Assembly: GCA_012295275.1 (NCBI GenBank)
Contig: CM022679.1
Coordinates: forward strand, 2,480,001 to 2,544,000
Source: Chrysomallon squamiferum
Taxonomy: Eukaryota > Animalia > Mollusca
Reading direction: 5' to 3'
DNA length: 64,000 nt
Shown: piece by piece, positions 1 through 64,000 of the stretch
How positions within the stretch are numbered: the stretch's first letter is position 1
Layout of the letters: every line of letters begins with the position of its first letter
Program-made: the position numbers and the translations under genes
Notes under the pieces: model-generated
Told to the model about the DNA's origin: nothing
Seen by the model: the letters and a program-made list of their open reading frames with translations, nothing else
The model's database searches: none

Positions 1-231
1 TATTTTTGCAAATAATGAATAAAAAAAGTTATAAAATATGCCATTATTTATTTAAAATAAAAGTTAAAAATTTTGATCAAATAATATTAACATTCATTTA
101 ACAAATTAAAAAAATATTAATGATGACTGTAACATAATATATATTAGTGATTATTTCAGTATTAATAAAAATTAGTGATTAACTCAACATTATTAATAAT
201 TAATTTAAGACAATGAAGTGTTTCAATTCAG

Positions 232-1481
232 GTGGTTACGGGCTGCGACTCATCCTGTATAGCTGTGTGGGACATTGAGAGTGGTAACAAGTCCATTGTG
301 TTCTCAAACGCTCACGGGGAAGAGGAGATAACTGTGATGACTTTCGACGAAACCTGGCGACGACTCATGACAGGAGCAAGAAATGGAACCATAAAAGTAC
401 AAAAAAAAAATAAAAATTATTTACAGGAATCTTTAAATTTATGATTTAAAAAAATTGCCAATAATTTGGTTTGATAGTAACAAACTTTCAATACTCATAA
501 AAATTTTTTTTTTTTTTAAATTCCTTTCAAATATAAAAAGAGAAATTAAAATAATTTATTTAGGTGTTGATTAAAATAGTTTATTTAGGTGTCAGTAAAT
601 AATAGTTGTACGCTTTAGGTTTGGAATTTTCAAAATGGCCACAACTTGCACAAACTGGATCCATCATCAGACGCAGAAGTGACAGGAATTGTTCCAGTGA
701 AGGACAAAAAGGTCATCGTAGCTGTAGGCTGGAGTAGACACATCACCAAGTATGACGACTCTGATGCTGATGTAAGAGTTTATCACCATCATCATCATCA
801 TCATCATTATCACCATATTTACAAGAATCATCATAATCACTGTAACATTTACCAGCATTATCATCATAATCATCATCATCATAATCATCACATTTAATGT
901 CATTTTAATAATGATTAGTACATTTGTTGACTTTCTTCTTATTATTGTTGTATTATCATTATAATATGCTGAATGTATAAGCATGTACAGGACTGGCATA
1001 CTTCATAATCTCTGTGAAAAAATACCATAAAAAGAATTGTAAAAATACTTTTATTTGCCAATATTTGCTGTTTTTGTCAGAACATGTACATTCCTGCCAA
1101 TGAAGACTGGAAGGGGGGACAACTCCATGACGATGACATTCTGACGATGGACTTCTGTCCCCCTAACTACATCGCGACTGGAGGCTTTGACGGAGAAATC
1201 ATTGTTTGGGAACTGGAGACAGAAAAAATGTTTAACAGACTGAGAAAAGGAAAACCTACAAACCTGTGAGTGGATTTTAATACAAATAAACAACAACAAA
1301 AAATATCTATCTATGTCTATCTAACATGTGTTTATACACAGTTTACATTTCATGTATGTATGTATGTATGTATGTATGTATGTGTTTATGTACATATACA
1401 TGTATGTTTTTGTACACAAGCGAGAACTCATCCATAACTGTATATATTCAACTTTGTATTTGTATTTTATATATATATATA

Positions 1482-1523
<42 letters not shown>

Positions 1524-3203
1524 AATGTTCATCTGTCTATCTCTATATAAGAAATATATTTACTGTTCAGGTCTAAGAAGATAGAGAGTTTGACACGTCA
1601 GACTGGATCTCGGCCATCGTCTAAAAACGACAGACCAAACTCGCGACACCAGAAAAACCACAAACTTGTTCATGGGTGAGAACCACTGACCTACCCCTCG
1701 ATTTGTATTTTATATAAACAAAATATCTAAAACTAGATTTTTATATCTTTTATTTGTTTTACTGATTGGTTATTGATACCATAAAATATAAAAAACAAAT
1801 AAAATAAACAAATATAAAAATAAATAAAGAATATACAATAAAAAAAAAATAAAAAGAAAAGAAATTAAATAAATAAGCCTACAAGCAAGCCATCCATCAA
1901 AAAACAGTAAACAAATAAAAAAAAAATTATAATAATAAATAAAAAAGAAAAAGAAATAAATAAAAACAATTATAAAAATTGGTTCCTATCTTCAAACTCA
2001 TAATAGTAATACACTATATAAAAACAGAAAGAAAACGTAGACAGTATGTATTGTATGTGAGTTACTGTTGTTGGTTCATTGTTACTCTTGCTGTTGTTTC
2101 AGTCAGCCCACGCCTGTCGACAAGCTGCTGTTTCTGAGGGGTCGTGCACAGACTCGCTACTCGGAAAGTGCAATACTCGTGTCAAGTGAGGGGGGGACTC
2201 TCCACTGGTGGAACATCTACAGTCCGAATGCAGAGCTAGGTAAAATTAGTTTCGTAAAATTTACACACAGGACAATAGGAAGTAAAATAATAAAAATAAA
2301 AAATTAACTGTAATAATAAAATAATAATATAATAGTTAAAAATAAAGTAAATCAAACAACTTTAATATATAAATAAAATGATAAGAACTGAAGTAAATTA
2401 AAATAATGACAGAAATAGTTTCTGTAATGTTTACAAAATAATTTCACATTTGTTTATTTTTTTTTATTATTATTATTATTTTTTCCTTTCACAGGAATAC
2501 TTAAAAACAAAAAAACAAAAACAAACAAACAACAAACATTATGATGTTCAAATATAAAATAATATATATCAAGATTTTTCTACTGTCACAATGTCTGTTA
2601 TTTGATTATGTTTTACAGGATATTTTTATGCTCCTGAGAGTGAGGATGTCTCCATCCTGGCCATGTGTTCAAAACCCAACAACAGCATCCTCATCACAGG
2701 GGACACTGTTGGAATCATCAAAGTGTGGGACATCATGGGCTACTGCACCAAGGCACAGAAAAAGGTAAGAAAAATATTACAGATGAACAGAGAGGTAATG
2801 ATAGTAATAATACTGGTAAATAAAGATAAATGTAATAAAAATAATAATAATAATAATAATTAAAGTAAACAGATAACTATAATGATAATACAGATAATAG
2901 ATTATGTAATTATAGTGACAATAAATGTAAGTAAAAAGGTAAATAATAATTATAATTAACAGAAATGCTGGTAAACCGAATCTTGCTACTGCAACAACTA
3001 CCATCAAAATTACTACATAATCTGTTGTTAAACTTTTAAAGTTACTACTACTACCACTACTACTGCTACTATTACTACAGTTATAATAATGATAATAACA
3101 ATAATAATAAAAATAATAACATTAATATTATTATTTACTATTGTTATTTTTGTCGTTATGATTATCAATATTATGATTATTATTAGTTATTATTACTATT
3201 ATT

Positions 3204-3242
<39 letters not shown>

Positions 3243-5642
3243 ATTATTATTTATTACACAGAGAGTTAAGACGAAGCCTCCCATAGAGAACTGCTGGCGA
3301 GCTCACGAGTCGGCCATTGTGAGTGTGGAGTACATTGAACATGATGCTGGAGTGTTTGTACTCAGCGCCTCCACGGACAGGACAGCGCGGCTGTGGACGC
3401 TGATGGGTGAATACATCGGCACATTCGGTCAGGTCAGTTTTCACTCATTATTTAATTATGTGTTTTTGTGCAGTGTTACTAATATGGTGAATAAGTTTTG
3501 TGTATTTGAAATGTTTTGTTTGTAACTGAAACCAAACTTAAAAATATTTGTTAATAAAAGGATTTAATTTAATAATTTCAGAAAACATCTTGGAATTTAA
3601 GCAAACCCTCAACTTGGGCTCACCCTAAAACTCCGTTTACAACAGATGAAGAATTCAAAGGTTTGTTTCAGTTTATATTTGAAAAAAAAAAAACCCACCT
3701 AAAACAAGTAATCCATATATCTATATATGTATTTTGCAAAACACATACACATATACATACAGACACTCAGTTTAAATAAAATATATTTTCAATTTCAGTT
3801 CCACCATCACACCGGCAGGAGAAACCTGCAGAGTCTAAACCTGTCGTCTCTGAGTCAAACGATGCTGTATCCAGCCCTGAAATCAATGCAGGGGAAACAA
3901 CTCCTGTCAACGCAGGGGAAACAACTATTGACAACAGCAATGAAAACACAAAAATAGAGGTCCATTAATTATTAATATTTTATTTTTTTACATTATTTTA
4001 TGCACCAGCATTCTCCTGTTTTCTAATTCCAGTCTTTTTAAGAGCAATTTTTAAATCAAATAAGAGAAATACTATTAACTCTTTCAAATTCAGTTCTCTC
4101 TTCTTTATCATATTAAAATAACAACAACAATAAATAATATTAATAATAAATATTTTTTTCTTTTTCATAAAATTAAATAACATTTTAGACTTTATTATTT
4201 TACATCTGTTTTTATGAATGCAGCAATTTTAAGTTTTTATTAAACTAGATGTCACAGCACTTTGTATTACTGCATGAATCATTTATTAATCTATGTATGC
4301 ATGCATGTATGTAAGAATCTATGTATGTATATGTATATGCAACTGGAATATAGAAAATATATATGCACTGTGTGTTTACACCAGAATGAAATAAAACAAA
4401 ATGGTGACATATAATCTTGCATGATGAAAGTGCACTGACTAAAATATCTGTCATTTTCTCAATTTCTTCCGAAATGGCATCAGTGAAACAAACAAAATAA
4501 AATTTAGAAAAGTCAAACTACACTGTTTCTATTATAACATGTTTTTAAATAAAGAGAAATTAATATATATTAAAAAGAAAAAAGATAGAATTTAATATAC
4601 AATGAAGAGTATATGAAATTCACCAGGTTTTTTCAAAATGTTTCAGTTTAGACATTTGAAATAAACATTTTTAAGTTACTGCAACAAAACTACAATAAAT
4701 CCATTTTTCATTTAAGGGTACTCAATTAAGTAAGAACATCTTTTTTGGTTATATTATTATTGAAATTTTCATTATAATTATTAAAAATATATGTCCACTT
4801 TGTAATATATCTCATTGTTAAGATGATGATGTTGACATTAATGTCATCATTAATAAAAAAAAAACTCTGCCATTTTGATATTTTTAAAAGAATGATGTTA
4901 TCATTAATCTTGCCATTAGTGAAAACTGATGCCATTTCGGTGTTTAACTGCATGCAGTTCTAACACTAGAGTATTTTATATGCCTCACGTGTGTCTGTGC
5001 ATGCCTCACTGTAGTGTTGCTTTCACAGCCTCAGTCTCAAAGTGTTGTTGTACCTACGAAGCCAGCCTCGGAGTTTCCCCGTGACGTCAGATTCAAGTAC
5101 CGCTCCCAGACTTACACGTTCGGCTTCGACCAAACTGACCCAGGAAAGGTAGAGAGTCGAGAATTAAACATTTGTTTAAAACTTGCCAGAACTTCTGTGT
5201 TTTGTTTTTCTTTTATTCACATTCATTCTGTAGGTAAAATCGTTTTTTTTTTTAATGTTATCATTATTATTATTATTTAAAAAAAAAAGAAGAAAAGAAT
5301 ATAAAATCCAAGTCAAGAATATATATATATAAGACCATTTTATATAATCACTGTTTGCATATGATTATTAATGGAAATGTATTATTTTTCTACTTCTTTT
5401 GAAATCTTACAAGATATTTCTCACAATTAACAAGAATATTATCATATTGGAGATTTTAATAAAAAAATCATTAAAATAATTTAAAAAAAAATCAACAAGT
5501 AATGTTACTGAATCAATTATCTACCAGTAAATTTATTATTTGTAAAATTAGTTAAGATTCGTAAAGAAAATATATTTGTCCATTTTGATTTGCTTATTAT
5601 TAGTATTATTATTATTTATTTATTTATTTATATATATATATA

Positions 5643-5676
<34 letters not shown>

Positions 5677-6431
5677 TTTTGTTTGACAGACGTTTCTTGG
5701 TGTGAAGGTAGAGAAAGATTTTGCGAGGAAGAAACAAGACAGACAAGGACGGAGACACGTGTTCGGAGAAATCACCACGTCGCAGACGTCACGCTATGGA
5801 CAAATCTGTTCTCCATACCAGGCACTCACCACTCCAGTAAGACAAATACAACACCGTATACAATTTCATACAAGAAAAGTAACATGGCCGTCACTTACGA
5901 CAGTTCTGGCAAAAGTAATGAAATGGAAAATTTGCATGATTTGACCTTGAGACCATTTTACATGACATTATTCTGACATCGCAAAACAAATAACAAAATG
6001 TTAAAAACATAAATCGTGTCATCTAAATTGTGATTTATATTTAAAGATTATAATGATGGAATATATCTGCAAAATCATTTTATTATTATTTTATTATTTA
6101 TTTGTTTTTTCAGGATTTCTCTGAAGTGGAACTTCCGCAAAACCTCCCTCTCAGTTCGAGGATGCGCAGTCGCGGTTACACCAGTGACAATTTGACGTTT
6201 GAAAAAATCAAAAGCATGGACTTTTCTTACTTCAGTCCCGACTCGCCCCCTAGCGGCGAGGACGATGCACTCAGTTTGAAAACTTCCAGCAGGAGTGGCT
6301 CTGCAGGAACGAGTCGACTTCCTCCCATCAAATCAGCAACAACGGCGAAGGTTTCGTGGTCCAAACTGCCGGGGCAGATTGGCTCCAATGAAGAAACAAG
6401 CGACATTTATATGACCTTTCACATTTCATGA
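232..6431 (+). CDS. WD40-repeat protein, WDR49/WDY (CFAP337)-like; 3' portion, the 5' exons lie upstream of the window
   Basis: Twelve phase-consistent AG/GT exons: 232-396, 619-771, 1081-1265, 1571-1675, 2103-2239, 2619-2764, 3262-3432, 3582-3660, 3799-3959, 5029-5148, 5690-5836, 6114-6431 (TGA). The spliced product has repeated WD40 signatures (VVTGCDSSCIAVWDI; LMTGARNGTIKVWNFQNG; IATGGFDGEIIVWE; LITGDTVGIIKVWDI; WRAHESAIVSVEY...LSASTDRTARLWT..GEYIGTFGQ). The KVWNF.NG and G.YIGTFGQ..W segments resemble WDR49/WDY-family proteins as I recall them. The donor after exon 3799-3959 (GTCCAT) is weak. Confidence 0.85.
780..895. repeat. Degenerate (CAT)n intronic microsatellite
   Basis: CATCATCAT/CATAAT runs right after the GTAAG donor at 772; they produce the spurious poly-His ORF. 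Confidence 0.85.
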
Positions 6432-6466
6432 TAATGTCATAGTTTCATACATAATAAGTTTCTGTT

Positions 6467-6477
6467 AATAAAATAAA
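6467..6477 (+). terminator. Polyadenylation signal (overlapping AATAAA) of the WD40 gene
   Basis: AATAAAATAAA about 35 nt after the TGA at 6429-6431. Confidence 0.5.
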
Positions 6478-8229
6478 GAACTATTAAGATATAGGAACAA
6501 ATTTATCACCATATTGTAATTATTGAAAAAAGATAAACAAGAACAAAACTAGACAAAAAAAAAAATGGCCAGAACTTGAAACCTATTTTCGTAAATATAT
6601 AAAACAATTTACCCCCAACAAACCCCGCAAAAAAAAAGCAAGAACAATAAAACAACAAAAACAAAACAAAGCAAAACTAACAAACAACATAAAAACAACA
6701 TAAAAAAAACAAAAAAAAACAACAAAAACAAACAACAAAACAAAACAAAACAAACCAACAAATTCAATAACAAGAAAAATCTATTTATACTGTCCATCGA
6801 TCAACCGTTCAGTTATACATAATTCAATTTTTAATTATTTACAACATTTTCATTAGCTCCGTCCAGAATTATTATTACATTATAAATATGTATTATATTT
6901 ACTTTGTTATACATTTTTATACATTTTGTATTCATTTATTATGTTTGCTTTATTATTATTATTATTATATATACATTTTTTATTTACCTCTCTTAAATAA
7001 ATAGTCTGAAAAAGCTGTATTCCTGGGGTTTTTTTGTTTTTGTTTTTTTTTCAAAACGTTTAATCTGAGAGAAGGTGGATTGAGTTATAGTTTATTTTCA
7101 AAATAAGTTCACGCAGAAATTTCCCCCCCCATTTTGTAGTTTTTTTGTTTTAATGTTTAATGTTTTCTTTCTTTTTTTCCCATTTTTTTCTAATCTTCCA
7201 TTTTTTCCTTTTCTTTTCTAACTATCTATCTTTCGTTCGTTCTTTCATTCTGTTTTTTTTTCTTTTTAAAACAGTGATTTTCATCGAAAGAAGTTATAAA
7301 ACAACAATAATCCACCTCCGCATATAAAACATCATTAACAAACATTAAAATACATACTGGAATAAATTTACCATTTCCCAATGCACGTCCGAAAAGTCCC
7401 GATTCAGTCAGTCGAAAGTACCCGAATCAGTTCACCGAGAATCAACGTAAAATCACGAGCACATCCAACCAGGTGTTAAAGTCAATTGATAACGAACTAA
7501 TATAATTTTATATTTAAAAAGGAAAAAGGTATTTTGGTCTTTACACGTTGAGCACAATGCAGTTTTGTAATAATATTAAGCTACAAATATAAAAATTTTG
7601 CACTAAAATTATATCAGAACGTTAATTAAATTCAATATTCAATGAGAAAATTGTTTTCATCACCTTTAATTTATAAAATTGTACGTTACACATTAGCTTT
7701 ACCGATGTATTAATGTGATAAACTGAAAGTAGAAGCTTCTTGAAAAATACATAAATCAATATTTCAAGTAAAATATTCATAAAAAATGTTAAATCAATAT
7801 AATTTCAGTGAAAAGAAACACAGAATAGCGCCATTTTAACGTATTGACGTTACATTTCTCTTGTGTTCTCCGTCACGTCCGCTTCACACCGTTATAAATA
7901 ACGTGGCCATTGGCAACCGATTGTGACTTTCCTAAACCAGTTCTAACGTGTAACAGGTTCTCGATCGGAAATTAAGATTAGAACTTGGCATTCAGGGTGT
8001 TTTCATCAAATTAGGCATGGTTTCTGAAAATGTACATTCCGATCTTCATTATTTTGGCGAACCGTCTAAATGTGCGTCTAAAACTTTTTTTTTTTAATTA
8101 TTCTTTTTTTAAAATCTTTTCGGCCGACGCCTCTAAAAATTTAATCTTTTCTTTTTTATTTATCTTCTTTATCATTTTTTTGGTTCTTTCTTTTTGTTCT
8201 CTTTTTTCTTCTGCATTACACAATACACG

Positions 8230-8530
8230 TATTTCATTCATTATTTCACTGTTTCATTGTTCCATTCATTCATTCATTATTTCAGTCATTCATCGTTTTA
8301 TTATTTCATCTCTTCGTTTCATCTCATCACTTCATCCTATCATCTTACATCATTCCATCATCTCATCTTATCTCATCTCATCATCCATCCCATCCCATCA
8401 TCTCATAGTCTCATCATCTCATCTGTATATCATTTCATCTCATCACTTCATATCGTCCATATCGACTCATCATCTCATCTCATCACCTCATCCTATCATC
8501 CCATCCCATCCCATCATCCCATCTCATTTT
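8230..8530. repeat. Degenerate (CATCT/CATCC/CATT)n low-complexity tract
   Basis: Repeated catct, catcc and catt motifs. Confidence 0.8.
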
Positions 8531-8576
8531 ATTATTTTAATTTTTTTAAATAATTCCTCACCATTATTTTTTAATT

Positions 8577-8704
8577 TGTACCTTAAATGCAGCAACAGTG
8601 AGTCACCTGGTGAGTGATGACACCCCCACCTCAGAGTGGCTAATACGGGAACTCATACTTGAAAATGTGTTTCTGGGGGACTGTTCACCTAAGGTACAGA
8701 ACAT
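8577..8704. repeat. 128-bp dispersed repeat, copy 1, with terminal inverted repeats (MITE-like or structured ncRNA)
   Basis: Matches 14420-14547 at 124 of 128 positions, same orientation; ends TGTACCTTA ... TAAGGTACA-GA-ACA. Confidence 0.85.
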
Positions 8705-8717
8705 GGGGGGGGGGAAC

Positions 8718-8748
<31 letters not shown>

Positions 8749-9420
8749 GTTCAATCGGGCATTTCATTGTTAAAAATAAAATGGTAACCACACACGCGAT
8801 TTGTGTGTAAACTACAGGAACAAACTGAACACAGAACTGTTGTTCCCTCTTTTGAAGCTAACCTGCTGTTGACGTAATCAAACAATAGAAAAATCAGCTA
8901 TCGTTATTGAAACTCCCGACAAAAACAGACCCGAACTGGATCATGTCACATGACGCTATACATCCAGACTTACAAGTTCATTTATTTTTTTTGTATTATT
9001 TGTACTGTGCAATTGAAAGAAAAAATTTATAATATGCAAGCGGATATTTATGCCTCATTTTACCGTTTATAAGAAATCGATATGCGATTGTTAAGTAAAT
9101 CATTTGCCAAAAGAAATGCACCTAACGATTAAATTTAAAGTCAGTTTTTGCGTTTAATGACTTATTTTCCCCGCACTGTAGTACACGAAGAGAGTCATCG
9201 ATGTCAGAACCGTTTTCATCTAACCGCGTAAAATTGTAATCGAGAATTGTTGAGGGTGTGCGGGGTTTGTATTCATTTAAGCAGCGACAAAATAGATTCC
9301 CTCTACCTTACAGGTAAAAATCAGCTTCTCTCAATTAGAACAATTTAAAATGACAAACAAGAAATTTTAGTACATTTTTATTAAACCTTTTATCCCAGTA
9401 TTTTTACAAGTACTAATGTT

Positions 9421-10079
9421 TTAATGTACGACGTCATCGTCTCCAGCGTCTTCAGCTCCATCTTCATCGACAGCTTCTACAACTGCAGGAAAAATTTGTT
9501 ATTAGTTTCAAATTATTGAATTTGAAGATGCGAAATTTCACATGTTTTGAATCATTACTTACGCTCATCTTTGTCCACGAAGTTGAAATCGTCCAATTCA
9601 GCGGCGTTCAGTTTGCCGTCACCATCGCCATCTGCAGCGTGGAATTTTTTCATTTGAACCACGTTTGTGGGTTTCAGACCCGATGCTACAGCGATTTCAT
9701 GCAGGTCAGCAAAACCATCTCCGTTCAGATCCAGTTCTTTCAAAGCAGCGACATCGTCAGCATCCTGAAAATTCAAAAAAAAACGACATTTTCATTATAT
9801 AGCGATTACAAAGAACATACACATATTATTCTAATTTAAACAAGAGAAAAGCAAATACTTGGTAAATACCTCTGCTGGAGGAGCACGCACGTCCAATCCT
9901 CTCTTCCTCTTGCACACCTTGCATGCCCAGCTCCTGGCCCACTTACAGGCCGCCATACAACCAAGTGTGTGATACGGACTGACGCGAATTCTTCGCACGG
10001 ATCGGAAGAACCAGCCGTCCACGTTTTCAGGAACCAAGGTCAAGGACAACAGAACCAGCAAGAAATATGTGGTTTTCAT
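9421..10079 (-). CDS. Secreted cationic Cys-peptide / EF-hand precursor, copy A (candidate antimicrobial peptide precursor, 157 aa)
   Basis: Coding exons 10079-9870 (70 aa), 9764-9563 and 9482-9421 (TAA), all with canonical GT/AG and consistent phase. Protein: MKTTYFLLVLLSLTLVPENVDG | WFFRSVRRIRVSPYHTLGCMAACKWARSWACKVC | KRKR | GLDVRAPPAE-DADDVAALKELDLNGDGFADLHE...FHAADGDGDGKLNAAELDDFNFVDKDE-LVEAVDEDGAEDAGDDDVVH. It has two canonical 12-residue EF loops. AATAAA lies at 9382-9377. Confidence 0.88.
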
Positions 10080-10181
10080 TTTGCTGTAAAAATGTAAATA
10101 TTTAATTTAGGATTCTTCACATTGAAATTATAAAAAGCATATAACTTAAAGAATAATAAATAAATAAGAATTAAAACTTAC

Positions 10182-10293
10182 TTGAAAAAAATTTCTCCAC
10201 ACTTCAGAAAACTGGCACAAAACACTGGAAGACGATGAAGTGACTACGCGTCGAAATTTCACTTATTTATATTGTAAAAATTAATCACGTGAC
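10182..10293 (-). promoter_or_regulatory. Non-coding exon 1 and core promoter of peptide gene A
   Basis: Donor GTAAGT at 10181-10176 and acceptor CAG at 10086-10084 just before CAAAATG. TATAAATA at 10271-10264, Inr-like TCACTT about 30 nt downstream (~10241), and GTCACGTGA E-box at 10293-10285. All are conserved in copy B. Confidence 0.7.
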
Positions 10294-10465
10294 CAGTCAT
10301 GAAATTCGTTCTGCACGCTCCTCCTCAGATATCCAGTGAAAATGTTTGAACTGTAAATATACGTCAGTGTCTGTGAAAACAGAAAACACAGATTGAGCTT
10401 TACAAAACAGTTATGAGATAATTGTGTGAAATTTTCCTTTCTCTAATGAACTTTGCAATTAACAC

Positions 10466-10530
<65 letters not shown>

Positions 10531-10690
10531 GTGTGAGTGTGTGTGTGTGAGTGTGTGTGCATTTTCTAAAATACAAAATGTCAAAATATCATGTAGGTTT
10601 TTACACAAAAAGTAAACAAATTAAAATATTAATAAATGATATGGTATTTGTCCTGAGTAGAGTTTATTTATTTACTTACTTACTTACTTT

Positions 10691-10732
<42 letters not shown>

Positions 10733-12780
10733 ATTATTCTTCTTTGAGAATTTAAACCAATTTAACTGTGATATCTTGTCATCCTTGGATCTGGACCTGA
10801 AGGCTTTGTGTTTTCTTGTAAGTATTTGTTACTTTATGAATATAACAGTTTTTACACTAACTTTGACTTATTACACAAACAGACAGCATATGTGTGATTA
10901 TGTTTACATTTGTTATGTGTTAAAACGTGCCGATACCTCGACACGTTCACATTTGCTGACCCTAATAGTCTATAACGTTATATTTCAGCGCCTTTTTTGT
11001 ATTATTGTTCTTGTTGCTGTTATTATTATTATTATTAAGTTATTAATAGTATTATTGTAGTCGCTGTTGTGTATTGGTATTATTAAGTTATTAATAGTAT
11101 TATTGTAGATGCTGTTGTGTATTGGTATTATTAATTATTAGTGTTATCGTTGTTGTTGTCATCGTTTTCGTTGTTGTGTCTTTTGCTATTGTCTTTATTG
11201 TTTTTAGAATTTTAGATTTTTCTTGCTGTAGTTATTTATTTTTGTATTTATTTATTTATTGATATATTTATTATTTTTTTTTTAAATCTCTGAATTATCG
11301 ATTTATTATTTGCCTTATAACAAATAACCGAGGCATGTTTTTTACTGGGAAATTACTAAGCATTCGTTCATGTCGTCTTTCATTCAATACACGTTCATAC
11401 TCACAGTGGCTGGTTGATTCTGAATTTCCCCATATCACGTCCGCTCCGACACACACAAACAAACTGAACAGGTAGGAGAACGAGAATTAATAACAATTTA
11501 AACAAACTGTACTCCCATACTGCTTTTGTATCTTGTGACTCGTCTTTGCTAGTAAAACACTCACATTAAAGTAATCACATAACATTACAATCAACATCGG
11601 ACTTCAGTAATAATAATAATAACAATAACTGATAATAATAATAATAAACAAATAAAGCTGTACGATTTGAAATACAGGTTTTTTTTTAAAGTTTATATGA
11701 TCATCATGACTATGAGAATTTCACTTATGGTTTAATTATAGTTGGTATAAAAAAAAGTAAAAGAAAATCACGTGATATTTTCATTTTACACATACACCGA
11801 TTCATATACGAGTCTTCAAGATTAGAACATTAAAACTTACATTTCAAAATCATTTTTATTATAATTAATTTATTCTATCAGTTAAAGTCCAAGCTATGGT
11901 TCTTAATTGCTCTGTCACTCCGCATCACAGATTAAATAAATGTACATATTTGTTCTGTAAAGGAAAAAGATTTACAACAAAAAAAAGGCTCAACTTTTTT
12001 CATGTACTGGAGATAGGATCAGTTTTCCCAGGATCAGTTTTCCCACGCTTCATCAAACTGATCATTTTCTGTTAATCACATTAACAGTTATATCAGTAAC
12101 AATCGTTTTGTTAGAATGAAAAAGTTCATTGAATGAGGATCGTTTTTTTTTTTCAAATGTTTTTCCCTGACAAACACAAAGTATTCGACAGTAAAAAATA
12201 TATTTTCAGTCTAATGAAAGAGTTGTGATAGTAAAATAAATTTTATGGATGCCTTATGTCTTTTACATATTTTGCGAAGAAAAGTAGTTTTGTCTTCACC
12301 CATTTTGGACTAGCTAAATTTTTTACACTTCGTGAAATATACGATCGATAAGACGACCGTTTTTGCGTCTGACGACTTAATATTCGCGCTATAATCGTAT
12401 ATAAATTAGTCATTTAGGCCACTTCAAATGTCCTTTTATCGCCAACCGTTTAAAAAAATTCTAACATTTGTGGAATATCTTAAACTGCGACATTGGCGTC
12501 ATCGAAATCTTGTCGATTTCCACTTATTTAAAATATATTAGCAAGTATAATATTGTCAAAATACTTTCTACATTTTAGCGCACATGAATGCAATTAGTAG
12601 CGATTTGTCGAGTTCATATGATAACTCATTTCTCATTTTCAAATATCTTTACAAAGATTAGAAATGATACTTGCACGTATTTGTATTTTATTTACACTGC
12701 AATATGCAACAAACCAAAGAGTATTTTAATATTTTTATTAAACCTTTATCCCAGTATTTTTTAATACAAGTACCAATGTT

Positions 12781-13444
12781 TTAATGTACGACGTCATCGT
12801 CTCCAGCGTCTTCAGCTCCATCTTCATCGACAGCTTCTACAACTGCAGGAAAAATTTGTTATTAGTTTCAAATTTTTGAATTAGCAGATGCGAAATTTCA
12901 CATGTTTTGAATCATTACTTACGTTCATCTTTATCCACGAAGTTGAAATCGTCCAATTCAGCTGCGTTCAGTTTGCCGTCACCATCGCCATCTGCAGCGT
13001 GGAATTTTTTCATTTGAACCATGTTTGTGGGTTTCAGACCCGATGCTACAGCGATTTCATGCAGGTCAGCAAAACCATCTCCGTTCAGATCCATTTCTTT
13101 CAAAGCTGCGACATCGTCAGCATCCTGAAAATTCAAAAAAAAAACATTTTCATTATATTTGACGATTACAAAGAACATTTCACATCATTGTTCCTAAAAT
13201 TTAAATTAGAGAAAAGCCAAGATCCGACAAATACCTCTGCTGGAGGAGCTCGCACGTTCAGTCCCCTCTTCCTCTTGCACACCTTGCATGCCCAGCTCCT
13301 GGCCCACTTACAGGCCGCCATACAACCAAGTGTGTGATACGGACTGACGCGAATTCTTCGCACGGATCGGAAGAACCAGCCGTCCACGTTTTCAGGAACC
13401 AAGGTCAAGGCCAGCAGAACTAGCAAGAAGTACGTGGTCTTCAT
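12781..13444 (-). CDS. Secreted cationic Cys-peptide / EF-hand precursor, copy B (157 aa)
   Basis: Coding exons 13444-13235, 13124-12923 and 12842-12781 (TAA), the same structure as copy A. It differs by 4 aa (S>A in the signal; D>N, L>M, V>M in the propiece); the mature peptide is identical. AATAAA lies at 12739-12734. Confidence 0.88.
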
Positions 13445-13562
13445 TTTGCTGTAAAAATGTAAAATTTATATTTAGGATGCTTTACAGTGAAATTATAAAA
13501 AGCATGTAACTTAAAGAATAATAAATAAATAAATAAATAAATAAATAAGAATTAAAACTTAC

Positions 13563-13677
13563 TTGAACAAAATAATTTCTCCACACTTCAGAGAACCGAA
13601 ACAAAACACTGGAAGACGATGAAGTGACTACACAATGAAACTTCACTTATTTATATTGTAAAAATTAATCACGTGAC
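13563..13677 (-). promoter_or_regulatory. Non-coding exon 1 and core promoter of peptide gene B
   Basis: Donor GTAAGT at 13562-13557, TATAAATA at 13655-13648, GTCACGTGA at 13677-13669; homologous to the copy A promoter. Confidence 0.7.
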
Positions 13678-13873
13678 CAGACATGAAATTCGTTCTGCAC
13701 GAACATCCTCAGATAACATCCAGTGAAAATGTTTGTACTGGAAATATACGTCAGTGTCAGTGAAAATAGAAAACACTGAGTGAACATTACAAAATATTAT
13801 AACATAACTGTAAAATTTATTCTTTTGAATCAACTAGAAATGTAGTTAATGTTTGTGATAAAGAGTTTATATA

Positions 13874-13930
<57 letters not shown>

Positions 13931-14419
13931 GACACAGCTAAATGTTTAATTCATGTCAAATGATTTTTATTCTTAAAATTAAAAATAATTTATCTCTCGT
14001 ATTCTGGGAATCGTGGATGTGTGGTGTTGCTATTCTTTCCCTCGATCCGTACGTGAAAGTTTTAGACGTGTTTTCTTCACTGGAATATTTGTATTTTGTG
14101 TATATCATAACTTGAACATACCACAGATAGTGTACGTTTGATTATGCTTTCATTTTGTGATGTGCTGAAATGTGTTGACACCTTAGCACATTTATATTTT
14201 ACAGCCATTTTCCTGCATGCATGCGTCTTCATACACCTATTTCTTTTATTTTTCATTTTTATTCATTTTCATTTATTTATTTATCTATTATTGTTGTTGT
14301 TGTAATTAATTTGTCACCATTATATTTTAATAATAATTTAAAGAAGTAGATGAATTAATAATTTAATTGATTTACATAAAATAAATAAATAAATAAATAA
14401 ATAAATAAATCTTTTAATC

Positions 14420-14547
14420 TGTACCTTGAATGCAGCAACAGTGAGTCACCTGGTGAGTGATGATACCCCCACCTCAGAGTGGCTAATACAGGAACTCATA
14501 CTTGAAAATGTGTTTCTGGGGGACTGTTCACCCAAGGTACAGAACAT
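14420..14547. repeat. 128-bp dispersed repeat, copy 2
   Basis: Direct repeat of 8577-8704; ends TGTACCTTG ... CAAGGTACA-GA-ACA. Confidence 0.85.
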
Positions 14548-14662
14548 AAAACATAAATAAACAAAATAGAACAAACAAAAGAACGATTTTTGAGGAATAA
14601 CTACAATAAGCGTGTGTGTGTATGTGTACATGTGAGAGAGAGGTTGGCCTATATTTTACATA

Positions 14663-14701
<39 letters not shown>

Positions 14702-16019
14702 ATGATATAAAAGATTATTATATACAACTTAGAACTTAATGATAATTTATACTCTGATAATGGATAATTCGTGAAGGTCACGGAGGACATCAAAGTTAAA
14801 ATCAACATTGATCATTACTTCTGCCGAGCGATCCAAGCCAAGGCGACCTGAAACGAAAACAGCCGAATGAAAACTACGAAATAAGACGAAACAAAACAAA
14901 AAAAAAATAAAATAAAATAAAATAAAACGAAATAAGATGAAAAAAAAAAAGTAATAAAAAAAAAAAAAAAAAAAAAATATAAAATAAAATGAAATAATTA
15001 ATCTTTAAGAAAGAAATACGCACGAGACACGAACCCTTTGCCGAGTTTTTAATTTTATACGAAAAATAATGACCAACATTTTATGACTGTTAATGATCAG
15101 ATAGTAATCTTTTTTCACTGATTTTTGTTTTTTGTATTATTATCTTCTTTAATTTTTATTTTTCTACACATTTTTTTTTTCAAAGTAATTTATAAAAAGA
15201 ATATAAAAAAAGTCAGTAATAGAAATATTGCAAAGAGCATTTGATAGGACTTAAAAATTCGTGAAAATATAGATATTAATACCACAGTAACAGAACATAT
15301 ACCAAATAAACTACAATAAAAGGAAAGAAAAATAAATAAATAAACAAACAACAACAAAAAATGAATTTCAGTGACAGCGAGAAAATAGAAAAGTAAAAAT
15401 CAAGAATAAGACAATAATAACAAAAATAAAACAAACCTAATGGTTGAATTGAGGGGAAAAAATGGCTTCCTTCATTGTTTATAGTTTCACTACATATTCA
15501 TTTAATTACATACAAACACAGACATAGGTCCATACATACTTACAGATATACATAAAAATATATAGACATACATATATGCATACATAATACAAACGTACAT
15601 ACATGCTCACACACATACGTACGTATATAAAAACATATGCACATACATTCAGACGTACATACATACATTTTAGCTTTAGTTTTAGCATTACAGAGATACA
15701 TTTCTAAATCAGGAAAATGATATATACCTGCTCCATTGTTATATAAAAAAATAATAATAAATAAATAAAATAAAATAAAATAAAATAAAATAAAATAAAA
15801 TAAAACAACAACTACAGATTACAAATATTGTGGAATTTATTATTATTATTTTTATATTACAAAAATCAGTTGCGGTAAAATATAAAAACCATCACCAGGA
15901 ATCAAGCGAGATAACAAGACAAACATAAGAATGACGCAATAACACGAACTGAATTTTTCCTTATATTACGATTAGTACAGAAAATAAAGACTTTTTCAAT
16001 GTTTGAGCACGTATTTTCA

Positions 16020-16328
16020 ATACTACAACTACTGCTACTTGCTGCTGCTGTCACTACTAATACCATACTACCACTACTACTGCTACTACCAACAGTGCTA
16101 TTATTACTACTACTACGTATTAATGTCAAAATTAATATTGATAATAATAATGATAGTAGTAGCACGTAACAATAGTAGTAGCTGTAGGAGCAGTAGTAAT
16201 AGATATAATAGAAGTAGCAGTAGTAGTAGTAGCAGCAGCAACAATAATAGTTGTAGTAGTAGTAGTAGTAATAGTAGTAACAATAATAATAGTTGTAGTA
16301 GTAGTAGTAACACTAATAATATAATACC

Positions 16329-16368
<40 letters not shown>

Positions 16369-16395
16369 GTAATAGTAGTAGTAGTAATAATATTA
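16020..16395. repeat. Compound trinucleotide microsatellite (CTA/TAG/AAT)
   Basis: Direct inspection; the source of the poly-L/S/N/I ORFs. Confidence 0.85.
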
Positions 16396-16658
16396 GTGAT
16401 CTCTTCACCATAATATAAGCGGGGGAGTTGTGGGTAAGGGAGGCGACTCTTCTGGTATCCCAGATCTTAAAGTCAGCGAGGGAAAAGTGGGCTTGTTCAC
16501 TCAGTTTTTAAATCTCGTCTCTTTGCACGGTCCAAGTGAGAACTCACGTGTAAAACTGTGAGCTGTGATAACTGCAAAAACACGTTGTACATTTTCTTTG
16601 GTAACATTTCAAACGTTGCTACGGAGGTTCGGACGTTTTCGTTCAGGCAAGAAATAAC

Positions 16659-16701
<43 letters not shown>

Positions 16702-17741
16702 AAATAAAATACAAAATGATGATGACGATGATAACGATAATGATAATAATAATGCAAAAATAAAATATATTTGAAATATACATATATATAAAAAAATAAC
16801 GCTATAATTGGAACCCTTACGCCTATGTTTTCCAGTCTAGTAAAAAATATTGATCACAGATGATTTTTCCCGAGGCAAATTGTTTTGACTAGGATTCTGA
16901 ACTATCACTGATCAAGCCGGTGAAACAACGAAAACGGCAGTAACAAATTACTCATAAAAGAGCAATTTTCGACCACTGACTTTGAAATAATTAGCTTATG
17001 AGGGGGCTGGGGGTGAAGGGCAAACTGTAACTAATAACAAACAGACACACCTTTATGGAGCATTGGCCCTGCCAAAAATAGCTAATTATAATTAGCATGT
17101 CACATTCGGTATTATATGGGTAATAATGCCTTAATAAGATAATTAAAAAAATAATTAAAAAAATAATGCCGTGGTTCTCGCGATAAACGTGAAACTTCGA
17201 GACTATAATTCACATTTGTTGTTGTTTTAGTGTTCATTTTGTGTAATTTGAACCAGTTCAATAATTTTAAAGCTGTCGTTTTGCAATTATTTGATTATTT
17301 GTATTTTTAAAAAAGGAATATATCAGTATCAGATTTTTGGGGCTTAAAAAATAAGTGTATCCTTCGTATTTATATTTTAAAAAATAAACTTTTTTTTTTT
17401 CTTCTTGTAAACAGAATGCAGACATTTGTCTTTGCAGATTAGCAGACGTCTACGACTAAATTCGCCAACTTCCGTCACTTGCCGTTCATTGATATCTATC
17501 TACAGATTAAGGTTACAAACACACAATGCATATATATTTTCTTGCGTATTAGGATATAGATGTATAAGGCCAGATTTGTACACAAACTAAAAACGATTAC
17601 TGATTAGAATCAATCTGAGAGGATTAAATATATGTCTATATATCTTTAAACAGTTTCACGACTGCACATGCGCAACGGGCTGTGTAGCAGCAAAATAGCT
17701 ATTGCTTATGTGATTAGAATATTTGAGAGCAGTTAACTTTT

Positions 17742-18145
17742 TCACATTTCTAAAAGTTTCTCTAAGGATTTCAGCAAATGCTGTATTCCAAACAAAACGT
17801 TAGAGTCGGTTTCCGAAGCCGGGAACACGCGACCGAAGTCAATGAGTCGCAGTTCTACTGGAATCGGGTCGCTCACGTTTTCTTCTCGCTCTTCATGCTC
17901 GCTGCAGTGGTTGTTCACGTTTACGATTTTGTCGTCTGCTTTTCTTGGCGTGTCGTATATGAGCAAGAGTGAACTGGAATAAAAGGCAAATGATTTCTGA
18001 GCTAGGAACCACGTCTCTATATCTTTCAGTTTTGGAATTAAGGCGCGGATGGCATCTTTTCTAAGACGTTGGTCTAATCCGAAGAACTTTCCTAAACCTG
18101 AAAATAAATAAATAAAAATAAATTAATTAAATAAATAAATAAATA

Positions 18146-18181
<36 letters not shown>

Positions 18182-19530
18182 AAAGAAAAGAAAAATTAGA
18201 AAAAACACAGGAAGAAAAAACACAATCGTCAACTACATTATTAATGTGCATCAATTTGATTATATCGCTTATCGAGTGACACTATGGAAATGCTGTAATA
18301 TTCTACAAAAATTGGAATTACAACCCGTTACATTCATTGCTCTTGGACAGACGTATCGAATATGGAATTATTATTAATTTATTTTATTTTATTTTTTTTT
18401 AACAGTGAGAAGTAAATGTAAAATAAATCTTGATAATCCAAAATATAACTGGCAGTTGGTTTTCATTTTCAGACTTTACTGTTATAAATATATATAATTT
18501 CAAATTTAATGGCGACTGTTTGACTTACCATCAGCTAGGACTGCTTCTTCAGAAATAGCCAGACATATTTCTTTTTCAACACGTTCGAAACTACCAGAAT
18601 TCTGATTGTACACCTAGAAAAAATATAAATCAAACAACCATCGCTCGCATCAGAGAACATTTACATGCACGCTTCTCTCCATATATTACTCTGTCTCTCC
18701 ACGTTTAAACAAAGACAATTCTCAATGAAAAAGAACTGGACTACTCTTCTTCAGACATTTACTTTATGATCACTTAGGTTCTCAAGTCTGTTAAAATAGT
18801 ACTACTGCTACTATTACTACTACTATTATAATTGCTACTACTACTACTACTACTTCACAGTTCATGCTACCATTAACACAATTACTACAACTTCTACAGC
18901 TTCTATTAGTACTACTAGAACATTACTATTAGTTCTACTACCACTATCACTACTATTATTATGTCCAAATCAGTTAGCATATATATATATATATATATTT
19001 TTTTTTTTTAACTTTTCTTTCCGTTTGTACTCCATATGGTATTCAACGAATTCTATTAACTTTGGACTGCGTAGAATGATCTGTTTAATTTAAATGTCTG
19101 ATAACATTATTTTAAAAACAGTACTGTCACATGACATGAGCAAGGTCGCGTGAGTCACGCCAAAAAACGGCAGCTAGCGTGCGTATTATTAATCATGTTC
19201 GATTTAGGAAGGAAAAATCTTTTCACGAATCACAGATTTACCATCATTCGTGACAAGACGAAACTGTTTCAAACTTACCATCATTCCTGACAAAACAAAG
19301 CCAAGATGTTCCGCACATCTGAATTTTGGCCTTTTTTCCAGCACATGGGTTTCATTCGATTGGGGTTCCGACGTAACACGACCCATCTTGATGTCCACCA
19401 CGGATGGATTCTCAAAGTTCGAGCACACGTTTTCCATGACCAAAAACGTAACTGTAATAATAATAACAGTAATAATACTGCTGCTACCACTATACTATAA
19501 ACACTACTACTACGACCATCACCACAGCCA

Positions 19531-19561
<31 letters not shown>

Positions 19562-19583
19562 AACTAATAACTATAATGATAGC

Positions 19584-19659
<76 letters not shown>

Positions 19660-20165
19660 CTACTACTACTATTAACACTACTGCTACTATCACCACCACC
19701 ACTACTACTACTTGAACTACTACAACTATTACTACTACAAACAACAACAACAACAACAACAACAATAATAATAATAATAATAACAACAGCAACAACAATA
19801 ACACGAACAATAACAATAATAATAAATGATAAGCCATTATGATTCAAGTCAATAAATGGTACGTTTATATAATAAAACTGTGTAGAATTAATAAGGGAAA
19901 TAAAATATAAATACCTCCATCTTTTACAACGGTTCCGTTAAAAGCTGGAATAAATCTTCTCAGACTGAGTGAAATTTCGTCCCGGCAGTTGACGTCAAAT
20001 ATTGACTTGTAAAATTCAAGTTCACGCTTTCCACGTGCCGAATTTTGAACTGCTTTTAATATCAGTCCTTTGCCAATGTCAAATATTCCTTGAAAATAAA
20101 AATAGAAATAAAAAAATAAAATAAAAAATAAATAAATAAATAAAATAAAATAATAACAGAAAACA

Positions 20166-20203
<38 letters not shown>

Positions 20204-20318
20204 CATACATAATCAACATACAAATAATTGTTTGAATATACAGACATATTCAAACTTTTATTAAAAGTATGGTAATTAAATGATCAAGATTAATTAGTGC
20301 CAAAAATCCTGTACATTA

Positions 20319-20379
<61 letters not shown>

Positions 20380-20712
20380 TACAACAATAATAATATTAAT
20401 ACAAATAAATAAAAATAAATAAATAAATGCTTCTAATATATCAGTGAGTGATAACTGTCTTATTGAAGCAGTGTTAAAACAGTCCTCAACAACATAAACC
20501 ACAGACAATATCAAATAAAAATAATAAAACTAAATTAAATAAATGTATATGTTACCTTCACTTAAAACTTTTAAAGATAATTTTACGATGCAAAACAAAC
20601 CATTATGATGACCAGCCACTTGAGTCAGTAAGGGTTTCATCATTTCAATATGGATCTTTCCTTCCGTTGTTTCAACAGCACCTTCATTGCAATGTCGCTC
20701 AGTAAAATTCAT
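17742..20712 (-). CDS. IPMK: Inositol polyphosphate multikinase-like (IPK family), divergent paralog, 299 aa
   Basis: Exons 20712-20601, 20088-19915, 19451-19279, 18613-18529 and 18097-17742 total 900 nt and are phase-consistent. IPK motifs: QVAGH, RGKRELEFY, PSVVDIKMG (PxxxDxKxG), YSSSLLLIYD, LIDFGR. The symbol marks the family; the exact orthology is uncertain. Confidence 0.85.
19455..19825. repeat. Compound intronic microsatellite (ACT/AAC/AAT)
   Basis: Fills most of intron 2 of the divergent IPMK paralog. Confidence 0.9.
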
Positions 20713-22426
20713 TCTTTAAACTATATCTGTAACTTCCACTTCTCTAGTCCCCGTCTGCACTGGAGTAAAGTATTCTCTCGTAATATGACATAATAACAAT
20801 TTTAATATAATTAAGTTACGCTGTTTTCTTTGCAGGAATGTAAGTTTAATGCAAAAATGTTATTTCGTCATTTATGTGGAATACAAATGATATATCACAG
20901 AGCTAAAGGCAGTATCTATAAGACAGATATGTATATTATAGCAATTTGTGAGTTAAAATATTATTAATTGAAATAAAATTTAAATGTAAAAGCAGGGTAA
21001 GAAATACATGGAGTACTGTAAAGCAAGTAATTTTCGGCTATTGAATGGTTTTCAATGGTTGCTAAGAACCGTTGCTACGACCGGTCATAAAAAGTAAAAC
21101 CAGGAAGTACACATCATGCGCGACACGTTTCTTGCTAAAAAATATAAACCGTACTCACGTGTAATAATTTCACATCGGGTGCGTTGTATCGATTTATTAG
21201 TGTCTTTTGTAAATCGTGTATCATTCAACAATAACAGATTTTATTTCGGCTTATTTTCTTCATCTATTTTCTATTCCGAATCGAATCGTTTATATTTTCT
21301 ACTCCATACTGCGAGCGGTCTCTCGAAATACCGATGATATCCGAAAGCAAACATAATTACGCATAGGCCGTGTCTTAACCGTCTGCGAGTTACGGTAATT
21401 AAAAAGAGTTCAGTTAAAACCGCTAATACAGAGCTAAATTGATAATATCATTATATATTTAATAAACAGAAAATATTATTTACATTTAACTTAGTTTGTT
21501 TCATCCGATTAGAAGAAGATAAACGCCTCAAACCGGAAACGTCTACAGTTATTATCGTTTCAGAGCAATCGACATTAAAGTTGCTTAGCGCACGTTCAAC
21601 TGAGTCGTTACAACTATCTTCAGAAGTAGGTGTGTTTGATAACATGGCGTATGAAAATAAATGTTATCACTGACTAAATATAATGTTTCTGTTAATATCA
21701 TCATAATCGAAATCATCATTATCATCATCAGAACTAAATGGAGTTATTGTTGTACACTGGTGTTGATATCCGAGTTCAATCGAGAAGTTCTGGGCTTCCC
21801 CAGCTTATGATCGCTAAAATCGTTTTCAATAAATTTTATTTTTGTTCTTCTTCCGTTGTTCTTATTCAAATACATGCACATGCACGCACGCACGCACACA
21901 CAGATTTAGTAGCACGAACTAATATGATACTGTTGCGTGGAAAACTTACGTCTATCGGAAATGTTAGACTCCACCCGTTGTTTTAACTCACGATATCTCT
22001 GGAAAAAAATAAAAAATAAAAAAAATAAAAATTATTCCTAGGTTTTAGTTCCTGTTTAAAGGGTTTCATACAATGACACGAACCATATTTCTCGTCATTT
22101 ATTTTCTGTTAGTATAACCATTGTTTCCATTTTCGATTATAATTCAATTTTTGTTGCTTAATGTATTTAGTAATACACGCACGCCCGCACACACACATGT
22201 GCTTACACAGAATCAGTCCTGTTTGTAGTAAATATAAAAATATCGTATTGCACAGCACGTACGTATGCTACATATACACTGTCTACCGGTTTATTGTCGT
22301 TATAATTGCAGGGAAAAAATGTGCTATTTTACAAATACCTTTCAGAATGTCATTTAACTAACAACTGGTTTCAAATAACCTATATACTTTAAACCCATTG
22401 TTGTAAGCAATTCTATATTAAATATC

Positions 22427-22481
<55 letters not shown>

Positions 22482-22661
22482 CTGAATAAATTGTCATAAA
22501 TACATTAAGAAATGTGTCAGTTGATATATAAATATCGCAATTGATGGTTGTAACAGTGTTAGTAGCAGTACCATATTAAATTAACAATAATGTTACAACT
22601 TCTGTTGGTACACTGCTGCTGCTACTATTAGTACACTACTCCTGGCACTATTATTACGACT

Positions 22662-22692
<31 letters not shown>

Positions 22693-23414
22693 TACTACTA
22701 GTACTCTACTCCTGGCACTACTATCAGGACTCTATTTCTACTGCTACTATTATTAGTGCACTACTTTTACTATTACTGTTAATTACCACTACCAATTACA
22801 ACACAGTTAATTTTTTTTTTAAATTACTACTGTTATTCTGTTATTACGACTATCACTGCTACAAAAGCACCAACTCTGTTGTTAATATTCAACATTTGTG
22901 TATCCGACAGGAATGTATAAATATACGTAAGCATGCGCTTTTGTGTATGTGTACATGTGTTTGTGTACATATATTTCTGTGTGTTTGCGGTTAGGTATGT
23001 GTGCATGTATCTACCTGCGTGTGCGTGAATGAACAAAGTAAAACCGAGCACTGACCAGGAAACAAAAGTCTGGTAAATGTTGCTCTTAAAATAACAATCT
23101 TGCCTGTCGTTCTCGCTGATGCAATCACAATGAAGGGCCGTACCAGCCGTACAAGTTGTACCAATCGTACCAGGCGTAACTAGAACAACGTTTGCGTACC
23201 TGACGACTACACTAGATCAGCATCTGGTAAAATACCCACTGTAAAAACTCACTACAGTCTGTATTTAATAAACTGAGTAAAGTGATCAGAAATGAACTGA
23301 TTTACACAGTCTAGCTTAATACTGATAATAAATGACCGATATTTCCTATCTGAGGCTTTTTTGTGCGAGTAGGCCGCACTGAGTGGATTGTCTCCTCTTC
23401 TCTCTCTCTCTCTA

Positions 23415-23463
<49 letters not shown>

Positions 23464-23476
23464 CATACATATATAT

Positions 23477-23514
<38 letters not shown>

Positions 23515-23836
23515 GGTATTTGTATCAGAGTAAAGTTATTTAGTTGGTAATTTTAATCTGAATGCTCAGAGAGAAAGGTGAAAGTACACTGGTATTTAGT
23601 CACCGAAATCTACAACTTAATCACAGTATGTTATCTCAACGTCCTAAAATCAAAATTTTAAAATTTTAAAACTATATTCAGACGACATTATGTAATAAAC
23701 CAATCGGTGGATAATTTAATTTAGGTAATTTATTACAGACATCTTTAAAAAATCGTAATATAATTAATTAAACTTTCCTTCTTCTAAAACTGTTGAACGT
23801 GATGGTGAAAGCGCGTATATAAACAAATCACAGAAA

Positions 23837-23947
<111 letters not shown>

Positions 23948-24105
23948 GGGTTAGTTACATCCACACTTAGATAGAAAATCATACATATTTAATGCTGCAG
24001 TTATGAAGCAATGGCTGGAACGGGGAGGAAAATAACTGTGCCAACCACAAGATGCACTTTATAAAAAAAAAAAAGGTATTTTTGATACATTTTTATTATA
24101 CATTT

Positions 24106-24142
<37 letters not shown>

Positions 24143-27015
24143 CTGTTATGTTGATGAAATTAACAAATAACGAAACTTTTATGCTTAATAAGTAATAAAA
24201 ACAGCTTTAAACTTTTCACACAAAAACAACAGATTTGCTTTTGTTGTTGGGTTGTTTTACACTAAGTTTATAGGGTGGGGATTTTGTACCGAGTTTATAG
24301 GGGTGGGGGAATTTGCTGACAGAATACATATGTAAAAATACAGCAAGGTTAAGATATACATCGAAATCAGTTAACATTATTATTGTTAGTTGTTTTGTTA
24401 TTATTTATTTATTAATTTATTTAAATATTTTTTATTTTTTTTTTTTTTTTTCACTGAATAAACATCACTTTTGTTATTTTCTGAATATTTCAATTTTTTT
24501 TTTAATGAAAAAGAGCAAAATGTACATGTTTATAATCAGTACATATTTCTGCAATGAAAATAATTGGATGCTTCACATATAGAGAAGGTGTATTAATAAT
24601 CAGATTTACAAATGATGTACTTGAGGAAAGGAGTTAGAAAAATTCCACTTTGTACACAGTGGAATTTTCAACAAGGAAGACTAAACATAGGTTAATGATA
24701 GACTGTTTAAAAAGCAAATACAGCAAAGAAGATTGGAAAATCATTGGGTGTTCACACTTTACAAATATCATTTAAAAACAAAAACAAATTCTGAAAAATG
24801 TGTAGAGTAAAATCTTTTAATTTAATGACAAAAATATTTGGTGTACATTTTTAATTTTTACAGTGTTAATTTATCAGAAAAGCATTTATTGGTGAAAGCA
24901 TTCTACAAATAAAAAAATAACATGGTTTAGAAATAAAAATAAATTTGGCACATTAAAACTGAAAAAAGTATTAAAAAGCAGTAAGTCACAATAACAACAA
25001 CAAAAAAATCACTGACAGTTGTGTCCTCTGCTTTGGAAGAATGTTTAATGTACTCACATTATAAAAAAAAGGATGCTTTTTTTTTGGTTTAAAAACTAGC
25101 AGCTGTTCTTAGAATGTATAAATATATGTAGAATCTATTATGCTAAGAAATTAATACATTCAAATATGTAATTTGGTGTTTGTACTTTATGTCACAGTGA
25201 ATGGTTACTAACAAATAAATAAAACTGATAATGTACAAAATAAACTTTAAAAATAATTAAGATTTAAAATAGAATTTTAAAAATAATAAATTAAAAATAA
25301 TGTATTCTGATTAAAGAAGACTTGATAAAGTATCTGTGTACATGTAAGATGTTTTCTCCTGAGTATTTGTTCTTGACTGAAGACTTTGAATTAATCACAT
25401 ATAAAAACTAGGTTCTATTCAGCAAAGACCAGGCATTAATCTATAAAATGAATACAGCTTGAGAATCCTTTATTTTAAATGTTTGGAAAACAGATGTTTC
25501 AGATTTTGGAACATAAGGAGACAGTCTGATAATAGGATCTAAGTCTAAGTATGAACTCCATTTATATTTCATATACAACTTCCATAAATAGTATGCAGGA
25601 TTATTTTTATATAACATTCTTAATGTAATGTATAAAATAAAGTTAGTGGAAAACATTTTGGATTTTGGAATTTCTGATAAGGGATCCTCCATCTGTGTAA
25701 CAAAATCAAATCAAAATGTGTTTCAGACTTTCAGTTTTATCATTTACACTGTAATATTTCTCTAGCCATGAAAACATACAGTTATTACTAAAAATACATT
25801 CACATAACCAGATTTGTATCAAATTTATTTAATTAAATAAAAAAGTACATTTATCTGTACAAAATGACAGAGAAAGGACTAAAATGGTAGAATTTCCTTA
25901 TTAAAATTATTTATTTCATTTTAATATAAGAATAAAATATATTAATCCTTCATTCTGAACACAAGATGTTGCTGAACTTAAAGATACTGCTCTGAAATCT
26001 TTTTAATCTAAAACAGTAATAAAAATTAATTTATATAAATTAAAATAACATTCTATGACACAGGTAAGATAAACAAAACAGCTGAATGTTCATGAAATTA
26101 TTTGCACCACTAAAGTAAATCATGTTAATAATTACCCACTTAATAAAACTGTAAAATACAATACAGTTTATTTCAAAAATAAAACTTGATCTTGTGTCAC
26201 ATCTTGATTTTTAAACATTAGTTGCAGTCTAGGCAGGCAAAATGGCAGAGTTATGTTTAATTTACTCAAAAAGACAATTTGAAATAAGAGGATATTATGC
26301 ATAGTTTTCATTTCAGTAGTTTTATACAATTAGCTCATTTAGATGTAAGTATTTTCATATTCTGACATGATATTTTTTTTTTTTTTTTTTTTTTTTATTT
26401 AAAAGACAACTCTTCCACACTTTTACTTAGCAGAAAATGATCTCTTTCTGATGGTCAGATATCATGATTTCTGATAAAACAATTACAGAATGCTGGCTGG
26501 AATAACATGTGCAGGCATGAGGCCTGTTTATGAAATAATATTGAATTCAGTTATCACAGAATAAAAAATATAAATGAGCATAAGTCTAACAATAATACAT
26601 GCATGAACAATTATGTTTTTCTCATTAGATTACATTTTGTTTCATGTTAAATATTGTATACATTCATACTCAGAGTTGTAAAGAAGGAGACTGACAACAT
26701 TCAGCTGTAGTTTGGTTCACGAGATACATACATATATTAAACGATTTTAAAATATGAGTGGTCTCTAGTTCAGAAAATGGATAGATTAATTTTAAAAATA
26801 AATATTTATGCCTTCTGGTTAGTTTTAAATAACATTTCCTCTACATTTTATCATTGTTTATAGGTACATTTTTAAAATATATTTTAATGTACAGAAATTA
26901 TTCAATGTAACTTAGTAACAATTCCAAAAGTACAGTTATTTCACATACAGTTCTAAAGAACACAAAAAAACCACTCAAATCAGCAAGTTAATATTTTTGC
27001 TTGAGTATCATGATT

Positions 27016-29787
27016 TTAAGAATAATTTGATTCTTGTCTCAGAAGCTGATCCAGATATTTCAGAAGACTGTGGATTCCGTATAAAACATTTTGATCAATG
27101 TCTGATGAAGGGAAAACATGAGCAAAGTCAATCATGTGAATATCGACTCTAGTTTTGTCTTTCACACTTTCTGTTCTCAGTCCGCAGTTTTCACATTTTC
27201 TGTTGCTGTGTCCTGTTTTGTGCTCAGTGTCGTAAACTATCAGAAGGGAACTGGCGTAAAATGAAAATGATTTTTGCGAAGAGAACCATTTCTCAATGTC
27301 TCTCAGTTTGGGAAGCAGCGCTTGAATCACATCCTTTCTTAACCTTTGAGGCAAGCCAAAGAATTTGCCTAGACCTGGAAAAAAGAAACCAAAATTGAAT
27401 AAAAACTGACCTAAAAAAATTAAAAATATTTTAGTTAATAATCCAAATGACATCTGATGAATGAAAAGAGATTTAATATTTAAGTCAAGAAAGTTGTTTA
27501 AAAAATCTTTGTGTATTATTAACTATTTAAAACAAAATTGGCCTGACATTTTAAAATGAATTAGATGCAGATGATACTAAGTAACAGAAGAGATTTCATT
27601 ACACCAGATTCACATGTAATAAAATCTCTCTTTAAATCTGAATTACGAGAATTTCCCTGTTAGCTCAGATAATTCAGAATCAATCAAACAGTTCAGGTTC
27701 AAATCCTCTCTGTGTAGGTCAAATAAAAACAAATTTTAAAGTTCCCCTTTTCAGAACTATACAGAGATAACTTCCCTGTTAATTCTGCTGACACAACACT
27801 GGACTCCCAAACTGACAGCTAAATAAAAAATTAAACTAATCTGTCTATTGACGGCTATACAACAGTTTACACTGTCATAAAACAATAAATTACCTTCAAG
27901 AAGAACGGACTCTTCCGGTATTTTGTGACAGGCTTGTTTGTCAATGTAGTCAAATGTACCTGTTACCTCATTGAACACCTGGAATCAAATTAGCTTGTAA
28001 ATTTACTATAAACAACAGTAAAATTTTATTTTTAAAAAGTGACAACAAATAAATGTAGTTATACATGTACTTATTGATCAGTTTGGGTTTTTTTAATTTC
28101 AACTAGTAAGGTTACATTATGTATCAAACAATTTAAAAAAAGAATAGATAGAGTTCCTCAAAATAAATAGATATTTTAAAATTTATTTCAAACATGACTG
28201 GAAATGAAACTTGAAATGAGATGAAAAAAATAAAATTAGGCAACAGAAAATGGTGAGTATCTGTAACAAAATGCTGTATTTCTAGTACACATGTGCTTCA
28301 GCCAAGTTCAGGTAGATAGATAATTACCTTTCATTAACTTTTTTATGCCCATTGTTTTGTTTCTTCTGCATAAAAACAAGTTCATTATACACACCTAATA
28401 CAGAAATATACATGTATCACAAGGTTTTTAATAGTTTTGCCTTCTAATTTTAAACCCATAATTATTTCACTGTAGATATTTACCCTCATTCCAGACAACT
28501 GAAAACCAAGTCTTTCAGTGTATGGACATTTCTTTTTCTCCCGTTCCACTTTATCTGGTGGAGCTTCAGGGTCAGAGGTCACACGGCCCATCTTGATGTC
28601 TAAGACAGAGGGATTCTCGTATTGTGAACAAACGTTGTCCAGAATCATGAATGTCACTGAAACAAAAACATTTACATTACTTAATTTTTCCTTCTTCCTA
28701 TTATAATTATTATATATATATATATATATATTTTTTTATTTTTTATTTTCAGTCTGGACATTATTAGATTCTTGTGTGTATGCAGTTTTATATGATCTTT
28801 TTATATCAATAAAATAAATGACTGTAGAAAAACACTACATAAAACCTCTGCTAACAAAAAGTCAATCTAAACTGCAAAATCATTGTTGACTTGGTTAATA
28901 TTTATGTTTTCACAAGAAGTAAAACTATTTCAAATGTTTCCATATTCTGTTTGTACTTATATGCATTTTTTTTTAATAATCATACTAATTTAGATTTCAG
29001 GTCAAGGAAAAAGATACGCCTTCTTGCACAAAACAGTCTAAGTTTTAAATCTATTTTAATACTTCAGTTTCACAAACAGCAAGTTAAAAGTGAGACGTAA
29101 ATAATTATACTACCTCCATCCTTGACGACAGTTCCATGAAAACATGGCACAAAGTTTCTCAGAGTCAGAATGTTGTCATCCTTGCAGCTGCTGTCAAACA
29201 CCATTTTGTAGAAGCCGAGTTCGCGCGTTCCACGTGGTGGCTGCTGCACAGCTTTCAGCACTCGACCATTTCCTAAATCTAGCATTCCTGTAAAACAGAA
29301 AAATAAACATATCTCTTAAACAGTCGAGTAAAATAAAGAAATAAAGAATAATAATAAAACATCTACAAGAAAGATTAACAATAATTATTAAAATAAAAAT
29401 ACTGCATATATAACAACAACAAATAAATAAATAAATAAATATCACAAAGAGCTTTTCAGTTTAATCCCCTTGCACTGTTCAATGAAATTATTTAGTTACT
29501 GGTTTCAGGATGGTGAGGGATATGGACAAGTTTATTTCTAATCACTCAGCAGATTACTGTAGATTTCAAAATCAGAACTCCCAAGCAGTACACTGCAGTA
29601 ACACCTCATGAAATTATCACTGGTTGCCATGACACCTGTAGAAGTTTAAGCTGAAGTCTACAGAGATGTTGAACATACCATCTGTTCCTTTCAGCCCATA
29701 CTGGTGTCCAGCCACTTGGGTCAACAAAGGTTTGGTTCCTTCTATCCGTGACCTTGAATATTCACCATCTCTTCCCTCATGTGTCAT
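27016..29787 (-). CDS. IPMK: Inositol polyphosphate multikinase (IPK family), canonical copy, 299 aa
   Basis: Exons 29787-29679, 29287-29114, 28656-28484, 27978-27894 and 27374-27016 total 900 nt. The internal exon lengths (174/173/85) equal those of the paralog. Motifs: QVAGHQYG, LKAVQQPPRGTRELGFY, PSVLDIKMGRVTSDP, FYASSLLIVYD, MIDFAHVFP, typical of metazoan IPMK. Confidence 0.9.
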
Positions 29788-30311
29788 GTTCACAGATCCA
29801 GTATTTGTGTCTAAGCTCACTGAGGAATAAAATTCCCTCACTGCAACAGCCTGGCATCCTGAAAAATGTTAAAAAGAAATAGTATATATGCTGAGCAAAT
29901 TGTTATGCTTCTGAGTTCTGTAATTAAAATGTTAATTCAGTGTATTAAGATTTACTGTAATTGTAACATACAATTACTGTCAATTTAGTTTTACGTTATT
30001 ATTATTATTTAAGTTAATAATTTATAAATGGAAGGTAAATAAGAAGCATATAAAATCAAATGAAAACTGTATTTCTTTGTTTGCCAAAAACTACTTAATT
30101 TTATATGAATCAATTATTGCTCGTACAATAATTAATCTAGTTTTATTTGTAATCCATATTTGTATTTTGATATTTTGCAACATCAGCAGTATATTCTCCA
30201 TCTGCGGTTTTATTAATAAAAATAAAAATAAAAAAATAAAAAATGTATCGAATATTTATTACCAGGTAATATTTAAGATTTTAATTTCCATTTATGAATA
30301 TTTTATCCTTT

Positions 30312-30377
<66 letters not shown>

Positions 30378-31359
30378 GTATTAGTATTGATGTTTCCAGT
30401 ATTCGTAAAATATAAATTTGGCAAATTTCTGTAAAGACGACACAAGCTCTCAATCAAATGCTTTGTTACAGTGTGTACATATGTCTTATACTATTATTTG
30501 TAATTTACATAATATTAGAAATAATGCTGCTGATAAAATAATGAATGAATTCAGTCAATTTTTCTTATTATGCTGAACTCAAAATGAATTGAATACATTT
30601 AATAAGGTCGTTTATCCAGGAAATAACCTTCTGGGTTTTCATCCTAGTTTTTCATCCTGTTACGCTTCCTTTTCCAAGTATGTAGTAACACAAAGATCGC
30701 GGGACCAGTCGGTAGTTCGTATAGCAGATGGCCAAAATTCACGTTTTCGCCTTTAGATCATGTGGCGAGGCTGAAATACTTTACTTCTTAAATATCTCCG
30801 ATTTTTCAACAACAAAATAAAATTAATAAAAGTATATGCTAATTATAAATAATAAATAAATGGAAATAAAATAACTAATAATTAAAACAAAATAGAGTGA
30901 AATGATAATGTATTCATAAAATTAAATCTGTCATAATTATACAAATAATTACTGACAAAATTCATCTTTAAAAAAGAAACAACAACAAAAACAAAATCAG
31001 CAACAACTGCTACAACAAACAACCCATTTATAAAATGACTGTTTATTAGTTTTATAAAATCATGTTTTTAGGAACTACTAACATTGTCTTTTGAAAAAGA
31101 AAAGAAAAGGAGAGATCTTGTTTATTCAGTTGCTGTAATTAAACAACTAAAACATAAATGCCTGTCTATATCTACTGGAGATTCAAATATATATATATAT
31201 ATCTTGACCTCATTAAGCAGAAACCTATGTTGTTAATCTAAGAATAGCTGTTGAAGACATAACAGACAAATAAATGCGTAACTGTTAGACGGTCAATAGT
31301 GGAATCGATCCGAAAGGCAGCAACTGAGGTTGGCAGGAAGTTACTTATATTTTCATTTC

Positions 31360-31390
<31 letters not shown>

Positions 31391-31497
31391 ATGTGACGAT
31401 AAATCATATATGATAAAATTAAGTCACCAGCCTCTGTTAACAAACATTTAAAAATAATAATACGATCCGTGCTTTCCCAAAACTACTTCATACTTAC

Positions 31498-31600
31498 CTC
31501 CCTTGATTTAAAATAAACACGCGACTGTTAGCCTAAGCGATTATGTGAAAAGACAAAACTGGTTCATCTGAGAAGCCAAAAACGATTTCTGCCATTTTAT
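31498..31600 (-). other. Candidate 5' UTR exon of the canonical IPMK gene
   Basis: Strong donor GAG|GTAAGT at 31497-31492 and an AAAATGGC motif near 31590. It would splice to the TTTTTCAG acceptor at 29861-29859. Inference only. Confidence 0.35.
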
Positions 31601-31694
31601 ATTTATTTCATCGTCAAAACTATATACATACGCACATACATACACACATACAATCATATATGCTATTACTTGTTTACATTAAGAAGCACTGATG

Positions 31695-31740
<46 letters not shown>

Positions 31741-32248
31741 AAATTATGTTTTGGACACCATGTATAATCTCACGATCATGAAAATAACTGAATTTATTTA
31801 ATTCTAATTTTATTATTTTCACATTTAAAATAAAGAGGGCTGGATAAACTCGCGAATAATTGTTTGATGTCACCTTTCCACTACGTGTATTTTGACGAAA
31901 ATACGTAAACCTTATTGTTAGTGGGGGGGAGTAATTGACTTGCCGATCTTTTCAAGGAAGTGACGTGAACATGCAAATGCTGAAATGATCGGTTAAATGT
32001 TAGCTGTTAATCTAGTACCAGTCCTCTCCGGAAATCAATACAGGGATTGCGCAATACAGTACGTCATTACGGTAGGAATAGCAGTTTACGTTATTGTCCA
32101 AAGAAAGACATGCGAAACAAAATCAATGAATCTTACAGATAACGGGAGGAAAAACGTGAAGAAAAAAAGTAAGATTTGCGAGGGAGGGTGCAGCTGCCTT
32201 TGAATAAAATAAAGCAAGAATGAATGGATGTTCGTTTCACTAAAGGCA

Positions 32249-32316
32249 GTGCCGGATTTAGGTACAAAATAAACAAGTTGAAGTTAAGGGCCTCTGCAAG
32301 AGTCTAAATCCGGCAC
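32249..32316. mobile_element. Miniature inverted-repeat element (MITE remnant)
   Basis: Perfect 13-bp inverted repeats GTGCCGGATTTAG (32249-32261) and CTAAATCCGGCAC (32304-32316) around a 42-bp core. Confidence 0.6.
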
Positions 32317-33172
32317 AGAATGAAGGGCTGTAAGATATAAAACACATTCATAAGTACACACACACAAGCACACGTGCCTCTTTCTTTATATAGTGAGAAA
32401 GGAAAACAAAAAAAAAGATGCTACAGCGAACTTAGCGAACATAGCGATTAGAAACTTTTAGAAATTTTCCATATGGACATTATCGAAATAGCCTTGAACT
32501 TTATCAGATGACTACGGGCAGGTATGACTAATGGGAGGATACCACCGAGAAAGCTTTATCTCTGCCGTCTCATCAGACATAGAGTTCAACAGAGTTCAAG
32601 GTTGGGTGCACACATTCCTATCTCACAGTCATTGCCGTGTTACACTCAGTAATAATCAGGTCCTATGAGAGGGGGGAGGTCCAGCCAGTACTTTGTTCCG
32701 GGGCCCAAGAACTAAGAAGGGCCCCACAGCACTCTTGCAACATCCCCCCCCTCGAGAACAAGCACTTTCTATTCAGCCCAACATACACTTACATTCTCAT
32801 ATACACACGTCACTATATTTATCACAACACACTTACTTTTTATTATTAATATATTGAGAACAAATCTTTGCTTGCCCCAAAGAGGTTTTGTACCGCCGTG
32901 CAAAATTTTTCTTTGATGCGCTGGTAATAATGATATGGTCTCAGATCAGAAGGATTAGAAAGAAAAAACGGAATTTTGTGCAGATATGTTATTACTTTTA
33001 TCGTGATATTATTGAGATTTACTGGAATTCCGATCAATTTTGTCATCCGATCTCAGTTAATATAATAAATAATATCTAAATAGCGGATTCCAATTACTCA
33101 GTACAATATCTAAAAGCACATAAAACATATATTCATGACTACAGACTTTATTCAAAATATTATATAAACACA

Positions 33173-33209
<37 letters not shown>

Positions 33210-34283
33210 TTCAGCACCATATATATCACTAAAAATAATATATAAAAGCAAATATATATATATTCAAGATGGCATATATTATTCTAATATATAAAACATA
33301 CATATATTACTCAAAATGTGATAAAATAGCAGATATGTATTCAGGATCACATATAATTTAACTAATTGCAAAACACGCTTTCATTAGCAACTTACTATCA
33401 GAGTCCATCAAACTGCTTTGTTCTGGAGCAATGAAATAAGCACTGGAATGCACAGACCAGCATCTCTAACTGTTATAACTGTACCTATAGGGTGTGTGAC
33501 TACTGGCACGTGTAACTACTAGGCAGAAAGCGATGAATCAGGCGGGCTGTGTAACGTTATTCCGTTCACTGAACAGAAGAATGAATAAGGATATTGAACG
33601 GAAGATAGCAATAAATTTAATATAAGAAATTTCAGTAATTACAGATGTCAAAACATAGCCTTCTGTACTGAAACGAAAAATATTAAAAATATATAACACA
33701 CAATCATTCATGTCAAAGTTATTTTTTGTACATTTATCAACGAATGACCTTGACCTACAAACAGTACAATTTGTGACTGCATTAATAGAACCTGTATCGA
33801 TTATTTGGCTGAAACAGTTGTTCGTAAATAAAATGCGTATCGTAAACGTAATATATGAACACGACTTCTTCTCTGAAACATTACAAACAACCAAGCTTTC
33901 ATTTCATCATATTAATCTTCCAAATGCTTTTATAAACACGAGTTCGCTTCAGAGAAGTGCCTCGAAATGTTTGGAATCGCCGCCACGATGAGTACAACAT
34001 ATGAAAAATAAAATGACTGTAATATTTAGGATCACGCACAGTAACCAAAATGCTTTTATTTTGCTTTCAATATTAATGGGCTCGTCATTAAAAAAAATCC
34101 CTCTGGTACACTGCAGCAGACGTCCAAACGTAACGCGGGAAACATTGCAACTGTCCCCAGTCCTCCCACTTGTCGGCTTGCTCTACTTCCATCTCTAACG
34201 CGTCTTGCTATAGGCTGTTCCTATGGATCCACGGATCGATACGCGGGAAAGCCACAACAAACTGATGCGAACAAACCTGGTAC

Positions 34284-34392
34284 TATATAGGAAGTTGATC
34301 GCAGGCTGCTCACAGTTTGACTGCGTGTCGCAGAGATTCGGTTAAGGAGACTACTGAAACGAGATTTGGAGTTTGCCGTCCATCAGGTAAGA
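34284..34392 (+). promoter_or_regulatory. Putative TATA promoter and non-coding first exon (~34314-34386) of a gene extending downstream
   Basis: TATATAG at 34284, Inr-like ACAGTT with its A 30 nt downstream, a CpG-rich context, and donor CAG|GTAAGA at 34387. Confidence 0.45.
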
Positions 34393-35624
34393 ACGCGATT
34401 AGATGGGGATTGGCATTGTTTCATTTGTTCCGGAGTAATCCGAACTACTCCGAAATAGCCTATTTAATTCCCGGATTTGTAGCACAGTTTTGTTTTCGTG
34501 CTTTTGTTTACATTTGTCATCTTACTATTATAAACAGTTTGGTTGGGACGGGTAGAACTTGATAATCATCCCCCTCTAACTCTCGACAGAGCATGTATCC
34601 TAATTTTGTCGAAAACGACAGAAATTTTCGTACCTAAAACCGTATCAACATAACTGTATTTCTACGAACTTGTTTTATTTGTAAATGTAAATATACATAA
34701 TTGTGATTCGTGAAGCCTTATTCATTTGTGTGGATACTATAAATATAAAATTTTTTTGTTTTTTTTAATTAACACTTCTAAATTCGTGATGTGTTAACCC
34801 AAACGTCCACAATTATGATTTATTTATAAAGTGGTGAAAACATTATGTATCTTGTGAGAAACATGTGTAGCATCTTACATACGTTATCGTTATTATTCTT
34901 TCTTTTTGTCAGGACTGGGAATTCGTACTAATTAACGTTAAATTAGTTTATTGTTAATGTACTTCACGTTAACATGGCTCACTAAAGTAGATGATTCAAG
35001 AAAAAGAAGAAATAAGCATTTTCTTCTTCTTCTAATTATTATTATCACGTTTTATTATTAATTGTCATTTGAAACTCTTAATTCTTTCCTGAAGATAATT
35101 TTACTTAACTGCCAGCTTTTCTAACTGTTATTTTATTTAGTCGCGTGGAACAGATATATTCGAGTCGCTAAAAACAGAGAATAGTGAAATCGTAAAACTG
35201 AAGCGAAAGAAAGAATAAAAAAGATCGATTGTTTTCGACCTCACCGAGTGTGCTGGACTCTTTTGTGTACAGAACACAGGAAAATTCATCACATTTAGAC
35301 AATCCATACCGTATCAATAAAATTAAGAATAAAATATATTCAGCGTTATGTTTCTAGTCTCCCCAAGGTCGTATTCCTGCAGTCGTAGTTGGTAGCTGAG
35401 ATAGTTATAGCAGAACCAGAATTATGCAGTAACGTAAATAACGTCTAATGTTTACAGAACATGCAGAAAGAATTTGTGTGTTTTTTGTTGTTGGTTTTTT
35501 TTAAAAACGTGTTTGTCGTTTTATTTTTAATTATTAATATTCAAATTATGCAATAGCTTTTGAAATCAATATTGGCATAATTAAGAGGAGGTATTTTTTG
35601 TATTACACTGATGAGATATTCAAA

Positions 35625-35880
35625 TAGGCCTGTACTGACAGTGTTTTTACACAGGCCTATACACTAACAGTATTTTCACAAGCACTCTGCTGATAGGGTT
35701 TTAACACAGGCCTGTACACTAACAGTATTTTCACAAGGACTCTGCTGATAGGGTTTTAACACAGGCCTGTACACTAACAGTATTTTCACAAGCACTCTGC
35801 TGATAGGGTTTTAACACAGGCCTGTACACTAACAGTCTTTTCACAAGGACTCTGCTGATAGGGTTTTAACACAGGCCTAT
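35625..35880. repeat. 55-bp minisatellite, about 4.5 copies
   Basis: The unit CACAGGCCTGTACACTAACAGTATTTTCACAAG(C/G)ACTCTGCTGATAGGGTTTTAA starts at 35650, 35705, 35760 and 35815, with partial units at both ends. Confidence 0.95.
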
Positions 35881-37222
35881 GAACACACAAACTATCAATG
35901 AGCAAAATCTCTCTATTTCTGTATTATTAGCTTTATAAGTGACATGTGTTCTGACTGTTCAGCTGTGAAAGAAAACATCTGTTGTAGATAACTCAGGCAC
36001 GTTGGTGAATTACTTTAAATTATTTTCTAGGCGGGAATCGAAAACGCTACACTTTATATATCCCTAATCCGCCAATGGCATTTATGCGTGTTCACAAGCA
36101 TAAACTGACGATATATTCATGTTTTTATTATACCGAGGACGGAAGGGAAACTACTGCACGTAAACAGATCTCTACATATATAAACATACAGGAATTATTA
36201 CCCAAAACGTGATCGTAGGCAATAAAAGTTGCGTAACGGAAATTGTAATTGTATCGCTCGTGTTTCCAATACTGGATCCGTACAAATAAACACATCTTAG
36301 ACTGGTTATCCGTATCACTTCTACTTACTGAAGAAAGACTGTGATGTTTGCATTTAAAAAAAAAAAAAAAAAACATTTTAAAAAGTAAAAGAAAAAGTCC
36401 GTAATAACAAATTGAATAAACAGGACCATTGGTCTATATCGATACTTTTTTCTGCTTCAAAGAAAATGACTGAAGATAAGACTGAAGAAATAGTAACCGT
36501 TTTACGAAGGATTAAGTGACTGTTACAGCGAGAAATGAGTAGCTAACAATCTGTTGTCGCTAGTTACCTATTGTGACTCCCTGGCGTGTTGGTCACTGAA
36601 TCAGTGATGTAACAGATGTGAGTTTATCAGAAAACAATCTTCACTTATTAATCTGTAACATATTTTTGTAGCTTTCAACAAAATAAAATTAATGTATGAT
36701 TTATATATTTGTAACAAAATACTGTAAATTGGTATTTATAAATTAATGTAACATAATTATAAACCGTATTTTTACTTCTTTAAATAAAAATTATTTCTGT
36801 ATTTATTATTATTATTATTATTTATCAGCATAATCACTAAAAAAAAAAAAAAAAAAAAAAAAAATAAATAAATAAATATTAAAAATGGAATTGTCTGTCA
36901 TATATTTATGACTTTTGTTATAACATATATATAATCACTTAGATTAAAACTTTAATATAATATTAACTCATATAATTATCATTTGTTGTATACACTACAC
37001 TTTTGGCAGTTTTCGGAAGGGTTCGGAAACTTGGTCTTTTAAGCTAATAACAATTTGTTACAAATACCAAATTGGCTTTCTTCGGAAGAATTCAGAAATC
37101 GCATCCTGTAATTTTGTAGCAGTAATCATGGAGGTGTGTAGAAATCATCGTTTATTGCAAATTCCAATTTATTCATCGGAAAGATGTTTTCGGAAGAATT
37201 CGGAAACAGTATCTTGCGCATT

Positions 37223-37328
37223 CGTAGAAATAATCGTGTACGTCCGTAGAAATAATTGTGTATGTCCGTAGAAATAATCGTGTATGTCCGTAGAAATAAT
37301 CGTGTGCGTCCGTAGAAATAATCGCGTT
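37223..37328. repeat. 22-bp minisatellite, about 5 copies
   Basis: Unit CGTAGAAATAATCGTGTATGTC. Confidence 0.92.
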
Positions 37329-39415
37329 CTACGCTAATGGTTAATGGAAACCTTTGTTAAAAGTGCCCGTCTGCTGCTGTGTAATTGGGAGAAGAATCCT
37401 GTGAAATTTCTTTAGTTGTGAAAGGCTAAAGTAATACGAGAGAAAGATACTGCGTGGTACAGGCGTTCACGACGTCGTATTTCGGCTGTATAACAGTAAA
37501 AGAAGCCGAACAAAGTGAGGAGATTCAGATATAGTCTGGTGTTATAACAAAACATGAATATTTGCTTAAATAGCAATATCAGTTTCAACAGGTGTTTACA
37601 CACACACACACACACTCACACACACAATCACACGCATACACATACACACATATATGCTGACGCACCCACACACATGTATACACACATACATACAAACATC
37701 AAACGTACACACACGTTTAATATATAGTAGTACACACTAAGTCAGTATGCTAAACACTGCACATACTAATTTTCTGTTTCGTTGCCTCACTGTGTGTGTC
37801 TGCGAGCGCGGCTGTGTATGTATGTACGTATGTATCTATCAGTCTGTCTCTGTCACCTATCTCTACTTGCACATCTAGCTGAAAGTGAATAAAATGCAGC
37901 TATTAATTATTATTTTTATTGGATCGATATATTAAATGAAGCAGACACTCTGTCAAGACAACAGGATGTCAGATTTCACTGGAGGCTCTACGTAAAAGCA
38001 AAAATCGATATGCGTCTGTGCGTCTGTATGCGTCGATATGCGTGTCTACAGTGATCATATAAAAACAAGAAAACCCGTTGCACATCTCTAAGATTAGTCA
38101 CGATTAGCAACAAGTGATATATTATATGCACCTTCTCATGCACAGCGACATTATTTTGCCGGAATAGGAAATCATTCAGTGGGTAAAAGGCAGTTTTAGT
38201 GAGACGTGAAATGTAGACTGGTCGACGCTACGTCGCAATATTTTTATGACATTTTAATGACAAGACAGCTGTCGCGTCAAGTCGAGATATCAGTTTATTG
38301 TCAATGAAAAGTCACTAACAAAGACATTCGCATTTCCCGAGATTTTGCATATGCTTCTAAACATGATATTATCTGTGCATGTTATTATCTGAACATGCAG
38401 AAGTATATTTTCGCGTTCCAGTGATTAGGCCATTTTCATATGGTGTCAGCCTACGCATTCAATTTATATGATCTGTATTACAAACGTTAATTAGTTATCA
38501 GATGGCGCTGTGCTCGTGTTGCAAGCCCGGAGGCTGGTGGTTATAATGTATTCATTTCCCTAGACAGAAATAGGTGATCAGTAACAGCATCAGTAATAAT
38601 AACAAAAATAATAATAACGATGACGTAGCTATGTCGTTATAGGAACTACTGTTTTATTTATTTTTAAAAATGAATGACGTAAACTGCCATAATTTTCTTA
38701 TTTATTACCTTATTTCCATTCTACACTTAGGAAAGTTTGATAGCCTTGGAAAAGAAGTCGTCTGCTATATTTACGACCCGTTATCCATCATGTTTGTTTT
38801 TCCCGCGACACTAAAGATCAAAAGCAAATCAACAGCGGACTGTTTTCGCCAGAAGCCGTCTGCTAAATTGACCACGAACGTGAACAGCAGGTGGTATTCA
38901 CCACTTTAATCCAAAATAATTACAATTCGCGTCTAATCGGAAATCCTCGTGTAATTCCGCCAGCTTAAACTAACCTCGTTCGGGTAAATGTGGATGAATA
39001 ATAAATAACGAAGTTAGTCGCCGGAAGTTGTTTTCACTTCGTTCACTTCTGAACCTATCATAGTGAAAATTGCATTCGCTAACGAAGTTATGAGTCTGTG
39101 CTCAGCTTTGACACAATAATGACATTTTTACAGATAGGAAGTGACTTGAAACACGACATTTCAAAGATTAGGAATTGACATAACAATAATAATAATAATA
39201 ATAACTAATATAAAAAATATAATACTGAATCACAAAAACATTTTAGACAATTGGATTTAACATAAAATGACATTTAAAAATCTGGCTTTAATATTAACAT
39301 AAAAGAAAATAATTTTTTTTTTTTTTTTTTTTCTATATTTTTTTCTTGAGCAAGATTTCTTCTTAAAATGAAATAAAATTAATTATTTACTTTAACTACA
39401 AAATCAAAATCTTTT

Positions 39416-39478
<63 letters not shown>

Positions 39479-39818
39479 TGAAAAAACTGAATTTAAAAGA
39501 AATCTGTTACCAGTACATTTGTTTATTCGTTTGCACATATGTTATTCAATTTATTTTTATCGAGAATATTAATTGTTTCTTTTAAATATAAAATACATAG
39601 ATATATAATTATTAACAAATGTATGATTATTTATGTTAAATTCATTGTTTTATACATAACTCAAAATAAATAAACAAACAAAAAAATCAGATGATGTTTC
39701 TTTAATTTGTTGTTTAAAAAATACATAATTTTAATTAAGACTTTTGTCAAAGAAAAAAAATTTTGTAAAATTTAACTATCACATTCTTTTGCTTTTAACT
39801 ACTTTCTTCTACATTAGA

Positions 39819-39915
<97 letters not shown>

Positions 39916-40333
39916 CCATCCTTTCCTTTTTAATCATCTCAGCGAATTCAAACCAAAAATAGCGCCGTTTAAATTTCCGGCAGGTTTCATTCAGTAATTC
40001 TGTTCTGCACCATTTTTTATTATTATTAACCATTTTTTTCCCCTTTTTTTGAGTTCTTAAATCTCCTGTTTTAATTTAAGAAATTGTTTTTATGAGAGGC
40101 AGAGGGATGAATGTCTTCAAGCAGTTTAAAATGTGTTTTGTCACAAAAATACAATTTGCATCTCATTTCGCACAGTAATTTGTTTCCAAGTCAATACCTT
40201 TAGTCAGCTGTACTGGGTTTGGGTGTATTTCTTTGGATTTAATTTAAATGAAAATGTATTTAACATTCAAAAAAATATTGTTTAGTGTCAGTCGTTTACA
40301 TACATTCACACACACGCACACAAACACATATAT

Positions 40334-40425
<92 letters not shown>

Positions 40426-43206
40426 ATCAGCTGGATTAAACAAAACCTTTTTTTTTTTTTTTTTTTCACAGCAGATACATTTTACAAGTAAAATATAAAA
40501 TAATGAATTGAAGTAACAGAATATGTTTTCAATTTTTATTTCTACCATACAACAAGATGAATTGAAAAAAAAAAAAAAAAAAAAAAAGAAAGAGAGAGAA
40601 GCCGTTTGCTTCCAGGAGGAATTTAAAAAAAGAAGAAATTTAATTGTTTAAATCGAAGGTTTACAGTTCTTTGACAGATCAGTCGTCGGGCGCAGACTGG
40701 AATATTGTCAGAACGGGACATGATGAAAAAGTATCCATCATTCCCTAGACGAGTACTCTATCATTTAATTAGCCTTCTCTTCTGTGGATTTCTGAAGTTT
40801 GTTTTTAGCAGACTCGGACACTGCAGATAGCTCAGTGGTGTAGCTTTGGTACGGCAAATGTGGCACGAACTCTGAGAACTTTCTATTAATCTTCACTGAT
40901 ATTTCTGACCTGATTTTATTGTAAAATTATCTGAAAAAAATGGATGTTTGGACAGGGACACAATTTCGCTGCTCACCATAGACGCCATTTTCCGTAGCTA
41001 TGCCCTTGAGACGAATCCGAGCTCTAAATTTGATTTGAGTGATAGGAATTTATTTTCCATTCCCCATCTTCACACTGCAGTAGTGTCTGAAGTCTCTTTT
41101 TATAAATAAATAAAACAGTTATTTATGTGTTTTGTCACAAAATTAAGCTAGATGCATTAAGATATGGTCGATTTTTTTTTTTTTTCCGGAAACTTGAACA
41201 TAAAAGACAAAAAAGTGTGAAATATGACTTTGGCTGCTTTGTTTTGTTCGCGTCGTCGCCTGTTTAAAGTGAATTGCAATCGACAGAGGATCAATTCTTC
41301 TCGGGGTTTCTAACCTGATACACGTGGCATAGCCTGTGGGTAACGTTTTTTTAGTTGTTTTTTTCCCTCTTATTATAATTATTATTATTTATTTAATTTG
41401 TTTTTTTCGATGGTTAACAATTATATCTCAAACCAGATGTCAGCCTGAATTAGAAACTAGTTAATTTCAACATGAGCATAATATCTATAACTTAACATGA
41501 TTACATTCGTTTCAGAAAGGTTAATATAATATAAAATCAAAGAAATAGTATTACTGAAGTGATATATGAGAAAGTGAGAAAGCGAATGAATAGAACGGAC
41601 GAATCTTCACCATGTCGTCATCATCATCATCATCAATAATATCATCTTTATTTTCTTCTTAATCTTAATCATCATTATTTTCATTCTTTTCTTCGTGTCC
41701 TTCTTTATTTTAATGAACTTCTCGTTGCTCAGTGATGGATACCGTGACCCCCCTCCCAGAACCGCCCCGCCTGCTTACTGCCATTATCACTAAACAAGAG
41801 CTGTTTTAAGTTGAAGACTGATTGAATAACGTGGGAGTGTTTTCATTAATCAAATCAGTTATCTGCGGGTAAGTAGTTCTTGTGTCTGAAGTTCAGAAAA
41901 TCAAGTTAACATTTATCTACAGAGTTTGAATCGACTTGTTATTCTGTCCCAGGATGATTAAAAATTAACTGTTTTTGCTAAATAATGGTACATTCTGTAT
42001 TCTTTCAAGTGATAATGCAAGTAACCAACGTTTGCTAATAATAAAGTTTGACAGCATTATTATTATTATTATTATTTTTACGTAAATCAGATTATTTTTA
42101 TGTAAATAAATGTATCAGAATCTGTTCATTATCAAAAGATATGGCTTATGATACATCGCCCCCTTTCCACTCCCCTCCCCAGAACAGATCCACTCCTTGA
42201 TAATCTGAATTTACTAATATCATAACAAATCCCTGATGAATAATTCAAGATCCGGAAGTTTTCAGACAATATACATTTCTTACAGTACACGTTTCTGTTG
42301 TTTTTTCTTTAAGCAGTTTCCTAATTATTTCCTCATCTTCTCTGGAGATTCTACGTTTCTGTCAGTGGGAGAAGACTCGATAATTCTCTGCGAGCCCGAG
42401 AATGTTCTTTGTGAACTTCAAACACAACGAATTCTTACTCATCGATAATCCTATTTTCTGAAGGTCAGCAGAGAAGCACGAAGGAAGTCTCCTATATTCC
42501 TCGGCAAAGTCAAAGTCTGGGTCCATGCGACACTAGACCATATCACATAACACTGGAACACAAATACATCACAACAAAATACAACACGGCACCACATCAC
42601 AGTAACCACACCCAAACCAAAGTACATCACAACACACTGCACGACGCAAATCAAACCACACATCATATCACACGAAACCAAAGCACACCAGACCACACTA
42701 AACTACACCATTTTATTCTCAGTGATATAAAACTATATTTTCTTTTGACTGTTGAACAATAACGTCATAATACACCATAGAATGGCATACCATACCATAT
42801 TATATTAATACGTTTTATTTCTGTGGTAGTCACTGGCCAGAGTCTTATTGACTTTTGTTTTGATTGCTGACATATTCGTCTACACTTGATTAGCGAAGCG
42901 TGAGTTCATAACAAACTCACTACTCTGCCTGCTCACGACTGTGTGAGTCATCGGGATTCTCCCCTTGGCAATTTGTTAAAACACAACCATCACCATCGTC
43001 ACCTCCATAACCAACAAGAAAAACTTGCAATAACACAGCGGAATCAGAGTTTGTAATATTTATCTAACTCTTCCTTGTTTCGTTCGTTTCCAGTTCATTT
43101 GTTCATGTTGATATCTTAAAAGTTATTTGTAAAACCCTATATCCATCCTTTCCATAATTAAAATGTTTAGAAACACCAAAGTTTCTTCTTATGTTCTTCA
43201 CTAAGA

Positions 43207-43262
<56 letters not shown>

Positions 43263-43264
43263 TT

Positions 43265-43303
<39 letters not shown>

Positions 43304-43894
43304 CATAACGTTACGGAGCAATTAGGTGGTTTGTCTTGATCTTTCAGTTCTCACAAATACTCGCATAATTTTCATGAATAAAGGTCCAGGTTCCTCGACA
43401 CAAACTTATTTCTTCTGTCTACAGCATGACAATACTTTCAACAAATTGACACAATAATTGTGTTCAGACAGAATGATTATAAACTTGTAAATAATTCAGT
43501 CAATCAAATTAGATTTTTTTTCAAATCAGGTTTTGCATTCTGAGTTGTAATTGAATATTCAAAACTGACATTGTTTTTATGTTGTATTTTTTTATCTTGT
43601 TGTCTGCTGTTACAGTGAGGAATACTCGACATGTAAATTAATAGTCTGAACATTTTCTTCTTTATTAAATTCCTCTTAATCTACGCGATGTTTATCCATT
43701 CTTCCTTTTCGTCATCTTCATCATTATTGTTACTGTTAATAGTTAAAAAGGAAAATACGATACACCTACACCCTGCTTACATCTGCATACAGTTATGTAA
43801 CTGCCATTATACTTACACTTTATGCCTACGCACCATTCTTCCTGAATCCCCTTAGGCTTATGTCCTTTGATGCTTATATCCCGTTATTTCTATA

Positions 43895-43932
<38 letters not shown>

Positions 43933-45965
43933 TCTATTTCTCTTGCGATTTCACTTTTAAAACTATTATTCTGTCCATAACTTAATATAAATCAACACCT
44001 TAAATAAACGTTCAGATCTTAGTATTTTTTATTGATTCTGTTCTTATATTTAATGCGTGTTGACATTTTAAATATTTCTTATTCATATTTATGTTGAAAC
44101 ATGTAAAAACGATCTCAGGGTCGATTGTGCTTAGTGGATTTTGTCATGTAAAGTGTTAATTAAACAATAACATCAATTATGACTGTGACACCAACAGCAA
44201 TATTAACAACAACAACAATTATGATAGAAACTATAACAATAATAGTAAGAAAAAGAACATTAATGATGACAGTAACAATGACGACAACAACAACAACAAC
44301 AACAATAAAACAATTAAATTTTAATAAGAATATCCGTGAAGTGTTTATATAACAGGACTGATCTTTATAATCGATATTTCGGACACGCCAGGCGTGCTTT
44401 GTCGCACATCTTCTAAACAAAGTAATTTTCTCCTGTTACATTGCGTAATTGTGATTTGCCTGTCGACTCTGTGAGTTAGTGTCGTGTTTCTCACTGCGAA
44501 CAAAGTCATTTAGCGACACTCAGTCTTATTTAGCTTCCAGTCGTGCAATGCGGTTTTGATTAAATTCACCGACACCGTCAACACCGTCACATCCAAACTA
44601 CGTACACGACTTAAACCAGCACCTTCACACTACTGATTAAAAAACAACTTTTTTTTTTTTTTAAGTCCTCGCTGGGTTAGCAAGCTTCATGCTTTGTGTG
44701 TTGATGTTTAGATTAAATGTCAATGTACAAGCGTCGCTGTTAATTACACGTATACTTGGTTAGTAACATATTTCTATACCGCAAAACTATTAATAATACC
44801 ATATAACTCTTTGTATTTTTTAAATGGCTATTAATAAAAATAATCTTTATTGATAATAAATTTTGACGTATATAGATCAAATATTGTTTACTATATTTAA
44901 GAAAAAAATTATTGATATATTTTTTTTTTATTATCTTATAAATTTTTAATGTATCAGTAACGCAAAAAGGACCAAATGACATTTCTATATTTAAAAATGA
45001 TTATTAATATTTAAAGAATGATAATATACTTTATTAAAAAAAATATATAAAATAAATGATTTTCTTTTTTTTTTTCTTTTTTTTTAAATCAGCTATGCTT
45101 CAGACTTTGCTAACAATAAACTTTGAATGAAGTATAGTTCAGAGGATGCCTTTAAGTATTTTATTTTTACAACGAGGTAATCTGAATCCTTTGGACACTT
45201 CCAAATGATGGTTATTTTTGTATTTTTGTATTTGAACATGAAGTATAACCTTTACTAACAATAAAGTTTTGCACTAATTCGTGCAGGCCGGCAATCGAGT
45301 AATTTTAAGTAGTGTTTGTACAATGTTAGAAAAAGCCCTGAAAAAAGAAATAAGAAAAAGGAGAGGGGGAAAAGAAAAAAAAACACCAAAAAACCCCATA
45401 AATTAATAAGATAAAATAAAAGTTAACTATCTCAGTGGGATTTGAAAAAATCCATGACTGAAATAGTTTTTATCACCGTTAAATATTTTAACAGAAACCT
45501 AATAAACAATTCAGTGAAAATGTGTCTATTACTACTTTAAAAATAATATCGAAAGCTAATTTGCTGTGAAAAAAAAAGGTGAGAAAGGTTAATATTGTTG
45601 GCAGACGGTTAATATATAAATTAGTCTTTTGTCAAAAGCGAATTGATAAAAGAAATGAACACAAAAAGCTGTTTGTTCACACATCAACAGTGAAACGTAT
45701 TTCGTGATTAGAGTTGTCTACCGTGGTGTTAATGGTTTCTCACATTTCCGGTGATAAGACAAAGTAAATAGCGCTAACATGAACCTCTGCTAGAGTAATG
45801 ACAAGTAATATTTTATGTTTAAAATAAAGAAATATATGTGTGCGCATTTTCAATGAGAGCCATACATTAACACATTCGAGAGAAAAAAAAAAACAACAAC
45901 AAAAAAAAAACATTGTCGAACGGAGTGGTAAATCAAGAACGTTTGACAGACAGGGTTAAAATAAA

Positions 45966-45997
<32 letters not shown>

Positions 45998-46769
45998 ACA
46001 CTTATATGACTGCACAGCTAATATTGACAGATATATTTCCAATGTTAACAGGTGCATGTTAATAAATGATACAGCCTGGGCTCAACTGTAAAGACCCTCG
46101 TTAACAACGACGTCATCACCACAAATAATGTCATAATCGTCCTCGTTATCAGCTAATATGAATATTTCACACTTTAATATCTCATAACACCGTCACAAAC
46201 AACAACGACAACAAAAAGGTTTTTTTTTAAACATAACTCAAACTAAAAATAATCAATACTGACATCATGAAAGTAAAAAGGTGATTTTAATGTGACTCTG
46301 ACAGAGCCTTATGATGTGATGTAGAACGACAGAAAATTAATGTTTACTCTGCGACGCCATCTTGTTTCTGTCAATTTTGCGTGGAAATGCAACTTCCGTC
46401 AGACGTATTTTATCTAACCTGATGATTCCTTCGAAAAGTCGAAGAGATTTTCAAAGAAAAAAAAAGAGAGAAAAAAAAAAAGAAGAAGGAAAACGAATAT
46501 TTTCTGAAAAAAAATAAAAATAAAAAGGAGAAGGAAAGAGAAAGAAAGTAATCAATATGGTGTTATTCGAGTAGGCCAGACTGTATGAAATGTGGTGAAT
46601 AGTTTGTAATTACCAACATACATTTTTAATGACACATTTACTCAGGCGACAAGCTGGTTTTTAAAACGATACCAGTGTGCTAATCTTTCCTATTGAATCC
46701 TTTTTATAGCTTTCACCCAGAGAGTTTCATCAGGCATATTTTAGTGTACGTATTGTTAGCTGGTTACTG

Positions 46770-47022
46770 TGTTAGCTTGTTACTGATGGTTTAATAGACG
46801 CGCAGATACCGTGTCGGGAAAGACTCGGTACAGTCCTGTGATATTCATGTTGGGCTATTTCCAATCATATCCCTAGAGAGGTTTATCAAAAACTGTCCTG
46901 TATACTTTTCCAGTGTACGGTGACAGCCGATTTTAGTTACTATTTGTCTGATCCTTAACTATCATTATGTATGAATGTAGATTAAAGTATTAAATGTGTC
47001 TGTCGTTAAATAAAATGTTTAT
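46770..47022 (+). mobile_element. Degenerate SINE-like element
   Basis: Contains TTGGGCTATTTC and ends GTGTCTGTCGTTAAATAAAATGTTT, resembling an abundant gastropod tRNA-derived SINE that I recall. Not verified by search. Confidence 0.4.
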
Positions 47023-48074
47023 TTCTCTGAGTTGAGAATCTGATATTATAACTATTTCTAATATGATGCAATTTGTTTCTGTTATCAAAAATTCAGACAG
47101 AAGCAAACAGTGGTGTATATTTATAATAATACGCTTAATTTTTAAAACTCATTATGATAAAGGTGATTATAAGGTCACTTTACACCAGTCTAGCCAGTTT
47201 GAAGATATTTTAGTTACATCTGCTTAGAAATAAACAGAAATTATAGAAAATCTGACATTTTCGATATTTTGTCTTTATATTATTATTATTATTATTATTA
47301 TTATTCGTATTATTATTATTATTAAATCTCTATAATATCATGCTTACTATTAATTTTTTTTATAAACTCACATACAGACAGACATTTCTTTCTGGCGGAG
47401 ATATGCGGTATAAAGCGATATTTTATGCCTACACAGTTTTATAAACTGTTCTACAGAAAGATTTCAGAAATCACTACTTCATCATTATCGCTTCAAAAGT
47501 ACTAGTACGAGATTCATAAGGCTGCTTTGCAGCTTTTGAGGATGACAGTTCCTGGATTTGATCAGGAAAAGCTTCCTCTTGTTTCGTTTTTTTTTTAAAG
47601 AAAAAGAAAGAAAGAACTCAACACTGCATCCAAAATCTTCAGCTAAAATCTCAATCCTTGATTTGCATACTTCCGAGTTCTGAAGTGGCATGCAAGTAAA
47701 AGAAAGAGATTTTAGTTGACAATGTTAGTTAATGGTAACACTTTGACAAAAATTATTTGTAAACACTGCAAAACACTGCTACATACTCTATCTGCAAGTA
47801 AAGCTGTTTTTGGCTGTGATATTCAGACGGTCATGGGATCGATTCTAAGCAGCTGTACTTGTAATATAGTTTTAAAAAAAAGAAAAAAAGAAACCACACA
47901 CAAATCCTGTCATAGTTATCTTAACCTTCATCGAAGATCTGTGAACTGTATTACCTGTTTTAGGAATGCAGTCTTGTGCCAGAGCGTGCTGGGACAGATT
48001 CAGACTGAAAAGAGACAAAACATTATCATAACACTATTAGCAGTCAGTGAGACAGTTTGATCTTTTCATGTCCT

Positions 48075-48405
48075 GTCAGCTCAGATTCAGGTAATACTTT
48101 TTTTTACAAGATTATTTCAACTCCAACTCAGGTAATTGTATCTAGTTCTCTTCCTACAAGATTAATGTCAGCTCAGACTCAAGTTATATCTTTTTACAAG
48201 ATTATTGTCAGCTAAAAGCTATTTTCTTTCATTCTTTTTGTAACACTTTTTTTTTAACGAGATTATCGTCAGTTCATACTCAGGTAATATTTCACGGCTC
48301 CATTTTTACGAGATTGTTGTGAGCGCACAATCTGGTAATATCGTTTTACGAGGTTTTTGTCAGCTCAAACTCTGGTAATATCTTTTTACAAGATTGTTGT
48401 ACGAC
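48075..48405. repeat. Degenerate ~40-45-bp tandem repeat, about 7-8 copies
   Basis: Recurring GTCAGCTCA(G/A)ACTCAGGTAATA..TTTTTACAAGATTATT. Confidence 0.8.
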
Positions 48406-49472
48406 TAGGTCATTGTCCTTCTGCTCTTCTGACCTCAGCCACAATTTGCAGAGGCATCCATTGTTCCTTGAAACACTTGAATCAGCTGCTTCCACGTTGT
48501 ACTGCATCGATTCTCGTTCGACCTCGCACAATCACGTGAGAGTTGCTCAGACCTGCTTTTCACTGCTAATCCCCGGCGTCTTCACATAATCGAGTGAACA
48601 AACAAAGTTCTGCATCGTGGATGAATATTTTATCTACTGTTTCCGTTTTAGAGAGTGAAGCACCGTGGGAAGGCCCATTCTTGTAGTGTTATTGGTAGAA
48701 TTTCTGGGTAGTAGCGTGTTTAAAGTAACTGAAGGTTTTCGTCCCTTTCTTTGAAATGAGGAGAGAATTGTTCGCGGTGGAGTGTCTTAAGTGTGTACTT
48801 TGAAATATTGTAATCAGCATAAAATTCACGATAGTATAAAAGTCTGTTTCTACATTTGAGTTTCGTATGTATTTGTCTGTTTGTGTCTGTGTGTTGTGTG
48901 TGTGTGTGTGTGTTACTGCAACATACATAAACAACAACAATACAACAAAAAGAACACAAAAAACACACAGAACAACAACCACTAGATAAATAAATTTAAA
49001 AAACTATCAAAATGTCACGTTTTTCCATTAATTTATCAGTTAATGTTCTTTATAGAAACATTTCTATTCTTAGATAAAAAAAAAATACGTAGAAAAAATA
49101 ACCTTATTAATTAGGAAAATGAAAGCCTGAAACGTAATGTATTAAAAACATACTGCCATGAAAATCATGTCTGTGATCTTTCAATATACATATCATTATA
49201 ACGAGAATTGAAAAAGCTGGTCGTTTGTCATACAACGTCATTACATCAAAGCAGAGAATATTGAACTTTCGATACACTCATATAAAATTTCTTAGCTGAT
49301 GAGAAACATGATTCACAATGGAAATTTGAAATTAAAATCATATAAAAAAATAACAAAAATAAATAAATGAATAAAAGAACTGACAAAAGACTAAAAAATG
49401 TGTAATGAATAATTTCATTATTATGGAGAAAAACAGTCATCAGCAACATCATCATCAATCATGAGGATCATG

Positions 49473-49531
<59 letters not shown>

Positions 49532-49756
49532 TACTGATATTGTTATTGTTATTATCATTACAATTACTGTTATTGTTATTGTTGTTAGCAATAATTATAT
49601 TATTAGTGAGCGAGTGAGAGAGAGAGAGATATGAAATTAATTATATTTCTACAAAGACACAAAGCTCTGGTTGAACGTGTCACGTGATGGAATTGTTAAC
49701 GTTGACTCAAGACAGACTACGAGGAAGTTTATTACAGACATGAAAGGTTGAATGTA

Positions 49757-49816
49757 CGTGATATTTACTAACGTGATATTTACTAACGTGATATTTACTT
49801 ACGTGATGTTTACTTA
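49757..49816. repeat. 15-bp minisatellite, 4 copies
   Basis: Unit ACGTGATATTTACTA. Confidence 0.9.
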
Positions 49817-50699
49817 TGTTGTGCACTGTAATCATCACATTAAGTAAAAAAACATCACGACATAAAAATATTTATATAACTTTTGTTTGCTCAAGTTTCA
49901 ATAGCTTTGATACAATATCTACATCAGTAATAACAGTGTCTATGTAAATAATAACACCTATAAAAATAAAAAATCTATATAAATAATAATATCTATATAA
50001 GTAATAAGACCTATAAATGTATAAAAAAAGAATCTATTTAAGTAATAACATCTCTATAAGGTATAACATCTGTATAAATAAATGTTTCTTCATCCTTTGC
50101 TTTCTGTACTTACTTTTTCTTTCACTGGTATTTTTTTTAATTCATTTCTCTTTCAGTAGGTTAAATATACTGAACGAAAACATATAAGGTTCATGAAAAT
50201 AATAAGGCTATTAGCATCTATTGTTACGGCATCATTATATTAAATTCACTACAGATTGTAAATTGTGCTTACGAAAATAAACTTAAAATATGAAATTTAT
50301 GACTAATGAAAATATATAATTATTATAAGGTTTTTTCTTATCTTCTTCTTCTTATTATTATTATGTCAGTGATTCATATTCATTGTATGATTATTGTTGT
50401 TTTATATATGAAAATATTTCAAGATTCATAACTTTTTGTGATCAGTATATCTTTTTTGCAATCGAATATTTATCGTAATGACTCAAGCACTAGATGACAT
50501 ATAATTATTACGTCAATAATTGTGCAGAACGTACGTAATAAAATACGTTTATTATTAAGTTAAAGACCGTCTATAAATAGCATATTTAATTTGACGAACA
50601 GATTTCTATGGTTAAATTTTATTAAATGTAAAATTATAGTGAAAAACGATTATTAACTTAATGTATTTAGTATAATAACTGTATTATCGAGAAGAAGAA

Positions 50700-50935
50700 A
50701 GAAAGAAAGACATACAGCTGTTACACAACAGGGTTTACTCTTACCGATAAGCAGCAAGGAATCTTTTGTAGGCCCTATCTCGTATCTACGTCAGCACATA
50801 CCAATATTCACACTACAGCAGCCACGTGCACTGGGTAAAAACGAAACCACGTCAACTTATACCTGGAGGATTATTTAGAAAAAAAAAAAAAAAATGAGAA
50901 TAAAAATGTATCGATTTAACCATTGGACTATGGAG
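50700..50935 (-). mobile_element. Degenerate SINE-like element (probably the same family as 46770-47022, opposite orientation)
   Basis: TACTCTTACCGATAAGCAGCAAGGAATCTTTT...AGCACATACCA...GTGCACTGG resembles the reverse strand of the recalled gastropod SINE. Not verified by search. Confidence 0.45.
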
Positions 50936-51114
50936 CAGGTACAAAATGGTATTAAAATAGATGAACGGGATTTAATGTGAGATATAAATTAATTACTTTT
51001 TGGTTTGGTGTGATTACATCATGATTTCTGTTTGTAACGAAACTAGACCCCGTCTTTATTTCTTTTGTATACTGGCATTTGTATAGAACAAATAATGTAC
51101 TCATTTATTAGGAG

Positions 51115-51600
51115 TAGCTACTGCTGCTGCTACTACTACTAATACTACTACTACTGCTACTACTACTGCTATTACTACTACTACTACTACTACCACTACT
51201 ATTTACTAATACTATTGCCACTACTATTGCTAGAACTGTTGCTACTACTACTCCATTACTCTTATTCCACGACTACTATTACTACTACTACTACTTCTAC
51301 TACTACTTCTACTAATACTGCTACTACTGATGATGTTTTACTACCACTAATACAACTAACACATTTACTACTACTGTTAGTAAAAGTACTATCACCATTA
51401 CTATTACTATTAGAACCATATGTTCAGCGACCTTCTGTTTCTGATACTACTACTACTACCACTACCACCAGCGTTACCACCACCGCCGCCACCACGACTA
51501 CTACTACTATTACTATTCCTACTATCACTTCTTCTCAGCTTCTGGTTCTGGTGGTACTAGTAAAATAACGATTACAAACTACCATTAGTACTACAAGTTC
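51115..51600. repeat. Degenerate (CTA/ACC)n low-complexity tract
   Basis: Direct inspection. Confidence 0.85.
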
Positions 51601-52912
51601 AGCGTCCCTTATCCTACCCACAGGCTCACTTCTTTATTCATTAAAATCCGAAAAATTCCGGCCCTAAGCATTTCGAATAAGAGATTTTTTTCAGTCAGTT
51701 ACTACAACAACAACTACTACCACTGTTGTCGTTGTTGTTCTTCTTCTTCATCGAGGTCATTTGTTATCATTATCACCATTTAACTTGTTCAATACAAATT
51801 CATTTTACTAACACTTACAGATATTTCGATTCTGTGAATTTCAGTCTAACGTAATTTCGCGACCAAACCAAGCGTTAGACAAAGAATGTAATTTTGCCGT
51901 TAATTTTTAATGTTGTTTCTCTGTGCGTTTCGGTTTTTAAATTTGATTAAAGATCTGTCTCCTCCCTCATTCCGTTCTGTCATCGGCTGGGAAACTGAAA
52001 TCCTCAAACTGCAGAGTTTTCAAGCACACGCGAAGTGGCTTCCAACAAACACGTTTAGGATTTAATAAAGTTTCATCGCAAAATTGATTTCAAAATTGAT
52101 CGGCTGTTGTGCAGAAGCCAGAGGGAACAAAACTGATTATCCTGCTGTATTAAATTTGTGTGTGTGTGTGGGGGGGGGGCGTGTCTGTGTGTGGGCGTGT
52201 GTGTGTGTGAAGTTTTGATGAGTATACTGTTTAATATTCATTATAAAGTGTTTTAAATATATCATTTCCAGACATGTTTTGTAAACAGTAATTTAACACA
52301 GGGGCAGGAAAGCATAAGAAGAATAACAATGACATCACCATCGTCAGAAAACAGTGGCTTGAATCAGTTATCCATAGCACGCTTTGCAGTAGGTGACGAA
52401 AATCGATCCCATTTCCCTGCATTCATAAGACATTCGTTACTTAACCATTGCACCATCAGTTGTTGTAGACTAATGTTTGCTTCTACGACAGACAGCAGTT
52501 TGCACTGAACCTCCTGTCAGCAGCTTGCGTTTTTGTTTCTAATAAACGCAAAACAATGAATTTCTTGTGATGTTAAATCTGCACAGATGAAACAGCAAAT
52601 ACTTCTTTTATCGTGTTTTTATTCTTTCATAGATTTTTTTATGTCGAACATTGCCGTACTCAGGTTTGACTTATTGTGAGGAAACAAAAGAAGAAAACGA
52701 AGAAAAATTCAATTTCCGAGTAGCTTCTAGCGGTGAAGTACTTTTTAAATTGTTCGTAAACATACTGCGAGATTGAAAGAGTGCGAGTAAATAGAAAAAG
52801 TATTTCAAAGTTTTATGTGGAACAAAAAGGAGATTTTTAAAGGAGGGAGAAACAGACAATCGTACCGAAATACTTTTAAAAACTGACAGAACTCGTTCAA
52901 ACAAAAAAAAAA

Positions 52913-52960
<48 letters not shown>

Positions 52961-55225
52961 AAAGTTTGAAAAACGACTAGTAAAATAAAAAAAGAAAAAA
53001 AAACGATTTCTTTAAGACGTAATAAAAATAAAGATAAAAAAACTAAAATATTTAAAAGAACAAGCGATTTGAAATCATTTAGAAGTGTGTTAATGTTACA
53101 TGAATACCTACGTAATACTGATACGATAACAGCTGCGTTCAGTGAAAATTTCAGTATCTTCACCTTGCCCCGCCATCATTAGGAGATTAAGGGTGGAAAA
53201 CAGATTTTCTTTTCTAAAATTCCAAAAATAAACATAAAAGACTTCGCCTGTTTGAACACAGATTTCTGAGCTGCTATCGCTGCTTGATGTTCGAGGTTGT
53301 ATTGAAGGGGTAGAATTGACAGATACAACTTCCGCGAAACAAAACAGATTTTTCTGCACTAGTAAATGTCACACTGTCTCTCTCTCTCAAAACAAGAAAA
53401 AAAGAAAAAAGAAAGAAGCCATCTCTGCCATTTATGACGTAGTTTATTCAATATCATTAGCTGTAAAATAAGTTTGTTCGCGCTGAAATGTAAATATAGT
53501 ATAGCACGAACTTTGATGTTTACAAATAATAATTGTTGCATCTTCACATTCAATATGTCATCCAGTTCGTTACATATGTACCACCTAATAAAGATCATCT
53601 TTAAAGTAAATATGTTGTGATATAAACATATATTAAAACTAAATAGTGCATATTTCCAAGTGATTATTATATTTGAATGTAACAATAACTGTATGAACAC
53701 TGAGACTAAATATATTCTAGTCACTTCCATAATATTGTATTTTGCAGTAAACTGTATCAAATTGTGTTGTCGAATAAACACATACAGCCCACAAACATAT
53801 ATCGATATATAATCAAATAACGTACGTACAGATAACATCTATGTACAGTCATCAAACAAACATACGTAAACTATATAATTCATACATACATACATAGATA
53901 CATATATTTATGGATGGATCAATAAATAAAATAAGCAAAGGTAAGAACAAATAAATAATAAAATAAAAAGTAAATAAATAAATAAACGTCACATCGATCA
54001 TCTCTCCGTTTTAACATTTATACTAGGTTTGATTAGTTTTTTTTTTTTTTTTTTTTTTTTTGTTGTTTTTTTTTTTCAATCGGTGTATTTTCTAAAGTTT
54101 CATGTATAATTCAGACGGTCGGCGTCGACTGCACTTCACGGGTTGTAATAAGCTCACAAACAATCGATACGAGAAAGACGACAGTTATTACAGGGATGTG
54201 AGACCAAATTACTGTCTCACGTAATTGGAGATGTAAAAATGTGTGTTTAATGACATCTCGGCTTTCTCGTTACTTCGTCGCTTCGGCTCGTACCGGAGTC
54301 GCTCGCTAGACGTATTGTTTACTTTTACCTGACGTCTTAACCAGTTCATTGTTCTACAAGGAATATGTTCACCTGTGCATATGAATTATGTCCGTTTGTC
54401 TCTCTGTATTCAGTGCAATAATCAAAATGGGAATGTGAGGAAGGCCAAAAATGTTAAAATTCACAGATTTTAAAGTGCGCCATTTTGTTTGTTTTTGCTT
54501 AAATTGTGTATATATCTTTATTTATACATTCATTCATTCAGTTATTCATTAATTCATTACTCTTCCTCAACTGTAATTCTTTCTTTCCTTTTCTTTTTGT
54601 CTTTAAGATTAAAAAAGTCACACAAAAAATGAAAATCACGTGACGTAGAAAAAGGACACGTCACCTTTGATCTTTATAATTAAGTATATAAAACTCCGCC
54701 CACCTTTAGCAGCAAGTTCATAATATTTACACATGTTTATTAAAAAGACTTCTGTGTACCAGTCTTTCAATCATAAAGACACAAATAAAGCTTTTGTTAA
54801 TTTCGTCACTTCCTACGCATCCGCCATTGTAACAAATTGTTATCAGCACGATGCATTTGTTTTCATTACTTACATTTTACCGTAATAAACTATTCTTAGT
54901 GAATGTCTTTTCTTATCAATGACAGAAAAAAACCACATTAAAATAAATAATTAAATATGTGTTTGTGTGTGTGTTATGTGGGAGTAGTACCAAAATATCA
55001 AATACGAAGTCAGATTTACATTACTGACATTAAAAACGTTAATTTGTTTGAAAATTTAAAAAAAAAAAAAAATCTTAATAAGATAAAAACATGTTTTATA
55101 TGTCTGTTTACATGTTTCTAAATAAAGTTTAATATATAAAGTTTTGTATTGTCAGATTTCAAAATTAGCTGCATGGATAATTGCTTATAAACACGTATAT
55201 GTGCGTGTGTGGGTATATATATGTG

Positions 55226-55336
<111 letters not shown>

Positions 55337-57030
55337 GCATATGCACATGTATTTTTTATACATACAAACATACACATATTTTCGCTCACAAATAAATCTT
55401 TACCAGTAATAGCTGCTTTCAGAATAGGTTTATAGAATGCGACATGTTTTTCAGACACTTCGATCCGTAGCTTTCGCAGTTGCTGTATTAAATACTGAAC
55501 AAAACTGTACACACCGTGTTAGTCCTTAAACATTCTTAAAGTGAATCAGGTCCAAAAATCAACAAAACAATTGTTGTGTACTATCAAAAGATTGTTCAGG
55601 TGTACACGTGGTCTGATAGCAATTTTTTTATATATATTATGCCTTCGCAGTGGTTTTTTTTTAACAGTTTTATGACAACGTTTGATTGTTTTAATCAGAA
55701 TATAAACGGCAGATTTCAGGAATTGTGTTATCTGTTTTTTGTCAGTGAGAATCTTCTATCTATATTTTGTATGTCTTTAAGTTGCACACTGATTACCGCT
55801 CTGTCACGTCACACAAACGTAAACCTACACCTACGACATACACTGGTATCCTACAGCACAGGCCTACACTTGTAACAACAACAGTAACTGAAAGAAGAAG
55901 AAGAAAAAAAGTTTAATTTAAAACGAGAGCCTTTATTATTAACTCTTTTTTTTTTTTAACGTTTTCTTTCGGTCGTTCGTTCGATCGTTCATTTGTTCTT
56001 CCGTTTGTTCATTTTTTTTTATTTTTCGTTTATTTAATCAAAATTTAATGCGCACTTTCTCTCAAACACTCTCATTATATGTTTTGAGAGCAGCGAGGTT
56101 TTTCAGGTAATTGAAATAAATAATTCAACACGTGAAAATTAATTCTAACAGGATTATATAACAACAGGCGACACGGTCAAATTAACAGTTAATGAAGCAT
56201 AACAGAATACTATTACAAAGTTATTTAATACCCGTATTATAATTACCGTTATTTGATGACTTCTCCGCAGAATTAACAAACAAATATGATTATAGCGCGG
56301 TAGTCATACGTTTTTGTTTAATGATATTTTTATCACACACACACATGTACATAGATACATACATATCTAGATAGAGAGATACGTAGACAGACAATAGACA
56401 GAGTGACAGAGATATGGACAAACACAGACAGATACACAGACGGATACATATATAAATAAATTGATTGCTGTTAAGTAACAATGACGTAACTTCTAATACA
56501 GACAGGAGACAAAAAGCAGATGCTATCTTGGGAAAAACTGACAACCCGGATTGTTAGGAGAACTGACCCTCAGTCTTTCACTCCTGATACCAGATGCTTA
56601 AAGAATACCTTGGGGAATATGAATAAATCATATAAAAAAAAAAAAATAAAAAAAAATAAAAAAATAAAACCAACGAAAAAGTAATAATAATAAAATAAAT
56701 AGAAAAATAAAACACAGCAAAAAGTATTTTAATCTATTGATCGTTACAACGAATGCTCAGGTTCTGCCTATTCCACTGGAAACTAGAGTGGAATGGTTTT
56801 TTGAATGTTCTAAAACTGCAGTGGAATAACATAGCGCAAATGACTCATTATTTTCCATGGCAACTGTAAATTAAGCATCTAAGTAATAATAAAATACAAA
56901 CAGGTTGATTGAAGTATAAAATAAATGATTTATAGACAGTGTAATTTATTGTTAAAAAAAAAAAAATCAATTTTACTGTGTATATTCAATTTGTTTCCTC
57001 GCTTTTCCCTGTTCTCACGTAACTCCCACA

Positions 57031-57061
<31 letters not shown>

Positions 57062-57744
57062 GTATATATATATAGACACATGATGTACATACCTCTTTCC
57101 ATCTCTCTGTCTTCTCTTTTCTTTCTCTCTCTCGTACTCTTTATCATTTTCTCTCTTTATTCACCAAATCTTTATCTTTCTGTTTTCTTTCTTTCTTTTT
57201 ATCTGTCATTTTTTCTTTCACTGCATCTCTCTGTTCTTTTATCTATATATTCTGGTAAGCTAATGTTCATCAACGACATGACGGCATTAAAAAACAACTG
57301 ACGTCATTAACAACGACACTGCATCATTACACTTCGCAGCTATCCTCTATCTAAATGAAATCAATGATACATCTGTACGACTTCTAAGTTCGCTCGAGCA
57401 TGTCCTGTTGCCATGATAACTTTCCGTTGCTAAGGAAAAGTTCATGTAATACTTCGTAATGATCTTAACCATAAAATCGTTTTATTTTTTTTATTTTTTA
57501 AATTACGTTGTGATGTAACTGATAAAATTCTAGCACAGATATTGTTCGCCGTATTCTAGTAAATCATACTCGGCTGCAGATTATACGTGACCAGTGAATT
57601 AAGATCTTAGATTTAAATGATCTATTTCGGGCAGTTTATTATGTCGTCTGTCGTTGCCGATGTGTGTAATCAGACGACGTTAAGCCGACGTGTTTATTAC
57701 TTACAATTTATTACAAGCTTTGTGTGTGAAGCGATATGAACTGA

Positions 57745-57980
57745 TGCGGCTGAAACTTCAATGCGGCCGAAACTTCAGTATGGCTGAAACTTCAAAGCGG
57801 CTGAAACTTCAATGCGGCCGAAACTTCATTGCGGCTGAAACTTCAATGTGGCCGAAACTTCAGTATGGCTGAAACTTCATTGCGGCTGAAACTTCAATGA
57901 TGCCGAGACTTCAGTATGGCTGAAACTTCAGAATGGCTGAGACTTCAGTGTAGCTGAACTCTTCAAGTGGTTGAAACCTT
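57745..57980. repeat. 17-bp minisatellite, about 13 copies
   Basis: Unit TGCGGC(T/C)GAAACTTCAA or TATGGCTGAAACTTCAG, decaying toward the 3' end. Confidence 0.95.
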
Positions 57981-58984
57981 TACGTGCCTGAAAGGTCCGT
58001 GTACTGAATGCAACCTTTGTGTGACCGAAATATTCATTTGACTGGAGCTGACAATATCGTGGCCTGTGTTTTCTGTGATATATATGTATGGAGGAAGTTG
58101 CAGATATATTAACAGACGCCTAGGTTCTGTATTTTCAGACATGGTAAAACAAATTCGAAATGTAATTTAATATTCAACAAATTTAAATATCTGTTTTCAC
58201 AAGAAGACACATATATTTTTTTTGGTTTGACGGATTGCTGAACGTTTTTTCTTCCTGTCTTTTTTCTAATTCTTTTTTCTTTTCTTTTCTTTTCTTTTCT
58301 TTCTTTCTTTCTTTCTTTCTTTCTTTATTTCATTTCATTTATTTATTTTTTATATTTTATTTTATTTTATTTATTTACATATTTATTTATTTATTCATTT
58401 ATTTTATTATTCCTACTTTTTATTTTATTTTTGTTCTATGTTACTGTTTATACAGGATTTGCTGATTTCTTTCGTGGTCTGACAGGGTGAGTGAATATTC
58501 TGTTTGTTTTATCTGATCAGTTATTTATTTATAAATTACGATTCATAACTAATAATGGTATCACATAGTGTATCTTTGTTTTAATCGTATCCTGTGTCAT
58601 CTCTTCTTTTATTCAGTTCTTTCTTTATTTTTTAAATTAGATTTACTATTTTCTTCCACATAATGCAAAGACGTATTTAAATACGGTTGTCATGGAAATT
58701 AACGAGTAGTTTACAACAGATTCTTTTTCCCCTTTCTTTTATCTTCTCTGATTCATTTAATTTTTCGTATCTGTTTGCAGATATAAAGATAATGATTTAT
58801 TTAAAAAAAAAACAAGTACATAAAACAAATTCAGTACACTCACATACCGACGGTTGGATCTGTGAATGGACAGATGATATATATTGAAAGAATGAATGAA
58901 TGAATGAAAGAAAGAAAGATTCTATTTTAGAATGAAATGGATTAAAACATTCATAGTTAATTATATATATGTATAGAAAGTGAA

Positions 58985-59038
<54 letters not shown>

Positions 59039-60068
59039 TGGAAGTGGCAATGTCGGAAACTAAACTACATTATCTTTTCTTTCAAAATCACCAACTCAGT
59101 AATTTATATTTAAAAATAATAAACTGAGACTGTTGTACGAAACTTCACTATGTGAAATCACAGCCATTGTAACTGACATTTACAACAACAAAAAAAGTTA
59201 AAAAAAATAAAAATAAATAAAAGACAAAAAGAAAGAAAACACAGCTATGTCCATAGAATGATGCAAAACCATAGCATTTACAAAACTGTTGTGACCAGAG
59301 CTGCCATCTCGTGCACGCTCTGAAACGTGCATTTCGAGAGAATTCGAGAGTACTGTACGACACTTGAGCCTTGAAACAACGTGTCGAAGTAGGCTTAAAA
59401 ATGATCGCTTTAGTTCGCTTACTGTAGTAATGTTAAAAAAAACCTTGACCGTCGTTCGACGAACGGAACTCAAGTCTGATATCTTCAGTTTGAAACAAAA
59501 ACCGTTGTACTGCGGCGGGCACAAAGAAAGGAACGGGAAGCAGCCATAAAGAGAAATACATAAATGAATAATGATGACGTGACCCGAGTGCAGTGACCTC
59601 AAAACGGCGTGGCACAAAATGCACAAATACACGAAGATGTAGTGTTCTTCTTACATGCCTTACAGCCCTGATGGAACCCCGAGGTTAAACTAGTGTATAA
59701 AACTAGCCAGAGAAATATTTGCAATTTAAACACGAACAATAATAGCTAATAACCAGAATCGTCTGCGACAGAAGTCTTAACGATTACCAGCCAATCAGTG
59801 CACACTTAAGCCCTTACAGCCGATACATTCTAATAGTAATTTCCAAAAGGCATATTTCATTTAAAACATGCGCCTGGGGTGGAACGTAATTGTACGTTTA
59901 ACTGTCGGCTCTAACACGTTCGATTACTGATACATCTCTGTTAGATTAGTGTGACTACAGATAAATCAATACTAGTACAACTTCGTTATGGAAAAACACT
60001 GGAATCTTATTGGCAATTATATCCAAACTCATAAACTCATTTCTTTCATTTCTTATCTGTTTCTACTT

Positions 60069-60184
<116 letters not shown>

Positions 60185-60496
60185 GTCTGCATTGTATATT
60201 TAGGTCATGTTTCAGTGAACTATTGACATGACAGATTTTATTAGCGGCTGTATTATGCGAGGGAGAAGCTAAGAATCCAATATCATAAATCTACTTAAAC
60301 ATTTCACAAGGGAACATTAATAATGAAACCAATTTGTGAAATCTCTTTAATTACAGACTGAACCTAAATCATATTATACTACATGCAAATTTATTTCGAC
60401 ACAACCCGAAGCATGTGCACGTGTACGCGTGCCATCGTTTTGTGCAGGTGCTCGTTTGTATGTATGGATGTGATTGTGTGTGGTGTTTGTGTATGA

Positions 60497-60553
<57 letters not shown>

Positions 60554-61313
60554 TGTCTGTCTGTATATAAATTTGTATATTTAAGAATGAGTGTCTTTGT
60601 GTGCCTTTAAAATAATAATAAATTTCACAACACTAATTGTTTTGTCTTTATCATTTTATTATTATTATTATTATTGTTATTTTTTTTTTTTCAGTATTAT
60701 TTTTCCTAATTTTACTGTCATAGTACGCATAGTAAATCTATTACAGTTACTAATATAGGCATTACTATAACTGTTGTTGTAGTTTTGCTGTTATGTAATC
60801 CTGATGTGAATCCATTTTCCGATTCATAAATATAGCCTTTTCTAAACGACAACTGTAGGTGTATGTGTGTTTGTATATACATCTGAGTGTGTTGTTTTTT
60901 CTGTATATGCATGTATGTATGTATGTATAAACATCTCTATGTTTTATGTATGTACGTATATCTGTCTGTGTTGTTTATTTACAAACTATAACATAGATAC
61001 ATACGACTTCTCTAATAAGTGATATTTACAGGAATTATGAAAAGGTGACATGTTTCGGGTGACTGTAGACTTGTTGTGGTGAGATAGGATTTTCTGGGAA
61101 TCAGGGGAATAGTTCGTTAGCCATTTATTTATAATTCGCCGTCTGGTGCTGCCCTCTGGGGAGTCATGGAGGCATTAGATGACATGGTGTTACCAATTTG
61201 CTCAGACATACGCTCGAACGGACACATTTGTCAATCAGGCGGAAGAGATTAGGAATGTACAGAGATTTTTGATAAAGGTTACGTATGTTGAAGATATTTG
61301 TCTACTGGGCTGT

Positions 61314-61474
61314 TTTTATCTCAACGTAGAATATAGAAAGAAATACATAAACACACACACACACACAGACATTATATATACATTATGTATCATGTATTAT
61401 TATTACTGAATTATATATATAATATGAGTATGTGTCTGTGTTTATGTATTTCTATATTCTACGTTGAGATAAAA
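61314..61474. repeat. Long inverted repeat (foldback or MITE-like)
   Basis: TTTTATCTCAACGTAGAATATAGAAA..ATACATAAACAC (from 61314) is the reverse complement of GTGTTTATGTATTTCTATATTCTACGTTGAGATAAAA (ending 61474). Confidence 0.85.
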
Positions 61475-62383
61475 TATTTATATATATACATGTATGTTAT
61501 ATACAGACCATATATATATTTCTATATTCTATATATACGATAAAATACAACATACATATATACACACATACTTATATACGTATAAACGTACAGTATAAAC
61601 GTACAAACTTATAAACACACACATTTTTTTTTTCAATATTTTTCGATCTCCTCAGCATCATTTTACCATTTCTTTTCTTTTTGTTTCGTTAATATAACAA
61701 CTCATTTGGTCTGCCCATGCTTGTATTAATAACAAAACAAAAAATGTAATGTACAAAATACAAATGATAATTTGTTTACGTGTCCATACAGGAAGTAAGA
61801 AATGTTCACGCTGTCTTGCAACTGAAATATCAAACCGAATACTATTAACTTGCAAGAATCAGGGTTTTCGCACACAGACATTTGAAAACATCATTATTTC
61901 TCGTCTTGAGACGCCAACCTTCGTTTTAAAACAACTCCCCACGGATCGGCTGTCATCACTAATGCTGGTGTCGTCGCTAATGTAAAGGCACGACAGCGTT
62001 AAACAACGGATCACGCTAAACGACCAACACGGGGTCAGAGCCGTTGTGGCTGTCAAAACGTCAGCGTGAGACCAGACGTCAGCAGCATATTTGAAAACGT
62101 TGGTGTGGTATGTTACTGATACCCTTAACTCACTTAGAAGAGGTATAATGGCTGACGGAAAGGGCAAATAACTGAAAGAAAATATTAATAAGGTAATAAA
62201 TACTGTGTTGATAAATGTATGTAAATGTACGCAATGAACTGGTGTTTGTGTCTGTATATGTTCGTCTTCACAGAAACCCATATGCAAGATTTTTATTATT
62301 TATTATTTTATTTTTTTTTGGAACAAATTTCTGTTGATATTGCGAAAAAGAAAAAACGGTTAACAATAATGCCAACAAATTAA

Positions 62384-62438
<55 letters not shown>

Positions 62439-63012
62439 AAATAATCATTGTGAAAGATCACTTTATGTGGAGGAGTAGGCCCCGAATGTTAATGTGTACG
62501 TTTTTATTCACAGAATTTCCACAATTATGAAATGCTTTTAGAGAAAACAAAAACTCTATAGTCGTACTTGCTGCATATTTAACGGGTGATAACTCTAGTT
62601 GTTCATGAACAACAGAACACGAGATGGGACATAATGGATGAATGACAATTAATAATAATCTATAAATCATACATATGATCGTTTCTTTGTTCAAGTCCAG
62701 TTTGATTATTTGTTCGTTAGGAATTGTTTTGCAAAGGTCAAATTGTAATTTGTTCTTTCAAAACAACTGTTCATTTGAAATCAGTTGTTTTTATTTTGTT
62801 TGGATTGTTACAAAACAATTTTTTTGTTCATTAATCCATTAACATTTTTCGCCTTCAGATATTGTACATTACTATAAAAACGAATGTCTTTTACTTATTT
62901 ACGTTCTTATTTGTTTATATATATATATATATTCATTCAAGTTTTAAATTGCTTGGATACAGGAAACAATATTTTCAAGATGGTGATTGAGACATATGCA
63001 ATTATACTTTGA

Positions 63013-63156
<144 letters not shown>

Positions 63157-63376
63157 GACAAACAGCGGCATATCTACGGAAACTAGCAAATATCATTTAG
63201 ATAACTCTACCATAATATAACTGGTTTCTCTGCACAGAATAAATACTAGAATCCGGTCAAAGCACGTACCCTAGGCCTTGCCTCCGATACATAAGATATG
63301 CCATTGCATATGCTTGTTATTTTAGAACAAAAATAAAATTGTTTTTGCTTCTTATATACATTCATTTTAAAATGAG

Positions 63377-63419
<43 letters not shown>

Positions 63420-64000
63420 AAATCAATAAATAATAATAATAAAAAAAAATACAAATAATAATAATAAAATAGAACGATAATAATAGTAATAAAAGAAACA
63501 AATATATATAAATAATAAAATATCATGAAAAAATATAATGAATAGCCCCCCTCCATCACCATCACTAGATCTGCGCCGTCTTTCGACTAAACACAATATA
63601 AATCCTCAATTTTTAATGGAAATAAACATCCATACAAAACCTATTCAGTTGTTTTTTCCTTCTAAATTATTCACGAACGCTGGCTTAGATCTGTTGTAAA
63701 TCTAACCATATCTTTTGCCACTGATGATGTAAAATTCTAACCAAGCGTTATCATTTATCATTTGGAAATAACACGGTTTTATTTGGAAGCCATAATCTAT
63801 CGTTTGGTAGCTAGCACTAAGAAACGTCATTACGTACATGTTTTCTGGCCGCTGTTCAAGAAACATGCGTAGAGATGTCAATCAGCCAGATTATTGATTT
63901 TTCTTCACTCTTGCTTAATGCAGGTGTCGTTAGTAGAACGCAGTAAGCTTCTGAATTCTGCATCTATTTAGAATGACTCACGCAATATATATCAAAGTGC

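What the first reader, a model, noticed from the sequence alone, without database searches (positions are those of the whole stretch)
9421..13444. Tandem genes for a candidate new antimicrobial or defence peptide carried on an EF-hand, highly acidic propiece
Seen: two intact 4-exon genes encode a 22-aa signal peptide ending V-D-G, then a 34-aa peptide WFFRSVRRIRVSPYHTLGCMAACKWARSWACKVC (7 K/R, no D/E, 3 Trp, Cys spacing C-X3-C-X7-C-X2-C). This is followed by KRKR and a 97-aa piece with two canonical EF loops (DLNGDGFADLHE, DGDGDGKLNAAE) and 28 D/E against 7 K/R in copy A. Known: cationic peptide plus anionic C-terminal extension is the layout of mussel mytilins/myticins and ascidian styelins/clavanins, and mussel mytimycin precursors carry a C-terminal EF-hand. 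The 4-Cys pattern here fits none of those and looks more like a cysteine-stapled helix-loop-helix (alpha-hairpinin/CS-alpha-alpha type) behind an Arg/aromatic linear arm. Inference: an undescribed AMP or toxin family that automated pipelines would likely label only as an 'EF-hand protein'.
Basis: partly seen in the sequence, partly recalled or inferred. Interest (0 to 1): 0.9.

Follow-up and report, generated by a model that had tools for sequence, protein, structure and literature searches.

The report
Vent snail EF-hand defence peptide family
Two neighbouring genes, likely from a deep-sea vent snail, encode a small positively charged peptide that is almost unchanged in related snails and is predicted to be cut from a calcium-binding carrier and to act as an undescribed natural antibiotic.

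Summary
Two intact four-exon genes encode 157-aa precursors: signal peptide, 34-aa cationic four-cysteine peptide, KRKR, and an acidic two-EF-hand propiece. RNA contigs show the predicted splice joints. Relatives were found only in the vent snail Gigantopelta aegis, where they are labelled 'EF-hand protein' or uncharacterised, and in unnamed assemblies. The family is multi-copy. The peptide is 94.5% identical to G. aegis copies, against 73% for the signal and 32-68% for propiece parts. Two G. aegis paralogues carry a different short Trp-rich core in the same frame. Gene order matches a scaly-foot snail locus. There the gene in this slot, matched by position only, is expressed most in the symbiont-housing gland, then gill and scale epithelium. 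The layout copies mussel mytimycin, but the peptide is neither a mytimycin nor a canonical alpha-hairpinin. Best reading: an undescribed peltospirid host-defence peptide family (0.6). Cleavage, fold and activity are untested. A receptor ligand, matrix protein or toxin remain rivals.

The parts
10285..10293 (-). Copy A promoter E-box (GTCACGTGA); TATA box at about 10266-10271, CRE half-site near 10366
   Evidence: motif scan, present at the same spacing in both copies; function untested
10182..10243 (-). Copy A exon 1, non-coding (5' end inferred from an Inr-like site 28 nt below TATA)
   Evidence: GT donor; start site inferred
10014..10079 (-). Copy A signal peptide, 22 aa (exon 2 begins at 10083)
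   Evidence: hydropathy and -3/-1 rule; 73% identity to G. aegis copies
9912..10013 (-). Copy A predicted mature peptide, 34 aa, net +7, four Cys, about 4.08 kDa reduced
   Evidence: 94.5% identity to 7 G. aegis proteins
9900..9911 (-). Copy A KRKR predicted convertase site
   Evidence: invariant in the 7 G. aegis full-length proteins compared
9563..9764 (-). Copy A exon 3: EF-hand pair (loops at about 9731-9696 and 9632-9597)
   Evidence: Pfam EF-hand_5 and EF-hand_1 above cut-off; splice joints
9421..9482 (-). Copy A exon 4 coding part: acidic tail and stop; AATAAA at about 9377-9382
   Evidence: splice joint
13669..13677 (-). Copy B promoter E-box; TATA box at 13655, CRE half-site near 13753
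13563..13627 (-). Copy B exon 1, non-coding
   Evidence: RNA contig X1 record 5 covers 13565-13616 and continues at 13448
13235..13448 (-). Copy B exon 2: signal (13444-13379), mature peptide (13378-13277, identical to A in all 102 nt), KRKR (13276-13265), start of propiece
12923..13124 (-). Copy B exon 3: EF-hand pair
12781..12842 (-). Copy B exon 4 coding part: acidic tail and stop
9353..13919 (.). Tandem duplication: 9353-10530 matches 12709-13919 at 89% identity over 1226 columns; no further family copy in the window
   Evidence: self-blastn; family profile against six frames

Best explanation
The two genes encode secreted precursors that are likely cut at KRKR to release a 34-residue cationic peptide predicted to act as a host-defence (antimicrobial) peptide of peltospirid vent snails. 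Shown: gene structure, splicing, composition, conservation pattern and multi-copy state. Inferred steps: (1) The signal peptide sends the precursor into the secretory pathway. (2) Two disulfides staple a short helix-turn-helix (residues 13-34) behind an Arg/aromatic arm (1-12). (3) The acidic Ca2+-binding EF-hand pair balances the +7 charge and would shield the Trp/Phe/Arg arm during folding and storage, as calmodulin-type lobes bind basic aromatic helices (recalled). (4) A convertase cuts at KRKR and a carboxypeptidase trims the basic residues. (5) The freed peptide acts on bacteria or fungi at microbe-exposed epithelia. Near-invariance at many copies suggests high dose against a conserved microbial structure (anionic membrane or cell-wall precursor) rather than an arms race. 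Use against or on the gland symbionts is possible but would be a later co-option.
For: Layout equals that of an established mollusc AMP precursor: signal, Cys-rich cationic peptide, dibasic site, anionic EF-hand extension, non-coding first exon (PMC8004829). The peptide is +7 with 59% hydrophobic residues and 6 aromatics. Selection sits on the peptide and the cut site, not on the EF part: peptide 94.5%, KRKR 100%, signal 72.7%, EF loops 67.9% and 57.1%, linker 38.8%, tail 31.8% against 7 G. aegis proteins. 23 of 34 positions are invariant in 9 distinct variants. G. aegis P0011 and P0024 keep the signal and a KRR site around a different 14- or 19-aa Trp-rich Cys-free core; P0011 also keeps both EF loops. 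This fits a carrier with a cargo. Multi-copy: 7 G. aegis clusters on scaffolds of 4 different lengths; in X7 a 128-nt contig over the peptide with 0 differences has depth 563 against 45-56 for neighbouring contigs (the tool warns that depth is no copy number). Expression lead: the C. squamiferum gene listed between the WD40 gene and the IPK pair has foot 15, mantle 104, scale epithelium 182, gill 195, oesophageal gland 377 (TPM per the paper), and only the peptide exons look coding in that interval of the window.
Against: No activity, cleavage or peptide-level evidence exists here. Near-invariance is also what a receptor ligand shows, and many AMP families diversify instead (mytimycins form 13 groups with 10-14 Cys). 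The expression values are tied to the gene by list position only. One gene id stands where the window has two copies, and the supplement was cut when stored. The neighbouring IPK genes are also highest in the gland (44 and 17 against 6 and 3 in foot), so part of the bias may be general. The structure models are weak (pLDDT 49.5 and 60.5). No NF-kB-like site was found in either promoter with the one pattern used. The permutation result for conservation (0 of 100,000) treats columns as independent and overstates significance; between A and B the absence of changes in the peptide is only P=0.019, or 0.08 for third positions.
Confidence: 0.6

Rival explanations
1. The peptide is a host signalling ligand (neuropeptide, hormone or cytokine-like) cut from an EF-hand prohormone, and a conserved host receptor keeps it invariant.
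For: Extreme conservation. Convertase-type site. Peptide precursors with EF-hand regions exist: the snail gene behind pleurin (seen as a reference title and summary in PMC8398477) and nucleobindin/nesfatin. The Cys-free paralogue cores are short like neuropeptides.
Against: Many near-identical gene copies are unusual for a hormone. There is no PRXamide and no Gly-basic amidation signal at the end of the peptide. The strongly cationic, aromatic make-up fits membrane activity. The positional expression lead is high in four non-neural tissues. No relatives were found outside G. aegis and unnamed assemblies, whereas neuropeptide families are usually wide (own knowledge).
Confidence: 0.15
2. The product is a secreted calcium-binding matrix or mucus protein; the EF-hand part is the working unit and the basic N-terminal segment anchors it to anionic matrix, shell or scale.
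For: Canonical EF loops kept in all full-length members examined. EF-hand domains are common in the shell and sclerite proteomes of both snails (PMC11871041). The positional gene is expressed in mantle and scale epithelium.
Against: The EF part and tail diverge fastest while the peptide and KRKR are conserved. The positional gene id occurs only in the expression table and not in the matrix-protein sheets of the stored supplement (file cut when stored, one file unreadable). Its highest value is in a non-mineralising gland.
Confidence: 0.1
3. The peptide is a deterrent toxin (ion-channel blocker of the cysteine-stabilised helix-loop-helix type, or a cytolysin) in mucus, aimed at predators or settlers.
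For: Four-Cys helical hairpins of scorpions and cone snails block potassium channels (PMC7191063, PMC3325286). The model gives two helices.
Against: The motif is CX3C-X7-CX2C, not CX3C-Xn-CX3C. Toxin families usually show hypervariable mature regions (own knowledge), the reverse of this one. G. aegis and C. squamiferum feed through endosymbionts. The highest positional expression is in an internal gland.
Confidence: 0.07

Closest known systems
Mytimycin precursors of Mytilida (PMC8004829)
   Same: Signal peptide, cationic Cys-rich mature peptide, dibasic site, anionic C-terminal extension with EF-hands, non-coding first exon, multi-copy family, about 150 aa; purifying selection on part of the mature peptide.
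   Different: Mytimycins have about 54 aa and 10-14 Cys and are diverse; this peptide has 34 aa and 4 Cys and is nearly invariant. No mytimycin appeared in any sequence search. By eye, the two EF loops start 35 residues apart in mytimycin D1 and 33 here; common descent of the carriers is untested. Gastropod, not bivalve.
Alpha-hairpinins and CS-alpha/alpha toxins (kappa-hefutoxin, OmTx, flf14, vil14a; PMC7191063, PMC3325286)
   Same: Four Cys in two pairs, predicted on two helices joined by a turn.
   Different: The second pair is CX2C instead of CX3C; there is a long Arg/aromatic N-terminal arm and an EF-hand propiece; no sequence or fold match.
Arasins of crustaceans (PMC11767717, passage)
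   Same: Two-part mature peptide: basic linear N-terminal arm plus a four-Cys C-terminal part.
   Different: The arasin arm is Pro/Arg-rich; this one has one Pro and is Arg/aromatic. No sequence match; EF-hand carrier not described for arasins in the passage read.
Alvinellacin of the vent worm Alvinella pompejana (PMC4002450)
   Same: Cationic two-disulfide AMP of a vent symbiont host, made with a folded anionic pro-domain; it shapes the host's symbiont community. A functional model for the novel case.
   Different: Beta-hairpin at the C-terminus behind a BRICHOS domain; here the peptide is N-terminal, predicted helical, and the pro-domain is an EF-hand pair.
Turgencins of the ascidian Synoicum turgens (PMC7024374)
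   Same: Marine cationic peptides of similar length with a disulfide-linked helix-loop-helix tendency.
   Different: Six Cys and an amidated end; genes and precursors were not characterised in that paper.
EF-hand peptide prohormones: pleurin (Helix lucorum gene) and nucleobindin/nesfatin (PMC8398477)
   Same: Secreted precursor in which an N-terminal peptide precedes an EF-hand region and is released at basic sites.
   Different: Short PRXamide or long nesfatin peptides, neural expression, wide taxonomic range; no sequence match.

Membership tests
Mytimycin | signal + cationic Cys-rich peptide + dibasic site + anionic extension with EF-hand | tested here: met
   against PMC8004829
Mytimycin | mature peptide of about 54 aa with a 10-Cys backbone (10-14 Cys) | tested here: not met
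   34 aa, 4 Cys
Mytimycin | sequence homology of peptide or EF-hand extension | tested here: inconclusive
   no mytimycin among hits; these searches are weak for short divergent EF-hands, and no direct pairwise comparison was run
Mytimycin | antifungal activity, haemocyte expression | not testable with these tools
   needs assays
Alpha-hairpinin / CS-alpha-alpha | C-X3-C-Xn-C-X3-C motif | tested here: not met
   C-X3-C-X7-C-X2-C in all 9 variants against PMC7191063
Alpha-hairpinin / CS-alpha-alpha | two antiparallel helices joined by a loop | tested here: inconclusive
   single-sequence model has helices 13-25 and 29-36 at mean pLDDT 60.5; fold searches gave nothing meaningful
Alpha-hairpinin / CS-alpha-alpha | C1-C4, C2-C3 connectivity | not testable with these tools
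   model coordinates not given; needs mass spectrometry or NMR
Arasin | Pro/Arg-rich N-terminal region plus four-Cys C-terminal region | tested here: not met
   four Cys and an Arg-rich arm are present, but there is a single Pro
BRICHOS AMPs (alvinellacin, arenicin) | BRICHOS pro-domain ahead of a C-terminal beta-hairpin peptide | tested here: not met
   Pfam finds EF-hands, no BRICHOS; the peptide is N-terminal
Turgencin | six Cys and amidated C-terminus | tested here: not met
   four Cys; no Gly before the basic site
Pleurin-type EF-hand neuropeptide precursor | C-terminal PRXamide peptides | tested here: not met
   no such motif in the precursor
Shell or sclerite matrix protein | presence in biomineral proteome | tested here: inconclusive
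   positional gene id not seen in the matrix sheets of the stored supplement, but the file was cut and the id link is positional
EF-hand pair (calmodulin-like lobe) | two 12-residue loops with D/N at 1, 3, 5, Gly at 6, Glu at 12 | tested here: met
   nearest solved relatives are generic EF-hand proteins; Ca2+ binding itself untested

The most novel reading that the evidence does not exclude
A lineage-restricted cassette in which a calcium- and pH-sensitive EF-hand carrier masks a near-invariant peptide until it reaches an acidic, low-calcium compartment of bacteriocytes. Two vent snails that evolved gut-gland symbiosis independently would both use it to cull or restrain their intracellular chemosynthetic symbionts, as legume NCR peptides or insect bacteriocyte peptides do (those parallels are recalled). 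The same carrier would also deliver unrelated Trp-rich cores.
Probability: 0.2. Interest if true: 0.85.

Novelty: new variant of a known kind. Interest (0 to 1): 0.62.

Why it matters
Few gastropod antimicrobial peptides are described (PMC11767717, passage), and the genome papers of both symbiotic peltospirids contain no occurrence of 'antimicrobial' in their main text. This family is hidden under EF-hand labels. It gives a short, synthesisable candidate for how these snails manage surface microbes and gland symbionts. It is also a second mollusc case of a peptide riding on an EF-hand propiece, whose role is stated to be unknown in mytimycins, so it makes that question testable. A peptide that stays about 95% identical over a split dated at 66-116 million years (if the window is C. 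squamiferum) points to a target that cannot easily change.

Tried and rejected
No whole genome is held for this window, so copy number and flanks beyond it could not be read directly. The JGI metagenome scan gave 489 pattern matches and none confirmed. The mature peptide matched nothing in Pfam, NCBIfam or PDB sequences (0 hits at E<=10 for the 34-mer; only chance hits for exon 2). ESM Atlas gave no usable hit for residues 18-62 and only sub-0.9 generic EF-hand clusters for P0001, some molluscan; these are leads only. Three of 8 HMMER hits (P0029-P0031) are repeat-inflated chance matches and were dropped; so were the generic EF-hand hits P0023, P0025-P0028. Fold searches on the peptide model gave best Foldseek E 8 and best Z 3.2; this shows neither a new nor a known fold. 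The full-length model was too poor to search with (pLDDT 49.5). [quoted passage not shown] It is not used as support. Typed peptide motifs were absent from the supplements of PMC7895826 and PMC11871041, which seem to hold few sequences. Contig depths of RNA runs were not used to rank expression. Earlier scan findings: three look-ups, none returned.
Full report
Observation. The window is AT-rich, microsatellite-rich animal DNA (GC 25-36% in 2-kb bins). Between a WD40 gene (exons from 217 to about 6400, plus strand) and two tandem inositol-phosphate kinase genes (about 17.7-21 kb and 27-30 kb, minus strand; Pfam IPK) lie two copies of a 1.2-kb unit, 89% identical. Each is a four-exon gene with a non-coding first exon and gives a 157-aa precursor. 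No third copy lies in the window. Both promoters keep TATA, a GTCACGTGA E-box and a CRE half-site at the same spacing; their function is untested.

Expression as spliced RNA. Seven public runs hold part of the stretch and all seven were laid. Intron 2 is skipped with CT..AC ends in X1, X3, X5 and X6. Intron 3 is skipped in X1, and in X2 and X3 as a cross-copy joint. One X1 contig passes from exon 1 to exon 2. X7 covers introns and promoter and shows no clean joint. These are contigs, so they show presence, not level. They also show paralogues absent from the window: exon-3 contigs with 11-13 differences in 130-168 bases, one with 39 differences in about 200, and in X7 a peptide-region contig with 27 differences in 140. 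In X7 a 128-base contig over the peptide with no difference has depth 563 against 45-56 for neighbouring contigs. That hints at about ten identical copies or alleles, with the tool's warning that depth is no copy number.

Relatives. [quoted passage not shown] The profile search gave 28 hits among 7,992 candidates scored: 10 G. aegis, 13 unnamed ENA exon fragments of the family (one of them weak) and 5 generic EF-hand proteins. HMMER over 1.84 billion representatives gave 8 hits, 5 family members and 3 repeat artefacts. The family therefore appears narrow in these collections, which need not cover all mollusc transcriptomes. Against 7 full-length G. aegis proteins, identity is 94.5% in the peptide, 100% in KRKR, 72.7% in the signal, 67.9% and 57.1% in the EF loops, 38.8-49.7% in the linkers and 31.8% in the tail. 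Nine distinct peptide variants share 23 of 34 positions, including all Cys and Trp. Two G. aegis paralogues, P0011 and P0024, have the same signal and a KRR site but a different, Cys-free, Trp-rich core of 14 or 19 residues; P0011 keeps both EF loops, and the P0024 model appears to skip the EF exon. The window's two copies group together apart from the G. aegis rows, so this duplication is recent.

Organism and tissue lead. G. aegis has a WD-repeat gene next to one IPMK gene. Published orthology tables give that IPMK two adjacent C. squamiferum co-orthologues and place the WD40 orthologue in the same bin. The expression sheet lists four genes of that bin in the order WD40, 25.59, IPK, IPK, which is the order in the window, where only the peptide exons look coding in that interval. 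The organism is thus likely the scaly-foot snail or a close relative, and 25.59 likely one or a merged model of these genes. Its values are foot 15, mantle 104, scale epithelium 182, gill 195 and oesophageal gland 377. This link is positional, not by sequence; the list order is assumed to follow the genome; the file was cut when stored; and the IPK neighbours are also gland-high. The two genera split 66 or 116 million years ago by two estimates and are thought to have evolved symbiosis separately. The family is therefore probably older than the gland symbiosis, which favours general defence with possible co-option.

Mechanism. Shown: precursor anatomy, splicing, conservation pattern, many copies, exchangeable core. 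Inferred: secretion, two disulfides, cleavage at KRKR, masking by the acidic EF-hand pair, and antimicrobial action. The single-sequence model gives a coil (1-12) and helices 13-25 and 29-36 at pLDDT 60.5, with no informative fold match. The propiece resembles generic EF-hand lobes. I put host defence at 0.6, a receptor ligand at 0.15, a matrix protein at 0.1 and a deterrent toxin at 0.07.

Comparison. It works like, but is not, a mytimycin: the layout is the same, while length and Cys array differ. It fails the alpha-hairpinin motif, and the turgencin, arasin, BRICHOS-AMP and pleurin tests. No description of this family turned up in ten searches of the open-access library; subscription papers and AMP databases (APD, DRAMP, ConoServer) were not searchable, and bioRxiv supplements were closed. 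Papers as seen: PMC8004829 passages, results section part 1 and supplement passages; PMC7895826 and PMC11871041 passages and supplement rows (one PMC11871041 file cut, one unreadable); PMC7024374, PMC8398477, PMC7191063, PMC3325286, PMC7736800, PMC7142155 and PMC11767717 passages; PMC4002450 abstract and passages; Bogdanov 1998 only as a reference title.

Verdict. A real, expressed, apparently undescribed and lineage-restricted peptide family on a known type of precursor: new variant of a known kind, interest 0.62. Its unusual features are a mature peptide more conserved than its own signal and carrier, many copies, and a swappable core. The symbiont-control reading (probability 0.2) would deserve 0.85.

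Noticed in passing
window 17742-21000 and 27016-29900, minus strand: Two tandem inositol polyphosphate multikinase-like genes (Pfam IPK; exons 38-78% identical by tblastx), where G. aegis has one at the matching place.
   Followed up: partly
window 217-6431, plus strand: [quoted passage not shown]
   Followed up: partly
window 8566-8704 and 14409-14547: A 139-nt direct repeat (96% identical) brackets the gene pair on both sides; it may be a small mobile element or a trace of how the pair arrived. The G. aegis authors' list shows no gene between WD40 and IPMK.
   Followed up: no
P0015-P0021, P0041, P0042, P0013 against P0044 and window exon 3: Many relatives break off inside the second EF loop, which suggests an extra intron there; P0044 and the window's genes read through. 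Intron gain or loss within the family.
   Followed up: partly
P0011, P0024, P0043 (G. aegis): Paralogues with 14- and 19-aa Trp-rich, Cys-free cores between the same signal and a KRR site; candidate further peptides.
   Followed up: partly
window 10285-10293 and 13669-13677: GTCACGTGA E-box 22 nt above TATA in both copies (2 of 4 such sites in the window); resembles the CLEAR/MITF-TFE site of lysosomal genes (recalled). Untested.
   Followed up: no
window about 32600-52500, minus strand: Scattered GC-richer ORFs (for example 34091-34207, 38774-38905, 42365-42532) may be exons of another gene; no Pfam match for the 8 stretches tried.
   Followed up: partly
window 57711-58017 and 35604-35878: A 17-nt minisatellite array and a tandem repeat of about 55 nt period.
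   Followed up: no
G. aegis ctg670-2.24-1 in PMC7895826 supplement: An EF-hand gene with no NR name, next to an unannotated gene, a few genes from the syntenic IPMK; may be a family member.
   Followed up: no
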